Origin: a virus
Lineage: Duplodnaviria > Caudoviricetes
Length of the DNA: 59,877 bases
Direction: 5' to 3' (one strand)
Virus record (IMG/VR): IMGVR_UViG_3300037504_001591
Location: 1 to 59,877 of that record
The position numbers and the translations under genes were made by a program. Under the pieces are notes generated by a model. The model did not search any database. It was not told the origin of the DNA and saw only the letters and a list, made by a program, of their open reading frames with translations. Positions 1 to 59,877 of this stretch are shown piece after piece (position 1 is the stretch's first letter; the number at the start of each line of letters is the position of its first letter).

Positions 1-924
1 TTAATTTTTAGATAAATAATTAGGTATGTAAGCAAAATTAAAAAATTGCTCTTTGTTTTGACTAAGAACTTTTCTTAATTTTTCTAATGACTTTGTTCTT
101 AATCTTCTAACTCTAGCTACTTTTATTTTCAATTCTCTTGATATGGCTGTGAAATCTTTGTGATTAAAGAAATGCTGGTCTAATATAAAATAAGAGGTAG
201 GATCTAGATTATCTCTCATTAATTGCTGCAAATAATTATATAAATACTCACAATTTTTTTGTGTTGTGATTTTTTGAATCTCAGGTATATCATTGTTATA
301 ATTAGCACTTGATTGTTTTATTAAATCATTTAGATTATCAAAATTATTTTCAAATATACAACCCCTTAAATTAAGATTTTTAAACCTAAAAATAGCTTTG
401 ATAAGGAATAAAGTACTATCTTTAATCTTCAACTCATTTATTATTTCCTTATTGGTAGGCTCTTTTTTATATTTAGTATAATAATCAACAATAAACTTAT
501 CATATCTTTTTACAGTATCTACCATATATCTACTGTTACCACTATTTTTTCTTATATAATCAATAATACATCCATGTACTCTCCTAGATGCAAATGTAAC
601 AAATTTACAATTAAATGAAGGGTCAAATCTATAAATAGCCTCCATTAAACCTACATTGCCATAACTAATAAAATCATCTTTTTCTACCATGTAATAAAGA
701 CCTTTATAACTTACTTGATTAAATAACCTGTCCGCAAAAAACTTTACAAGAGATTGCATTACCTTAACAATCTCTTCTAATACAACTTCATCTTTATTCT
801 TATAATATACTAAAAACAACTCATCTATATCTTTATTATATTTTTTGCTATAATATCTACCTACTTTATTTTTATTTCCTTTATTCTTTTGTTTATTATA
901 ACTCACATTCAAACCTCTGCTCAT
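1..924 (-). CDS. RNA polymerase sigma factor, FliA/WhiG/SigF-like (sigma70 group 3)
   Basis: Region 2 DDFISYGNVGLMEAIYRFDP..KFVTFASRRVHGCIIDYIRK, region 3 KKEPTNKEIINEL, region 4 HTH FTAISRELKIKVARVRRL. Confidence 0.9.
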   Translation of the reverse strand: MSRGLNVSYNKQKNKGNKNKVGRYYSKKYNKDIDELFLVYYKNKDEVVLEEIVKVMQSLVKFFADRLFNQVSYKGLYYMVEKDDFISYGNVGLMEAIYRFDPSFNCKFVTFASRRVHGCIIDYIRKNSGNSRYMVDTVKRYDKFIVDYYTKYKKEPTNKEIINELKIKDSTLFLIKAIFRFKNLNLRGCIFENNFDNLNDLIKQSSANYNNDIPEIQKITTQKNCEYLYNYLQQLMRDNLDPTSYFILDQHFFNHKDFTAISRELKIKVARVRRLRTKSLEKLRKVLSQNKEQFFNFAYIPNYLSKN

Positions 925-1300
925 ATAATTTGCATTCCAGTAGCTTTTTTCTTCTTCTATTAACCTCTTTTTTTAAAGAGATGTCATTTTCTAATTTACT
1001 TTTTAAACATCGAACTAGTAAATTTAAATCAGTATTATTAACATAATTAACAACAGTTTCATTGTTATCTTGATAAATCAAATCTACAATCCATGTATTA
1101 TTTCTAATATAAATATAAAAATGAAGATTAATTCCATCATAATTAACTGTAATAACATTTCCACTTATATATTTATCTTCATCAAGTAAATTAGAAACTT
1201 CTATTTGTGCAGCATAATAAGTATAATAAACATCTAATAAATATTCATTAAAAATATGTTTTAACATATTTTTAGTTACTTTTTTATTACTAATTTCCAT
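896..1300 (-). CDS. Hypothetical protein
   Basis: 134-aa ORF with GAGG SD, overlaps sigma gene start. Confidence 0.7.
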   Translation of the reverse strand: MEISNKKVTKNMLKHIFNEYLLDVYYTYYAAQIEVSNLLDEDKYISGNVITVNYDGINLHFYIYIRNNTWIVDLIYQDNNETVVNYVNNTDLNLLVRCLKSKLENDISLKKEVNRRRKKLLECKLYEQRFECEL

Positions 1301-1452
1301 AATTCTTATACCTCTCTTAGTATTGATTACCTTAAATATTTTATATTAATTTACTTTATGTTAAATACTTATCTATATTAAAAAAAAATTAGCATCGAAT
1401 TTTTTATATCAAATTTTTTATCCAATTTATTTACTTAAATGCAAATTATGTG

Positions 1453-2229
1453 TCAATGTATTGTGTCAAGATTTAATCCATCTTTCTCTTTCTGTGTGTC
1501 TTCAATTCTTTTATTAGCTATCTCAACATAAGGTTTATATAAATCAAATCCAATAAACCTCCTACCTAATCTCTTACATACAACACCAGTAGTTCCAGAA
1601 CCCGAAAACGGGTCAACAACTAAATCACCTTTTTTTGTAGTTAAATATAAACAAGTTTCCACCAACTTCTCGGGAAAACCTGAATGACCCCACTTTGACT
1701 TTGTTTCTTTCCTACCAAACTCTAAACCTTTCAACTTCTTTTTATTACTATTAAAAGGAATTTCCCAAACATTCCCCACATTCTTAGTTTTAAATACTTC
1801 AGGATTTTTTTCATAAACTGTTTTCTTATCAATACAAACACCATCAGAGGTATGTCTTAACCAAAATATATACTCTATTTGATTTGTTAATTGTCTATCT
1901 GTATTTGCAGGTTGACTATTATATCGATACCACACAACTGTATCATGCAACTTAAACATAACTTTATCGGTAGCCACCCTCATCAAATCAAAAGCTCTCA
2001 CGGTAGTTTCAGAATCATTCATACAATTCAACCAAAAATTCCCATCGTTTTTCAAAACTCGTTTAATTTCTATCAACCATTTCTCAACCCACTCTATATA
2101 TTGTAAGTACGAATTAAAATATGCTTCATAAGAAAACCCTTTCCAATAAGGCGGAGAAGTAACAACACAATCTACTGAACCAGTTTCTAATTGACTTAAA
2201 CCTTTTACTATATCTATATGCTTAACCAT
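1453..2229 (-). CDS. DNA methyltransferase, N4-C/N6-A beta class
   Basis: Catalytic TSPPY near N-terminus, SAM-binding DPFSGSGTT near C-terminus, HSGFPEKL motif. Confidence 0.93.
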   Translation of the reverse strand: MVKHIDIVKGLSQLETGSVDCVVTSPPYWKGFSYEAYFNSYLQYIEWVEKWLIEIKRVLKNDGNFWLNCMNDSETTVRAFDLMRVATDKVMFKLHDTVVWYRYNSQPANTDRQLTNQIEYIFWLRHTSDGVCIDKKTVYEKNPEVFKTKNVGNVWEIPFNSNKKKLKGLEFGRKETKSKWGHSGFPEKLVETCLYLTTKKGDLVVDPFSGSGTTGVVCKRLGRRFIGFDLYKPYVEIANKRIEDTQKEKDGLNLDTIH

Positions 2230-2291
2230 TTTTCTACCCCTCTTTATTTTAATTAATTAAACCCACCCTACCATCTCTAACTCTATAAACT

Positions 2292-2975
2292 TTACTTCCT
2301 CCCCTTAGCTTGCCTATTAATCCATTTTTCTCTCTCTTTTTCTTTTAAATCTATCATAAAAGAACTTGTGTTTATCAAAAATTTATTATACCCATCTGGA
2401 TAAAAAATTATATCAAATAATTGTATTAATCGATTATAAAAAAACTCTCCTGCTATTGCTACAAGTAACCAAGCTGGAAACATAACAAAAGTAATAATTC
2501 CCATCACATTTAAAGGTAGATGAGAGTAATCCCACCAAACATAACCTAAACTTCTTGATAATAAACCAACAATAAACTCTAATAACATAAAACATAAAGC
2601 ATAAATAACCCATCTTAATATCTTAAAAAATAAATGCTTAATATCTTCATTCTTACTAAAGTTTAACTTTCCAATACTCTGCTTTGATGGTAATATTTTC
2701 ATCAATAAAGGATATAAAAACATATAAGGTAAAAAAGACCATCCATATAATAAAGGTGTAAAAATAGATGTAGATCCTTCACTATTACCTTTAGTAGCAA
2801 TAGTTTCAAAAGAAAATCCATTATCTATTATACTCTTTATTAAAGTACCATAACCAGTATAAAGAACTTCTACTACAATACCTGTTAAACCCATAATTAT
2901 AAATAAAAATATAGATAAGTAAATTTTATATTTTAATTCATTACTCACAGTATCCTCCTTATTAAACATATACAA
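2292..2975 (-). CDS. Membrane protein, putative ABC-transporter permease CmpB/DUF1113 (TMEM229-like)
   Basis: About four TM helices and the family-like motif LEFIVG...WWDYSHLPLNVMGII. Confidence 0.7.
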   Translation of the reverse strand: MYMFNKEDTVSNELKYKIYLSIFLFIIMGLTGIVVEVLYTGYGTLIKSIIDNGFSFETIATKGNSEGSTSIFTPLLYGWSFLPYMFLYPLLMKILPSKQSIGKLNFSKNEDIKHLFFKILRWVIYALCFMLLEFIVGLLSRSLGYVWWDYSHLPLNVMGIITFVMFPAWLLVAIAGEFFYNRLIQLFDIIFYPDGYNKFLINTSSFMIDLKEKEREKWINRQAKGRK

Positions 2976-3022
2976 CCTTTTTTTTAAGATTTATTCATAT
3001 AGTTTAAAATGGGTATATTAAA

Positions 3023-3742
3023 TTATACTTTTTGGTTTGGTTTCATATACATGAATTTCTCCAATTCATTTTTTAACCAATTTAATTGCTCATTAAACTG
3101 GTCTATGTTATCAAATTCTTTTCTCAATATTTCAAGCTCTCTTTCACTTTTAATAATATTTTCCCATTCTTCCCAAGTCTTGGTTAAACAACCAATTTGG
3201 CATATCTTTTTTGTATAATATATATCAAATCGATAAATATTTAAAATAGTTTTTATAGTTGTATTATAAACATTAGCACCTGTAAGGTTAACACCTGTAA
3301 GATTAACACATGCAAGATAAGCACCTGTAAGATTAGACCATTGAAGGTCAGCTTCTCGAAGGTCTGTTCCTTGAAGGTCAGCTTCTCGAAGGTCTGTTCC
3401 TCGAAGGTCAGCACCTGTAAGATTAGACCATTGAAGGTCGGCTTCTCTAAGGTTAGCATCTCTAAGGTTAGCATCTCTAAGGTTAACATGTATGAGGCTC
3501 GCATTAGCAAGATTCGCACGTGTAAGATTAACACATGCAAGGTTAGCATTAGCAAGATTCGCACGTGTAAGATTAACACATGGAAGATTCGCACCTCTAA
3601 GATCCGCTCCTCTAAGATCCGCACATGCAAGGTTAGCACTTATAAGGGTGGCTCCTCTAAGGTCAGCCCTTTTCCCGCCTTCCTGGTCGTATAACCATAA
3701 CAAATGCTTTTCTAATATGTCTTTTGACTTATCTTCATTCAT
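3023..3742 (-). CDS. Pentapeptide repeat protein
   Basis: A(D/N)Lxx repeats, N-cap [18 protein letters not shown]-terminal QIGCL.KTWEEWE domain. Confidence 0.93.
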
Positions 3743-4475
3743 TATTAGCCTCCTTTCTCTTTTCTATCATACTTTTTAACCATTCTAATTGCTCGTCAAA
3801 CTCTTCTTTACTACTAAATTGTTTTCTCAATATTTCCAATTCTCTTTCAGAATTGATAATTTTTTCCCATTCTTCCCAAGTCTTGTTTAAACATCCTATT
3901 TGGCATATTACATCTGTATAGTAAATATGAAACTTGTAAACATTTTGAATAGTTTTTATATTTGTATTGTAAACATTCGCATCTCTAAGGTCTGCATTAG
4001 TAAGGTAAGCATTAGTAAGGTAAGCATTGGTAAGGTCTGCACCGCTAAGCTTAGCACCGCTAAGGTTCACCCCTCTAAGGTCTGCATTATTAAGGTCTGC
4101 ATCTATAAGGTAAGCATTGGTAAGATTCGCACCTCTAAGGTTTGCACCCCTAAGGTAAGCACCGTTAAGGTTTGCACCCCTAAGGTCTGCATCTCTAAGG
4201 TAAGCACCGTTAAGGTTAGCACCGCTAAGGTTCACCCCTCTAAGGTCTGCATTATTAAGGTCTGCATCTATAAGGTAAGCATTGGTAAGATTCGCACCTC
4301 TAAGGTAAGCATTGGTAAGATTCGCATTGATAAGGCTAACACCGCTAAGATTCGCATCTCTAAGGTTCGCCCCTTCAAGGTCTGCACCTCTAAGGTAAGC
4401 ACCTCTAAGGTCAGCCCTTTTCCCGCCTTCCTGGTCGTATAACCATAACAAATGCTTTTCTAATATGTCTTTTGA
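3654..4475. repeat. 74-bp identical direct repeat (3654-3727 and 4402-4475) shared by the 5' ends of the two pentapeptide genes
   Basis: cctctaaggtcagcccttttcccgcc...aatatgtcttttga occurs twice exactly. Confidence 0.9.
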
Positions 4476-4502
4476 TTCTTTATATTTCATTATTTTTCCC
4501 AT
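3735..4502 (-). CDS. Pentapeptide repeat protein (tandem paralog)
   Basis: Same caps as the neighbour; ANL/AYL/ADL repeats. Confidence 0.93.
4051..4306. repeat. 91-bp exact internal duplication (4051-4141 and 4216-4306) within a 15-bp-period array
   Basis: Direct reading; offset 165 bp = 11 pentapeptide units. Confidence 0.85.
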
Positions 4503-4508
4503 TATCTC

Positions 4509-4745
4509 CTAATCACATTTATTATACTTTACTTTAAAAGTATTTATAGAAAAATTACTTAAATTAAAATAATCTAAATAACCCTCTTTATTTTTATAAA
4601 AAACATACTTATTAAATCCTTGTATTTCTATATCTAGAATACAATCTATATCTTCTAAAAATCCTGTTTGTTCTTTTATATACTCGCCACAATGACAAAA
4701 CATACAAGCTAAAATTAACACTATTATAAATAGTAATTTATTCAT
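4509..4745 (-). CDS. Small exported protein, possible lipoprotein
   Basis: MNK + hydrophobic stretch + Cys residues (LILACMFCHC). Confidence 0.5.
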   Translation of the reverse strand: MNKLLFIIVLILACMFCHCGEYIKEQTGFLEDIDCILDIEIQGFNKYVFYKNKEGYLDYFNLSNFSINTFKVKYNKCD

Positions 4746-4992
4746 ATTTATCTAACTCCTCTGTCCTAATTTGCTCAAAATAAAAACAAATAACCTCATT
4801 TAGTTCTTCTAATACTTGTTTAAAAGTATAATTATCAAAATACTCTAATATCTTATCCTTAAATATTAAAAGCCTTCTTTTAAAATCAATCTTAAATCTT
4901 TCATAATGATATAAATAAGTTTCTATAAAATCATCTGTAATTTTGATTCCCTCATCCCCCATATACTCTATGTAATCATAGATTCTATTCAT
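4738..4992 (-). CDS. Hypothetical protein
   Basis: ORF with AGGAG SD in operon. Confidence 0.7.
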   Translation of the reverse strand: MNRIYDYIEYMGDEGIKITDDFIETYLYHYERFKIDFKRRLLIFKDKILEYFDNYTFKQVLEELNEVICFYFEQIRTEELDKYE

Positions 4993-5009
4993 CTTTTCTC
5001 TCCTTTTTA

Positions 5010-5261
5010 TTATAATAATAAATGTTCCTCTATATCAAATCTAATATAAATTTCCTCTTCCTCATAGTCTTTTTGTCTTGTAGTTATATATTCTAATGCT
5101 TTTTCTCTTGTCGAGAAAACACAAGATACAAAAGCATACATTTCCTCATCATCATATTCTAATACTACAAATACTTTCATTTTTTTGTACTCCTTTTTTT
5201 TTAATTTGTTTAACTCGTGTAACTGGTTTTCGAATATCATTTGCTGTCTCCAATTACTCAT
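5010..5261 (-). CDS. Small phage hypothetical protein
   Basis: MKVFVV...VFSTREKALEYI pattern common in small phage proteins. Confidence 0.65.
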   Translation of the reverse strand: MSNWRQQMIFENQLHELNKLKKKEYKKMKVFVVLEYDDEEMYAFVSCVFSTREKALEYITTRQKDYEEEEIYIRFDIEEHLLL

Positions 5262-5292
5262 ACAACCCCCTTAAAATAATTCTGTTTGCTCT

Positions 5293-5604
5293 TTAAATGA
5301 ACGGTTTATAAATATAAACTTCAATATAATAAAACTTAAATCTATCACAATACTCTATATTCAAATCATAAATAAAATCTTGATCAACATTATCCAAAAA
5401 TCTTCCTATTGCAAGTAAAGTTTCATAACAACTTATACTATAATCACTATCATTATAAACTAAATCTGTAATTTTTTTATTAAGATAATCTTCATCTTCA
5501 AGAAACTTAGTAACACTATAATGATCTACCCCAGGTAACTTTTTTAAATCATCAAAAGTTTCAATCTCATAAACATTATACTGAAGTTTATTAATATTAA
5601 TCAT
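5293..5604 (-). CDS. Hypothetical protein
   Basis: ORF with AAGGAG SD. Confidence 0.7.
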   Translation of the reverse strand: MININKLQYNVYEIETFDDLKKLPGVDHYSVTKFLEDEDYLNKKITDLVYNDSDYSISCYETLLAIGRFLDNVDQDFIYDLNIEYCDRFKFYYIEVYIYKPFI

Positions 5605-5614
5605 AAAACTCTCC

Positions 5615-6064
5615 TTAATAATGAGGTGTTATCAATAACACCTTTTCATCTTTAACATGTATAGCTTTAAAGACTGGTATCCACTGTTCATTTAAAAATT
5701 CTTTATCTGTTTGATAATAAAAAGAATCCCAATTTAAAGTAGAAAAATAAAAATCCTCAATACGTTGAGTCAATACTAAAGTATCATCATCTAAATTCTT
5801 TATCTTATCTCTTAATTCTTTTACAGTAAGATGCCCTTTATACTCTCTAGCTTTAGCTATAGGCTGGTTAATATTTGGCTCTCTTTTCTTTTGTGCCTCT
5901 ATTCTTGATAGCATGTTTTCTAATTCATTATCATCGGCATTAATATTACCAACAATTATTTCTTTACCACCAATACTTATAACGACTTCATAAGTATCTT
6001 CTTTTTTCTCAATTATACCTTCTTTTTCATTATAAACATATTTATGAATATACTTATCTTCCAT
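5615..6064 (-). CDS. Hypothetical protein
   Basis: ORF with AAGGAG SD; LTVKELRDKIKNLDDD pattern. Confidence 0.7.
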   Translation of the reverse strand: MEDKYIHKYVYNEKEGIIEKKEDTYEVVISIGGKEIIVGNINADDNELENMLSRIEAQKKREPNINQPIAKAREYKGHLTVKELRDKIKNLDDDTLVLTQRIEDFYFSTLNWDSFYYQTDKEFLNEQWIPVFKAIHVKDEKVLLITPHY

Positions 6065-6066
6065 AT

Positions 6067-6462
6067 TTACTCCTTTATTGATTCTATCGTGATTACTTGA
6101 TAATCAACAAAAATTACTCTTATATCATCATCAACAGGTATCTTACAATTGCCACCCAATTCTTTAACCTGTTCTTTTATATCATCTGTGATTAAATCAC
6201 TTATTTCTTTTTTCAAATCCCTATGTAATATTCTTTCACTATATCTTACACACGCATGATCTCTTATGATAACCCTATCATCTATAAAGTTTTTATTCAT
6301 CCAACTAATTTTTTGTTTGTATTTATTAATCTCCGAACTTTTTTTAGAGATTTGATCGATAAGTTCTTTTTTCTTATTATTAAGTTTTCTTACCTCATTT
6401 TCTGTAACTTTAATTTTATCAATATATTCTTTAATTAAAGACTTACTTCTTGTTTTTGTCAT
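6067..6462 (-). CDS. Coiled-coil protein with C-terminal DHAxxRYxER domain (RelE/DUF4258-like, tentative)
   Basis: IRDHACVRYSERIL motif; start moved to ATG 6462 behind GAGGAGG. Confidence 0.55.
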   Translation of the reverse strand: MTKTRSKSLIKEYIDKIKVTENEVRKLNNKKKELIDQISKKSSEINKYKQKISWMNKNFIDDRVIIRDHACVRYSERILHRDLKKEISDLITDDIKEQVKELGGNCKIPVDDDIRVIFVDYQVITIESIKE

Positions 6463-6838
6463 TATAACCCTCCTCACAAGAGATGTTATCATAACCCATA
6501 AAGTCATTTATATTATGCATAGTTTGTAAACGATTATAAAGTATTCTATTATTAATATAAGTACCCATATCAACTGTAACATCTTCATTTTTTCTATAGT
6601 CAGTTATACTAAAATTAACAAATTGTTTTGACAATTCATCTATGCACTTTTCATAAGTATCAAAAACCATGTATCTTTCATTACCTTCTGCTCCAATTTT
6701 TACATATTTTTTCGCATATTTAAGAGGGTTAGTACCTAAAATATTATAATAAACATATAAATTATCTTTAATTTTCTTTGCATCATATAAATCAAATGCA
6801 TGATCACAAACATCTTTTTCAAATACTATTATTTCCAT
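6443..6838 (-). CDS. Hypothetical protein
   Basis: ORF with AGGAG SD. Confidence 0.65.
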   Translation of the reverse strand: MEIIVFEKDVCDHAFDLYDAKKIKDNLYVYYNILGTNPLKYAKKYVKIGAEGNERYMVFDTYEKCIDELSKQFVNFSITDYRKNEDVTVDMGTYINNRILYNRLQTMHNINDFMGYDNISCEEGYNDKNKK

Positions 6839-6841
6839 AAA

Positions 6842-7039
6842 CTATCTCCTATCCATAAATCTAAAAGATATATTTATTAATATAAAAGTAATAAATATAC
6901 CCCCAAAAAACCCAGAAAGTATTAAAATTAAAATACTTCCAGGTATTATGTTAAAAATAGTCAAAATAATTAACACAACTACAAGTAATGTTAAACCAAT
7001 TAACATAAACTCACCCTTAGTCAATTTTCTTATTCTCAT
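6842..7039 (-). CDS. Small two-TM membrane protein
   Basis: Two hydrophobic helices in 65 aa. Confidence 0.65.
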   Translation of the reverse strand: MRIRKLTKGEFMLIGLTLLVVVLIILTIFNIIPGSILILILSGFFGGIFITFILINISFRFMDRR

Positions 7040-7484
7040 TTATCCATTCCTCTAATTTCCAATCTTCAGGAGTACCATATACCTGTGAATATACTTGATT
7101 TTCATACTCTTTACTTTCACTTTCTATTATGGATCTCCATTTGTCTAAACGACCTCTTTCAAAATTATACATAGCAGGATAAGTATTATAATACGGGGTC
7201 AGAGCAAAAGAGTAAGGCAATCCATTATAATCACAAAACTCACTAAAACATCTATAACATACAACTCCTGCATTCATTCTATTTACTGTATTTAAAGAAA
7301 AATAATTCCATACTCTATCTGGAACTATAAAATAATTATATTTATCCGATCTAGCACAAATACTACAAGTACTATACTTAAGCCATTTTAAATGTTTACC
7401 TATTATAGAAAAGGGAAACTTCTTTAGTAGTTCTCTAAACCATCTTCTAAATCTATAATAAGATCTATTGTATATATTTTTCAT
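7017..7484 (-). CDS. Hypothetical zinc-finger protein
   Basis: CSIC...CYRC pairs; AAGGAG SD. Confidence 0.6.
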   Translation of the reverse strand: MKNIYNRSYYRFRRWFRELLKKFPFSIIGKHLKWLKYSTCSICARSDKYNYFIVPDRVWNYFSLNTVNRMNAGVVCYRCFSEFCDYNGLPYSFALTPYYNTYPAMYNFERGRLDKWRSIIESESKEYENQVYSQVYGTPEDWKLEEWINENKKID

Positions 7485-7496
7485 ATTAAAAACTCC

Positions 7497-7757
7497 TTAA
7501 TGAATTTCACTTTCGATATTATTAATTGAAAGTTGATTTGCAATCTTTTTAGCTAGTTTATAAGCATCCTCCTCATACATATTCCAATTCTCTGCACAAT
7601 TATTTACCCAAACCGACCAATATTCATTTAAAGCTGTGGGTATGTAATATCTACCATTAACAGCTCCTTTTTTTACCTCAATAAAAATAGGAAACTTATC
7701 ATTATCTAAATAATGTTTTTTAATAATATTTAAATTCATAGATAACTCCTTTATCAA
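7497..7757 (-). CDS. Hypothetical protein (true start probably the internal MNLNII behind AAGGAG)
   Basis: ORF, SD. Confidence 0.6.
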   Translation of the reverse strand: MIKELSMNLNIIKKHYLDNDKFPIFIEVKKGAVNGRYYIPTALNEYWSVWVNNCAENWNMYEEDAYKLAKKIANQLSINNIESEIH

Positions 7758-7818
7758 AAAAATAGATATTATATTTATATATACTAATTACTTTATTTTT
7801 ATCTTCAATTAATTTTTT

Positions 7819-8154
7819 CTAACCATCTATTCCTATTTCTTCTACTTCTTTTAGTATAGAATTATTTTTTTCTTTCTGTTCACACAACCAATCTAAAAAA
7901 CATTTATACTTAGACATAAATAAACTAGAATTCATCTCATATTCATCATGAGAATCCTTACTAAAAGCACTTAAAAAATAGGAACAATGATAAACTTCAT
8001 TGATTCCACTTGAGGAAAAGCAAAATTTTGAGTCATTAACTTTATTTCTCACAAACTCTGAAGAAGTCCAACACTTAAAAGAGTCTGTAGCCCATTCAAA
8101 ATCTTTTTCTTTCTCTAAAATTTTATTAATTTTTTGTTCTCTTGTAATACCCAT
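7819..8154 (-). CDS. Hypothetical protein
   Basis: Strong AAAGGAGGT SD. Confidence 0.75.
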   Translation of the reverse strand: MGITREQKINKILEKEKDFEWATDSFKCWTSSEFVRNKVNDSKFCFSSSGINEVYHCSYFLSAFSKDSHDEYEMNSSLFMSKYKCFLDWLCEQKEKNNSILKEVEEIGIDG

Positions 8155-8200
8155 AAGGTACCTCCTTTAATTTAATTAAAAAATAGCTTTAAAAATAATT

Positions 8201-8539
8201 TTAAGTCCTTGTACTATCCTTATTATGATATAATTTTTGAAATTTTTTATATGCTTTTTTAAATTCCTTATTATCAATTTCATTAATATTATCAATAAAA
8301 TCATCCTTATTATCATTTAAAGTGTTAACCCATATTAAATTATACCCCTCAGGATATAACCTGTAATATTTTTGCCGTGATCTACTTCCCATTAATACCT
8401 CTTTTACTATATTTTCTTCGCCTACTGCATATTTTACAACCACACCTAAATCATTCATAGCATAACCTCTATATATTTTATAACCATTTAATCTAGGATA
8501 ACCTTCTCTAATATAAATAAAACAAAATATATTCATCAT
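8201..8539 (-). CDS. Hypothetical protein, likely paralog of 9320-9625
   Basis: KYYRLYPEGYNLIWV...DNKEFKKA versus KYKAIYDDYDYEWV...DNKGFKEA. Confidence 0.65.
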   Translation of the reverse strand: MMNIFCFIYIREGYPRLNGYKIYRGYAMNDLGVVVKYAVGEENIVKEVLMGSRSRQKYYRLYPEGYNLIWVNTLNDNKDDFIDNINEIDNKEFKKAYKKFQKLYHNKDSTRT

Positions 8540-8865
8540 TGTTTAACCTCGCTTGTTATATCAACTTTTATATTAAACTTTCTTACTGCATATAACAAGG
8601 TAATGTAACCTTGTAAATCCATTAAGTCATTTTCATCTTCAAAAGAAGATCCTCTAATTATCCTGTTGATTTTATCTTCTATTCTTATAAGAATTCTAAT
8701 TTCGTTTTGGGATATATTAGCCCTACTATCAATATCAACCAATTTAAAATCGATAGTAAACGCACTACCTCCATAAGAACTATTTTTAACTAATAATCTT
8801 TTAAATAAATCCTCAACAGCATCTCTAATACAATCTTTCATTAATAAATTTATTTTATCATCCAT
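8536..8865 (-). CDS. DUF1599 / nucleotide-modification-associated domain 1 (all-alpha NTP pyrophosphatase-like)
   Basis: KNSSYGGSAF...IRIEDKINRI...ENDLMDLQGY motif order. Confidence 0.75.
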   Translation of the reverse strand: MDDKINLLMKDCIRDAVEDLFKRLLVKNSSYGGSAFTIDFKLVDIDSRANISQNEIRILIRIEDKINRIIRGSSFEDENDLMDLQGYITLLYAVRKFNIKVDITSEVKQ

Positions 8866-8866
8866 C

Positions 8867-9235
8867 TTATTTAACTCCCTTTGTTAAAATACCAATTAAA
8901 GTATCAAAGTAATTATTGTATTTATCTAATTCTTTTTTATAAGTAGATCTAACCTCAATACTAATTAAGTTCTTTTCTATTGCATAGCTTAATTTATCAT
9001 CTAAACCTCTTAACAGTTCAATCAACCTTTCAACTTTCTCAAACATAATTTTAGTATTAATCACATTTCCCTCAAAGTTATCTCTTAGTTGCTCCTGGGC
9101 ATCATATAAGAAATTATAATTATGATTAACCCTACCTATACTTACCAAAGCTCCATAACTAAAAATAAAACTACAAATTATTAGTATAAAAGAAATATAA
9201 ACAAAAAATAAAAACTTAATTCTAATTGTTTTCAT
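8867..9235 (-). CDS. Membrane-anchored hypothetical protein
   Basis: N-terminal TM helix then helical region; AAGGAG SD. Confidence 0.65.
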   Translation of the reverse strand: MKTIRIKFLFFVYISFILIICSFIFSYGALVSIGRVNHNYNFLYDAQEQLRDNFEGNVINTKIMFEKVERLIELLRGLDDKLSYAIEKNLISIEVRSTYKKELDKYNNYFDTLIGILTKGVK

Positions 9236-9248
9236 TAATCACTCCTTT

Positions 9249-9288
9249 AAAAAAGAGAGGATAGAAAATTAATAAAAACTACCCTCTC
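9249..9288 (-). terminator. Rho-independent terminator
   Basis: GAGAGGGTAG...CTATCCTCTC stem followed by T6 on the minus strand. Confidence 0.65.
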
Positions 9289-9319
9289 ATAAATACTATT
9301 CGGAAAGGATAAAAAAATG

Positions 9320-9625
9320 TTACTTATCTATCATTTCATTATGTTTTTCAAGAGCCTCTTTAAATCCCTTGTTATCGACTTCAATAAAGTTTCCATTTTC
9401 ATCTAATAGCTCTACCCATTCGTAATCATAGTCATCGTAAATAGCTTTATATTTTTTATACTTATGCTCTGTTGTAAAAAATTTCTTTAACTCGTTATAA
9501 TCGGAATGCTCATAAAAAGCTATTTCTTGCCCATCTTCTGTAATTACAACAGCAGTATATTTTTCTATCATCGTTTTTGCATCATTTTTCATAACTCCAT
9601 AACAAAAACCATATATTTTATGCAT
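9320..9625 (-). CDS. Hypothetical protein, likely paralog of 8201-8539
   Basis: Shared motifs; AAGGAG SD. Confidence 0.7.
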   Translation of the reverse strand: MHKIYGFCYGVMKNDAKTMIEKYTAVVITEDGQEIAFYEHSDYNELKKFFTTEHKYKKYKAIYDDYDYEWVELLDENGNFIEVDNKGFKEALEKHNEMIDK

Positions 9626-9636
9626 TATTTTCTCCT

Positions 9637-10158
9637 TTATTTTATTCTCAAATAATAACTAAACTCCGCCACTACCCCATCAGGTAACTCACCCGTTGCT
9701 TTGTAATCGTCTTGAATTGCTACCAAATTAGGTTTTAAAAGAACATATTTTTCATTACTTTCTTTAAGATCTTCTATATCTTCTACTATAATTTTAGGTC
9801 TACCTGATCTCATAATTTTTAATGTATGAGGTTTTAAATCAATATCCTGTAACTCGTGATTTTGCATTTCTGTAAAAATAATATCTCTAACAGCATCTTT
9901 CATTTTATCTAGTTTTGATTTTGCATCTCTATAAACTCTTAACTTTTTTTCGTAAAAAGATATATCCGCCTCAATCTCATCAATATAATTAACAAGATTT
10001 TTCAACATATCCTCGAAATTTTCCTGTGCCTCTAAAATACGACTTTTAGCATCCTCAGGCATTTCTCCTGTTTCATCGACTTCTTTATAAATTTCTAATA
10101 AAACATTAGAATATTTATCGGAAACACCCTCTAATTGACGGTTTTTATCCATATTCAT
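9637..10158 (-). CDS. Siphovirus Gp157 family protein
   Basis: EVDETGEM, acidic coiled coil, PNLVAIQDDYKATGELPDGV...YLRIK C-terminus. Confidence 0.8.
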   Translation of the reverse strand: MNMDKNRQLEGVSDKYSNVLLEIYKEVDETGEMPEDAKSRILEAQENFEDMLKNLVNYIDEIEADISFYEKKLRVYRDAKSKLDKMKDAVRDIIFTEMQNHELQDIDLKPHTLKIMRSGRPKIIVEDIEDLKESNEKYVLLKPNLVAIQDDYKATGELPDGVVAEFSYYLRIK

Positions 10159-10243
10159 AATCTTACCTCCTTTAAAATTAAAATATATATAAAATATATA
10201 TATATATTTTTACTAAAAAAAATAAAATAGTTAAGTTAGTTAA

Positions 10244-10753
10244 CTATTTTATTTCTAACTTTACTAAAATTTTTCTTAAACTAAAATAAGATTTTTCTAG
10301 TTTAATATTCATATTAAAAGATACTTTTTTATCCTTAATCTCATCTTCAAATATATTTCTAATAGCTCTATCTATTTCCTCGAGTATAGGGTATCTTTTT
10401 GAACTTTCAAAATAGAGTATCCTCTTTTCTCTATCAACAGCTATAATAAAAGACGCCGTTTTATAAAATCCTGTGTGTTTTAGATTGAACCCATAATCAA
10501 CTAAATTAACTTCAACTTTAGGTTGTTTTCTTAAAGGCTCTACCATCATTTCCCTATAATGATTTAAACCTATAGCTGTAGTCCTGCCTTGAAGATACTG
10601 CCTTATAAGGCTTTCAATTAAAAACGATGGTAAAAGCCTATACTTTATACATATTTTTTCTATTTCTCTATACAACTCTGCATCAATCGAAAAATGACTT
10701 TTTTTTCTAAAAAGTCTTTTAATAAAAGATAATATTTTTAGTAAAGAATACAT
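10244..10753 (-). CDS. Putative DNA-binding protein with ribbon-helix-helix-like N-terminal domain
   Basis: HFSIDAELYREIEKIC...PSFLIESLIRQYL. Confidence 0.55.
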   Translation of the reverse strand: MYSLLKILSFIKRLFRKKSHFSIDAELYREIEKICIKYRLLPSFLIESLIRQYLQGRTTAIGLNHYREMMVEPLRKQPKVEVNLVDYGFNLKHTGFYKTASFIIAVDREKRILYFESSKRYPILEEIDRAIRNIFEDEIKDKKVSFNMNIKLEKSYFSLRKILVKLEIK

Positions 10754-10776
10754 TTTAACTCCTTAAAATATAATTA

Positions 10777-10989
10777 TTAATTTGTTACTTTCTCTTTCTC
10801 ATCAAGTACTTCCTTAACTGCTCTTATATATCGGTCTAAATTAGCCTCGATAATATCGCTTAATATTAAAGATACTTTAATGCCAGAATAGTCGGAAAAA
10901 TCTTTAATCCTTTCATAAACATCATAACTAAAAGTAGCAGATAAAGTTTCTCTCCTTTTCTTTATAGATCTTCTTAAATCATCCATCAT
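10777..10989 (-). CDS. Ribbon-helix-helix (CopG/Arc-like) regulator
   Basis: LSATFSYDVYERIKDFSDYSGIKVSLILSDIIE; AAGGAGG SD. Confidence 0.7.
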   Translation of the reverse strand: MMDDLRRSIKKRRETLSATFSYDVYERIKDFSDYSGIKVSLILSDIIEANLDRYIRAVKEVLDEKEKVTN

Positions 10990-11023
10990 TTGCCTCCTTG
11001 TTTATCAATAAAAGATAAACAAA

Positions 11024-11082
11024 AAATTTTTATATATTATATATATATATAAAAATTTATACAAATTTCTTAAAAAAGTCAA
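11024..11082 (-). promoter_or_regulatory. Sigma70-type promoter overlapped by a 14-bp inverted repeat (candidate operator)
   Basis: TTGACT(11082-11077)-17-TAAATT; arms AAATTTTTATATAT 11024-11037 and ATATATAAAAATTT 11045-11058. Confidence 0.65.
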
Positions 11083-11101
11083 TTAAAATTTATAATTATT
11101 T

Positions 11102-11407
11102 TTAATTAATTTCTTTATTCAATAACCCAATAATTTTTCTTTTATATTTTAAAACAGGTTTAACTTCATTTTTTGAATTTTTAAAAGTATAATGTGTACC
11201 TTCAAGAGTTATTATAGAGTATCCTTTTAGAAGATGATCCATAAAAACTTCATGATAGGTAACAAGTACTTCCCTAACATCCGCTTTTCTTATTCTTGTT
11301 TTCTTACATATCTTTAACACAATATCTTCCATATCAATAAATCTATCTCTCTTGTGTTTTCTTATTTTCTTTTTTTCCTTCTTAAAAGGAATATCAAATT
11401 TTGACAA
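11102..11407 (-). CDS. HU/IHF-like DNA-binding protein
   Basis: DIVLKICKKTRIRKADVREVL....EVFMDHLLKGYSIITLEG matches HU helix/strand pattern; TTG start with AAGGAG. Confidence 0.65.
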   Translation of the reverse strand: MSKFDIPFKKEKKKIRKHKRDRFIDMEDIVLKICKKTRIRKADVREVLVTYHEVFMDHLLKGYSIITLEGTHYTFKNSKNEVKPVLKYKRKIIGLLNKEIN

Positions 11408-11547
11408 AATAACTCCTTAATAAAAGCATTTAAATAATAAGTTATATTCAATAATACTTTTATATTAAATATCTTAAAAGTATCAAATTTTAACCCATTT
11501 TATGCAAATAAAAATAAATCTGTATTAATTCACATATATATAATATA

Positions 11548-11576
11548 AATATAATAAATATTTACAAAAAAGTCAA
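11548..11576 (-). promoter_or_regulatory. Sigma70-type promoter
   Basis: TTGACT-17-TATATT upstream of the HU-like gene. Confidence 0.65.
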
Positions 11577-11806
11577 GTATTCTTATTAATTTTTATGTGT
11601 TAATTTTATAAATTTGGGTTATTAACTTCGGAATGTTAACAATTCAAATTTTTTTTAAAAAAAATTTAAAAAATTTTTTAGATAATATAGAAAAGGGAAA
11701 GATATAAATTTTGGAAGTATACTAAATTTTTTTTGTGCATATTTTTGCTAGTATACGATGTATAAAGACGTGTCTTTTATTTTTTTTTCTTTTTTTTTAA
11801 TTTGTT

Positions 11807-11848
11807 TTTACTTTACTTTAAGTTTATCTTTACTTTACTTTAAGTTTA
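11807..11848. repeat. Tandem 20-bp direct repeat TTTACTTTACTTTAAGTTTA, 22-bp period
   Basis: Copies at 11807-11826 and 11829-11848. Confidence 0.85.
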
Positions 11849-11880
11849 ATGATTAATTATGCTTTAACTTTACTTATAAC

Positions 11881-11908
11881 CGTTTCGTTTCTCATACAAA
11901 ACGAAACG
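11881..11908. repeat. 10-bp inverted repeat / hairpin CGTTTCGTTT-N8-AAACGAAACG
   Basis: Direct reading. Confidence 0.85.
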
Positions 11909-11968
11909 AGTTAATCGACAAGTCTTTATTTCTTTGCCATACCTCTCTCTAAATTTTTTAATTTAGAG

Positions 11969-11998
11969 ATTATATATTGAATATAATATATATATCAA
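11969..11998 (-). promoter_or_regulatory. Candidate sigma70 promoter TTGATA-18-TATAAT
   Basis: Consensus match upstream of a hairpin, SD and mini-ORF; AT-rich context weakens it. Confidence 0.45.
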
Positions 11999-12031
11999 TA
12001 TTAAAAAAGAATTATATTAAATTTCTATTAA

Positions 12032-12092
12032 GTACATGTACGTAGTACTTAATAAGTACATGTACGTAAAATTTATCATGTACATGTACGTA
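12032..12092. repeat. Three GTACATGTACGTA repeats at exact 24-bp period (iteron/operator-like)
   Basis: Starts at 12032, 12056, 12080; core GTACATGTAC is a perfect palindrome. Confidence 0.9.
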
Positions 12093-12211
12093 GAATTTTT
12101 GATATATTTAAATTTTTTATATAATTAAAATATATAATAGATTTTTATATCAAATTTTATTCAAATTTCCCTTTATAGCTTAAAGATTTATCCATAAATT
12201 TATGAAAATAT

Positions 12212-12240
12212 TTGACTTTTTTCCCTTTTTTGATTAAATT
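12212..12240 (+). promoter_or_regulatory. Sigma70-type promoter
   Basis: TTGACT-17-TAAATT, same boxes as the 11082 promoter. Confidence 0.7.
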
Positions 12241-12246
12241 TAAAGT

Positions 12247-12460
12247 AGAGTTACTTATTATATCTTTAAATTTAGTTTACTCTCCGCTTCTTCTCTTGAT
12301 GAGAAGAGCGGGAGTAGCTTTATTTTAAGTAAAGATATTACCGATAGAGTTAATTCTCAATTAATACAGAATTATCAAAAACCAAACGCAAGTGAGCACG
12401 GGGGAGCCCGAAAACTCTCGGGTTTGCTCTCTTTAAATTAAACTCTGTAAACCCCTTACA
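12247..12460 (+). ncRNA. Candidate structured leader RNA / ncRNA
   Basis: GC-rich stems TACTCTCCGCTTCTTCTC/GAGAAGAGCGGGAGTA and GGGGAGCCCGA/TCGGGTTTGCTCTC between promoter and AGGAGG SD. Confidence 0.45.
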
Positions 12461-12472
12461 TTATAGGAGGAT

Positions 12473-12799
12473 ATGATGTATAATTTAGAAGATGAGGATT
12501 TTGAAAAAGTATATCAAGAAGTTTCTTTTGAATTGAAAAATTATTCTTATAAAGAATATATAAAAAAAATTATAAAAGAAGAGTCATTTATAATTAAAAT
12601 AAAAAAAATTGCAATATTTATTATGATATGTTATGGAGATGAAAATAAAATTGAAATAGGAAGAAATTCTTTTAGAATAATGTTATCAATTATATCTATC
12701 CACACAAATATAGGAGAGCAAGTTTATGCTATAACATGGGTAGGTACTCTCTTTATGAAAATTGTAAAAATATTATATGAGGATTTGGAGGTTATGTAA
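12473..12799 (+). CDS. Hypothetical protein
   Basis: AGGAGG SD, downstream of promoter 12212. Confidence 0.7.
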   Translation: MMYNLEDEDFEKVYQEVSFELKNYSYKEYIKKIIKEESFIIKIKKIAIFIMICYGDENKIEIGRNSFRIMLSIISIHTNIGEQVYAITWVGTLFMKIVKILYEDLEVM

Positions 12800-13195
12800 T
12801 TGAATAAAAAATATTACGAAGAAAATAAAGATAAATTAATAGAAAGAAGTAAAGAATATTATAAAAAAAATAAAGATAAAATATTAGCATCAAAAGATCC
12901 AGAAAAGCAAAAAAAGTATAGCAAAAGGTATTACCGTAGACATAAAGATAAAGTTAGTAATTATAATAAAGAATACTACCAAAAAAATAAAGATAAAATT
13001 CAAAAAAGAAGAAAACAAAGAGAAAATAAAAACAAAGAATACCAAAAAAAATATAGAAGAGAACATAAGAAGAAGAATAAATTATATCAAAGAGAATATA
13101 GAAAGAAAAAGAAAAGAGAAAAAGAATTATTACTAAATTCTACTCATACCCTCCTGGAGATCAAGAAGCATATAGATTATGAATCTTCTTCTTGA
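12800..13195 (+). CDS. Lys/Tyr-rich repeat protein resembling the N-terminal repeats of phage HNH endonucleases, no nuclease domain
   Basis: Repeated (K/E)YYxxNKDKI units; GGAGG SD and TTG start. Confidence 0.65.
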   Translation: MNKKYYEENKDKLIERSKEYYKKNKDKILASKDPEKQKKYSKRYYRRHKDKVSNYNKEYYQKNKDKIQKRRKQRENKNKEYQKKYRREHKKKNKLYQREYRKKKKREKELLLNSTHTLLEIKKHIDYESSS

Positions 13196-14804
13196 TCTCT
13201 TTTACTTGTATTGTCATAGAGTTTATAGAGGAAAGAATTTCTTTTACTTTTCTTTCCTCTTTTTCTTTAGATAGCTCATCTCTTAATTTATTAATATAAC
13301 TTATTAAATAATCTAATTTTAATATTAATATTTGAATTAATAACTCATCAAAATTTTTATATTTATCTATGTTATCCTTTAACATATTATCTAATTTTCT
13401 TTGCTCTATTTTAGATAAAGCCTTTTTAAGCTCATTTTCATTTGTAAATTTATTACTTTTTAGAAGTGTCAATAATTTTCTTACAAATAAATTTTTAAAG
13501 ATGTCTTTTGTAAGTTCATTAAGCTGCTCTCTTATAAAATCCGTATGTAAAAATAAAATAAAAACTGTAATTATAGATTCTTCTATTCTCCCTACATATT
13601 GACTTTTAGCATATTTTATAGTTTTTTCTATATTAGAATTCAATTTAAAATTCTTTAAAGCCTCTACATCTATATGTAATATTTTAGCAAGTTTATTTAT
13701 AACTAAGTCTTTTAGAATAGTATTATTAAAAGTTTCAAAAAAAGATATACACTTTTTTACATAAATTTCTTTTGATTTAATAGATTCGAAGTTAACACCT
13801 TTTTTAAACTTTTGTAATACAAAATCAATAGCATTTATGCTTTTTAAAATATTCTGTTGTAATTCCTCTAATGATAACTCTGCTGGATCTTTACCCTGTA
13901 AAACAACTATTTTTGTATCAATACTATATTTTAATAAAGTTTTTAAACTTTTAAAAGTAGCCTCAAGACCAGCTTTATCACCATCAAACATAAGTGTAAT
14001 TTCCTCAACACCTAATTTCTCTAATAAATCAATATGATTAGTAGTTAAGGATGTACCTAATACTGCAACAACATTATTATAACCTAATTTATAAAGATGA
14101 ATTACATCAAAATAACCTTCAACTATAATTACCGATTTTTTCAATGTAATATTTTTCTTATTTACATGTAATCCATATAAAAGCTCTCTTTTTTTAAAAA
14201 CATTATCTTCTTGTGAATTTAAATATTTAGGTTCTATTCTTTTTTCTAAAATAGTTCGACCTCCAAAACCAGCTATTTTACCATTTTTATTATAAATTGG
14301 AAATGTTATCCTATTATTAAATAGACCCTCATAACAAAATCCTATCTCAAAAAGATTTATAAGAGTATCATTTATATTTCTTTTATTCAAATAGTTTAAA
14401 ATATTATTATTTTTTGTATTTTTCAAATTGTTCTTAAATTTTTTATTTAGATTTTCATTTTCATTATATTTTTTCAATGCCTCTTTTATAGCTTTATCTA
14501 TGTTTTGATTGCCCGTAACTAATGTATACCCGTAAAAAGAAGCTACAGATTCTGCAGCTTCTCTAAAATTACAATTTCTTAGTAATTCAATGAAAGTAAA
14601 AACATCCCCACTTTTTTTACAACCAAAACAATAAAAACTATTTGTTTTTTCATAAATTACTAAAGATGGCTCAGTTTCATCATGAAAAGGGCATTTACAT
14701 TTGTAAAGATGCCCTATTTTCTTGACATCTATATATTGCATCAAAACTTCTAAAATTTTCACTTCCCCACGTAATTCTTCCACGGTTATTGTGTCTTTTT
14801 TCAT
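13161..14804 (-). CDS. dnaG: DNA primase
   Basis: CHC2 zinc finger CPFHDETEPS...FYCFGC, GFGGR, KYLNS, TOPRIM VEGYFDV and FDGDKAG. Confidence 0.97.
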   Translation of the reverse strand: MKKDTITVEELRGEVKILEVLMQYIDVKKIGHLYKCKCPFHDETEPSLVIYEKTNSFYCFGCKKSGDVFTFIELLRNCNFREAAESVASFYGYTLVTGNQNIDKAIKEALKKYNENENLNKKFKNNLKNTKNNNILNYLNKRNINDTLINLFEIGFCYEGLFNNRITFPIYNKNGKIAGFGGRTILEKRIEPKYLNSQEDNVFKKRELLYGLHVNKKNITLKKSVIIVEGYFDVIHLYKLGYNNVVAVLGTSLTTNHIDLLEKLGVEEITLMFDGDKAGLEATFKSLKTLLKYSIDTKIVVLQGKDPAELSLEELQQNILKSINAIDFVLQKFKKGVNFESIKSKEIYVKKCISFFETFNNTILKDLVINKLAKILHIDVEALKNFKLNSNIEKTIKYAKSQYVGRIEESIITVFILFLHTDFIREQLNELTKDIFKNLFVRKLLTLLKSNKFTNENELKKALSKIEQRKLDNMLKDNIDKYKNFDELLIQILILKLDYLISYINKLRDELSKEKEERKVKEILSSINSMTIQVKEIKKKIHNLYAS

Positions 14805-15699
14805 GGTATTTTCCTTTGTAATGATTAAAAAGTTTTAAAATACTGTAATTTACAATGACTTTACTATTACCGTACTTATTTTCTAATTCATTAATAGTAT
14901 ATTTCTTGAAAAAAAAATCTCTTAACAAATTTTTATATTCGGGTAATATTTTATTTATTGTTTCATTTATATCTTTTAACTGAAGATATTTTATCATATT
15001 ATCAATATTATATTTTTTTATATAAAGATAATTAGTTCGTATAGTTATTATACCCCTTCTTACACACATATTAAGTCTACCTGGCTTAAAATTACCTATA
15101 ATAGGTTCTAAATATTTGGATAAATTTATTTGACTATCATTAATATTAAGATAAAAAAAGATAAAAAGAGCTATAGCATATTTATCTGTTAATAAACTTG
15201 AAGTACAAATAATTTTTAAAAATTTCTCATTAAACTTATCTATAATAATATTATCAAGAACTTCATTTGATACATCATTATCTTTATCATAATTAGTTTT
15301 AATATAATTATTTAAAAAATATTCTACATCACCATCATCTATTCTCTCGGAATTAATAATAGCTAAATTCTTTTTGTTCTTATTATATTTATTTATTGCT
15401 CTTCGATGTAAAATGTAATAAACATATTTAAAATAATTATTATATTTTTCTATATCAAAAGTTCTAATAGATTTGATAAAATAATTATTTTCTTTATTTT
15501 TACCTGTTCCTATAAAATAATCTTGTAATATATCTTCTATATCTTCTCGACTCAATCTAAAATGATTATTAAGCATCGAAAAACAAACTTCATTTAAATC
15601 TTTATATAATAAATTATAATAATATTCTGGTTCTTTGTTTTTATCTATCATAGCAACAGTATTATTAATATTTTTAATTTTATATGAAATATTTTTCAT
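14695..15699 (-). CDS. Divergent sigma70/ECF-like factor
   Basis: EDIEDILQDYF...IRTFD...FKYVYYILHRRAINKY region-2-like segment, C-terminal YTINELENKYG HTH-like segment. Confidence 0.6.
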   Translation of the reverse strand: MKNISYKIKNINNTVAMIDKNKEPEYYYNLLYKDLNEVCFSMLNNHFRLSREDIEDILQDYFIGTGKNKENNYFIKSIRTFDIEKYNNYFKYVYYILHRRAINKYNKNKKNLAIINSERIDDGDVEYFLNNYIKTNYDKDNDVSNEVLDNIIIDKFNEKFLKIICTSSLLTDKYAIALFIFFYLNINDSQINLSKYLEPIIGNFKPGRLNMCVRRGIITIRTNYLYIKKYNIDNMIKYLQLKDINETINKILPEYKNLLRDFFFKKYTINELENKYGNSKVIVNYSILKLFNHYKGKYHEKRHNNRGRITWGSENFRSFDAIYRCQENRASLQM

Positions 15700-15711
15700 C
15701 TAATTACCCTC

Positions 15712-16455
15712 TTATATTAAATTTAGAAATAAAGGACATTCATCATAAAAAGGACATTGCCCTGTCTTATATTTACAAAAGGGATTTCTTCTAGGTTTAA
15801 AATATTCATCTCGTAATATCATATCTTTCAAATTCGTAATTTTTAAATGAACACTATTTAAATGTTTTCTCTTTATTTTCTTTTCATAAAAAGAATTATA
15901 TCTAAGAAAATATATTATACAATTAAAAGTATCTGGAATAATTTTCCCATCATTTAATAGTTTTAAAGCTATTAAATAAGCATAAAACTCAAATTGTAAC
16001 CAATCTACATACTCATACTTAGTATTTTTTGAGGTTTTGAAATCAACAATAGTTAGTTCTTTTTTACTATTTTTGTTATATTTTACTTGTACATCTATTA
16101 TACCTTTATAATTTACACCATCATTTTCAATGTTAATTTCTTCTTCACTTACAACCTTATATGCCTCATCCAACTTTAAATCTTTAATAAAAGTATTTGA
16201 CCGATTACCTCCGATTATTTTTAAAGCCTCTTTTCTTTCTTCATCATCTTCTAAAAGCTCTAAAATAACCGAAGGTATTTTTTTACTAGTTATCTCTTTT
16301 TTTATTATTTTTTCACAAATAGTATGAACTGCTCTACCAATCCTAAGTTGAGGTGCATCTATTTTTATTTTATGTATATACTGCCTTTTAAATCTATACG
16401 GACATTTCTCATAAGTAGATATAGCCGAGTAACTAATATTAAAATTCGGTCTCAA
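15712..16455 (-). CDS. PD-(D/E)XK nuclease, Cas4/AddB/RecB-like
   Basis: SYSAISTYEKCPYRF, GRAVH, GIID...IVDFKT, QFEFYA, C-terminal C-x6-C-x5-C. Confidence 0.9.
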   Translation of the reverse strand: MRPNFNISYSAISTYEKCPYRFKRQYIHKIKIDAPQLRIGRAVHTICEKIIKKEITSKKIPSVILELLEDDEERKEALKIIGGNRSNTFIKDLKLDEAYKVVSEEEINIENDGVNYKGIIDVQVKYNKNSKKELTIVDFKTSKNTKYEYVDWLQFEFYAYLIALKLLNDGKIIPDTFNCIIYFLRYNSFYEKKIKRKHLNSVHLKITNLKDMILRDEYFKPRRNPFCKYKTGQCPFYDECPLFLNLI

Positions 16456-16466
16456 TTTTATCCCTC

Positions 16467-17612
16467 CTATATCTCTTCATCATCAAAACGCATAGGCATT
16501 ACAATAAAAAGAGTATTATCTTTATTTAAAGATTCACTGCTTATTTGTATTGGTTTTGCTTTTTCACTCGACATTTTAAATATAACTTCATCATCTTTCA
16601 CCTTACCTACAAAGTCATTAAGAAACTTAATATCTATTTTTGTTCTATAACCTTCTAAATCACCTTTTAAAACTTTGAAAGGTATCTCTGAAGTACTTTG
16701 ACCTATATTTTCTTCTAAAGTGTAAATTTTTGCTTGATTATCTTTTAGAAATTCTATAATTATTCCACAGTGTTTTATATATATTAAACTTGAGATTTCT
16801 CTTAATGTATTATGAAAAGTAACTGTATCAAAAGATACAGTTAAATCATTATCATTTGGTATAACCATTTTATAATCGGGATATTCACCAGCTCCTATAT
16901 TTCCTGCATAATAAAAATTATCTTTTAACTCGAAAATAAGTTGATTTTCAAAGATAGTTACTGTAATATCATGTGGAGATATTTTACAAAAAGATAAAAA
17001 AGCATTTAATAACCTCGATGGTATTATGAAAAATTTATCCTTTATCTCCTTATCAATATCAATATCAATACTTCTTGTAACTAACCTTTTTGCATCTGTC
17101 GCTGCTATTGCTAATACCTTGTCTTTTATATTAAAACAAATACTATCTAAGGGATATCTATGTGCCTCATTATCAACAGCAATTTTAGCAATATCAAGTG
17201 CATCAAATAAAATAAGAGGATCTACTGTAAAAGAACAAATCGGCTCGTTTTCAATTTGACGAGGTTCAATAGTTTCCATAATCTGCACTAAAGAATGCCT
17301 CGCTTTAGTTTTATCATTTGTAATTATTACTTTATTTTTATTGTCTTTTATAGTAATAACAGCTTCTTTATCAATAGTATTAATAATATTATTAAAACCA
17401 TCAAAAGGAACTGTAAATTTTGAAATATCATTCGACTCACAGTGTAAATGATATTTCATCACATTTTCATCACTTACATATGTAAGCGTACACTTATTAT
17501 GCTCTACTTCTATAGATAAAGCATTTTCTGGCTTTATGCCTTGTGCAATTGTAACTCCCTTACGAAACGCAGGTAAAACTGTGTTAAGTAATGAGCTTTG
17601 TATTTTTACCAT
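16467..17612 (-). CDS. dnaN: DNA polymerase III beta sliding clamp
   Basis: AATDAKRL, GEYPDYKMVIP, FIVMPMR C-terminus; ~380 aa; start moved to ATG 17612 behind GGAGG. Confidence 0.93.
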   Translation of the reverse strand: MVKIQSSLLNTVLPAFRKGVTIAQGIKPENALSIEVEHNKCTLTYVSDENVMKYHLHCESNDISKFTVPFDGFNNIINTIDKEAVITIKDNKNKVIITNDKTKARHSLVQIMETIEPRQIENEPICSFTVDPLILFDALDIAKIAVDNEAHRYPLDSICFNIKDKVLAIAATDAKRLVTRSIDIDIDKEIKDKFFIIPSRLLNAFLSFCKISPHDITVTIFENQLIFELKDNFYYAGNIGAGEYPDYKMVIPNDNDLTVSFDTVTFHNTLREISSLIYIKHCGIIIEFLKDNQAKIYTLEENIGQSTSEIPFKVLKGDLEGYRTKIDIKFLNDFVGKVKDDEVIFKMSSEKAKPIQISSESLNKDNTLFIVMPMRFDDEEI

Positions 17613-17952
17613 TACTAACCTCCAATAGTTTATATGTTTTATAAACAACTGTTAAAAAATATTTACTATCTTGATTCTGTTTAGGTAGATAATAAATATA
17701 ACCTTTTTTACCCATATATTTTATAAAGTTATTAAAATATTCTGGGTTTGTTAAATGCTCTGCCATTCCTTGAGATTTTGACAGATTCCTTAAATTTCTA
17801 TATCTTTCTTCATATTTATCTATATCCTTAGAAAACTGTTTATATGTTCTCTTATCATTTTTATGGAAAAATATATGAAGCATTGTATTATCTGGGAAAT
17901 TTATTTTTTCCCCTTGATGTGATAATACATTAGCAAATAAAAACAATTTCAT
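17584..17952 (-). CDS. Hypothetical protein
   Basis: ATGA-coupled to upstream gene with AGGAG SD. Confidence 0.65.
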   Translation of the reverse strand: MKLFLFANVLSHQGEKINFPDNTMLHIFFHKNDKRTYKQFSKDIDKYEERYRNLRNLSKSQGMAEHLTNPEYFNNFIKYMGKKGYIYYLPKQNQDSKYFLTVVYKTYKLLEVSNGKNTKLIT

Positions 17953-18599
17953 TTTTTATCTCTCCTTTTTATTGAATCCTCAATTTTAAATTCTGCATCA
18001 GGATACCGTAATCTTAGCTTTTCTATATTCTCTTCTTGTATAGTCTTAAATTTAAAATTAAAAATATTACATAATTCGGATAAATACCAAAATAGATCCC
18101 CTATCTCTTCCTTAAGTTTTTTTATATCTAAAGAATGTGATTGAAATAAATGTTTTTTTAATAAATCTATTATTTCTCCCGATTCTCCTACTATCCCAAA
18201 GACACAATTAATTAAGTTTTTATTATAATTATCTTTATTACAATTTGTTATACCTGTTTCTATTTGATAATCAAAATTATATTGTCTTTCATCTTCGATT
18301 TTATCGTAAATCTTTTTAAATAAATATCTCCAAAAAGTAATCTCCGATATAGCTTCAAAAGAATCATCATCTTGAAATATTAAATAGTTACTATTTCCCG
18401 TTTTATTAAAATTTTTTATAAAAATATTTATTGGATAATTTATTAAATATGAATCAACAACTAAATGTATAGTTACTTTTGTTTTATCATAATTGTATTG
18501 TATATTGTTTACATGAATTGTAAAATCACTTGTTTTATCAACAAATGTTTGTAATTCCTGCAAGGTTAGTTTTACACTTTCCTCTAAATTCATCTGCAT
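17949..18599 (-). CDS. MazG-like nucleoside triphosphate pyrophosphohydrolase with N-terminal extension
   Basis: GIVGESGEIIDLLKK...EEIGDLFWY...NIEKLRLRYP. Confidence 0.9.
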   Translation of the reverse strand: MQMNLEESVKLTLQELQTFVDKTSDFTIHVNNIQYNYDKTKVTIHLVVDSYLINYPINIFIKNFNKTGNSNYLIFQDDDSFEAISEITFWRYLFKKIYDKIEDERQYNFDYQIETGITNCNKDNYNKNLINCVFGIVGESGEIIDLLKKHLFQSHSLDIKKLKEEIGDLFWYLSELCNIFNFKFKTIQEENIEKLRLRYPDAEFKIEDSIKRRDKK

Positions 18600-18614
18600 A
18601 CACCCTCTTTATAA

Positions 18615-19487
18615 TTAAAATAATAAGTTTTGATTTATATTTTCAAAATTACTAATTAAGTAATAATCAAACGCCTTTTTTGATTCACCTCTTGATGTTG
18701 TAGAAGTTTCTTTAATGACTTTTATATTACAAAAATTTTCTATCTTTTTATTATAATTATCATATGTAAGTATAAACTTACCTTTAACTTTTTCCAAACA
18801 AGAAAATAACACCATTTCATCTATCTCATCCCAATCTTTTATAGTACCGCCTATATTCAATTTATAAGGTTTATTAGTAACACTCTTTGAATAAGGAGGA
18901 TCAATAAAAAATAATGCATTTTTATTATCCTCAAATAATTCAAATACTTTGCTAAAATTTTTATTTAGTAATGTAATTCCGTTTAAACTTGTTCTAAAAG
19001 AATCTAATGACCTAATTTTATTTTCAAATTCCAAAGCAAAGTTATGTTCTCCGCTTCTATCTATTGCAAACCCACTTTTTGTATGTGTTTGAAAAATACC
19101 TGCAAAACTCATTCTATTATAAACAAAAGTTGCCCATGCCAAAGTAACATCGTTGATTTTAATACCATTAATCAACGCATCTTTGATTAACCTAAAAGCC
19201 TTATCGTGTTCTTCTTCGGAATAAGTAGTATAAGATAGTTTATGTTTTAATTTCTCATAGCTTTCTTTATTTTGACAAACTCTAAAAAGAGTAACTAATC
19301 CTGCATTTAAATCATTATAAAAATAAGTTTTATGAGGGAATAACTCTTTTACAGATAAAGTTACTATACAAGACCCTCCAAACACATCAATAAATAGTTT
19401 AAAATTTGGATATTCATTAACTTTATCTATAATGGTAGTTATCATCTTTGATTTACCACCAAACCATTTAATTATACTATGAGCCAT
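18615..19487 (-). CDS. DNA adenine methyltransferase, D12/Dam-like
   Basis: KWFGGKS, DVFGGS, YNDLN, FIDPPY. Confidence 0.93.
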   Translation of the reverse strand: MAHSIIKWFGGKSKMITTIIDKVNEYPNFKLFIDVFGGSCIVTLSVKELFPHKTYFYNDLNAGLVTLFRVCQNKESYEKLKHKLSYTTYSEEEHDKAFRLIKDALINGIKINDVTLAWATFVYNRMSFAGIFQTHTKSGFAIDRSGEHNFALEFENKIRSLDSFRTSLNGITLLNKNFSKVFELFEDNKNALFFIDPPYSKSVTNKPYKLNIGGTIKDWDEIDEMVLFSCLEKVKGKFILTYDNYNKKIENFCNIKVIKETSTTSRGESKKAFDYYLISNFENINQNLLF

Positions 19488-20118
19488 TACTATAACCTTT
19501 ATTTTCTAGTTTTATTTTTATAATTTCAAGAGCTTTATTTATAATATCTTTTATTTTTCCATTAGTCATTTCATATTTCTTAGCTAAAGCATAATAAGTT
19601 TTATTATCATATAAATAATCTCTTAATATATTAGCTACTTTTGGAAAAAAAGTTTTAATGATTTCATCAACTTCTTTTTTTATTATCTTTTCTTTATCTG
19701 TAATACAAACATCTTTTTTATGTTTTTTTGGATTATCTGTAATAAAGTTTTTAGCATAAAATTTACATTCTTTTCTAATTAAATCAATTGCTTTTCCTCT
19801 TATTCTCACATAAGCATAAGTAATAAACTTATTCCCTTTATTAATGTTAAACTTTTGTAAAGAATCTAACAAACCTGTAAAACAATAAGCATATATTTCA
19901 TCTTTTTCAAGAAAACTATAATTTTTGAATGACTTGAGAATAGAAAAAGCAATTTTATGCAACAAATTTTTGTATTGAATAATAAAATATTCAATGATTA
20001 TCGTATCATAGATTTGGTGCAAAAAATGTATCAATCTATTCTCAAGTATATCTCTGTTTGGTGCTTGTATTTGATATTTATATTCTAATCGAAACCGTAT
20101 AAAATCTATTGTCATCAT
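19477..20118 (-). CDS. RNA polymerase sigma factor, FliA/SigK-like
   Basis: GLLDSLQKFNINKGNKFITYAYVRIRGKAIDLIRK; region 4 KTYYALAKKYEMT. Confidence 0.88.
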   Translation of the reverse strand: MMTIDFIRFRLEYKYQIQAPNRDILENRLIHFLHQIYDTIIIEYFIIQYKNLLHKIAFSILKSFKNYSFLEKDEIYAYCFTGLLDSLQKFNINKGNKFITYAYVRIRGKAIDLIRKECKFYAKNFITDNPKKHKKDVCITDKEKIIKKEVDEIIKTFFPKVANILRDYLYDNKTYYALAKKYEMTNGKIKDIINKALEIIKIKLENKGYSNGS

Positions 20119-20124
20119 ATCATT

Positions 20125-20499
20125 CTAGAAGATTTCTTCTTCATTGTCATTACTACTATCATCGCTTTTTTCCGCCATACTACTTAAGAAAACAACATCA
20201 CTTGAATTCACCATAAAAACATATTTGTTTCTATCTTCTCCATCTTTAGTTTTCCAACGCTCTTGTACCATTTCACCCTTTAAAGCAACTCTATTTCCTT
20301 TATTTAGATAATCAAAAAGTTTAGGTACCTTCTTGCTTATGATTTTTACAACGAAAAAAGATGCTGGTTTGTTATATTTGTTTACTGCTAAAGAAAACTG
20401 ACCTATAACAAACTTTTTATCCCCGCTTTCAATTTCCTCTACTTTAATATCATTTGCAAGTCTACCTGTCATAATTGTTGAATTTAAATCTTGTGCCAT
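20125..20499 (-). CDS. ssb: Single-stranded DNA-binding protein
   Basis: LNSTIMTGRLAND, FSLAVN, KGNRVALKG..ERWKTKDG, acidic EEEIF tail. Confidence 0.95.
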   Translation of the reverse strand: MAQDLNSTIMTGRLANDIKVEEIESGDKKFVIGQFSLAVNKYNKPASFFVVKIISKKVPKLFDYLNKGNRVALKGEMVQERWKTKDGEDRNKYVFMVNSSDVVFLSSMAEKSDDSSNDNEEEIF

Positions 20500-20538
20500 T
20501 TTTAAACTCCTTTAATTGTTATATCGTTTATTTTTAAA

Positions 20539-20799
20539 TCAACTCTTATTTTTATTTTTTTCTAATATTAATTCTTTTAAAAATTCAAGATCTATTATAC
20601 AATTCATTGCTATATATCTATCTATTATAGCTTTAAACCCATCAAAACCTTCATCTATTTCCATCTTAAATTCTTTAAAAAATAATTTGTTATCATTAGT
20701 TTTATCTATTACAAATATTTGTAATAGATAATTATTAACAATAACTTTTTCAACCCTATAATAGATATTTCCATCTTGAGTTCTTTTTATTAAATACAT
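20539..20799 (-). CDS. Hypothetical protein
   Basis: ORF with AAGGAG SD. Confidence 0.65.
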   Translation of the reverse strand: MYLIKRTQDGNIYYRVEKVIVNNYLLQIFVIDKTNDNKLFFKEFKMEIDEGFDGFKAIIDRYIAMNCIIDLEFLKELILEKNKNKS

Positions 20800-20823
20800 C
20801 AGACAATTGCTCCTTATAATCTC

Positions 20824-21567
20824 CTAAAATAATTGATATTGAGATAACTCAACTTCTATTCTTTTATTAGCCATCTCTACAAATTCTGGATTACTTTCCA
20901 TCAATATGTAATTTCTTTTGTTTCTAATACAATCAATTGCAGTAGTTCCAGAACCACCAAACATGTCTAATACTGTATCACCCTCTTTACTATGTCTTTT
21001 TATTAAAGGGTCAATCATCCAATGATATTTTTCATTTGGATGCTTCGTTTCTTTTGGACTTCCTATATTTCCAGTGAAAACATTTACCATCTCTTTTTGA
21101 CTAATAAAATCGATATAATACTTACCTTTACTAAACCAAGCTGCCAACTCAAACCCACTTCTATAATTATTCTTCCTAATATGTGGTAAAGGATTGTTTT
21201 TAACAAAACTTAACATATTCCTAAACTTAAAAGAGGTATAAAAAGGTGTTAAATAATAAGGTCTTCCTCTATCAAAAAATAGTATTATACTTCCATCATC
21301 TTTTAACACCCTTTTACACTCTACAGAAAGTAAGTAAATAAATTGTATATAATCATCTTCTTCCATATTATCATTATATTTATCACCCCATAGCTCTTTA
21401 TTAGTAAAGAAGTTATTACTGTTTTTTCTACATCCTCTAATAGTTATCTTATTATCCTGAGCGATGTTATATGGTAAGTCGTTTATTATTAAATTAATAC
21501 TATTATCTTCTATATCTTTTACTTTTTCAAGGCAATCACCTAAATATACTTTATTTAATTCTAACAT
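20824..21567 (-). CDS. DNA methyltransferase, N6-A/N4-C beta class
   Basis: GDCLE, NDLPYN, HPNEK, DMFGGSGTT. Confidence 0.92.
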   Translation of the reverse strand: MLELNKVYLGDCLEKVKDIEDNSINLIINDLPYNIAQDNKITIRGCRKNSNNFFTNKELWGDKYNDNMEEDDYIQFIYLLSVECKRVLKDDGSIILFFDRGRPYYLTPFYTSFKFRNMLSFVKNNPLPHIRKNNYRSGFELAAWFSKGKYYIDFISQKEMVNVFTGNIGSPKETKHPNEKYHWMIDPLIKRHSKEGDTVLDMFGGSGTTAIDCIRNKRNYILMESNPEFVEMANKRIEVELSQYQLF

Positions 21568-21577
21568 AAGTCGACAA

Positions 21578-22942
21578 TTAACTCCATTTCTCTAATGAAT
21601 CTATTTTTCCTGTTCTTGCATTATATTTCACATATTCACTACCAGCCCCCGAATATCTTCCTTTTGTACTATATAAATATAAAAGGTTGTTAGGATCTAA
21701 TCCATTCTCATTAGCTCTTCTATCTAAACTATCTTTTTGCAAGTGATCATATTGTAAATCATTTCCAGGATAATAAACTCCGATACTAATTGTAGCCTTC
21801 TCACCTGTACCCGATGCATATTTTAAATTATCATGTGATTTTGGTCTATATAAAGAATTATTTGCTTGTTGTATTAATAAAATTAGCATATTTTGAGATA
21901 TAGCAAAAGCATTTAATTCTGTACTTATTCTTGTATATTCATGTTCCCTATATCGAGGATTCACAGCTATATTATTCATATTATCTATTACTACTATATC
22001 CGCATGAAACTTTTTAGCCTCAAGTTGCATATCATTAACACTAATATATGGGTCATCGACTATTTTTATATTAGTTAATGCCTTTAAACTGTTTAAAGTC
22101 TTTTTAAACTTTTCATTCATAGTTTCATCTCTTATGTAATCAATACATTCTTTTCTAAACCATGAACTTCTATTGAAATTACCAACTATACTCACAATTT
22201 GTGAGTATAAATGCTTAGCCGATTGCTCCAAAGCAAAAAAAATTATATTCAATCCCTTAAGAGCCCATTTATAAACCATATTTAAAACAACTGTGCTTTT
22301 ACCCATCCCAGTTCTTCCCCATATTAACGCTAATGTCCCTTTTGTGAATAGGGCAATTCTATCTATCTCTGGTATTCCTGTTTTTAATAAATCTAATTTG
22401 GCTGGATTTTTTTCAAATTCCTCCATATCTTTATATAAACTTTGTGATAAATCCTCAAAGGATTTACCCCTATCTTTTATTACTGTTAGTAATTCACCAT
22501 GTAAATTACTAAGTTCATTAACTTGTTTTAATATATTTCCTGTATCTTCATTTTTACTTGTCATAATACTACGATGTAAATGCTCTACTTTTTTTGATAG
22601 AATTTCTCTAAACTTCCTATGTTTTATTTGATCTAAATAATAATAAAAATTACTCGTTTGAGTTCCTATTGTAGCTATGTAAGCTATATAAGCAGTAATA
22701 TTATGTTTTTCCATCTCTTGTTTATATTTATCTTTCATATAATCAAAAATAGTAGTAATATCAATACTGCTTATATTATTTTGTTTTTGTAATTCTACAA
22801 TACTTTTATATACTAACATAGATTCTATTTTATTAAAATAATTCTCATTAATTTTGTGTAACAATGCTTTATCAATGAAACTATTATCATTAATTAATAA
22901 TCCGATAAAAATATCATCAACATCATTATTTTGTTGTTTCAT
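21578..22942 (-). CDS. dnaB: Replicative DnaB-like helicase
   Basis: DnaB N-domain, Walker A GRTGMGKS, FALEQ, VVIDN, QQAN. Confidence 0.9.
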   Translation of the reverse strand: MKQQNNDVDDIFIGLLINDNSFIDKALLHKINENYFNKIESMLVYKSIVELQKQNNISSIDITTIFDYMKDKYKQEMEKHNITAYIAYIATIGTQTSNFYYYLDQIKHRKFREILSKKVEHLHRSIMTSKNEDTGNILKQVNELSNLHGELLTVIKDRGKSFEDLSQSLYKDMEEFEKNPAKLDLLKTGIPEIDRIALFTKGTLALIWGRTGMGKSTVVLNMVYKWALKGLNIIFFALEQSAKHLYSQIVSIVGNFNRSSWFRKECIDYIRDETMNEKFKKTLNSLKALTNIKIVDDPYISVNDMQLEAKKFHADIVVIDNMNNIAVNPRYREHEYTRISTELNAFAISQNMLILLIQQANNSLYRPKSHDNLKYASGTGEKATISIGVYYPGNDLQYDHLQKDSLDRRANENGLDPNNLLYLYSTKGRYSGAGSEYVKYNARTGKIDSLEKWS

Positions 22943-22971
22943 ACTAATATTAACTCCTTGAGGTGAATTTT

Positions 22972-23418
22972 ATGATGGTAGATTTCAATCTCCTTTGTAG
23001 TAAAGATATATACGCAGAACATAAAGGAATCGAAAGATCCTTACTTAGAAAAGCCTGTAAAACACATCGTATTACTTGTTTGTATATAGATGGTATCTCT
23101 TTTGCATATCTCGATGAGAAAACAAGATACTGTAGTTTTAGAAAATATAAAACAAGTAAAAAAGATAAAGGGGATTTTCTAGAACTCCCCCCCTTTTTTA
23201 TTGATATTGACACTTTAGTACTCCCAGCTACATTAGCTAAAATGAAAAATACAAACTCAATGACTGTATTATATTGGATAAAAAGAAACGTTATTAATTC
23301 CATAACATCGCCTTTAGTTAAATATACTTTTGTTATACTCGATGATAAAGCTATCAATATAGAGATTAATTATAAAAAATCTCGTAAACTAAAAAGAACT
23401 TTTAGATCAGGTGCCTAA
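22972..23418 (+). CDS. Putative DNA-binding protein with two Xis/MerR-like helix-turn-helix units
   Basis: GAGGTG SD; YAEHKGIERSLLRKACKTHRI and LAKMKNTNSMTVLYWIKRNVI repeats. Confidence 0.65.
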   Translation: MMVDFNLLCSKDIYAEHKGIERSLLRKACKTHRITCLYIDGISFAYLDEKTRYCSFRKYKTSKKDKGDFLELPPFFIDIDTLVLPATLAKMKNTNSMTVLYWIKRNVINSITSPLVKYTFVILDDKAINIEINYKKSRKLKRTFRSGA

Positions 23419-24380
23419 AAAGTTGCTTCTTCCTCACCTTTATTTTCTAATTTGTCCATAAGTTCAGCAACTTTATCTAGATGTGTTATATGATCCACTT
23501 CATAAATATTATGAAAACCCTTAGCTTTTAACAAGTCCATAACAGGTTTTTGCATCTCTGCGTTTTTTTGTAATTTTTCTATAATTGATACTTGTGCCTC
23601 TACTATTGGGGATCTTTCATCAACATTAATTTTAGCTAAATTTTCTAACCATTTTTTTAACTTAGATTTAGATTTTGAATCTAACTCATCAACCTTTTCT
23701 TTATTGAAAATGTTTATTAGTATATATTGTGTAATATCGACTAAACTCTCATCAATCTCAATTTTGTTTTTATCATTATCATTAGTTATATCATCTCCAG
23801 ACCCATTCCAATCTGTAGTACCATCAATAATAGGTGAATAAGAAAAAGCATTCATAATAGCTCTCTTTTTAGCCATTCCTTCCACAGATACTTTCATATA
23901 AGAATTATTATTGTTTTCTACAAAACCAACACCCCAGCTCGAAGGCATTATACTATTAATTATAGTATCACCAGGAACTCCCTTTTCTAACCATTTGCTT
24001 ATAAATTCATTATAATTATCCCATGCATTTACACCTGGAGTAGGATATAAATAATTAACTTTTATTTTACAAGTTACTCCATTATTACTATACGTGTAAT
24101 CTTCTTCAGCAGTTTCCCAATAAACATTATTAATTTTTAAAATATGTTTCATCCCATCCCATGTTATATAAGGATTACCTCCTATTAAAACTAGATGGTT
24201 TTCCTCTGGGATAAGATTGTTTTTTAGACAAGTAATTGTAGAAACGGTTGCTTGATATTTATTTAAGTCTAAATAATCATACCCTTTTCCTGTCTTTTTT
24301 CGTACGGGTATTTTGATATTATTAACAACTCGTTTGTACATTGATTTAAACTCATCAGATTGATATAAAGATTTATCCAT
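23415..24380 (-). CDS. Putative ssDNA-annealing recombinase (RecT/Bet-like)
   Basis: GNPYITWDGM and GMAKKRAIMNAF motifs; first gene of replication block. Confidence 0.6.
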   Translation of the reverse strand: MDKSLYQSDEFKSMYKRVVNNIKIPVRKKTGKGYDYLDLNKYQATVSTITCLKNNLIPEENHLVLIGGNPYITWDGMKHILKINNVYWETAEEDYTYSNNGVTCKIKVNYLYPTPGVNAWDNYNEFISKWLEKGVPGDTIINSIMPSSWGVGFVENNNNSYMKVSVEGMAKKRAIMNAFSYSPIIDGTTDWNGSGDDITNDNDKNKIEIDESLVDITQYILINIFNKEKVDELDSKSKSKLKKWLENLAKINVDERSPIVEAQVSIIEKLQKNAEMQKPVMDLLKAKGFHNIYEVDHITHLDKVAELMDKLENKGEEEATF

Positions 24381-24441
24381 GATTTTAACCTCAGAAAAGA
24401 ATTTTAGCTATATATAATGTTTATATATAGACAATATATAT

Positions 24442-24470
24442 ATAATATATAAAAAAATTCTAAAAGTCAA
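24442..24470 (-). promoter_or_regulatory. Sigma70-type promoter of the replication block
   Basis: TTGACT-17-TATTAT followed by (TA)n tract. Confidence 0.6.
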
Positions 24471-24477
24471 GAGGTTT

Positions 24478-25173
24478 TTAAAATTTTATACCAATGCTAA
24501 TTCCAATTCCTAATCCTAAACTATTTCCTAACAAATTTTGGATTTCAACAATTGCCCCTAGTTCTAACCAGCCGATATTAAATAAATATTGAAAACCTAA
24601 ATCAAATTCATTAGTAAATGCTAAAGTAGGTGTTAAAGTAACTATATGATAAGTTTTATTTTTTAGCTTTTCTATAATGTTTGTTAAATAAGCAATTTGT
24701 TTATCATATTCAACTTTTATATCTTCTATATTTTTTAATAAATCATCTCTTTCCTTACTTATTTTCTCAAGTTCTTTGATTTTAGATTCTAACTTTTTAG
24801 TTAATGTTTCAATAACATTCATTAGTTTTTCTATACTTTCCGTTTTTTCAATATTTTCTTGTTGAAGTGTTAAAAGCAATAAAATAACATTATCATCTTC
24901 TACAATATCATTATATTGTAGTAATAATATTATTCTAATTATTTCTTTCCATTGTTCTACTGTTCTTTCATCTTCAGGTATTTCACATAATTTTACAAAC
25001 TTTTCCCACAAATATTGTGCTTCAGTTGATGTTATTTCAAACCCAGACCACGATCCAACTTCACTTTCAAGTATACCTACTTCAATAGCAATATCTTCAG
25101 TAGTTTGTGCTTGTGATATTGAGGATATAAAAATTAATATTATAATTATAATTAATTTTAATAATTTACTCAT
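24478..25173 (-). CDS. Secreted coiled-coil protein with C-terminal outer-membrane beta-strand anchor (candidate spanin partner)
   Basis: Signal peptide ending SQA-Q, long heptad region, amphipathic strands ending GLGIGISIGIKF. Confidence 0.55.
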   Translation of the reverse strand: MSKLLKLIIIIILIFISSISQAQTTEDIAIEVGILESEVGSWSGFEITSTEAQYLWEKFVKLCEIPEDERTVEQWKEIIRIILLLQYNDIVEDDNVILLLLTLQQENIEKTESIEKLMNVIETLTKKLESKIKELEKISKERDDLLKNIEDIKVEYDKQIAYLTNIIEKLKNKTYHIVTLTPTLAFTNEFDLGFQYLFNIGWLELGAIVEIQNLLGNSLGLGIGISIGIKF

Positions 25174-25588
25174 TTAATTCTCCTTTAAATAAATCTATTC
25201 CTAACATTTCTGCTATCTTTTTTAAAAGTTCTTTTCTTTTCTCTAATTCTTTATCAAAATTTTCAAGAGCCTTAGCTATTGTATCATTATTTTCTTTTAT
25301 TACTGTTAATTCTTTATTCATATTTTCCTTTAATTCCTTTAATTCCCTAATATCATTATTTAGTTTTCCTAAAGTTTCATTAGCTCTTTTTTCCAAATTT
25401 TTTATTTTATCCATATTTTGATTAAATTTCTCATCAATTAACTCTTTGTTTTCTTTTACTAATTCTTTTAATAAATTAATATCTTGATTTTTATTATTCC
25501 AAAATAAAAATAAAGCAACTCCAATTATTATAATTATTAATATTAATAAATAAGTAATTATCCTAATTGTTTTTATTTGTTCATTCAT
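25166..25588 (-). CDS. N-terminal TM plus coiled-coil protein (i-spanin-like)
   Basis: One TM helix then ~100 aa heptad repeats; overlaps next gene by 8 bp. Confidence 0.55.
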   Translation of the reverse strand: MNEQIKTIRIITYLLILIIIIIGVALFLFWNNKNQDINLLKELVKENKELIDEKFNQNMDKIKNLEKRANETLGKLNNDIRELKELKENMNKELTVIKENNDTIAKALENFDKELEKRKELLKKIAEMLGIDLFKGELNE

Positions 25589-25608
25589 TGTATACTCCTT
25601 TAATTAAT

Positions 25609-27045
25609 TTAATTACTACTATCATTATCAATTTTTGTGTTAGTTCCTGCCCATTGTGATGAAGTGTTGTTGTTTGTATGAATACAAGACCCATAATCGA
25701 TATTACCCATTCCATTAGTATTAAAATTTGATAATATCCCTGCCAATCGTTCACAATCATAAAAACCATAATTTGTATTTTTATTCGCCCAACAACCACT
25801 AACCTCGTGCGTAGTCCTAAACCCGTGTCTTCCATTATTATTAGAATAACAACCTGTAACCACTCGGCAACTTTGAAATCCATCGTTTGAATTATCATAA
25901 CTCCAACAACCCGTTATCATTCGGCACTCATAAAACCCATTATTATTACCATAACTGAGAGAACTGCTAATAACCCAACTAGTGTGAAAACCAGCGTTTG
26001 TGTTACTCCTTGCCTCACAGGAAGCAAGTCTATAACAGGTAAAAAACCCACACGCACTATTTCCCGAGGCATAACAATTATTCACTTGGATACAACCAGC
26101 AAACCCATCTCCTGCATTTGATACCGCCATGCAGTTTACTAATCGGTTACAATGATCGAAACCTATCGTCGTCCCTGCTATAGCTTCGCAGTTAACACAT
26201 TTATATAGATTATAGAAAGCGTTTCCATAGTTATTAGCGACGACTATGTTTTCTGCTGTTATTGTATCATTTTCCGTAAAATTTAACGCCACTGCAGGTA
26301 CTGTTTGATTATCTTTATTACCATCTATATAAAAATCTTTTATAATAGCATTATCAACAAGTAAATTTCCCCATTGAAGAATACTTGTATTTGTATTAGC
26401 TTTTCTTTTTAAATGAGTGCTATAACCCTGACCTTCTATTGTTATTTTATTATAAACAAGTATAGGGCTTGAGATATTATAAGTACCCTCCATTAATACA
26501 ATTTTACCTTGTATTGAAGTAGTATTATAATTTTTTAAAATATCTATAGCTGCGTTTATCTCAACTTGATCATCTACTCCGTCGCAAACATAATCTGCGG
26601 TTACTTTACTTTTAGTTGTTGAATCACTTGCTGCAACTACTAATGAGGAAGTTCTTATACCTCTAGTTGAGCTTGTTGCTATATTTCCCGTTATTGTCGT
26701 ATCCTCAAAAAAATTAATATTATCACTTGATATTGTAATTAAATAGTTTATTTTAACAAAATTGGGTGTTGTTAAATTATCTATTTCTGTAGATTTCACA
26801 AACATATAATCTACTACAAGTGCATTTTCAAATATTATACATAAATAATAATCACCATCACTCATATTAGAAGGTTTATTTATGTATAATATATTCTCAG
26901 TTCTCCACTTCCACTCTATATCATATTTTGATGAATTATTTTTATAAATACCTAAACAAAATTCTTGATAGTTATAATTACTATGTTTTACTGGATGTAA
27001 TTCTATTTTTCTACCATTCACATAAACTAATTTAGTTACTACCAT
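25609..27045 (-). CDS. Tail fibre/spike with pectate-lyase-like parallel beta-helix
   Basis: VVAASDS...ADYVCDGVDDQVEINAAI, LMEGTYNI, IEGQG..T.L, IDGNK, Cys/Asn beta-helix repeats. Confidence 0.85.
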   Translation of the reverse strand: MVVTKLVYVNGRKIELHPVKHSNYNYQEFCLGIYKNNSSKYDIEWKWRTENILYINKPSNMSDGDYYLCIIFENALVVDYMFVKSTEIDNLTTPNFVKINYLITISSDNINFFEDTTITGNIATSSTRGIRTSSLVVAASDSTTKSKVTADYVCDGVDDQVEINAAIDILKNYNTTSIQGKIVLMEGTYNISSPILVYNKITIEGQGYSTHLKRKANTNTSILQWGNLLVDNAIIKDFYIDGNKDNQTVPAVALNFTENDTITAENIVVANNYGNAFYNLYKCVNCEAIAGTTIGFDHCNRLVNCMAVSNAGDGFAGCIQVNNCYASGNSACGFFTCYRLASCEARSNTNAGFHTSWVISSSLSYGNNNGFYECRMITGCWSYDNSNDGFQSCRVVTGCYSNNNGRHGFRTTHEVSGCWANKNTNYGFYDCERLAGILSNFNTNGMGNIDYGSCIHTNNNTSSQWAGTNTKIDNDSSN

Positions 27046-27054
27046 TTTAACTCC

Positions 27055-28053
27055 TTATAAAAAAGACCAGGAATACTCAACACTAATACAATCAATTAAT
27101 AATTTACATTTTGAAGTTCTTTTTATATTTTGAATAGCATAATTAATACCATCCCATTGAATAAAACTCCCTTTAAATATATTATACCCTATATTCATTT
27201 TTACCGATCCTGTTAAATAATACCTTTTTTGTGAAAGTAATTGATCATATCTATCTGCTATATACTGTGCAGTAGGTAAATGATCGGTATAAAAACCGTT
27301 TACTGTATTTAAACTTATATCAACAGTTTTCTCTGGAATTCTTTCATTTGAATACGTGAAAGCAACACTTTCTCCAAATTTAACCTCAGTTCCTTTATAT
27401 TCTGCTTCATATCGATCCCATCTTTGAATTTTTGGATAATCAACCCAATCTTTATCTCTTAATATTATTAAAGGAGAAGGAAATGAATTCCTATAATCAT
27501 AAGTTTCTAAATACATTTCATTATTATATATAAACATTCTCGCACAAAGAATTTCACATAACTTCATTAAATATTCCGATGTTACCCAGTTCTCATTTGT
27601 AGTTCCTAATAATATATTTTGTTCATCAAAAAGATCCCACATCCTTTGATAACTTATTTGATTAACATTTAATCCTATTAGTTCTAAACTTTCTTTAAAA
27701 ATATCTGCAGGATTAGAATTATCTTTTACATAAGGAGATTTTATTTCATTTTCTCTTATATGCCTATTAAACAGTACCGTAGTATTCGATTGTGCTCTTA
27801 CTATTACCCATTTTAACTCTGTTGTAATATAAGCTACATAACCTGCAAATAATAATACTCCAAAGTCATCATAATAAAGAACAGGTATATCTTGTGCAGA
27901 ATCAAAACTTGTATAAAACTTCAAAGGAAGTTTTATATCCATAGTATCATTTAAAAATGATTCCATCTCTCCCCAATCTGGAACATTATCATCCAAAATA
28001 GGTGAATCAATAGCCTGTGTTGTATAATCAACCCCACCTATTAATAACATCAT
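27055..28053 (-). CDS. Putative tail tip/hub protein
   Basis: Position after tape measure and distal-tail gene; LLFAGYV strand motif typical of hub proteins. Confidence 0.6.
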   Translation of the reverse strand: MMLLIGGVDYTTQAIDSPILDDNVPDWGEMESFLNDTMDIKLPLKFYTSFDSAQDIPVLYYDDFGVLLFAGYVAYITTELKWVIVRAQSNTTVLFNRHIRENEIKSPYVKDNSNPADIFKESLELIGLNVNQISYQRMWDLFDEQNILLGTTNENWVTSEYLMKLCEILCARMFIYNNEMYLETYDYRNSFPSPLIILRDKDWVDYPKIQRWDRYEAEYKGTEVKFGESVAFTYSNERIPEKTVDISLNTVNGFYTDHLPTAQYIADRYDQLLSQKRYYLTGSVKMNIGYNIFKGSFIQWDGINYAIQNIKRTSKCKLLIDCISVEYSWSFL

Positions 28054-30857
28054 ATCTGTACCTCAAACTTATCCTCTAATTCATGTAATTCTAATTTTTT
28101 TAAATCCCCCGTTTGATTCTTGTTATTCCATAAGTTAGCTACTATATTTGGCTCATCCCCAAAAGTAACATAAATATAATAAACTTTACAAGTATATGTA
28201 GTAGAAGTTGTAGGTAAGGTTCCTAATAACTCACTATTTTTTAAATATAAAGTTGTTTCATTATTCTCGTCTATTCTCATATTTCTTAAAGTTCCTGTAT
28301 CATCTATAGAAACATAAAAACCTCGTAAAAAACCATCTAAAAAGTAATAACTTTGTAAAGTTAAAGTTTCTCCTGCAGAAGTACTCATTGCTTTATTAGA
28401 TACTTGGATCGAATTTGAATCTATTATTTTTCTAATTTGTGTGTCTTTTGGTAAGTAATCTTCAGCCTTAATAATTGTACCAATCTCTATACCTGCAGTA
28501 CTCGCAATATTATCTATAATATCACTACCACTTGTAATATCACCTGTTATTGTAGTTTCTGGAATAGTTAAAGTATAATCATATTCTTCTCCATTTATTT
28601 CTATCGGAGTTCCTAATATATTAAAAACTAAATCAACCTCATCAACAGGATAATGAAAATAATAATTTTCTAAAATAGTTCTTTTTTTATCTGTATCATT
28701 AGTAACTTCAGTTAATATTGCAAAATAAATACCATCATTCCCATTTGGAAAAAAACGTAAAGGAGTTTTCTCAATTAATAGTTTTTGTAATCTCATCAAT
28801 GTTCTTAACATCATTGTTCCTTTTTGTTCTTCCAATGTTAATACTCTTCTTCTATAACCCATATATTTTAAGATATTTCCTGTATAATCTTCTACAATTT
28901 CTTTTTGTGTAAATTTCCATTTAGGATCTATATCAACCTCAAAACCTAATATCTCCATTCCAACTGTATTTAATTCCCCATTATTAATATAAGTCATATT
29001 ATAGCATCCTGCATCATTACTATCATCACCTATACCTATAGCTGGGCTATCCACAGAATAATCTTCTGCTATGCTTTGTAAATGAAAATCCTCGCCTATA
29101 ATACTTTTAAAAAAAGGACTGACACTTTCTATACAATTAGTTAAAACTGGTTCATAAGTAGTTATAGAAGTAACTGTCCCATTAACTAAGCTATTACTTA
29201 TTGTAAAACTTGTTACTACATTATTTAAATATATTGCTGCATTTGTACATGCTAAAATATTATTTTTACATACAAAATTAGAATCTGTACCATAAATACT
29301 AATACCTTTAGTACTTTGTATTGTGTTATTTTTAAAAGTAAAATTAAAAGCCGATGTAGACCCCCCATCTATAAACTGTAAAGCCCACCCATTAACATGA
29401 AATATATTATATTGACAAGCATTTGTCATTGTTCCTGTAGGGTTCAAGCTATGAATACCACCTTTATCACTTTTGATGATTGAATTAGTAATACCTGTTA
29501 CTCCTGTGCCGCCAAAAGCATTTAAATTATTACCTTCAATATTGCAATATTTAATTGAAGTTGTATAATCACCTTCAATAGACCCTCTATCATCAAGGTC
29601 ATACTGCTCAAAAACTCTAACTGTATCTGTGGTTACATCACAAAAATAAAGTTTTCCATCTACATCTGTTGTTCCAAATTTTAATGCATATCCACCATAT
29701 TCTGGAGATAAATTAAACTCTCTTTGAAAATCTAATTTAGAGTCAAAAACCAAATATTTAACAATTGTGTTCGGGGATCCAAAAACAGTCCCTCTCACAT
29801 AAATTAAACCATCATTTTTATTAATATTAATATCTTTAAATGCTTGAAGTTCTCCATAAGATGTACCCTTGAAATCTACTGTATCAAGCAGCTCCATTGT
29901 TTCTTTTTTATATTTATATAAATTATGCCTCGCATCTTTAACTAAAAAATATATAAAATTTTCATTTATACAAAAAGAAGTAATTGCTGTAGATCCTGTT
30001 ACATCTTCAAAAAGATCCGAATGTGCCCATTTATCTACAAATAACCCACTATAATCAAACTGTTGAAGCCTATCTGCAATATGGTCATAAACATAAACAT
30101 CATCTGTAACTGGATCTAATCGTAATTGCCATATACCCCCAGTTTGAAATAGACCATCTCCTGAACCTAAACCCCCAAAAGATACAGTTCCCGTGCTTCC
30201 TGCTCCATCATAAGCTACTATCATACCCGTAGCTGCCATTCCTACATATATAGGATAATCCGATATATTTATTGAACAGTCTAAAGTATCGGGATAACTC
30301 GATGGGGAAAAGTTTGCAGAATATGTACCATCTTTATCAAATATTTCAACACGTGTATTACCCCTATTTGCAACTACTACTCCTAAAGTATTGAACTCAT
30401 CGACACAAACATCATAAGGATCATCTAACTGCCCGTTTCCCGATCCACTTGTACCTATATTTAAAGTGTTTCCAAAAAACCCTTCCTCATAATTACAAAT
30501 TATTTTTATTCCTATTATTTCACTACCATCTGCAATTAAATTATATTTTAATTTGACATCAACTGTATATCCATCATCTGCTTGTATGTCTATACCTTGT
30601 AAATCAACAATATTTTGTTCATTAAAAACATGATCCAATTGAAAAGTGATTAAATCATTACCATTAGACACAGCATAATTAATAAAATCTTGTAATGACT
30701 CTCTATCTTGACCGCCTAAATTAACTGGAATTGTTGTAATTACTAATTCATTAACCCCAGTTTTCGCAACAGTCCCTCTTTCATCTCTTCCAACATTATT
30801 ATTTTGTGTTACTGCCCATGAATTTTTTATATTACTTTCAAAAGATGGTATTCCCAT
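28050..30857 (-). CDS. Large tail protein with NHL beta-propeller and beta-helix segments
   Basis: GTSGSGNGQLDDPYDVCVD and GGLGSGDGLF NHL repeats; DFHLQS...SPAIGIG; directly follows tape measure. Confidence 0.75.
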   Translation of the reverse strand: MGIPSFESNIKNSWAVTQNNNVGRDERGTVAKTGVNELVITTIPVNLGGQDRESLQDFINYAVSNGNDLITFQLDHVFNEQNIVDLQGIDIQADDGYTVDVKLKYNLIADGSEIIGIKIICNYEEGFFGNTLNIGTSGSGNGQLDDPYDVCVDEFNTLGVVVANRGNTRVEIFDKDGTYSANFSPSSYPDTLDCSINISDYPIYVGMAATGMIVAYDGAGSTGTVSFGGLGSGDGLFQTGGIWQLRLDPVTDDVYVYDHIADRLQQFDYSGLFVDKWAHSDLFEDVTGSTAITSFCINENFIYFLVKDARHNLYKYKKETMELLDTVDFKGTSYGELQAFKDININKNDGLIYVRGTVFGSPNTIVKYLVFDSKLDFQREFNLSPEYGGYALKFGTTDVDGKLYFCDVTTDTVRVFEQYDLDDRGSIEGDYTTSIKYCNIEGNNLNAFGGTGVTGITNSIIKSDKGGIHSLNPTGTMTNACQYNIFHVNGWALQFIDGGSTSAFNFTFKNNTIQSTKGISIYGTDSNFVCKNNILACTNAAIYLNNVVTSFTISNSLVNGTVTSITTYEPVLTNCIESVSPFFKSIIGEDFHLQSIAEDYSVDSPAIGIGDDSNDAGCYNMTYINNGELNTVGMEILGFEVDIDPKWKFTQKEIVEDYTGNILKYMGYRRRVLTLEEQKGTMMLRTLMRLQKLLIEKTPLRFFPNGNDGIYFAILTEVTNDTDKKRTILENYYFHYPVDEVDLVFNILGTPIEINGEEYDYTLTIPETTITGDITSGSDIIDNIASTAGIEIGTIIKAEDYLPKDTQIRKIIDSNSIQVSNKAMSTSAGETLTLQSYYFLDGFLRGFYVSIDDTGTLRNMRIDENNETTLYLKNSELLGTLPTTSTTYTCKVYYIYVTFGDEPNIVANLWNNKNQTGDLKKLELHELEDKFEVQI

Positions 30858-30861
30858 AAAA

Positions 30862-33800
30862 TTAACCTCTTAATAATTTATTTGTTTGTATATCTTGTCT
30901 AATAGTATCGGATTCTGTAGTAACTTTAGTTGTCTTTTTATCACTAACTTGAATACCAATATTATTTAAAACTTGACTTCCTTGTAAAGTATCTAATTTG
31001 TTTTGTAAACTTCTTAGACTTTCAATCAATAATTCATTACTACTTACTAAAGTCCCAATATCATTAGGTTTAATTATTTCACTTTCTGGTAAAGCACCTG
31101 GTTGAATACCACTAGATAGAGCTTTTAAACTACGATCTCCAGGAGGTATTATAGGTTTATCTATATCTGTATCTATATCTATATCTGTAGGTAATTCTTC
31201 AGTATCTTCTTCAGTATCTTCTTCAGTATTTTCCTCATCAGGATCGTTAACAACAGGATCTTCTGTATATATATTGGTCATCAATGGTATCAACACATCC
31301 TCAAGTAATGTTTCAATATTTGTTAAAATCTCTTCTAAAGCATCTGGGGAATTGTCTAAAATAGCGTCCTCAACATGGCTTAAAACTTCCTGTAAAGCAT
31401 CAAAGTTGAGTTGTTGATCATCTAATAAATCTTGTACATCTGGCAATTCTCCAAGATCACCAGTTGGCTCTGTAGTTTCTCCTGTTAATCCTAGGGCATC
31501 TACATCTATCCCTAATAACCTATATATTTCATCTGGAGTTACTCCTAATTCTAATAATCTTTGAGCCGATTTTACTAAATTTTCATACTCCATAGTTTCG
31601 TCATTGAGTTTTCTTGCTTCGATAACTAACCTTAGATAACTTCTTAATTCTTCATCATATAAAGCGTTTGTTCTACTTAATTCATCATTCATTGATTCCT
31701 GTAATTTTAGTTTTTGTAACTGTAAGTCTAATAATTCTTCTTCTAAATCAAGCATCATACCCGCATATTTTTCATCACTGCCATATAAATCTATCTCTTG
31801 CTCTTTAGCAGCTATTAAATCATCGAGTGCCTGTAATCTTAAATTATTTATAAAATCTTCACTATATCCCATTACTTGGGCTCTTTTAATAACTATTTGC
31901 TGTTCTTTACTAAATTGTGCATCCAGATTATCTAAGTTCTCTTGAATTAAATCGGCTTCTTGAAGTAATAAATCTAATCTTTCCTCTTGTGTTAATAGTC
32001 TTGTACCATCTACTTCATATAATTGTTTATCAAGTTCTAATAATTCATGTATTTTACTAAGTTGAGATGCTAAAACCATGTCTTGATCACCATAAATAGT
32101 ATATAATTGTTCTTGAAGATCCCATCTAGTATTAATTTCATCTTTCATCATTTCTAGTAAAGCATTGAACGCATCGGCATACTCATCTGAAGCATCTATT
32201 ATTTGTTGCTGGCTTTCAATATACCATTGCAGTGCATCTTGAACTTCCTCTTTATCATATTTACCTTGTTTAAACTTATCCCATGATAACCCTGCTTGTT
32301 CTAAAATTTCTCTATACTTTTCAAACCACTCATCATCTGCACTACCCCATCCTAAATTTAGAGGACCACCCCAGTTCACATCTTGTAAATCTTTTAAAGC
32401 CTGTTGTGCCTCAGCTATATTTTCTTGAGCCGCCTCAGTATTAGTAAGGGCGTCTTGCCCACTTGTAATATCAAAACCTTCCTGGTAACTTTCTACTAGT
32501 TCTCTTTGTGCATCTATTTGTGTCTCAATAGTGTTATATATCCCCATGTGCAATTTCTTTTGTAAATCTAATAAATCATTTTGATGTTGTAACTGTTGAA
32601 AAATAAGCTCATTAGCTTCTACTTGTTCTTTTAGAGATTGACTTGCTGAAGTATCAACCATTGCTTTTTGTACAACACCGATGATAGTTTTTGCTAATTT
32701 TAATGCACCTTGTACCCAAACACCTAAACCTGGAATAGCCCCTAAAGCTGTAGCAATTGTATCAAACATCACATTTCCGAAAGCATCCCAGTCTATACCT
32801 TCCCCACGTACAATTAAATCATTTATAATTCCCGCTATACCTTGTAACTGCCCAAAAACATTTTTTACAGATTCCTCATACTCTTGCATTGCTGTTAAAA
32901 CTTGTTCCCTGGTAGTTTTAGCAATATGATCAAGAGCGTCTATTTGTGCGTCATATTGATCTTGTGTAATCTCACCAGCTTCTAATTGCTCATCTAAAAT
33001 TTTTCTTTGCTTTTCTTTATATTTTTGCATTCCTTTATCGGTAGATAATTGCTTAGTAACTTGTACTTTTTTACCCGCACCAAACAAACTACCGATACTA
33101 CTAATAATAGCTAAATTTCCCTGGAAATTTCTTAATGCTAATTCTCCTAATTTATTCTGTGCATCTATTTCTTCTAATATACCATCTCTTAAAGCACGAG
33201 TTGCTTCTAATAAATCTAATTTAGCCTGCTCATAATCTCTTACTTTCTCAATAGAATCCTCAGTTGCCGCTATTTGTTCTTTTATAGCATTTGCTTCCTC
33301 ATTTAAGTTTTGAATAGTTTTTTTATCTAATGGCTGTCCCTCTTTATCTACACCTTCAGTTAGTTGGTTTTTTATAGCTATTAATCTTTGATATAAACCT
33401 TCTCTTTCCTTTAATAATTCATCTGGATCAACTTTTCCTATAAATTCCTCACCAGTAGCTAATCTAAGCTGTTCTGCCATATAGTCTCTTTTTTCTTTTA
33501 ATTGCTTTATTTCAAATGATCTTAGTTTTACTATTTCTTCCTCGTTCAATGTTTGTTCATATTGTAACCTTGCTATTTCCTGCATTATATCAAACATATC
33601 TCTAAGAGGATCAATATCTAAATCTCCAAAAGCACCGAAATCCAAATCTAATATTTCTTTCCACTGCTTATACAACCCATCAGATAATTCTTTTTGATTT
33701 TCTAAATTAGCGACAAACTCCTCACCAAACATGGCTCTTAAACGATCCTTTATAGCCTCAAGCCATTCTTGCTCGGAAATAGTTCCTTCCTCATACATTT

Positions 33801-36800
33801 GTCTAAGTGATTCGGAATCATAATAAATCTTTTCTGCACCGCCATACATAGCAGTAAACTCATCAAATTCTAAACTTTTTAATGCATCTCCTGTTTCAAC
33901 TGCCTTGTTAAATAAATCACCAAAAGAAGATATAAATTCTTCAGAAAATAAATCACCACCTTCTTTTAAATGTTTTAAAGCTCTTTGAGTTCCTTCATCT
34001 AAAGTGTTAATGATTTTAGCTAAATCACTATCACTCATTATATCTTCCCATGACCTCTTTTCATTTCTCATTGCTGTAGATAATTTATCAAATTCATCTT
34101 GATTTAAACTTTGAATTGTTGATAAATAACCTTCTAAAGTTCCGAAAGTTTGTTTTAAATTATATTCTATACCCTGCATTACTTGCTCTGCTAATTGCAA
34201 TGCAGGTGATTTCTTTTCGTATAATTCTTCTTCTCTTTTTTCTGCAGAAAATTGTGAGTATATATCTTGTTGTGCCTCTGTTAGTTGTGGTAAAGACTCA
34301 AAATATTCTATCATTAAATCTCTATATTGTTTTTGGAAATCACCGCTTGCTTGAATCACTTCTTGTTGGTATTGTATTTCTCTTTGTTTTTTATTAGCTA
34401 AATATTCCTCATCCATTACTTCTCTTAATGTATATATTTCACCAGCTATTTCTATTTCTCTATCTAAATATTCCTCACCGTATTCTATTCTCATATCTAA
34501 CTTTTTCTTTTCGTAATTATAATCCATACTTTCTATATCATTTATATACTCTGCATAAGGTCCCGATCTTTCTGTAGTTGAATCTAAATACATATCATAA
34601 AGACGTTGTTGTAAATTAGCCATCGAGGTTTCAACTTCTTTACCTTCCTCATCAAGAGTAGAACTAATATTAAAACCTTCGCCAGTAAAATCACTCATAT
34701 CCTCAAAGGTAGTATTAATGTTATCCATGATTTCTGTTATATTAATACCATAGTCTAACATTTGTTGTATGTATAATTCCATTGCTTGCTGGCGTCTTTC
34801 AAAGAATTCTGTATCTCCTTCAGTAAAATCTTGACCAGCAATATCTTTATAAATATCATAAAGGCTTTGTTGGAATTGTCTTAATTCCCCAGTACCAGTT
34901 TCAAAATCTCTACTAACAACACCATTTAATCTCTGTAAATTTTGATCTAATTTAGATACATAAGCATCTAAATCATATTCTCCTATTTGTTTGAAAGTAT
35001 CTAAAATACTAGTTATATTATCTCTTAATGATTTATCTAGTTTTGCATAAAAAATATTTTCTTTGAATTCCTCATCTCTTTTTAACATATCCTCTATTGA
35101 CATCTCAATTTCTTTACCGCTTTCATCTAATACTGTAGTTGTATAATCTGTCATTGTATAAATAGTATCTGTACTTGTTTTCATTACATTTGCTAAATCT
35201 TTTAATACATCATTTCTCTTAGTTTGACTAACAGCATTTTCATATCTATTTAAAAAATCCTCAACAGATATACCAAACTCACTACTTATTTCCTGTAGAA
35301 TACTTGCCCTTGCAGCTTTTAAAACTTCGGAAGGGTTAATCATTGATTCCTCAGCATTAGGATCTGGATTAGGTACAGCTTTTTTTCCGATACTATTTTG
35401 TATTTCCTCATCTATTTTTTCTAATTCTTTAAGGTATTTTTCTACATTAGTTTGTCTAGTATCTATTAACTTATCTTCCCATTCTTGACGACTCTTTTCC
35501 ATTTCTATATCTAATTTCTTTCTATCTGCTTCCCATTTAGATATAAACTCCTTTTCATTTGTCTCTGGATTTATAATTATTTGTAAATCTAATAATTGAG
35601 TATTATAATTAGCCCAACTATTCCTAACAAAAGCTCTCATCTCATCGTATAAATCTTTTAAAGTAATCCTGCTTTTATCCCAATGAGTCCAATAAGTCCA
35701 ATCAATCTCCCATGTTCCAGTTGATGATCCTGTAAAACCTCCACCAGTATCGCCTCCGCCATCATCGAAACCTTTTTCTAGAGATACAGTTTCTCTTTTT
35801 GTAACTTTTTGTGTTTCAAGTGTTTCTATTGCGTTATTGGTAGCATCTATAATAGCTTGATTCTCCTTATGTTTATTTGTTAATTCTTTTATCTTTGCAT
35901 CTATTCTTTTTTTACTAGTTTCTATTACTTCACCACTTGTAATATTTTCATCTGCTTCCCCACTTTCTCCTCTTAAACCTCCGCCACTAACTAAAGTAGA
36001 TGTTTTAGTACCCCCCTCAGCTGCTAAAAGCAGTTGAGTTAAACTTTCTGTTTCCGATGCTATTTGTGCACTTAAAATTGCTTGTTGCGACTCGTATTCT
36101 GCTATGGCCAATTTTTGTATTTGTACTAATAAAGCTATTTTATCATTTAAACTTAATTTCTGGTTTTCCATTATTTCTTGAATTGTGTTATTTATTGTAG
36201 CTTCTTCATAATTTGCATCTACAATAGTATCAATAATTTTTTTCTTTTCATCTCCTACTCTTAATGCTTGGGCTAAAACATCTCTAGCTACTTCTTTTTC
36301 TACTCTTAACCTTTCCCTTGCGTAGTGTTCATTTAAATCATCTATCATTCTTATTTTTTCACTATTTGACATTTTTTCACTTGCCATTATTTTCTCAATA
36401 GCTGCTTGTTGCTCTTGTTCCAATTCACTAATCATCTGTTCGCCAATTTGCCCAGTTTCATGCATTAATTGCCATAACCTATCAAAAGTTTCAAACTCCA
36501 TATCTTTACCATCAAATAAACCTCTTAATTCATCCGACATATTAGATGCATCTATTCCAGTTTCTTCCATGTAATTTGATATTTCTGCAAATTTACTTGC
36601 TACTGTATCTACCCACTTAAATTGTTTTGCGGCATCACTTAAACCAGACATTTCAACTTGACTTAAAAAGGCTTGAACATCCATATCTTGCCCGCCCTCT
36701 TTTTCAATACTCGATTTAAAACTTTCTGCATAAGTTTTTAAAGTTCTCTTTACATCCCTTTCCGCACCTTTTAAGTTTTCTAAATCTAACCCTGCACTAA

Positions 36801-39800
36801 TTTTAGCGGAAAAATCTATATTTGATATATTAGCTAACATTTCTTTTATAGCTTCTTCTTGATCACTTAAACCATCCTCTAATTCATCTTCAGTTTGAAG
36901 TTGACCTGTTCTAATATTTAATATTTCTTGAAAACCATCTATTTGTTCTTGAATATAATTATAAACTCTATCTCTTTGTTCTGGGGTAACTAATTCTGGA
37001 AGAGAAAAACCTAAATCCCCAAACATATTTTTTATATTTTGTATATCACCTACATTTTTTACCGAAAATGAAGTTTCTTGACCTGAAGATAATTTATTCA
37101 TATCAATAATTATTTTCTTTGCATCTAAAAGACTTTTAATTCTATCTTGTAAATAGTCATTAGCACCTTTTTCGGCTTCTTCTTTGTTTTTACCTTCTAT
37201 TGTTAATTCTTTTTCTATTTCTAATATTTTTTCTTTAGTATCCTCTATTTCTAATATGCTTTTAATTTGTAATTCATATTCTTTAGCAACTTTACCAGTT
37301 AAATGCAATTCTTCTTTTATATATTTTAAAGTATCTTGAGCTAATTTTACTTTTTCTTCACCTGAAGCTGAAGATATTTCTGCAATAGTTTTTTCTAATA
37401 ATACACTTGCTTTCATTTTATCTACAAATTCACTATAAGTAATATTTAATTTATCAAGTAATCTATTTAAATCTGGTATATTTTTACTAAGAGATGTTTC
37501 TAGTTCTTGTGTTGTAGATTCTAAAATAGTTTGATTACTAATTCCTAAAGATCCTAGCGAATCCGAAACGTAAGAAACTACATCTTCTACTATTAATGAT
37601 TTCTTAGCTTGTATTTGATCTAAAAAGTTATTTATAAATGCTAATCCTGACCCACTACCTGCATCTTCAAAAGATGAAATTCCTGCTATAATCATATCAT
37701 TTGTTTTTGATAAAGATTGGATAATGTTTGCATCTAAACTTTTAAAAATATTAAATAAGGTTTCTTGTTCTACCTCACCTATTTTTCCAAATATATCTTG
37801 GTAAGCATCGAGAATAAATTGGGCATTTGTTTCATCCATTGCTCCTGTAGTCATATATCCTGTGTCTGCAGTAATATTCATGTTTCTAAGCTGTTCTAAA
37901 AAATCTCTAAACTGCTCTCCGCTAGCATCTTTTGCATATTTAAATATAGTATTAAAAACTTTTTTAAGCCCCTTTATATTTGTTTCTTTATATAAATCTT
38001 TTGTACTATCTCTTAATACTTCTCCAACAGATTTTGATAGTTGCTTTAAAGCCTCTGGTAATTTATCTAATTTAAAAACATCAAAACCACCCTCATACCC
38101 AGAGAATAGGTTTTTCATATCTTCAAAACCTTTTTTACCTTGCCTAATATCTTCAGCCATCCGTGCGAAATTATCCGCTATCTCTGGTGATATTTTTGCT
38201 ATAATTCCAATAATATTATTAAATTTTTCCGTATTATTAATTAATTCTGGTGTGATTAACTCACCTTTTTCCCCAAAAACCTTAGTAAGAAGTTTAGATG
38301 ACGACCCTAATTTTTTCATCTCATCTGCCATTACATTAAACTTCTGTTCCGCCGATCCAAACATATCTAATAAGAATTTATTCCAACCAACAACAGCACC
38401 ACTCATACCCTCACCAATAGAAGCCATAAAGTTATTCCATGCCGCAGTTCCTCTTTTTTGCCATCTTTCCACAGCACCCGCAGATTTTTCATAAGCAGCC
38501 TCAGTTGTTAACCCTAATGTTTCGGCATTGAGGTTCATTTCTTCCATTATCATATTAAAATCGTCAGCAACATTCCCTGTTAAAGCAAAGGCACCTTGTA
38601 AACCCCTTACATTTTCTAATACATCTTGTAATCCATAACCATTTTCTTCTAATGTTTTCTTTAAAGTTGTTAATGTTCCTATAAAACCTTCAGCTTTAAA
38701 AGCATTTAAACCATAAGTTAAACCTAATTCATCAAATATCTTTTTAGCACCCTCTGCTGGATCTAATAAGTTTTTCATTAATGCTCTTAATTGAGTTGCG
38801 GCTTCTTCAGTATGTAAACCTGTTCTTGTTAATGCTGCTAAACCACTAGTAATTTCCTCGACGGATATTCCTAAAGTTGAAGCCTGGGTAGTGATTTGAC
38901 CTACACTATTAGATATTTCTTCTAAAGTCGCCTTAGCATATTTCATGGCTGTAAACATAGTATCGGATACTCTAGTTACATCTTCTTGAACATAATTTAA
39001 CTCATCATAAGCATTTACTAAAGATGTGATACCATCAACAACTGTATCAAACTCTGCCCTACCACCAATTGATAACTTTGCACCGATATCAAGGACTGGT
39101 TCTAAATTTGCAGCTTCAACGCCAGATGTTAAAGCCTTATACATAGCATTTGTAGCTGTTGGAATTTCTACTCCAAATTTATAAGATATATCTTTTGCTT
39201 GATTTGCTAATGCCTTAAATCCCCCAATTGAATGCAAAGTCATATCATCAATAAGAGTTCCAGATAACCTTACTCCAGAATCAAGTTCCGTAAATTTAGT
39301 TATAATACTATCTATTACTCTATTGATAGTTCTAAGTGTGCTAATTACAGTTAAACCTACACTTCTAAGATCGGTAAATGTTCTAAATAACCCTTTACCG
39401 AAAAGACCAGATTTCTTTTTTGCCTCTTGTTGTTTTCTTATTACATCATTAATTTCTTTTTCAACTATATCACTTTCTTTTTTTATTCTACTAGTATTAA
39501 AAATAGACTTAGTTGATTTCATCTTATTTAAGGTAACTAAAGTATCTTTTAATTCTTTTTCAACTATAGTACCTTCTTTTTTTGCTGCATTCATTCTTTC
39601 TGTTGATTGTTTCATTCTTAAATTATGAGCATCAGTTTGTTGTTTTTGCAATCTTTTATAAGCACTCATTAATTTCCCTATCTCTGCTATTTGTTTAATT
39701 TCAAGTGCTTTTCCTGTCAAAGGTTGTCTGTCTTTACCTAAATATGCTTTTTTTCTTATAGCATCCATTTTAGCCATTAGTTGTTGAAAACTTTTTAAAG

Positions 39801-40176
39801 ATTGCTGGTCATATTTTTCTTTTTCTTTTTGTACTTCTCTTTCGGCTTGAAGTTGCATTCTTTTAGCCTTAGTTAGTCTACTTCTTAAATCTTGTAATAT
39901 TTTTTGATTTGCATTTTTATGGTCTTTTATTATACTATCTAAAGTTTGTTTTATAACTTTGGAAGATTTTTTTACTTCTTTTTCTGACCTAGATCTTACT
40001 GCTTTATTAAAAAGGTTTATTGCATTTTTTAATCTATTTGTATATTCTGTAGAAATTTTACCACCAGAGCTGTTTACTAATTTATCTAAATTTCCAATTA
40101 GATCTCTAAAAGCTCTGCTTACTTTATTGGTATCTGCCTTAAGATCAATAACAATATCTATATTTTCTTCAGCCAT
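30862..40176 (-). CDS. Tail tape measure protein (TP901-like core), 3104 aa
   Basis: AMYKALTSGV...SDTMFTAMKYAKATLEEI...AATQLRALMKNLLDP core; long helical sequence. Confidence 0.93.
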   Translation of the reverse strand: MAEENIDIVIDLKADTNKVSRAFRDLIGNLDKLVNSSGGKISTEYTNRLKNAINLFNKAVRSRSEKEVKKSSKVIKQTLDSIIKDHKNANQKILQDLRSRLTKAKRMQLQAEREVQKEKEKYDQQSLKSFQQLMAKMDAIRKKAYLGKDRQPLTGKALEIKQIAEIGKLMSAYKRLQKQQTDAHNLRMKQSTERMNAAKKEGTIVEKELKDTLVTLNKMKSTKSIFNTSRIKKESDIVEKEINDVIRKQQEAKKKSGLFGKGLFRTFTDLRSVGLTVISTLRTINRVIDSIITKFTELDSGVRLSGTLIDDMTLHSIGGFKALANQAKDISYKFGVEIPTATNAMYKALTSGVEAANLEPVLDIGAKLSIGGRAEFDTVVDGITSLVNAYDELNYVQEDVTRVSDTMFTAMKYAKATLEEISNSVGQITTQASTLGISVEEITSGLAALTRTGLHTEEAATQLRALMKNLLDPAEGAKKIFDELGLTYGLNAFKAEGFIGTLTTLKKTLEENGYGLQDVLENVRGLQGAFALTGNVADDFNMIMEEMNLNAETLGLTTEAAYEKSAGAVERWQKRGTAAWNNFMASIGEGMSGAVVGWNKFLLDMFGSAEQKFNVMADEMKKLGSSSKLLTKVFGEKGELITPELINNTEKFNNIIGIIAKISPEIADNFARMAEDIRQGKKGFEDMKNLFSGYEGGFDVFKLDKLPEALKQLSKSVGEVLRDSTKDLYKETNIKGLKKVFNTIFKYAKDASGEQFRDFLEQLRNMNITADTGYMTTGAMDETNAQFILDAYQDIFGKIGEVEQETLFNIFKSLDANIIQSLSKTNDMIIAGISSFEDAGSGSGLAFINNFLDQIQAKKSLIVEDVVSYVSDSLGSLGISNQTILESTTQELETSLSKNIPDLNRLLDKLNITYSEFVDKMKASVLLEKTIAEISSASGEEKVKLAQDTLKYIKEELHLTGKVAKEYELQIKSILEIEDTKEKILEIEKELTIEGKNKEEAEKGANDYLQDRIKSLLDAKKIIIDMNKLSSGQETSFSVKNVGDIQNIKNMFGDLGFSLPELVTPEQRDRVYNYIQEQIDGFQEILNIRTGQLQTEDELEDGLSDQEEAIKEMLANISNIDFSAKISAGLDLENLKGAERDVKRTLKTYAESFKSSIEKEGGQDMDVQAFLSQVEMSGLSDAAKQFKWVDTVASKFAEISNYMEETGIDASNMSDELRGLFDGKDMEFETFDRLWQLMHETGQIGEQMISELEQEQQAAIEKIMASEKMSNSEKIRMIDDLNEHYARERLRVEKEVARDVLAQALRVGDEKKKIIDTIVDANYEEATINNTIQEIMENQKLSLNDKIALLVQIQKLAIAEYESQQAILSAQIASETESLTQLLLAAEGGTKTSTLVSGGGLRGESGEADENITSGEVIETSKKRIDAKIKELTNKHKENQAIIDATNNAIETLETQKVTKRETVSLEKGFDDGGGDTGGGFTGSSTGTWEIDWTYWTHWDKSRITLKDLYDEMRAFVRNSWANYNTQLLDLQIIINPETNEKEFISKWEADRKKLDIEMEKSRQEWEDKLIDTRQTNVEKYLKELEKIDEEIQNSIGKKAVPNPDPNAEESMINPSEVLKAARASILQEISSEFGISVEDFLNRYENAVSQTKRNDVLKDLANVMKTSTDTIYTMTDYTTTVLDESGKEIEMSIEDMLKRDEEFKENIFYAKLDKSLRDNITSILDTFKQIGEYDLDAYVSKLDQNLQRLNGVVSRDFETGTGELRQFQQSLYDIYKDIAGQDFTEGDTEFFERRQQAMELYIQQMLDYGINITEIMDNINTTFEDMSDFTGEGFNISSTLDEEGKEVETSMANLQQRLYDMYLDSTTERSGPYAEYINDIESMDYNYEKKKLDMRIEYGEEYLDREIEIAGEIYTLREVMDEEYLANKKQREIQYQQEVIQASGDFQKQYRDLMIEYFESLPQLTEAQQDIYSQFSAEKREEELYEKKSPALQLAEQVMQGIEYNLKQTFGTLEGYLSTIQSLNQDEFDKLSTAMRNEKRSWEDIMSDSDLAKIINTLDEGTQRALKHLKEGGDLFSEEFISSFGDLFNKAVETGDALKSLEFDEFTAMYGGAEKIYYDSESLRQMYEEGTISEQEWLEAIKDRLRAMFGEEFVANLENQKELSDGLYKQWKEILDLDFGAFGDLDIDPLRDMFDIMQEIARLQYEQTLNEEEIVKLRSFEIKQLKEKRDYMAEQLRLATGEEFIGKVDPDELLKEREGLYQRLIAIKNQLTEGVDKEGQPLDKKTIQNLNEEANAIKEQIAATEDSIEKVRDYEQAKLDLLEATRALRDGILEEIDAQNKLGELALRNFQGNLAIISSIGSLFGAGKKVQVTKQLSTDKGMQKYKEKQRKILDEQLEAGEITQDQYDAQIDALDHIAKTTREQVLTAMQEYEESVKNVFGQLQGIAGIINDLIVRGEGIDWDAFGNVMFDTIATALGAIPGLGVWVQGALKLAKTIIGVVQKAMVDTSASQSLKEQVEANELIFQQLQHQNDLLDLQKKLHMGIYNTIETQIDAQRELVESYQEGFDITSGQDALTNTEAAQENIAEAQQALKDLQDVNWGGPLNLGWGSADDEWFEKYREILEQAGLSWDKFKQGKYDKEEVQDALQWYIESQQQIIDASDEYADAFNALLEMMKDEINTRWDLQEQLYTIYGDQDMVLASQLSKIHELLELDKQLYEVDGTRLLTQEERLDLLLQEADLIQENLDNLDAQFSKEQQIVIKRAQVMGYSEDFINNLRLQALDDLIAAKEQEIDLYGSDEKYAGMMLDLEEELLDLQLQKLKLQESMNDELSRTNALYDEELRSYLRLVIEARKLNDETMEYENLVKSAQRLLELGVTPDEIYRLLGIDVDALGLTGETTEPTGDLGELPDVQDLLDDQQLNFDALQEVLSHVEDAILDNSPDALEEILTNIETLLEDVLIPLMTNIYTEDPVVNDPDEENTEEDTEEDTEELPTDIDIDTDIDKPIIPPGDRSLKALSSGIQPGALPESEIIKPNDIGTLVSSNELLIESLRSLQNKLDTLQGSQVLNNIGIQVSDKKTTKVTTESDTIRQDIQTNKLLRG

Positions 40177-40187
40177 TGTTAAGTCCT

Positions 40188-40715
40188 TTATTTAAACTTT
40201 CTAAGTAATTCTTTTATCTTTTTTTTTATATATTTTGAAAAACCAGGATCTTTTGAAATATCAATATCTTTGTAATTTTTCCCATGTTGCTCGCCCTTAA
40301 TTGAGGCTAAGGTATATTTTCTATATGGTGATATACCCCTATAATTAACATTTGAATCTGTTAATGTAACATTTAATCCTTTTGCATCTACTTTTATCAA
40401 ATAATTATTTCTTTTTTCACTCGTAAAATCTCCATCTTGTTCGACCATAGGTCTATTCTCACCGTATTTTCTTTTCTTTCTTAAAGTACTTCTTTCATTT
40501 ATATCTAATGGTGATTTACCGTTAATGCCTGTTCTTGAATTATCTACATTACTTGTTATTTGATCTACTATATTTTCACCTAATTCTTGTAAAATAACTT
40601 CTTTAGCTCTTTGATCTATTTTTCCAGAAGAACTAAGGAATTTTATAAGTCTAAATATTTTTGATTCGGCTTTAGATATTTGACTATGGTCTATATCTAT
40701 ATCTATTTTAATCAT
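40188..40715 (-). CDS. Putative virion morphogenesis / tail completion protein (Mu gpG-like)
   Basis: Basic 175 aa, STLRKKRK...RPM segment, position. Confidence 0.5.
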   Translation of the reverse strand: MIKIDIDIDHSQISKAESKIFRLIKFLSSSGKIDQRAKEVILQELGENIVDQITSNVDNSRTGINGKSPLDINERSTLRKKRKYGENRPMVEQDGDFTSEKRNNYLIKVDAKGLNVTLTDSNVNYRGISPYRKYTLASIKGEQHGKNYKDIDISKDPGFSKYIKKKIKELLRKFK

Positions 40716-40717
40716 AA

Positions 40718-41404
40718 TTAACCTTCGATATAATTAATATTCAATTCTTTTAAATAATAAGTTTCCATTAAAATATTAATTTCTTTATATACTGATGTAT
40801 TTTGAGGTTCTATTACATACATTTTATCTTCAATACCAATAATATTTAAAGCATGTCCACCTTTTTCTCCATCATGCCTTGTATATGAGTATCTCATTCC
40901 AAAAACTGCTATTCCCGCATCACCATCAAATTCTTGTAATAAAGCTACAATATAAACATATACTTGGAATAATCTTTGAAAATCATCACAATCAAATTTT
41001 CTCCATTGATAGAAAACTTTTGTTAATACATTTTCTCTAAACTCTTTTATAATAATATCAAAAGATTCTTTATCTAATATTAAATAAGCTCCATCTGCAA
41101 ATATCATATCATACACAGAAAAACGTTTATCGTAGTAATTTCTACATAATTTATGTATTTTTTTTCTAATATCTTTATAATTAAATATTTCTCCAGAAAC
41201 AGGTAAATCTGTTCTTACTAATATATCATCAATAGATAAAGTTAAACCATCGTCTCCTCCGCCATCATTTAATTCTATTAATACTTCTCTTTCTTTAAAA
41301 GAAAAGTTATATATTAATCTATTTTTTTCTATTTTTGAATCTCTTAATATAGAATGAAATTCTTTAACTATATTTTTATTTACTTGCTTTAATAATTTAT
41401 TCAT
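40718..41404 (-). CDS. Papain-like cysteine peptidase domain (MOA lectin C-terminal-like)
   Basis: FDCDDF...GHALN...IEPQN gives a Cys-His-Glu triad pattern. Confidence 0.7.
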   Translation of the reverse strand: MNKLLKQVNKNIVKEFHSILRDSKIEKNRLIYNFSFKEREVLIELNDGGGDDGLTLSIDDILVRTDLPVSGEIFNYKDIRKKIHKLCRNYYDKRFSVYDMIFADGAYLILDKESFDIIIKEFRENVLTKVFYQWRKFDCDDFQRLFQVYVYIVALLQEFDGDAGIAVFGMRYSYTRHDGEKGGHALNIIGIEDKMYVIEPQNTSVYKEINILMETYYLKELNINYIEG

Positions 41405-41417
41405 TTTTTTATCTCCT

Positions 41418-42104
41418 TTATTGAATAAATAAAAAATTATAATAATTAATTAAATTAAAATATTCTTCCATTTTTTTTATAATCTCATCTTCAGTTTTTA
41501 CTGCTCCTAAATAATGATAAGGTGATAATACTTCATATTCTTTTGAAGTTTCAATTATAACAAAAGAATGACTCATTTTTAAAAAAGGGATCTTTGAAAC
41601 AATAGCTACTTTTTTTATTTTATCTTCTGGAGCAATTTTATAATAAATTAGTAACTCTTTTATATTTTCTGCTTGATCATCACAATCAAAAGAATCATCT
41701 ATCTCATTTAAAATATGCATTCTAAACCATTGCACGCCTATAGTAGATGTCCAATCTATAAATCCTCTAAAAGGATCGTTTTTATATAACCTCATTGGAA
41801 AATACATCTCTTTAATAGCTATTACATCTTCAATAGTTTTAACTTGAGGCTTATGAACTTTTAACATAGAGGATAACTCAAAAGTGCTTTTTACATATCC
41901 CTCTATCCTTGTATATGAATGATTGATTATAGTGGAATTTAAAAAATACCAAGTTTTTAAATAAAACTTTACAGGAACTTTAATCCATTTATCTTTACCT
42001 AAACATATAAGATAACTAAAAAAAGATATAAGCCCAATAACAATAAATATAGGCAAAGCCATTATAAAAATAAAAATCTTTTCAAATATAGTTAATCTTT
42101 TCAT
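41418..42104 (-). CDS. Membrane-anchored transglutaminase/papain-like protein
   Basis: N-terminal TM; FDCDDQA...SHSFVII. Confidence 0.55.
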   Translation of the reverse strand: MKRLTIFEKIFIFIMALPIFIVIGLISFFSYLICLGKDKWIKVPVKFYLKTWYFLNSTIINHSYTRIEGYVKSTFELSSMLKVHKPQVKTIEDVIAIKEMYFPMRLYKNDPFRGFIDWTSTIGVQWFRMHILNEIDDSFDCDDQAENIKELLIYYKIAPEDKIKKVAIVSKIPFLKMSHSFVIIETSKEYEVLSPYHYLGAVKTEDEIIKKMEEYFNLINYYNFLFIQ

Positions 42105-42889
42105 TCATCTTCCTCTTCCTCATTATTGATATTATGCCCATTGGTTAATACATCTAAACCGTGTAAATGGGATAAAATATCTCCAGCAAACCCAATAATA
42201 AAAGAGTGTATTTGTTGTACATCTCTTTTTGTTAATACAATACCCTCTTTAGGATTTAAAGCTAAAAGCCTGCTTTCTATATAATCTACATAAACTGGTA
42301 TAAAGCGTTGATCAATAAACTTAGAAAACTTTTTAATTAAAATTTGATCATTTGATTTTGATAATTGTGTTGCCATTTGTTCTTTCATTGCTTCTATATA
42401 ATTCTTTAATTCCTCAACTATAATTTTAACACAATTAGAAAATTGCAATTGATTGTCATTTACAAAACTCTGGATATGATCTACAAATAATCTAAATGTT
42501 TTACAACTTACTCTTGTTAAAAACCATCCAACTATAGTTTTCATTACTTCTAACTTCAATGTTGATATTTGATTCATAGAATCAATCAAAGTATCCATTT
42601 TAATATCTATTCCTGCAATCTTATCTTCTATATTTATATCTTTTTCTTCCAATGAAACTATCTTATCTTTTAATTCTTTTATAACCTCTTGTAAATCTTC
42701 CATTGCTTTCTTCTTTCTATTTCCAAATATATTTTTTAAAGATTTTAAGCCTTTGATAAAACTTTTTTTTCTTATTACATTTATAATTAAAAAGAAAAAA
42801 ATAAAAAGTATTACAAAAACTAAGGGAATAAATAATTGATTATCTTTGAAAAAGTTTAATAAGTCTAAAAAAAAATTATATTCATCCAT
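42101..42889 (-). CDS. Single-TM coiled-coil protein (holin-position gene)
   Basis: One TM then basic patch and coiled coil; directly follows candidate endolysin. Confidence 0.45.
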   Translation of the reverse strand: MDEYNFFLDLLNFFKDNQLFIPLVFVILFIFFFLIINVIRKKSFIKGLKSLKNIFGNRKKKAMEDLQEVIKELKDKIVSLEEKDINIEDKIAGIDIKMDTLIDSMNQISTLKLEVMKTIVGWFLTRVSCKTFRLFVDHIQSFVNDNQLQFSNCVKIIVEELKNYIEAMKEQMATQLSKSNDQILIKKFSKFIDQRFIPVYVDYIESRLLALNPKEGIVLTKRDVQQIHSFIIGFAGDILSHLHGLDVLTNGHNINNEEEEDE

Positions 42890-42891
42890 TT

Positions 42892-43512
42892 TTAGCCCTC
42901 ATCTTCAAATAAAGCATTTTCTCCTTCGTTGTTTTCATCTTCTGTTGTTTTTTTCTTTTTTTTCTTCTTCTTTTTAGGAAATTCCTCAAAAAGATTATCT
43001 ATTTTGTCTTCATCTATAACTTGTAAATAAACTGGCTTTCCTTCATCAAATGCATCAATCATTTTATTATAAACAATTTTAAAGCCATCAAAAGAATTTT
43101 GTAAATTACTATAATCATCTTTATAAATTAATTGAGTTCCTACTAAAAGACATCCATCCGTATCTCTGTGATCTACTCCATTATGAAATAAAACATATTC
43201 CCATTTATCACCATCAGATTCATGTATTTCCCAATTTCCTTCTGGTGCACCTACATCAACTACATTAATCATACCCTTAGAAAAAATACCGCTTTTAGCT
43301 TTATATTTATTATATAAACCACCTTCTTGTCTTAATCTTAATTCGTAAGTACCAGCCTCAATTCGAGTTTTACCTGGAACTTTAGCTTTTCTTTTTTCAT
43401 CTTCTATAATAAGTCCTATTAATTCTTTTGTTTTATTTTTTACTTTATAAAGTAAACCTATTGTATCAAATTTAGCTTGATTTACTCTTAGTAAAATAAA
43501 ATTAGTTGCCAT
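42892..43512 (-). CDS. DUF5675 family L,D-peptidase, candidate endolysin
   Basis: TIGLL...IED...TRIEAGTYEL...VLFHNGV...DTDGCLLVG. Confidence 0.82.
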   Translation of the reverse strand: MATNFILLRVNQAKFDTIGLLYKVKNKTKELIGLIIEDEKRKAKVPGKTRIEAGTYELRLRQEGGLYNKYKAKSGIFSKGMINVVDVGAPEGNWEIHESDGDKWEYVLFHNGVDHRDTDGCLLVGTQLIYKDDYSNLQNSFDGFKIVYNKMIDAFDEGKPVYLQVIDEDKIDNLFEEFPKKKKKKKKKTTEDENNEGENALFEDEG

Positions 43513-43566
43513 TATATTCTCCTTAATAATAGTAATTTCATTATCTATTATAATTATCGAAAAGTA

Positions 43567-43830
43567 TTAAACTGGATAACTTAACTTATTATCAACTGGC
43601 GAATTATTTGTTTTTTTTGATTTAGGCTGGTGTTTTTTCATATTTTTATTTATTTGATAATTGTGCCATGATCTTTCTGCTACTGCTCGCTGGATTGCAA
43701 TTCTGGGGACTGTGTATCTCCATTTTTGACCGTAACCAAGTTCTTGCCTAACATAAAGTTCATAGTTTGCTGTTGAGTCGAACGACTCATATTCAATATC
43801 GCTTGATGAGCTGTTTGGAGCTTTTTTTTT
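43567..43830 (-). other. Programmed -1 frameshift site and alternative-frame extension (gpGT-like)
   Basis: A AAA AAG at 43821-43830; -1 frame open to TAA at 43569-43567. Confidence 0.7.
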
Positions 43831-44708
43831 ACATGGTAGGTATTATATTTAACCAATTTTTTAAAAACTGGTATAAACTTATAAATAGGACTTTGTGAAA
43901 GTAATTTAGTAATATAAATATTTAAAAGATCATTAACTAATCTCTTTAAAAAGTCTAATTCAAAAGATTCAAATAAAGGTAAAACCTTTTCTTTAAAAAA
44001 CATTTCAAAACCTTTTGTTTGAGAAATCCTATATTCCGTATTTTCAACTTCAGTTCTATATTCATTAATAGTTAAATAACCTTTTAAAAACTTTTTACTT
44101 GCTTTAATTATTTTGTTAAATAATTTTTTTAAAATTGAATCTTTATTCTTTTCTATATAATCTTTTTTATATTTTAGTAAATCACTTATAATATAATGAT
44201 TAACATTATACAATTCCCTAAAAAGAGTATAATAACTTGTATATTTTATCTCATCCCTATACTCTGCCTCTAATATGAAATAAAGAGAAGAATCTAAAAT
44301 AGCCTCTGGGTTTCTACATTTAGCATACTTAGCAAAAAGACCAAAAAAAGTACTTCTAAAGTTTTTTATTCTATCAATAGACCCCCATAAAACCTCTTTG
44401 TCTTTTTCTTTTAATTTGTTTTCTTCCTTATCCGTTTCAATAGTTTTTTCAATTTCATCAATTTTAGAAAGTATATTTGTTTTTATATAAGCAAAATTAT
44501 CTATAAAATCTATAAATAAAGCCTCTGGAAGCTGGTCTATTGTAAATATTAATCTATCTTTAATACCATCAATTAAAACTTCAATTTGCATCGGTTTCTC
44601 AAAATCAATATCTTCATCTGTAGGTGATACATCTTTTACATTTGTTAGAAACTCTTTTACAGGAGATCCTTGTATAATAGTTTTAAATTTTAATTTGTTT
44701 TTTGCCAT
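43680..44708 (-). CDS. Putative tail assembly chaperone (gpG-like)
   Basis: Follows tail tube gene; slippery A9G near the 3' end. Confidence 0.6.
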   Translation of the reverse strand: MAKNKLKFKTIIQGSPVKEFLTNVKDVSPTDEDIDFEKPMQIEVLIDGIKDRLIFTIDQLPEALFIDFIDNFAYIKTNILSKIDEIEKTIETDKEENKLKEKDKEVLWGSIDRIKNFRSTFFGLFAKYAKCRNPEAILDSSLYFILEAEYRDEIKYTSYYTLFRELYNVNHYIISDLLKYKKDYIEKNKDSILKKLFNKIIKASKKFLKGYLTINEYRTEVENTEYRISQTKGFEMFFKEKVLPLFESFELDFLKRLVNDLLNIYITKLLSQSPIYKFIPVFKKLVKYNTYHVKKKLQTAHQAILNMSRSTQQQTMNFMLGKNLVTVKNGDTQSPELQSSEQ

Positions 44709-44746
44709 TATTTTATTATCCTAATATATTAATATAAAATATATCG

Positions 44747-44778
44747 AAAAAAAAGAGTTATGAATTTATTCATAACTC
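44747..44778 (-). terminator. Rho-independent terminator after tail tube gene
   Basis: GAGTTATGAA-TAAA-TTCATAACTC then T8. Confidence 0.8.
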
Positions 44779-44808
44779 TATAAAAAGGTAAGTAATGGTT
44801 ATTTTTAA

Positions 44809-46011
44809 CTAAACAGTTTTTATACCTATACCAATAGGTTTTTTAACTAATAGACCTTTGTTACCACCAACAAACATGGTTCCATCTGCTACTGGAATAA
44901 TCATAAATGGAACTCTTGTTGCTACATTGTGAACATCGACATTACCATCAGTGTAGAGTTTACAAGCTGGAAATCTAACTTCTATCATAATTTCACTTTG
45001 ATACCACCCTCTTAGAACAATACCAAATGAAGGTAATTCTGTAGATGTAGTACTCATATCTGTAAGAGTACCTATAACTGCACCTGTGCTATCTTCTGCA
45101 GATCCTTTTTGATAATTGTTTAATATTCTAAACATAGCAGGATCCAAATCACTTAAAGTTCCAGATATTTCACTGTTTCTTTCGGATACAATAATGGATT
45201 GATACAGTTTAGGATAACCAGATTTGTTTTCTGCTGTAGTAACACTGAAGTTCATACTTATAGTATCTTCTAATTTACCTAAAGATCTTTCGACACAATC
45301 AATATTACTTACTAAATTAACTTCCCATGAAGGTAATAAAGCAAATAGTGATGCAAAACCCTGTGGTAAATCAAATCTTCTAATATAAGATTCTAACTCT
45401 GCATAAAAACAAAGATGTCCCAAAGGAACTGTATATCCATCAGCATCAACTTCACTTGCAGGATCAAAAGGTAAATAAGGTGTATATAAACTCTTATTTA
45501 CTCCAAATTCTAGTACTAATCTGTCGCTTAATTGAGTACCGCCATTATCATGAGCAATTTCTAATGGGTAACCATCTGTTGCAGGTGTTCCTAATGGATC
45601 CTGTGCTTTTTCCAATGATCCTGGCATTTCAACAAAACCTGCGGAAAAATCATCGTTTGGTGTAGTGGTTACCAAAGCTGTAGTTAATCCCGTTGCATGA
45701 TCCACTTGTTCATATTTTATCATTGCGGCACCGTCAAAAGTATTCATATTGACCCATGCTCTACATCTATAAAGATTTCTTGAAGATGAAACAACTACTG
45801 CTGCTTGTTTTGACACATATATACCACTAGTAATACCTGGATCTGTCAAATCTAATTCATCTGTGTCTAATCCAAAATCTATAAAAGATATATCGAAAGG
45901 TGGGTTTTCTCCGCCCGCACCGTCATCTTCAATTCCTCTAATATAAGTACCGACATTGTTGTATTGTAGGTCTTTAACTTTAAAACCCTTGTATTTTGTT
46001 ACACAAGACAT
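44809..46011 (-). CDS. Major tail (tube) protein, probably with extra N-terminal domain
   Basis: Acidic beta-rich; SLGKLEDTISMNFS...SEISGTLSDLD...EVRFPAC tube-like C-half; followed by terminator. Confidence 0.65.
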   Translation of the reverse strand: MSCVTKYKGFKVKDLQYNNVGTYIRGIEDDGAGGENPPFDISFIDFGLDTDELDLTDPGITSGIYVSKQAAVVVSSSRNLYRCRAWVNMNTFDGAAMIKYEQVDHATGLTTALVTTTPNDDFSAGFVEMPGSLEKAQDPLGTPATDGYPLEIAHDNGGTQLSDRLVLEFGVNKSLYTPYLPFDPASEVDADGYTVPLGHLCFYAELESYIRRFDLPQGFASLFALLPSWEVNLVSNIDCVERSLGKLEDTISMNFSVTTAENKSGYPKLYQSIIVSERNSEISGTLSDLDPAMFRILNNYQKGSAEDSTGAVIGTLTDMSTTSTELPSFGIVLRGWYQSEIMIEVRFPACKLYTDGNVDVHNVATRVPFMIIPVADGTMFVGGNKGLLVKKPIGIGIKTV

Positions 46012-46034
46012 ACTCTATATTCTCCTTTTATTTA

Positions 46035-46463
46035 TTATCCTTTACTCGTTATACCATAAAGGATTTTGAAACCCTCAAGGTTTTTAACTTTCATATCAAT
46101 AAACATAGTACCTACAAAAGAAATCTTTTGTACTGCATAAATGTTATTTCTATTAAAATACAAAGTATCTTTGAATTCTTGATAAAAACCTCGAGCCCTA
46201 GCCTCTCTTTGGCTATCTGTTAATTTTCTATCTATATAAAACACTATTACATAGTATCCTCTATATTCGTGAAGCCCCTCATCGGAGTCTCTTTCAAAAT
46301 ATATTCTTACTTTGTTAGCCCCAACATTCGGCGATGCCTGTTCGTCAATCACCTCATAACCCATAATATCTTCTACTAAATGTTTTAATCTATTTCTTAT
46401 ACTTTTAGTATAAATATACTCATCTTTAGGTATTCTTATTGTTGCCTCATTGCTAACATTCAT
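46035..46463 (-). CDS. Putative tail terminator/completion protein
   Basis: 142 aa, immediately upstream of tail tube. Confidence 0.5.
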   Translation of the reverse strand: MNVSNEATIRIPKDEYIYTKSIRNRLKHLVEDIMGYEVIDEQASPNVGANKVRIYFERDSDEGLHEYRGYYVIVFYIDRKLTDSQREARARGFYQEFKDTLYFNRNNIYAVQKISFVGTMFIDMKVKNLEGFKILYGITSKG

Positions 46464-46475
46464 ATATACACCTCA

Positions 46476-46868
46476 TTATACTGGTAGTGGTATTTCCGAT
46501 ACTATCATATTAATTTTACATAATTGACCAGCATCTGTACATTCTTCTAAAAGATATGCAATTGTATCATCAATACCTACTGCAACATCAAAACCACCTG
46601 TCGCAGTCTGTGTTAGAGCCTCACCTTTAGCTAAGGCACTTTCTACTATGCCGTAAGCTTCGCCTTGTCTAATAACAGGCACAGGATCTCCAGCTCTTAC
46701 ATCTTTTGTTACTACACCTTTCGTAGGGGGAGGTGTTGCTGCATCACATACTTTTACATATCCTTCTGTAGCGTCATCTAATACATTGTAGCCCTGGTTA
46801 ATATCCGTTGAGGCTATTCCTGCTGTTATGATTTCTACAGGTTGATATTTACTATTGTATTCGCTCAT
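46476..46868 (-). CDS. DUF2190-like capsid decoration/cement protein
   Basis: GVVTKDVRAGDPVPVIRQGEA...AYLLE..TDAGQ. Confidence 0.75.
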   Translation of the reverse strand: MSEYNSKYQPVEIITAGIASTDINQGYNVLDDATEGYVKVCDAATPPPTKGVVTKDVRAGDPVPVIRQGEAYGIVESALAKGEALTQTATGGFDVAVGIDDTIAYLLEECTDAGQLCKINMIVSEIPLPV

Positions 46869-46878
46869 TAATAACTCC

Positions 46879-47235
46879 TTATGCTCCTCTTTTAAAAACT
46901 AGCACTTTTAGTTTTTCCCCATCGGCAACAGTTTCTAAAGCTCTCGCAAAAGCTATCTCTGCCGCCGCTACTGTACTAACTTTTCCATCAGTTGTAGCAA
47001 ATAAAAGATCACCCTCTGTTATGGCACCATCGGCTATAGCTATAGCTTCTCCATAACTAATAACACTAATAGCATGATTTTTATAAATACCACCTAATGG
47101 TGTAATACCTATAACAGGTAAACCTGGTGCTGTGGGCAAATCAAAATCGTAATTTAATGCTAAACATTCTCCAATGTTTTCTGTTGCTACTTTTCCAGTT
47201 TTCATTTGAATTACTGGGTTTTTTGAGTATTTCAT
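46879..47235 (-). CDS. DUF2190-like capsid decoration/cement protein
   Basis: VISYGEAIAIADGAITEGD...DGKV...ARALETVADGE. Confidence 0.78.
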   Translation of the reverse strand: MKYSKNPVIQMKTGKVATENIGECLALNYDFDLPTAPGLPVIGITPLGGIYKNHAISVISYGEAIAIADGAITEGDLLFATTDGKVSTVAAAEIAFARALETVADGEKLKVLVFKRGA

Positions 47236-47246
47236 TTATTCACTCC

Positions 47247-47633
47247 TTATATACTAGGTATTACATCAACTTTTATATAATATTCACCTGCAACGGCTAC
47301 ATCCTCTAAAGCAACGGCGACAGCAGGTTGTCCTGCCGAAGGGGCTTTACCTTTACCTGTGGCATTAACAGTAACATTACCACCCTTTGTAAAAACATCT
47401 CCTGGCCCTGTTGCCATGAAAGATTCTCCTCTTGTAATAATAGAAACCTCATCATTTAGAACAGCATCTTGTTGTACAATACCTATAGATTTATTACCAG
47501 TAACTGCCACCACTATTTTACCATTTGCATCATATTTTACAAAAGTAAATTTTTCTAAAGTTCCTCCTGCTACTTCAGTTTTCACTTCTACCGCAGGACT
47601 TTTTGTTATAACACTTTTATATGTATAAGCCAT
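47247..47633 (-). CDS. DUF2190-like capsid decoration/cement protein
   Basis: IGIVQQDA..NDEVSIITRGES...AVALEDVAVAGE. Confidence 0.78.
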   Translation of the reverse strand: MAYTYKSVITKSPAVEVKTEVAGGTLEKFTFVKYDANGKIVVAVTGNKSIGIVQQDAVLNDEVSIITRGESFMATGPGDVFTKGGNVTVNATGKGKAPSAGQPAVAVALEDVAVAGEYYIKVDVIPSI

Positions 47634-47639
47634 TTTCTT

Positions 47640-48002
47640 CTATTCCTCCGTATCTTTATTAATATTATCGAATTCATCTATATTATCATTTTCTTTTTTC
47701 TTTTTCTTTTTCTTTTTAGGTTTATCTTTTTTAATTTCATTTTTTTCTTCTTCTTTTATTACTTTTTTATGTTCCCTTACTTTATCTATGTTAGTTTTTT
47801 TACAAGTTGATGCCAATTGAGTTATAAAGGTATATTCTTTATATGTAATTTCAAAAGGTATACTATTTTTATTTTCCAATGCCTCGATAATATCTTTTAT
47901 TCTTTTATCATCTTTTAATCTACTTTGAGCAATCTTAGTTTTTAATATAGCAAAATCAATTTTACTATCTAATTTGATTGCCATTTCATTTTTCTCTGCC
48001 AT
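47640..48002 (-). CDS. Hypothetical Lys-rich protein
   Basis: AAGGAG SD; poly-K C-terminus. Confidence 0.65.
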   Translation of the reverse strand: MAEKNEMAIKLDSKIDFAILKTKIAQSRLKDDKRIKDIIEALENKNSIPFEITYKEYTFITQLASTCKKTNIDKVREHKKVIKEEEKNEIKKDKPKKKKKKKKENDNIDEFDNINKDTEE

Positions 48003-48012
48003 TCAATTCTCC

Positions 48013-49767
48013 TTATTTTTTCCCGTTTTTAGGATTATTTTGCTCTGAAGTTTTACTTCCTTTTATATTTTTGGCTTCCCCAGGTGCTTTAGTTATTTGT
48101 TGAGCTCTTTCTTTTTGTTTCTCTTTTTCTTTTTGTCTAATATAATCTGGATCATCCTCATCCTCTATTTCACTATCATATTTAGGTGTTTCTTTAGTAG
48201 CTCCTATATCTTCTAATCTAGGATCATTTAAAGTACTATCTCTAATTTGATGTCTTAATTCTGGCGGTAATCCACCTAATATATTTCTATCTTTATCATA
48301 ATAAGCTCCTGTTGTTAAATTAATATCCATATCTTTAGGAATAGGTATTTTTAACTTTCTAAATAAATAAGCAACAGGATAAGGTAAATTTTGTCTAATA
48401 ATTGATAAATCTCTCTCTGTTTCCTTAATTTTTAATACATCATCATTTTTATCAAATTCGATAGTAGGAAAACTTTTTTCCTGTGGGAAATTCATTTTAA
48501 CCATAGGTTTTATCAAATAGTTGTTTATAGTAGCTTCCATACTCTTTAATAAAGAACTTGATTTATTATAGAATTGATCTTGCCTAATATAATCACTAGC
48601 GTAACTACCACCATTCTCTCTTGACATAGTTGCAGTTTGCCCTACAATTGCTATTTCTATTTCCCTATTTAAGTCATCAATAGCATGTTTAAAATCTTCA
48701 GTATCTCTAATAACTTCGGCAGCGGTTATTTCACTTCCTTCTGGTACTTGAATAGCTCCCTTAGATGCCATATATTTTAAAGCCTCAAACATTTGTATTC
48801 TTTCATCTTCTGTTTGAAACTTATGTATCATAATCGGATTTCCAAATCTTTCTAAAAACCTAAATCTAAATCTCCATACCATTCTTTTAAAATAATACAT
48901 CCAAAAGATTTTTTCACCTAATATGCTTTCGCCGTAAGGTTTTAACCTATTACCTCTATAAGCGTGAACTAAAAACTTTCCTCTAGGTAAAGGTTTTTTT
49001 TCTCCACCTATACCCGATTCATAATACATATTACCTTTCAAATCAAATCCAAAATGAACGGGATTACAATTCAAGAGGTTAATTGGAATAATATCACCTT
49101 TTACATTACTCCAAACAATCTCTTGAACGGAAAACCCTGGAACAATAGAAAAAGCCATTGTTTCAATAGCTTCAGCAAAATCTGGTAACTTTTCTCTTAA
49201 AACATTATCAACAAAATCTGCTACTTTATAACCTTTTTTTGAGGATATTGACGGAATGACTTCCCAACTTCTTGATATAATACTATCAACTAATGAGTAA
49301 ACTGCTGCGGATATATGTGTATCTTTTCTAACTAACTTTTCCCAAAAATTAACATCATTAATGTTAAATCCTGTATCACCTGTATTAATATTAACATTAA
49401 TATTATCTAAAACTTGGTTATTACCATAAAATAACTCATCTTTGATTATTTCATCATAAAAAACTCTATCAATCCATTTTTTTATTTCTTTTAATCTTTG
49501 TGTTTCATCCATATATAAACTTTTTTTTAATTCAAAAACATTATTAGGCATCTTAAACTCACCACGCCTAAATAAATCAAGGTTTTCTTTATATGGTATA
49601 ACTTCAGTTTCATAAAGAGTATCAACATATTCTCTTGCTTTTCTTTTTAATTCTTTAACATTTCGTCTTTTTTTAGTATAAACAGAAGGTACTTTAAAAT
49701 TGCTGGTAGATTTATTAGTTGTATGAGATTGTAAATTATTAAAGTCAATTATATAGTCTTTTTTCAT
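48013..49767 (-). CDS. Portal protein, DUF935 / Mu gp29-like
   Basis: DTHISAAV, GFSVQEIVW, PYGESIL, FLERFGNP, IVGQTAT...GGSYA. Confidence 0.9.
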   Translation of the reverse strand: MKKDYIIDFNNLQSHTTNKSTSNFKVPSVYTKKRRNVKELKRKAREYVDTLYETEVIPYKENLDLFRRGEFKMPNNVFELKKSLYMDETQRLKEIKKWIDRVFYDEIIKDELFYGNNQVLDNINVNINTGDTGFNINDVNFWEKLVRKDTHISAAVYSLVDSIISRSWEVIPSISSKKGYKVADFVDNVLREKLPDFAEAIETMAFSIVPGFSVQEIVWSNVKGDIIPINLLNCNPVHFGFDLKGNMYYESGIGGEKKPLPRGKFLVHAYRGNRLKPYGESILGEKIFWMYYFKRMVWRFRFRFLERFGNPIMIHKFQTEDERIQMFEALKYMASKGAIQVPEGSEITAAEVIRDTEDFKHAIDDLNREIEIAIVGQTATMSRENGGSYASDYIRQDQFYNKSSSLLKSMEATINNYLIKPMVKMNFPQEKSFPTIEFDKNDDVLKIKETERDLSIIRQNLPYPVAYLFRKLKIPIPKDMDINLTTGAYYDKDRNILGGLPPELRHQIRDSTLNDPRLEDIGATKETPKYDSEIEDEDDPDYIRQKEKEKQKERAQQITKAPGEAKNIKGSKTSEQNNPKNGKK

Positions 49768-50234
49768 TAATAGCTATTCTCCTCTGTAATATTTTCCCAG
49801 CTTTGTAAAGTACCTTCTGTAAATTTCTCTCTATCGAAAATATAGGAAACGTTGTTACTTTTGTAATTGTATCTTCGAGGAATACCTCTTAGTTTCTTTT
49901 TATTAGAAGCAAGATCCGATAGATCTAGTTTGCTACTGTCATAATAATATTCTTTTTCTTCCCTAGTAGCCCCTTGCTTCCTTAATAATAAAAAATAATA
50001 TGTTAAATTACAACATATTCTTATTAGTTGTTTATGCCTTATCTTTTTTAAATAATCCACATCATAAAGCATATCTAAATCCATATCCATCTCATCGGTA
50101 GCATCCGAGATACATTTTCTTATAACTTGTTCATCATCTTCAGTAAGAGAATCGGCAGAAGTTAAGTTAAGTAACTCATCATTAAACCTATATAACATAT
50201 CGTTATAAGTACAATAACCTCTAGTTTCCTCCAT
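49767..50234 (-). CDS. Head-tail adaptor, Mu gp36/DUF1320-like
   Basis: YCTYNDMLYRF...ISDATDEMD..L...Y...LIRICCNLTYYFL. Confidence 0.8.
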   Translation of the reverse strand: MEETRGYCTYNDMLYRFNDELLNLTSADSLTEDDEQVIRKCISDATDEMDMDLDMLYDVDYLKKIRHKQLIRICCNLTYYFLLLRKQGATREEKEYYYDSSKLDLSDLASNKKKLRGIPRRYNYKSNNVSYIFDREKFTEGTLQSWENITEENSY

Positions 50235-50274
50235 TTACTTCTGCCTCCAATTTAAAAATTAAAATTAATTTTTT

Positions 50275-51309
50275 TTATGTATGTAAGTTGTCTATTCTTG
50301 CTAAGCCCCATTTGTTAGCAACGTCTAAACTCCAATCACATGTAGCATAAACATTTTTAGCAAATCCGTGTTCATTCCATTTTTCCCAGAATTTTAAGAT
50401 TAATCTATTGTTATAGATAGCTTCAGCTGGAGTAGGTTTTGTTCTTGAATTAGGATCTATTTGTATCTTTGTAGAATTTTGATCTAAGAAATAAAATCTA
50501 AAGGCACTTCTGTTTCCAATTATATCACCTAAATAAATTCCATTTCCTACAGGTTCAATTGTAGCAAACATACAAACATCTGTATAGAAATCTGTATAAT
50601 TACCATCTATACCTGCTAATGTACTTAAGTTTATAACTTCAGGAACTTTTAAATATTTAGCTATTGCAACTTCAGTTATCTCTGGCTCTACCTTATCTGA
50701 CCAATAAGCCATATAATGATGATTTGCTTGTAACAAATCAATAACATCTTGACTCATAACAAGGTATCTAGGATTTGTACCCTGTCTAGTTCTATAAATT
50801 GTTTTTAATGTTTTGATGTCATCGGGAGGATTTGTACCCGCTGCTTGATCCCATTCTCTACCACCTGCTAGGGCATGAATACCATAATAAGTAGCTGTTC
50901 CATCATCATAATTATCATCATTAAATATTTCCGCACTCAAAGCCGCATGCATATTATACATTAAACCATCTGTTAAGTTATTAACAATATAACTTTCGGA
51001 TGACCTTTGTATCTTATTTAATCTAATTAGTCTATTTCTATCAATAGGTTCAAAAAGAGCATGGTTCTTTAACTCAATATCCCCAAATTTAAAATCTGAT
51101 CTTATTTCTTGGGGAGGTGCCCCATCAGCTCTTAAAGTATCAACTTTTGATAAATCAAGTCCTCTTGTAAACTTAGGTACTTGAACTCCTACATCATCAA
51201 GAACACTAGGCACAGCTATTGTAAATATTTCACCCATTTCTCTAAAGAGAGTAGCTATGGCTCTATTTGTAAGTGGAATGAGGACTTCGTTTAAATCTCT
51301 AGTTTCCAT
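50275..51309 (-). CDS. Major capsid protein (HK97 fold)
   Basis: 344 aa after protease/scaffold; EWDQAAGTNPPDDI...G.NPRYLVMSQDV motif. Confidence 0.88.
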   Translation of the reverse strand: METRDLNEVLIPLTNRAIATLFREMGEIFTIAVPSVLDDVGVQVPKFTRGLDLSKVDTLRADGAPPQEIRSDFKFGDIELKNHALFEPIDRNRLIRLNKIQRSSESYIVNNLTDGLMYNMHAALSAEIFNDDNYDDGTATYYGIHALAGGREWDQAAGTNPPDDIKTLKTIYRTRQGTNPRYLVMSQDVIDLLQANHHYMAYWSDKVEPEITEVAIAKYLKVPEVINLSTLAGIDGNYTDFYTDVCMFATIEPVGNGIYLGDIIGNRSAFRFYFLDQNSTKIQIDPNSRTKPTPAEAIYNNRLILKFWEKWNEHGFAKNVYATCDWSLDVANKWGLARIDNLHT

Positions 51310-51331
51310 TAATTAAACTCCTTGTTTTCTT

Positions 51332-52105
51332 TTATGAATTACTTTCTTCCCAAGCATTCTCTGCTTGATCTAAATATTGATTATAAAGATCTGTAGAATA
51401 TACTTTTTGTAGATCTACATTATTCTTTTTAGCCAAATCTCTTATATAATTAGCTAACCATTCTTGCTTATTTAAATCTGTTTTCTCTTTTATATCATTT
51501 TCTTGTACTGAAGATTTGTTATTTAACTCATCTATCATTGTAGGTAAGGCGGATCTAAAAACAAATTGTCTAAATAAAGATGATTGTGTTTCATCAAAAG
51601 ATTTATAAAGTGTTTCCAGATTTTCTGTACCATCTTCTTCCATTAATAACTGTGCTTTTGTTATATACCCGTCTCTTAATGCTTTTTCTTTGAATGTACT
51701 GTAACTTGTTAGTTTTAGGCTGCTTTCTAAATTATTTTTTTCTTTTTCTATCTCTGTAACTTTTGTTTGCAAATTAACATTTTTTTTCTTCAATTCGTCA
51801 TTAGCTTCTTTTTGAGCTTGTACTTGTTTGCTCAATTCCTGTATCTGTCTTTCAAGCACATCAAAATTATTTTTCTTTTCCATGTGGAAATTCTCCTTTA
51901 TCTCATTATTATTATCGAATTTATCGTCCGATAAATTTTCAATTTTTTCTTTAATTTCCTCTGTAGAAGATGCATCATTATCATTAGATAGCTTTACTTC
52001 ATTTTTAGTTTCTTTGTTTTCTATTTTAGTTTCTATCTCATCATTTAAGTTTGCTTCTTTTTTCGCATCGTTTTCTACAGCAGGGTCTTTTGTATCGGCA
52101 TTCAT
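51332..52105 (-). CDS. Nested in-frame scaffolding protein (257 aa, MNADTKD...)
   Basis: Internal AAAGGAGG-7nt-ATG in frame at the protease/coiled-coil boundary. Confidence 0.65.
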   Translation of the reverse strand: MNADTKDPAVENDAKKEANLNDEIETKIENKETKNEVKLSNDNDASSTEEIKEKIENLSDDKFDNNNEIKENFHMEKKNNFDVLERQIQELSKQVQAQKEANDELKKKNVNLQTKVTEIEKEKNNLESSLKLTSYSTFKEKALRDGYITKAQLLMEEDGTENLETLYKSFDETQSSLFRQFVFRSALPTMIDELNNKSSVQENDIKEKTDLNKQEWLANYIRDLAKKNNVDLQKVYSTDLYNQYLDQAENAWEESNS

Positions 52106-52858
52106 TTGATTGCCTCCTTTGTTAGTATTGAAAAAGAGTTGTACTTTTTTGTTGCTTAAAGCAAACTCTTTCATATAATTATTTATTTCAGTTGCATTGT
52201 TTAATTCTACAGTTTCACTGTTTCCAAAAACATGCTCTCCTAGAGTTAATCTATTATTAACTTTCGCATTTGCATCATAACCCTCGTAAACAACACTAAG
52301 CTCATTATAATCATATATATCATTTACAACTAATCTTACTACTTCATTATCGATTTCTTTACCTTGATTCATAAAAAACTCTGTTAATGATAAGTCGGGA
52401 TGCGAGGGTTTTATATTCCATTCCACACCAACAGAAAAAGAATTGATTATACCTGCTTCTAATCCTTTTATAATATCCCTATTAAAATCTGTTGAGAAAT
52501 CCGATTGGGGTTTAGGTACCTTAATTATTGCATTTATACCTTGAGGTGTTCCTTGATCATCCCATAATGTAGTTACTACATTACCTACCCAATGCTCTAC
52601 TATCTTCTCGTGATTCGCTAAAACTAATTTTCCTATTAATTTTTCTTTACTATTTTTTAATACATCTTCTTTTGTAACATCTATCCATATTGCTCTTTTT
52701 AATATATCTTTAGATAATGCCCTTGCATTATAATATAACCAATTCGGATCATTAGTATTAATAACAGCACTATTTGTAGTAATTAACTCCAGTTTTGAGG
52801 TTGTTCTACCTTTTACCTCAAATGCATTATCTTTTCTATCTATTCTAATATTTGTCAT
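51332..52858 (-). CDS. Prohead protease-scaffold fusion
   Basis: VLANH...VGNV, INSFSVG, ELSVVYEGYDANA, then acidic coiled coil; start moved to ATG 52858 behind AAGGAG. Confidence 0.82.
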   Translation of the reverse strand: MTNIRIDRKDNAFEVKGRTTSKLELITTNSAVINTNDPNWLYYNARALSKDILKRAIWIDVTKEDVLKNSKEKLIGKLVLANHEKIVEHWVGNVVTTLWDDQGTPQGINAIIKVPKPQSDFSTDFNRDIIKGLEAGIINSFSVGVEWNIKPSHPDLSLTEFFMNQGKEIDNEVVRLVVNDIYDYNELSVVYEGYDANAKVNNRLTLGEHVFGNSETVELNNATEINNYMKEFALSNKKVQLFFNTNKGGNQMNADTKDPAVENDAKKEANLNDEIETKIENKETKNEVKLSNDNDASSTEEIKEKIENLSDDKFDNNNEIKENFHMEKKNNFDVLERQIQELSKQVQAQKEANDELKKKNVNLQTKVTEIEKEKNNLESSLKLTSYSTFKEKALRDGYITKAQLLMEEDGTENLETLYKSFDETQSSLFRQFVFRSALPTMIDELNNKSSVQENDIKEKTDLNKQEWLANYIRDLAKKNNVDLQKVYSTDLYNQYLDQAENAWEESNS

Positions 52859-52868
52859 TAATAACTCC

Positions 52869-53696
52869 TTAAGTCCATAGTTGGACTTCGTCATTTAAGT
52901 CCAGGAACAGCTCTTCAGGTAAATAAAAAGTAAACACACTTCTTCTTAGTTTATCGGGTATTTCCTCACCAACTACTTGAATAAATGTAAGGTTTCCAGA
53001 TGAAGTATGACCTACACTTACTGTATTTATAGCATCTGCCTCAATAGTTTGTGAAATTACATTTCTTGATGATACGGATACGGAAGTTTGAACGGTTAGA
53101 GGATCATTTAAGAAATCTGCTTCATCCTGGCATTCCGTTTTAAAAGTTGCTAAGGATCCTGCGGGTATTTCAAGATTTATAAACTCCCCAGAGTTTAATG
53201 TAAAAACAATGTTAGGCTGTACACTTGCGTTTTCTGTAACAAAAAGACTTGAAGCATATACAAAAGGAATATCTCTAATAGTAATTTCATCTAATTTATC
53301 TATCTGATCTTCTGTTAAATAAATTTGTATAATTCTACTATAATTTCTTATCGGACTTGTGCGGATAAGAATATAAGGAGCATTTGTAGTAGGTTCTTTT
53401 GATACCTCAATTTTTCCTTCTTTATTACTGCTATCAATTATAAATGATTCTTCATCATTTAAATAACTTACCGAAGAAGATGAAACTGTAACCTCTGGTA
53501 ACATAAAGTATTGATTCATATCGGCTACTTCTTGTTTAAATGTAGCAAACTCTGTATCGTCAAATTGTATTATTGTACTTCCACTATCGTACATTATACT
53601 TAATTGATTTGTACCTAATCTATCTACAGTATAATCAACATTGAGCACTTGTGAACTAGGAATTCTATGATAAATTATTTTTTCTAATGCTCTCAT
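52869..53696 (-). CDS. Hypothetical virion-like protein with internal duplication
   Basis: ATFKQEVAD/ATFKTECQD and IYLTEDQIDKL/FYLPEELFLDL repeats. Confidence 0.65.
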   Translation of the reverse strand: MRALEKIIYHRIPSSQVLNVDYTVDRLGTNQLSIMYDSGSTIIQFDDTEFATFKQEVADMNQYFMLPEVTVSSSSVSYLNDEESFIIDSSNKEGKIEVSKEPTTNAPYILIRTSPIRNYSRIIQIYLTEDQIDKLDEITIRDIPFVYASSLFVTENASVQPNIVFTLNSGEFINLEIPAGSLATFKTECQDEADFLNDPLTVQTSVSVSSRNVISQTIEADAINTVSVGHTSSGNLTFIQVVGEEIPDKLRRSVFTFYLPEELFLDLNDEVQLWT

Positions 53697-53717
53697 ATTA
53701 ACTCCATTAAATTATTT

Positions 53718-54104
53718 TTAAATATTTTGAATTTTATCTAAAGCATTCAACATATCTTCTCTTATCATTGATCTTAAGTTAACTTTCAAGAAATCTTGTG
53801 TTCCTTTTTTTACTACCATCACTGTATTGTACATGTCATTCGAGTTATCAAAACCAATGTAACTTGCAGTAAACCTTGTTGAAGGATCCGCAGTTTTTTG
53901 TGCCCCTTGATCATCAACAGGATCTTCCTCATTTATAGCATTTAAAGTGTTTAAGTCTGTATATGCAGAAGTTGCTAAAGTTTTAGTAACAACCATAGTT
54001 ACACTTTTATCTTTACCTAGTATTACTATTTCCCCTCTTTCACTTCCAACTAAAGTTGAGGTAATGAAAGATACAATATTGACAGGCTGGTTAATTTCTA
54101 TCAT
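53718..54104 (-). CDS. Hypothetical protein
   Basis: AAGGAG SD; in late operon. Confidence 0.7.
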   Translation of the reverse strand: MIEINQPVNIVSFITSTLVGSERGEIVILGKDKSVTMVVTKTLATSAYTDLNTLNAINEEDPVDDQGAQKTADPSTRFTASYIGFDNSNDMYNTVMVVKKGTQDFLKVNLRSMIREDMLNALDKIQNI

Positions 54105-55419
54105 TTATTTCTCCTTTACCATAATATTCGGCTTGGTTTTTGGTATAATCTTCCCAAAAACCAATCATCTTTTTTAAATCCTTTTGAGATTTTACAATTC
54201 CTATATATTTTCTTTTAGTGTTTTCACAGGCTAAAAGATTATTACAATTTTTAGCATAAAACTCTAATACTATATCGTTTTCAATCGTGAATGTATTTAT
54301 TAAAGCCTTGTTATGACTTCTATTTACTTCATTTGTACTTTTCAACACATTAAATAAAGGTTTAAAGCCTTTATTGTCTCTCATATTTTTATGTTTTTCT
54401 TGTAGTAATATATTCATATCATTATCGTTGTATATCGTTTGTATTGTATAAATAGGTGAATCTCTATATTGAAAAACATCTATTGTGAAAAATCCATTAC
54501 TTAACTCTCCAAATTGTTTGCCATTATCTTCTATTATTATTATCGAATTTTTGTATTTGTAAAATTTTTTCAAGTATTCAATTAAATAGTAACTATAAGT
54601 AGACTTATGACCTGAAGATTTATTTATAATATTATGTGAGGTTAATAATAAAAAATTATTTTTCTTTTTTACTAATCTTGTTAAATAATCTAAAATACCT
54701 TTTATATAAACAGTAATTTGATTTTCTTTTATATTTTCAATTAAATCTACGGGTATATCAATTAAAATTAGATTAGCTTTTGGTATTATATTACTTATTT
54801 CCTCAATGTGTGTTTCATTAGCAGAATTATAACATAATAAGTAATTTTTACCTAATTTCCATATATCTCCTTCATTATATTTTCTATTATCTTTATCAAT
54901 TTCAATTTGAATTAAATCTGTATTATAAAATTGTTTTTCTAATTCAAAATTAAGACTTATTTCTTCTCTAGGCTCTGTTAAATACAATCTTAATTCTAAA
55001 GGAGAATAGCCAGTAACTTCTACTATCTCATCTTCAGTAATATCATAGTTATTTCTAATATCTCTAAGCAATTTTTTTGTTTTTTCTGGATTATCCGATC
55101 CTCGTAACTTGTTATAAGAAAGAGTAAGTAACTTTCTTTGAAGTTCATTTAACTGCTTTATTTTGGCTGGTATGTATTTATAACCTAGTTTCTTTACTGC
55201 TTTGTATCTATGTTCTCCATCTACAATTTCATAATTCCCATGAGATAAATAAGTAAGAATTATAGGCTCATCAAATCCATAAGTTTTGATATTTTCAACT
55301 AAAATATCAAATTTTTCTTTACTCATTACATTATTGTTATATTTATTAGGTTTTATTTTATTTAATGGAATTAATTTATAATTCTCATCTACTTCAAAAG
55401 TAACATCACTCATTACCAC
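54091..55419 (-). CDS. ParB/Srx N-terminal domain fused to a degenerate DNA methyltransferase domain
   Basis: IKPNKYNNN...GFDEPII...IVDGEHRY; GDIWKLGKNYLLC linker; DIPV and EFYAKNCNN in place of DPPY and FxGxG. Confidence 0.85.
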   Translation of the reverse strand: MVMSDVTFEVDENYKLIPLNKIKPNKYNNNVMSKEKFDILVENIKTYGFDEPIILTYLSHGNYEIVDGEHRYKAVKKLGYKYIPAKIKQLNELQRKLLTLSYNKLRGSDNPEKTKKLLRDIRNNYDITEDEIVEVTGYSPLELRLYLTEPREEISLNFELEKQFYNTDLIQIEIDKDNRKYNEGDIWKLGKNYLLCYNSANETHIEEISNIIPKANLILIDIPVDLIENIKENQITVYIKGILDYLTRLVKKKNNFLLLTSHNIINKSSGHKSTYSYYLIEYLKKFYKYKNSIIIIEDNGKQFGELSNGFFTIDVFQYRDSPIYTIQTIYNDNDMNILLQEKHKNMRDNKGFKPLFNVLKSTNEVNRSHNKALINTFTIENDIVLEFYAKNCNNLLACENTKRKYIGIVKSQKDLKKMIGFWEDYTKNQAEYYGKGEINDRN

Positions 55420-56930
55420 ATTTCTCCATGATAATCTCTAGTTTCAATTATAGAAACTGTAGAATTTAAAACTTTTCTAACTTTTTTAGCTTCATTACAG
55501 GCTGTTTCAAGGGCGTCTAATGAATCGTCTTTGTTCTTGGAGTTTCTTGCAAAAAACTCCATCTCAACATCAATCAACTTTCTCATATATTTATTTGCTA
55601 CATAGATAGATTTTGCAGGTAACCTTAATATACCACTATCTAGTAACCATTCTAAATTTTCTATTCTTGATTCTTTATGAGAATCATGATGTACTCCTAT
55701 AAAAGGTATGTAATCTTTATTATCAAAAGATTTCATTTTATAGTCATTAAAAATAGGCTCTGCATTATTAGTTTCAACTAATACTTTACTGGGTTTCCAT
55801 CTTTTATACATTGTTTTTATTTTAAAATATAATGTTGTAGTACTAATTTTATTATCATTATAAACATCAACTAAGTAAATGTAACCCTCAGCATCAATAC
55901 CAATAACAACAATAGCTCTATCATCACCCTTGCCTGTTGTGGAATATGCTAAATCAACTGCCATAATAGTTTTCTTCAACGGAGGCAACTCCGTATAAGC
56001 ATACTCACTTAAATATTTTTCTACATTAAAAGTAGCTGACCCTCTATTTTTTGGATGATTTAAATATTGAGATGAATAATAGGCATTTGATGCAACTGTT
56101 TCTCTAATAACATTTAATTGTTTATTAGAAATAATATGCGGGAAGGCACTCTCCCCTTTTGAGTTTTCGATAGATTTTGAGATTACTTCCCATTTCTTTT
56201 TTAATCTACTAGATCTTATGATTTGACCTGGTATATCATCATAATCCCATCTGGTACCTATGTATATTCTTTGCCCTTGTTTTTTCAATAAAGGAACTGT
56301 TGCATTAAAAAAGATATTATCTATATCTCTTTTAACTGCGTCAGAATTAGGATATGTATCTCCAATAATATCTTCAAAAATCATTAAATCGGCTCTATAA
56401 CCTTGTAACGAAGTTTCAATACCAAAAGCTAAAACATTAGGCTCTTTATCGGTAGTTGTTCTTGCTTTTAAGCATAGCTCTGATTTTGTATTTCTTCTTT
56501 TTGCTAAAATATCTTCTCCAAAAACTGCTTTAAAATCATTATGAGTATTCATAATTAATTTAGCCGCAGTTAAAATTTCTTTTGCTTTTGTAGACGTTTG
56601 AGAAAAAAGTAGGATTGTTTTATTAGGGCATTTAATACTATACCATATAATAAAAAGTTCGGCTAAGAATGTTTTTCCAAATTCTCTAGGTAATAAAATC
56701 ATTACATTTTTATCAAGAATTGTTAATAAATCACAAACCTCTTTATGAGGATTTTCCCATATAATTTTTTTCCCTGTTTCAAAACTTTTAATATTCATAA
56801 AATCATGGGCAAAATAAAAGAAGTCGTCTAAACACTTCTCTCGTAACATAGTATATATAGCTTTTGTTTTTGTTGGTGATATTTTAATCTTATTAACTAT
56901 TTTATCTAATATTTCTTTACTATCACTCAT
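55413..56930 (-). CDS. terL: Terminase large subunit
   Basis: LPREFGKT Walker A, GYRADLMIFEDI Walker B, IGTRWDYDD, nuclease AVDLAYS...DDSLDALE. Confidence 0.92.
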   Translation of the reverse strand: MSDSKEILDKIVNKIKISPTKTKAIYTMLREKCLDDFFYFAHDFMNIKSFETGKKIIWENPHKEVCDLLTILDKNVMILLPREFGKTFLAELFIIWYSIKCPNKTILLFSQTSTKAKEILTAAKLIMNTHNDFKAVFGEDILAKRRNTKSELCLKARTTTDKEPNVLAFGIETSLQGYRADLMIFEDIIGDTYPNSDAVKRDIDNIFFNATVPLLKKQGQRIYIGTRWDYDDIPGQIIRSSRLKKKWEVISKSIENSKGESAFPHIISNKQLNVIRETVASNAYYSSQYLNHPKNRGSATFNVEKYLSEYAYTELPPLKKTIMAVDLAYSTTGKGDDRAIVVIGIDAEGYIYLVDVYNDNKISTTTLYFKIKTMYKRWKPSKVLVETNNAEPIFNDYKMKSFDNKDYIPFIGVHHDSHKESRIENLEWLLDSGILRLPAKSIYVANKYMRKLIDVEMEFFARNSKNKDDSLDALETACNEAKKVRKVLNSTVSIIETRDYHGEMW

Positions 56931-57552
56931 TATTACCCTTTTCATCCTCATCTATTTTATAATCGGATATATTGGCATCTATAATTTTAGATAGAGGAAT
57001 ACCTTGTTTTTCTAACTCTGTTTTTAAAAACTTTGCTAAAGTTTTTTCATCTATCTGTGTATTTGTATCTATTATTTCATCTTGAATATTTAATTTATCT
57101 TTAATAAAAATACTTTCATTCATTGCTTTTGTAATTATATCGTATTGTCTTGCTAAACATTTAGACCAATTATCTGCACCTCTACTATCATCATTTAAAA
57201 TAGATCCTCTTATTTTATTTAATAATAGTTTGATTAAATCTGTAGATGAATCAATTAAACTTATATTTACCTCATCTACAAAATAAAGCAGGTTATCATC
57301 TTTTTTAAGGGTTTCTATTTGTTCTGTCTTTTTTATTACATAAGTTTTTTCTTGTAACCAATTATTTAAATTAATTTTTTCTTGTAAATCTTTAATTTTT
57401 ATTTTATATTTTTTTGCTAATTCTTCAACAGTTGGATGGTATTTAAACATTGTGCCATCTTCTCTTTCTTTATCAATACCAAAAACAAAATCATTTTTAA
57501 TGAATTTCCAGGTATCCTCAGTAGTTATATTTGTTTCTTCTTTATTCGACAA
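56923..57552 (-). CDS. Putative terminase small subunit
   Basis: HTH PTVEELAKKYKI...NNW directly upstream of terL; TTG start with AAGGAG. Confidence 0.7.
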   Translation of the reverse strand: MSNKEETNITTEDTWKFIKNDFVFGIDKEREDGTMFKYHPTVEELAKKYKIKIKDLQEKINLNNWLQEKTYVIKKTEQIETLKKDDNLLYFVDEVNISLIDSSTDLIKLLLNKIRGSILNDDSRGADNWSKCLARQYDIITKAMNESIFIKDKLNIQDEIIDTNTQIDEKTLAKFLKTELEKQGIPLSKIIDANISDYKIDEDEKGNNE

Positions 57553-57581
57553 ATTAAACTCCTTAAACTCTTTCTATATGT

Positions 57582-57610
57582 ATTATCGAATTCTATAAAG
57601 AAACTGTCAA
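57582..57610 (-). promoter_or_regulatory. Promoter of the terminase/late operon
   Basis: TTGACA-17-GATAAT; includes TTCGATAAT motif. Confidence 0.55.
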
Positions 57611-57631
57611 ATTTTAAAAAAAGAAGAGCAT

Positions 57632-57663
57632 AAAAAAACCCCTGCTCTTACGATACAGGGGTT
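57632..57663 (-). terminator. Rho-independent terminator insulating the late operon
   Basis: CCCCTG/CAGGGG stem with T7 tail on the minus strand. Confidence 0.8.
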
Positions 57664-57689
57664 ATATAATCTTAAGGGGGTATTAATTT

Positions 57690-58148
57690 TTAATTTCCGA
57701 TTAATCCGTCAACAAATTTTTCAAAATTTTTTATTCCTTCAACAAAACCTCTATCTCTTTCCGCTAAAAACCTTTTTCCCCCATTTGGGCTAGGTTCAAT
57801 TTCACCTTCAGTTTCTACCCATTCGGCAGAATAAGCATTAACAATATGTTCTATTAGTTCATCTTCATCTTTGATATTTTCATCTGTTATATAAATTTCC
57901 ATACTAAAAAAGTTTATTTTTACTAAAGTAATCAAATTACATTGCATTCTACCTAGTATATCATACCCTAAACAAAAATTTTCATTACTATCTTTATTAA
58001 TTACACAAGTTACATCTTCTTCATCAATAATAATTTGTAAAAAAATATCATTTTTTAATATAATATCAACACTAATAAAATTATCATTTTCTTTATAAGA
58101 AGATAAAACACCTTTTTTTTCTAAAAAAGCTAAACTTTCTTTTTTCAT
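57690..58148 (-). CDS. Hypothetical protein
   Basis: ATG 58148 with GGAGG; the track's TTG at 58211 is the promoter -35 box. Confidence 0.7.
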   Translation of the reverse strand: MKKESLAFLEKKGVLSSYKENDNFISVDIILKNDIFLQIIIDEEDVTCVINKDSNENFCLGYDILGRMQCNLITLVKINFFSMEIYITDENIKDEDELIEHIVNAYSAEWVETEGEIEPSPNGGKRFLAERDRGFVEGIKNFEKFVDGLIGN

Positions 58149-58182
58149 TTCATTACCTCCAATGTTTTTAACATATATTACA

Positions 58183-58211
58183 AACATAATAAAAGTTTTA
58201 TAAAAAGTCAA
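58183..58211 (-). promoter_or_regulatory. Sigma70-type promoter
   Basis: TTGACT-17-TATGTT. Confidence 0.6.
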
Positions 58212-58219
58212 GTATTTTT

Positions 58220-58615
58220 TTAATTATCTTGAATAATTATTTTATGTAATTTTTCTATTATGTTCCAGTCGTTGATTTTAATAAATTCATCACCATTAAA
58301 AAAACTTACTTGTTGTGTTGGGGAGGTAAGTGAGGAAATACCATAAGTAATAAAAAGAAAATACTTTTGATAAGGTATATCACCCCAAGGTGGCAGAGGA
58401 GTTTCAAAATGTTTTAATAAAACATTATTTAATTTTTTATAAACAATTTGATAAGAGAGCACTTCTTCATAATTCTTTCTACCTGAAGGTAGATATATTG
58501 AATAATGATAAACTCTTTTTATAAAAGCAATACCATCTGTATCAACAATATATCTATAAACAATTGGAAATTCTCCAATTGCTGGTTCTATATGACCTAT
58601 TATATTTGTACCCAT
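58220..58615 (-). CDS. Hypothetical protein
   Basis: ORF with AAGGA SD. Confidence 0.65.
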   Translation of the reverse strand: MGTNIIGHIEPAIGEFPIVYRYIVDTDGIAFIKRVYHYSIYLPSGRKNYEEVLSYQIVYKKLNNVLLKHFETPLPPWGDIPYQKYFLFITYGISSLTSPTQQVSFFNGDEFIKINDWNIIEKLHKIIIQDN

Positions 58616-58617
58616 TA

Positions 58618-59178
58618 TTAAATCCTTAATAAATTTAATTTATAAAAATCTTGATAAATAGTATTTCCAACTTCAAGAAAATCAACTGGTAAGATGTTTG
58701 CTTCAAATATTTTTTTGTTTATAAATTTATTTTTAATATCTTCATACATAATACTTGTCATATTTTGATTAACATAACCTAACAAACAGTTTAATTCTTT
58801 TGTCTCATTTTTTACTTCTTCTTTTGTTATATCTAATCTAACTATTTTGTTAAACTTTCTAAATTCAACTAAATAGAAAGCTATACCGCCAGCTATTACT
58901 GTTCTTTTTAAATGATTTAATTGATTTTCTTTAATATTTTGTTTAATATTTAAAAAATGTGCTCCTGTAGTTTTTAATTCAATAGCAATATAAGTATAGT
59001 TTTTTAGTGCATTATTTTTAAAAATACGAGTACCTCCAGAAAGATCAGCCCCTAATTTTTTCCTGTAGTTTCTACTATCATTTTCTTTTTTTATTTCTGC
59101 AATTCCTGTTACTAAATAATCTCTAAGTTGAAGTTCTATAAATTGCTCAAACTTATTTCCTACATGTTTAGGATTCAT
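58618..59178 (-). CDS. recU: Holliday junction resolvase, RecU family
   Basis: GNKFEQFIE, GIAEIKK, ADLSGG, IAIELKTT, NQLNHL...GGIAFYLVEF. Confidence 0.8.
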   Translation of the reverse strand: MNPKHVGNKFEQFIELQLRDYLVTGIAEIKKENDSRNYRKKLGADLSGGTRIFKNNALKNYTYIAIELKTTGAHFLNIKQNIKENQLNHLKRTVIAGGIAFYLVEFRKFNKIVRLDITKEEVKNETKELNCLLGYVNQNMTSIMYEDIKNKFINKKIFEANILPVDFLEVGNTIYQDFYKLNLLRI

Positions 59179-59386
59179 TATTAAACTCCCTTAATAAATT
59201 TTGTACTTTTTTTATGTCTAAATGTATTTTATATTCTTTTTCAATATAAAACCAAACACTTGATATTAATACCTCCGATGCCTCTTTTATATTATTGAAA
59301 GTGCCCTCTAAACTCTTATCGGCAGTAACTGTAATTTTGTAATAATCCTCGTTATCACTTTTGAATTCTAATACTAAATCTATCAA
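59168..59386 (-). CDS. Hypothetical protein
   Basis: Coupled ORF with GAGG SD. Confidence 0.6.
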   Translation of the reverse strand: MIDLVLEFKSDNEDYYKITVTADKSLEGTFNNIKEASEVLISSVWFYIEKEYKIHLDIKKVQNLLREFNNES

Positions 59387-59877
59387 TCTTCTACCTCTTT
59401 TAATATTCTTTTTATTTTTTCTTCTAAATCTTCACCCTCATAGACGAAGAAATTTTTTACATTATAAACTCGTCTTTTCTTTTTACCTTGAGTATCATAA
59501 TATATAGTACCTTCACAATTTGGTAAGCATATTCTTTCAATTGCTACTAAGCTATTATAAAATAAAGTTTTATGTGCATATTTTTTGTTACTTTTTTCTA
59601 CAATAAAAAGAAAAGGATGTATCCCTGTATCTTCGTAAAGGCTTAATCTCGCATCAACCTGCCATTTTGGTAAACCATGCCCATAATGACTAAAATTATT
59701 TCCTGGTTCAAATATCTCTTGATATTTTATTTCCCCCAAACACCATGTATCTTCTATTTTAAAAATAGTATCGGCTTGAAAAAAAGGAATCCTATCTTTT
59801 ATAAATAAAGATCTTACATATTCCTCACCAAACATACCTTCTTTAATCTTATTTTTGTTTTTTTCATAAAAGCTCAT
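59383..59877 (-). CDS. Putative PD-(D/E)XK-fold nuclease
   Basis: GMFGEEYV...ADTIF...GEIKYQ spacing. Confidence 0.5.
   Translation of the reverse strand: MSFYEKNKNKIKEGMFGEEYVRSLFIKDRIPFFQADTIFKIEDTWCLGEIKYQEIFEPGNNFSHYGHGLPKWQVDARLSLYEDTGIHPFLFIVEKSNKKYAHKTLFYNSLVAIERICLPNCEGTIYYDTQGKKKRRVYNVKNFFVYEGEDLEEKIKRILKEVED

Follow-up and report, generated by a model that had tools for sequence, protein, structure and literature searches.

How a tailed phage could act on the outer membrane of its host without a lipid-anchored protein is the question raised by two overlapping genes, here called A and B, of an uncultured member of the Caudoviricetes. Both lie within a window of 59,877 nucleotides, the whole stretch of DNA analysed (IMG/VR record IMGVR_UViG_3300037504_001591). 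Spanins described so far all hold on to the outer membrane through a lipoprotein, as a matter of definition, and a lipobox is accordingly what searches for them rely on (Kongari et al. 2018, PMC6139136). About 15% of phages are reported to have no identifiable spanin gene (bioRxiv 10.1101/515445). Our models suggest that a small β-barrel, rather than a lipid, holds A in the outer membrane, and the A/B pair may offer phages a new route to spanning or disrupting the envelope of the host.

A predicted inner-membrane rod and its putative exported partner

Gene B (25166–25588, minus strand) encodes 140 amino acids laid out like an i-spanin, with an N-terminal transmembrane helix followed by a long periplasmic helix. 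Hydrophobicity peaks in a 19-residue window starting at residue 10 (Kyte-Doolittle 3.23), and the K6 and R9 residues ahead of it indicate an N-in orientation for the transmembrane segment, which we placed from hydropathy and flanking charges at residues 10–30 (25499–25561, minus strand). In the AlphaFold2 monomer model, residues 2–129 form one helix (mean pLDDT 92.6). Its periplasmic portion, residues 31–129 or about 99 residues (25202–25498, minus strand), would measure about 15 nm if straight, a length obtained by arithmetic at 0.15 nm per residue. The sequence-only reading had described one transmembrane segment plus a long coiled coil; the former was borne out, and the latter appears in the monomer model as a single uninterrupted helix. 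As shown by sequence and models, B is predicted to be a type II (N-in, C-out) inner-membrane protein with a helical rod of some 99 residues, and so has the N-terminal membrane segment, topology and helical periplasmic domain by which i-spanins are recognised. Its weak PHROG matches include the Rz-like spanin families phrog_739 (E 8e-4) and phrog_13 (E 4e-3). These matches are in register, rank amid matches to tape-measure and other coiled-coil proteins, and contain no stretch that passes by itself. A word-based search returned no homologues of B.

Gene A (24478–25173, minus strand) encodes 231 amino acids, comprising a signal peptide, a helical head, a trimer-type coiled coil and a four-stranded C-terminal anchor that ends in Phe. 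The signal peptide, MSKLLKLIIIIILIFISSISQA followed by Q, occupies residues 1–22 (25108–25173, minus strand) and is of the SPase I type, with cleavage between SISQA and QT leaving a mature protein of 209 residues. The sole cysteine of A is C63, so that there is no lipobox. Residues 65–85 (24919–24981, minus strand) lie within the small, conserved helical head (residues 23–92) and read IPEDERTVEQWKEIIRIILLL, the best-conserved motif of the family. AlphaFold2, run with a six-row alignment, predicts a coiled-coil stalk at residues 93–171 (24661–24897, minus strand; about 79 residues or 12 nm; pLDDT 85–95) and then, within residues 174–231 (24481–24654, minus strand), four amphipathic β-strands and the terminal KF. 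This putative outer-membrane barrel segment would contribute four strands from each of three chains. The strands span residues 174–184, 190–200, 203–212 and 220–229 (pLDDT of the block 75–84), and hydrophobic residues alternate with small or polar ones in all four. The final residue is F231, and the C-terminus (..GISIGIKF) thereby shows the alternating hydrophobics and terminal aromatic residue (Phe, Trp or Tyr) of a β-signal. The positions predicted to face the lumen are rich in Gly, Thr and Ser, with G206 invariant. The segment ahead of strand 1 (..NIIEKLKNKTYH) is bulky and charged, and the linker from the helix to strand 1 is 2–3 residues long in the model. Sequence and AlphaFold2 together agree with what had been read from the letters of 24478–25173, namely a cleavable signal peptide with no lipobox Cys, a long coiled coil, four strands and a terminal Phe. 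The description of A as a probable Sec-exported non-lipoprotein whose C-terminus consists of four strands closed by a Phe has held up.

Family of A and the predicted trimer

Screening of 1.84 billion representative sequences with phmmer yielded five homologue clusters of A (E 9e-18 to 7e-4), all of which have the same layout, and A matches no Pfam and no PHROG family. Judged by these searches, the family of A is both new and rare. A terminal F is found in 5/6 family representatives, and the sixth, from a contig of 1005 bp, ends in K. Cleavage sites are of the Ser/Ala/Gln type in all members, and a consensus lipobox occurs in none of the nine sequences inspected. I65, W75 and K76 are invariant in all six sequences; in a three-sequence alignment (A2), residues 68 and 72 are the only variable positions between I65 and K76. 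We rejected the possibility that A is a truncated gene, because six clusters retain the same layout at 201–248 residues. A near-identical variant is present in a second metagenome run, where a contig piece covering the strand domain (24421–24731) differs at six sites, all of them synonymous; over the window, the contigs of X1 and X3 consist of scattered short pieces. Recurrence of the layout, the shared terminal F and this variant show that the pattern exceeds chance.

Other searches gave few leads. There was no tblastn match to A among 50,697 phage records, viral, metagenome and genome contigs gave no related loci when queried with single members or the alignment of the family, and a profile search of PDB sequences returned coiled-coil noise only. 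One of the six family members weakly matches OMP_b-brl (E 0.0086), at a score that we judge to fall well short of the 28.7-bit cut-off. The family phrog_420, matched by one member, has no match in the window; the same holds for DUF6808, a lead from the Atlas for which no mention was found in the literature.

A homotrimer of A residues 90–231 was modelled, and the model passed its controls: ipSAE was 0.54 (0.54, 0.48 and 0.60 in the individual runs) against 0.00 for the best control, with contact agreement of at least 90% between runs and partner pLDDT of at least 73. In the calibration of the tool, this mark is reached by 20 of 30 solved homo-pairs and by 1 of 23 single chains, counts that hold only roughly here since three copies and an alignment of our own were used. 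In the model the core of the stalk is parallel and in register (96/100/103/107...167/170), and strand 1 lies beside strand 4 of the neighbouring chain, with contacts between residues 175–181 and 226–231. The 12-strand barrel is a prediction that may reflect likeness to solved anchors, and the trimer is the one stoichiometry modelled.

Several features bear on whether the stalk passes through this barrel. Confident inter-chain contacts of residues 150–171 are of the coiled-coil type only. The lumen-facing residues E204, S226, G228 and K230 touch other chains in the model, contacts that would also fit a filled or narrow barrel. In fold searches the only solved membrane-protein folds that A recalls, weakly, are trimeric-autotransporter anchors, and alignments that include the helix of the monomer model place Hia and AtaA at 17–18 Å rmsd. 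The bulky, charged segment ahead of strand 1, the restriction to coiled-coil contacts and the poor fit of the helix together fit a stalk that stays clear of the barrel interior. One structure row of the Atlas leads to a cluster of outer-membrane efflux proteins, with a TM of 0.32 that misses the threshold of the tool and makes it a lead only.

Genomic setting and host

Gene B ends within gene A, and the two share 8 nt (25166–25173, minus strand). Each gene is preceded by an AAAGGAG ribosome-binding site 6 nt ahead of its ATG, that of B at 25595–25601 (minus strand) in the 20-nt gap behind a tail-fibre-like gene whose ORF ends at 25609, and that of A at 25180–25186 (minus strand) within the 3' end of B. 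B is the upstream gene, and the order corresponds to the spanin arrangement in which the gene of the o-subunit is embedded in, overlaps or immediately follows that of the i-subunit. The single locus of an A homologue recovered with readable flanks, L001 (1798 bp), has a gene for a B-like protein with a transmembrane segment and a long helix that overlaps the A homologue from upstream by 4 nt. This protein aligns with B from end to end at 24% identity (BLASTP E 0.004). From this one homologue locus, the B–A pairing is taken to be conserved.

The best explanation of the surroundings is that the tail or late operon of an uncultured, AT-rich, siphovirus-like provirus ends with B and A. Tight packing behind the tail-fibre-like gene and strong ribosome-binding sites suggest late expression rather than an independently transcribed moron. 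The tape measure of the phage has 3104 residues. The downstream neighbour (23415–24380) resembles a RecT/Rad52-type annealing protein in Atlas leads and gave no homologue by word-based search. PHROG and Pfam searches recognised no endolysin or holin among the scanned ORFs of at least 80 residues in the window, so A and B have no lysis-cassette context there. The record is a provirus of about 50% estimated completeness, so that ordinary spanins, as part of a canonical lysis cassette, may be encoded beyond the window; the source contig is longer, at 66,494 bp. A six-frame lipobox scan of the window gave a single candidate lipoprotein, at 4509–4745, and none in or beside B. This candidate lacks both a transmembrane partner and a membrane-spanning domain at its C-terminus, from which it follows that the window holds no canonical spanin. 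It was rejected as a true o-spanin, given that its upstream neighbour lacks a transmembrane segment and that it lies 20 kb from B. Also rejected was an assignment of B as a T4-type holin with A as its antiholin, which nothing supports.

It is solely the BAM-type features of A itself that imply a diderm host. In a phage collection, the best matches of the large terminase subunit (TerL), at about 24% identity, are phages of Vibrio, Pelagibacter, Haemophilus and similar Gram-negative hosts; no TerL relatives were found in genome contigs or viral contigs. Searches with the clamp, portal and sigma factor gave mixed or unannotated matches, and the weak ones of the portal and sigma factor include phages of Clostridium, Faecalibacterium and Bacillus. 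A search for tRNA genes was negative. Shine-Dalgarno motifs precede 53 of 63 genes, compared with 12% of random 17-mers.

Possible functions and comparison with known systems

We tentatively propose that B and A form a spanin-like envelope bridge, acting on the outer membrane at lysis, in which an integral β-barrel outer-membrane subunit takes the place of the lipoprotein. A would be exported by Sec and trimerise, and BAM would insert the 12-strand barrel; the stalk and head would remain on the periplasmic side, where they would contact the far portion of B. The rod of about 15 nm and the stalk and head of about 12 nm would suffice to span the periplasm. After degradation of the murein, the B–A complexes would be free to collapse or cluster, and the outer membrane would be fused or ruptured. 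We infer this spanin function from gene order and dimensions, which, like the late-operon position, fit what had been suggested from the letters; an endolysin and a holin, to which spanin genes are usually but not obligatorily linked, were not recognised in the half-complete record. Besides the missing lipobox Cys, the missing lysis-cassette context and the weakness of the PHROG matches of B, several points speak against a spanin-like bridge. If A has the topology of a trimeric autotransporter, its stalk would lie outside the cell and out of reach of B. The head carries the best-conserved motif of A, and nothing is conserved to a similar degree between B and the B-like protein of L001, which would be unexpected if the head binds B. 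Furthermore, it is not obvious how a barrel that crosses both leaflets would fit the fusion model of lambda Rz/Rz1, with its lipid anchor. It is possible, if doubtful, that this would be the first class of spanins whose outer-membrane subunit is a BAM-inserted trimeric barrel with a coiled-coil stalk replacing a Lol-sorted lipoprotein, maybe adapted to a diderm host in which few lipoproteins, or none, are sorted to the outer membrane.

A could instead be a miniature trimeric autotransporter whose coil runs through its own 12-strand barrel, so that stalk and conserved head are displayed on the surface, an alternative that we consider rather unlikely. Superinfection exclusion or receptor masking, adhesion and lysogenic conversion are possible roles, with B as an inner-membrane helper or an unrelated partner. 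The succession of signal peptide, head, coiled-coil stalk, four strands and terminal aromatic residue matches this layout, the trimer model passes its controls, and the small residues facing the lumen, among them the invariant G206, agree with it. In two homologues (P0002, from a contig of 9.8 kb, and P0005) an 'IP' stands right ahead of strand 1, comparable to the NIPQ of canonical anchors. The record is a provirus, and outer-membrane proteins encoded beside tail-fibre genes are known, such as lambda Lom and the Cor and Llp lipoproteins. Moreover, proteins with a YadA anchor are reported, with no role assigned to them, in N4-like and T4-like phages (PMC10654107, PMC5449768). Against such a surface protein stand the unmatched YadA_anchor profile (PF03895) with an hhalign probability of 2.4%, a helix ahead of strand 1 that is bulky and charged rather than rich in Ala and Gly, and the linker of 2–3 residues. 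Display on the surface also leaves the conserved, overlapping partner B unexplained, whereas the YadA-anchor genes of Erwinia phage S6 and Salmonella phage SKML-39 have no such partner according to their annotation. The lack of an upstream gap or promoter of its own argues against moron-like expression.

The structural evidence for a spanin-like bridge would serve equally for a B–A complex that spans the envelope with no part in lysis, and this we regard as unlikely. Such a complex could block the passage of DNA or of the tape measure in superinfection exclusion; as another option, it could tether the outer to the inner membrane like a TolC-adaptor pair or an OmpM-like tether, and stabilise or time the infected envelope. 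The pair lies directly behind a tail-fibre-like gene, as do the receptor-blocking genes cor and llp in T1-, phi80- and T5-like phages. In addition, a tape measure of such length makes envelope passage a major step of infection, and the efflux-protein row of the Atlas offers a lead in the same direction. The known exclusion proteins, however, are single lipoproteins or inner-membrane proteins, and we know of no two-part example with the layout of A and B; no match to Pfam OEP or another family was found, and packing in a late operon with no promoter of its own argues against expression in the lysogen. Least probable, and in our opinion very unlikely, is a purely historical adjacency of A and B, in which A is a coiled-coil protein secreted by, or bound to the cell wall of, a monoderm host and its strands form no membrane barrel. 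The weak portal and sigma-factor matches to phages of Clostridium, Faecalibacterium and Bacillus and the strong use of Shine-Dalgarno motifs are in line with a monoderm host, and the barrel is a prediction. This reading is countered by the alternation of hydrophobic and polar residues in all four strands, by the terminal Phe of 5/6 representatives, by the weak OMP_b-brl match of one member, by the recurrence of the B–A pair in L001 and by the Gram-negative hosts of the phages that TerL matches best.

If the preferred reading of a barrel-anchored, spanin-like bridge is true, such a partner would be invisible to lipobox-based searches and could account for some of the 'spaninless' phages, especially in little-studied diderm phyla. 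It would mean that rupture or fusion of the outer membrane at lysis needs no lipid anchor, and it would provide a test of whether membrane fusion by spanins depends on one. A surface-displayed miniature autotransporter would still be notable, with 231 residues compared with 379 and 470 in two phage-encoded YadA-anchor proteins (gp046 of Erwinia phage vB_EamP-S6 and a 470-residue protein of Salmonella phage SKML-39) and, unlike those two, with a conserved inner-membrane partner gene.

Among known systems, the two-component spanins such as lambda Rz/Rz1 share with the pair an upstream gene for a type II helical inner-membrane subunit, an overlapping gene for an outer-membrane-targeted subunit, a combined length that can span the periplasm and a place among late genes. 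In the layout classes defined by Kongari et al. (2018, PMC6139136), a pair overlapping by 8 bp is counted as 'separated'. Unlike the outer-membrane subunits of these spanins, A has no lipobox Cys, which is also absent from all five homologue clusters, and its 209 mature residues are predicted to include a trimer-type coiled coil and a four-stranded integral anchor, whereas lambda Rz1 is a Pro-rich lipoprotein of 40 residues. Further differences are that A and B have neither periplasmic Cys pairs nor a nearby endolysin or holin, and that no family match of B is better than about E 1e-3. The term 'beta-barrel' does not occur in the full text of the spanin survey (PMC6139136).

The trimeric autotransporter adhesins (type Vc; YadA, Hia, AtaA) resemble A in their signal peptide, coiled-coil stalk, four strands per chain and terminal aromatic residue, as well as in the neighbouring position of strands 1 and 4 in the trimer, modelled in the case of A; the resemblance in fold is weak. 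With respect to the YadA-type anchor suggested earlier, the four strands and terminal Phe speak for the layout and the trimer model is compatible with it, while a match to PF03895 and an Ala/Gly-rich pore helix are missing. The PF03895 profile gave no candidates in the window at E up to 10, although the same search finds the anchors of the two phages at E of about 1e-15, and it is absent among the Pfam families listed for A and the six family members at E up to 1. Comparison of the A family with the two phage anchors by hhalign gave the low probability cited above. Ahead of strand 1 these anchors read ..AAIAGVAAMANIPQVTE.., compared with ..QIAYLTNIIEKLKNKTYH.. in A, whose homologues are likewise bulky there; both the Ala/Gly-rich pore helix and the NIPQVTE linker of the two anchors are absent in A.

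In systems of the TolC type, the outer-membrane factor is likewise trimeric, each chain supplying four strands and long helices in the periplasm, and the adaptor resembles B in its N-terminal anchor and extended helical domain; the periplasm would be the meeting place of the two partners. In contrast to TolC, where strands are interleaved with helices, the strands of A are contiguous at the C-terminus. There is no OEP (PF02321) or HlyD family match at E up to 1 and no transporter gene nearby, and the sole link is the structural row of the Atlas at TM 0.32. Finally, the unimolecular spanin gp11 of phage T1 and the disruptin gp28 of phage phiKT resemble the pair as routes to outer-membrane disruption other than Rz/Rz1 (PMC6139136, bioRxiv 10.1101/515445). 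Of the two, gp28 is a small cationic peptide, and both proteins differ from A in having neither a β-barrel anchor nor a coiled-coil trimer. The alternatives that they represent indicate that the step of outer-membrane disruption has evolved more than once.

Anatomy and conservation of the overlapping genes

Both genes of the sequence-only reading, B (25166-25588, 140 aa) and A (24478-25173, 231 aa), were recovered on the minus strand with an overlap of 8 nt, and each carries AAAGGAG 6 nt 5' of its ATG. B starts 20 nt past the end of a tail-fibre-like gene; its hydrophobic maximum covers residues 10-28 and, since K6 and R9 precede it, the protein is predicted to lie N-in. AlphaFold2 models B as a single helix (residues 2-129, pLDDT 92.6), where the sequence-only reading had one transmembrane segment plus a long coiled coil. 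The signal peptide of A ends in SISQA, with Q after the cleavage site and no Cys nearby, so it lacks a lipobox as claimed. The rest of A comprises a helical head with the motif IPEDERTVEQWKEIIRIILLL, a helix (93-171, pLDDT 85-95 in AlphaFold2), four strands within 174-229 (pLDDT 75-84 in AlphaFold2), each with one hydrophobic face and a small or polar opposite face (G, G, G, S, G, K in strand 4), and the C-terminal end ..GISIGIKF. The coiled coil, amphipathic strands and terminal Phe were thus borne out, and the anatomy of the pair is confirmed and unusual.

A phmmer search with A against 1.84 billion representatives yielded five other clusters (E 9e-18 to 7e-4; 201-248 aa). All family members share a signal peptide without consensus lipobox, the head motif, the coiled coil and the C-terminal strands, and five of the six representatives end in F. 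Pfam and PHROGs hold no entry for these homologues, and the family is conserved and rare. In the only homologue locus with readable flanks (L001, 1798 bp), the upstream gene encodes a transmembrane helix plus a long helix, overlaps the A homologue by 4 nt, and its product aligns with B over the full length at 24% identity. A run of another study (X2) carries a close variant of both genes, in which all six differences in the strand-domain piece (24421-24731) are synonymous; B has 8 synonymous and 11 nonsynonymous among 19 listed differences, and a second piece of A (24828-25119) has 10 differences, not classified in this respect.

Trimer model and fold comparison

Three copies of A residues 90-231 were modelled together with three controls. 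The homotrimer suggested earlier scored an ipSAE of 0.54 (runs 0.54, 0.48 and 0.60), where the best control reached 0.00, with contact agreement between runs of at least 90% and partner pLDDT of at least 73. In the calibration, 20 of 30 solved homo-pairs reach that mark, as does 1 of 23 single chains; these counts are only a rough guide here, and a pass can arise from likeness to solved complexes. The chains meet in a parallel coiled coil that is in register (positions 96, 100, 103, 107 ... 167, 170), and residues 175-181 of one chain contact 226-231 of a neighbouring one in the model, as would be expected if the barrel closed between chains.

The proposed YadA-anchor layout agrees with this model and with a weak fold likeness, while sequence profiles give no link to such anchors. 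Foldseek of A against PDB gave no match at E <=1e-3, and trimeric-autotransporter anchors make up four of the seven best rows (AtaA 9vnj_A, E 0.068; Hia 2gr7, 3emo and 2gr8, E 0.13-0.20). Four phage proteins labelled as having a YadA-like anchor are among the weak BFVD matches (E 0.005-0.04). The PF03895 profile, which found the anchors of two phages at ~1e-15 as positive comparison, matched no part of the window up to E 10; hhalign of the A family against those two anchors reached a probability of 2.4%, and a PDB sequence profile search with the family returned coiled-coil noise only.

Genome setting and host

The window is the whole record, a single contig of 59,877 bp whose G+C content is ~22-33% and whose genes almost all lie on the minus strand; the protein database has the same proteins on a 66,494-bp contig. 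Followed along the minus strand, with coordinates falling, PHROG and Pfam scans gave a first block of terminase, prohead protease, major head protein, adaptor and portal, then the tape measure (30862-40176, 3104 aa; matched by PhageMin_Tail and several tape-measure PHROGs) and three large tail proteins, of which the third is the tail-fibre-like one (25609-27045, matching a minor tail protein family), followed by B and A. After a 97-nt gap downstream of A come a gene with RecT/Rad52-like leads (23415-24380, minus, 321 aa) and genes for DnaB, methyltransferases, SSB, a sigma factor, MazG, a clamp-like protein, an exonuclease and a primase. B and A therefore close the late structural block. The 23415-24380 protein had no detected sequence homologue among 5.8 billion clusters and lies near RecT/Bet and Rad52-like viral clusters in the Atlas, which serve only as leads; it probably represents a divergent single-strand annealing protein.

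PHROGs and Pfam recognised no endolysin, holin or integrase among the scanned ORFs, and no tRNA genes were detected in the window. Because IMG/VR classes the record as a provirus and CheckV estimates ~50% completeness, the record probably lacks about half of the phage and these genes may lie outside. A minus-strand ORF at 6842-7039 (65 aa, two hydrophobic segments, charged C-terminus ..RFMDRR), without family match and outside the library scans, is holin-like in size and layout, yet it stands among small early genes. A six-frame lipobox scan of the window found no canonical spanin and one candidate lipoprotein, 4509-4745 (minus, 78 aa, ..LILAC, Cys14, five Cys altogether), rejected as a spanin for want of a transmembrane partner and of any transmembrane domain at its C-terminus; its upstream neighbour, 4738-4992, shares 8 nt with it and lacks a transmembrane segment. 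The candidate may belong to the exclusion-type lipoproteins.

Several other features were observed. At ~0.15 nm per residue the tape measure corresponds by arithmetic to an exceptionally long tail of ~450 nm. Just upstream of the tape-measure region, two overlapping minus-strand genes (41418-42104 and 42101-42889) without family match each encode a protein with a single strong transmembrane segment at the N-terminus; membrane proteins would not be expected within a tail-assembly block. Three tandem small paralogues (46476-47633, minus; 130, 118 and 128 aa) match the head-scaffolding family phrog_673. Adjacent pentapeptide-repeat proteins with A[DN]LxG-type repeats (3023-3742 and 3735-4502, minus) match phrog_7713 at E ~1e-57 to 1e-59, and their genes also give rise to long spurious ORFs when read in other frames or on the opposite strand. 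There are two sigma-factor-like proteins (phrog_351; 1-924 and 19477-20118, minus) and at least four DNA methyltransferase genes (1453-2229, 18615-19487, 20824-21567 and 54091-55419), the last fused to a ParB-like domain. Just two ORFs are clearly on the plus strand (12473-13195; 108 and 131 aa, neither with a family match); they adjoin ~1 kb without an ORF of at least 80 aa (11407-12473), and the region may be regulatory or a switch.

Shine-Dalgarno use is strong (53 of 63 genes, compared with 12% of random 17-mers) and argues against a Bacteroidota host. The best TerL matches, at ~24% identity, are to phages of Gram-negative hosts, and other markers give mixed signals; a diderm host is therefore suggested by the features of A itself.

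Readings of the pair and known systems

We tentatively favour a spanin-like envelope bridge, one possibility among several. Its gene order and overlap match two-component spanins (an 8-bp overlap is classed as 'separated' by Kongari et al. 2018, PMC6139136), the B-A pairing is conserved in L001, the genes are tightly packed within the late operon, B has an i-spanin layout with weak in-register matches to Rz-like PHROG families, the dimensions fit (rod ~15 nm, stalk ~12 nm, plus head), and the lipobox scan showed no canonical spanin in the window. Against it, A lacks the defining lipobox, no endolysin or holin was recognised in the scanned ORFs, about half of the phage is probably outside the record, and the most strongly conserved stretch of A is matched by none of like conservation in B. 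That A is instead a surface mini-autotransporter, with a helper, we consider rather doubtful, and a non-lytic envelope complex of A and B unlikely; the absence of a barrel, or a monoderm host, is very improbable, and the remaining probability falls to a reading not considered.

The side of the outer membrane that holds the A stalk decides between the spanin-like and autotransporter readings. A stalk running through the barrel, as in autotransporters, agrees with the overall layout of A, a lumen face rich in Gly, Thr and Ser with invariant G206, and lumen-facing E204, S226, G228 and K230 touching other chains in the trimer model. A periplasmic stalk agrees with the bulky, charged residues that A and its homologues have before strand 1, unlike the ..AAIAGVAAMANIPQVTE.. 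of two canonical phage anchors, with a link from helix to strand 1 of only 2-3 residues in AlphaFold2, and with confident inter-chain contacts of 150-171 that are of coiled-coil type only; alignments to Hia and AtaA including the helix have an rmsd of 17-18 A, weak evidence from a monomer model.

No barrel-anchored spanin is described in the papers listed on barrels, the outer membrane and phage lysis (20 of 274) or in those listed on o-spanins, lipoboxes, spaninless phages and disruptins, whose supplementary tables could hold atypical candidates, and 'beta-barrel' does not occur in the full text of the 2018 spanin survey (PMC6139136). Phage YadA-anchor proteins are known by annotation, with no established role in the accessible parts of the sources (PMC10654107, PMC5449768); in the two phages checked they have 379 and 470 aa, and their genes are annotated without a B-like partner. 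Under either main reading, the family of A is new and a variant of something known.
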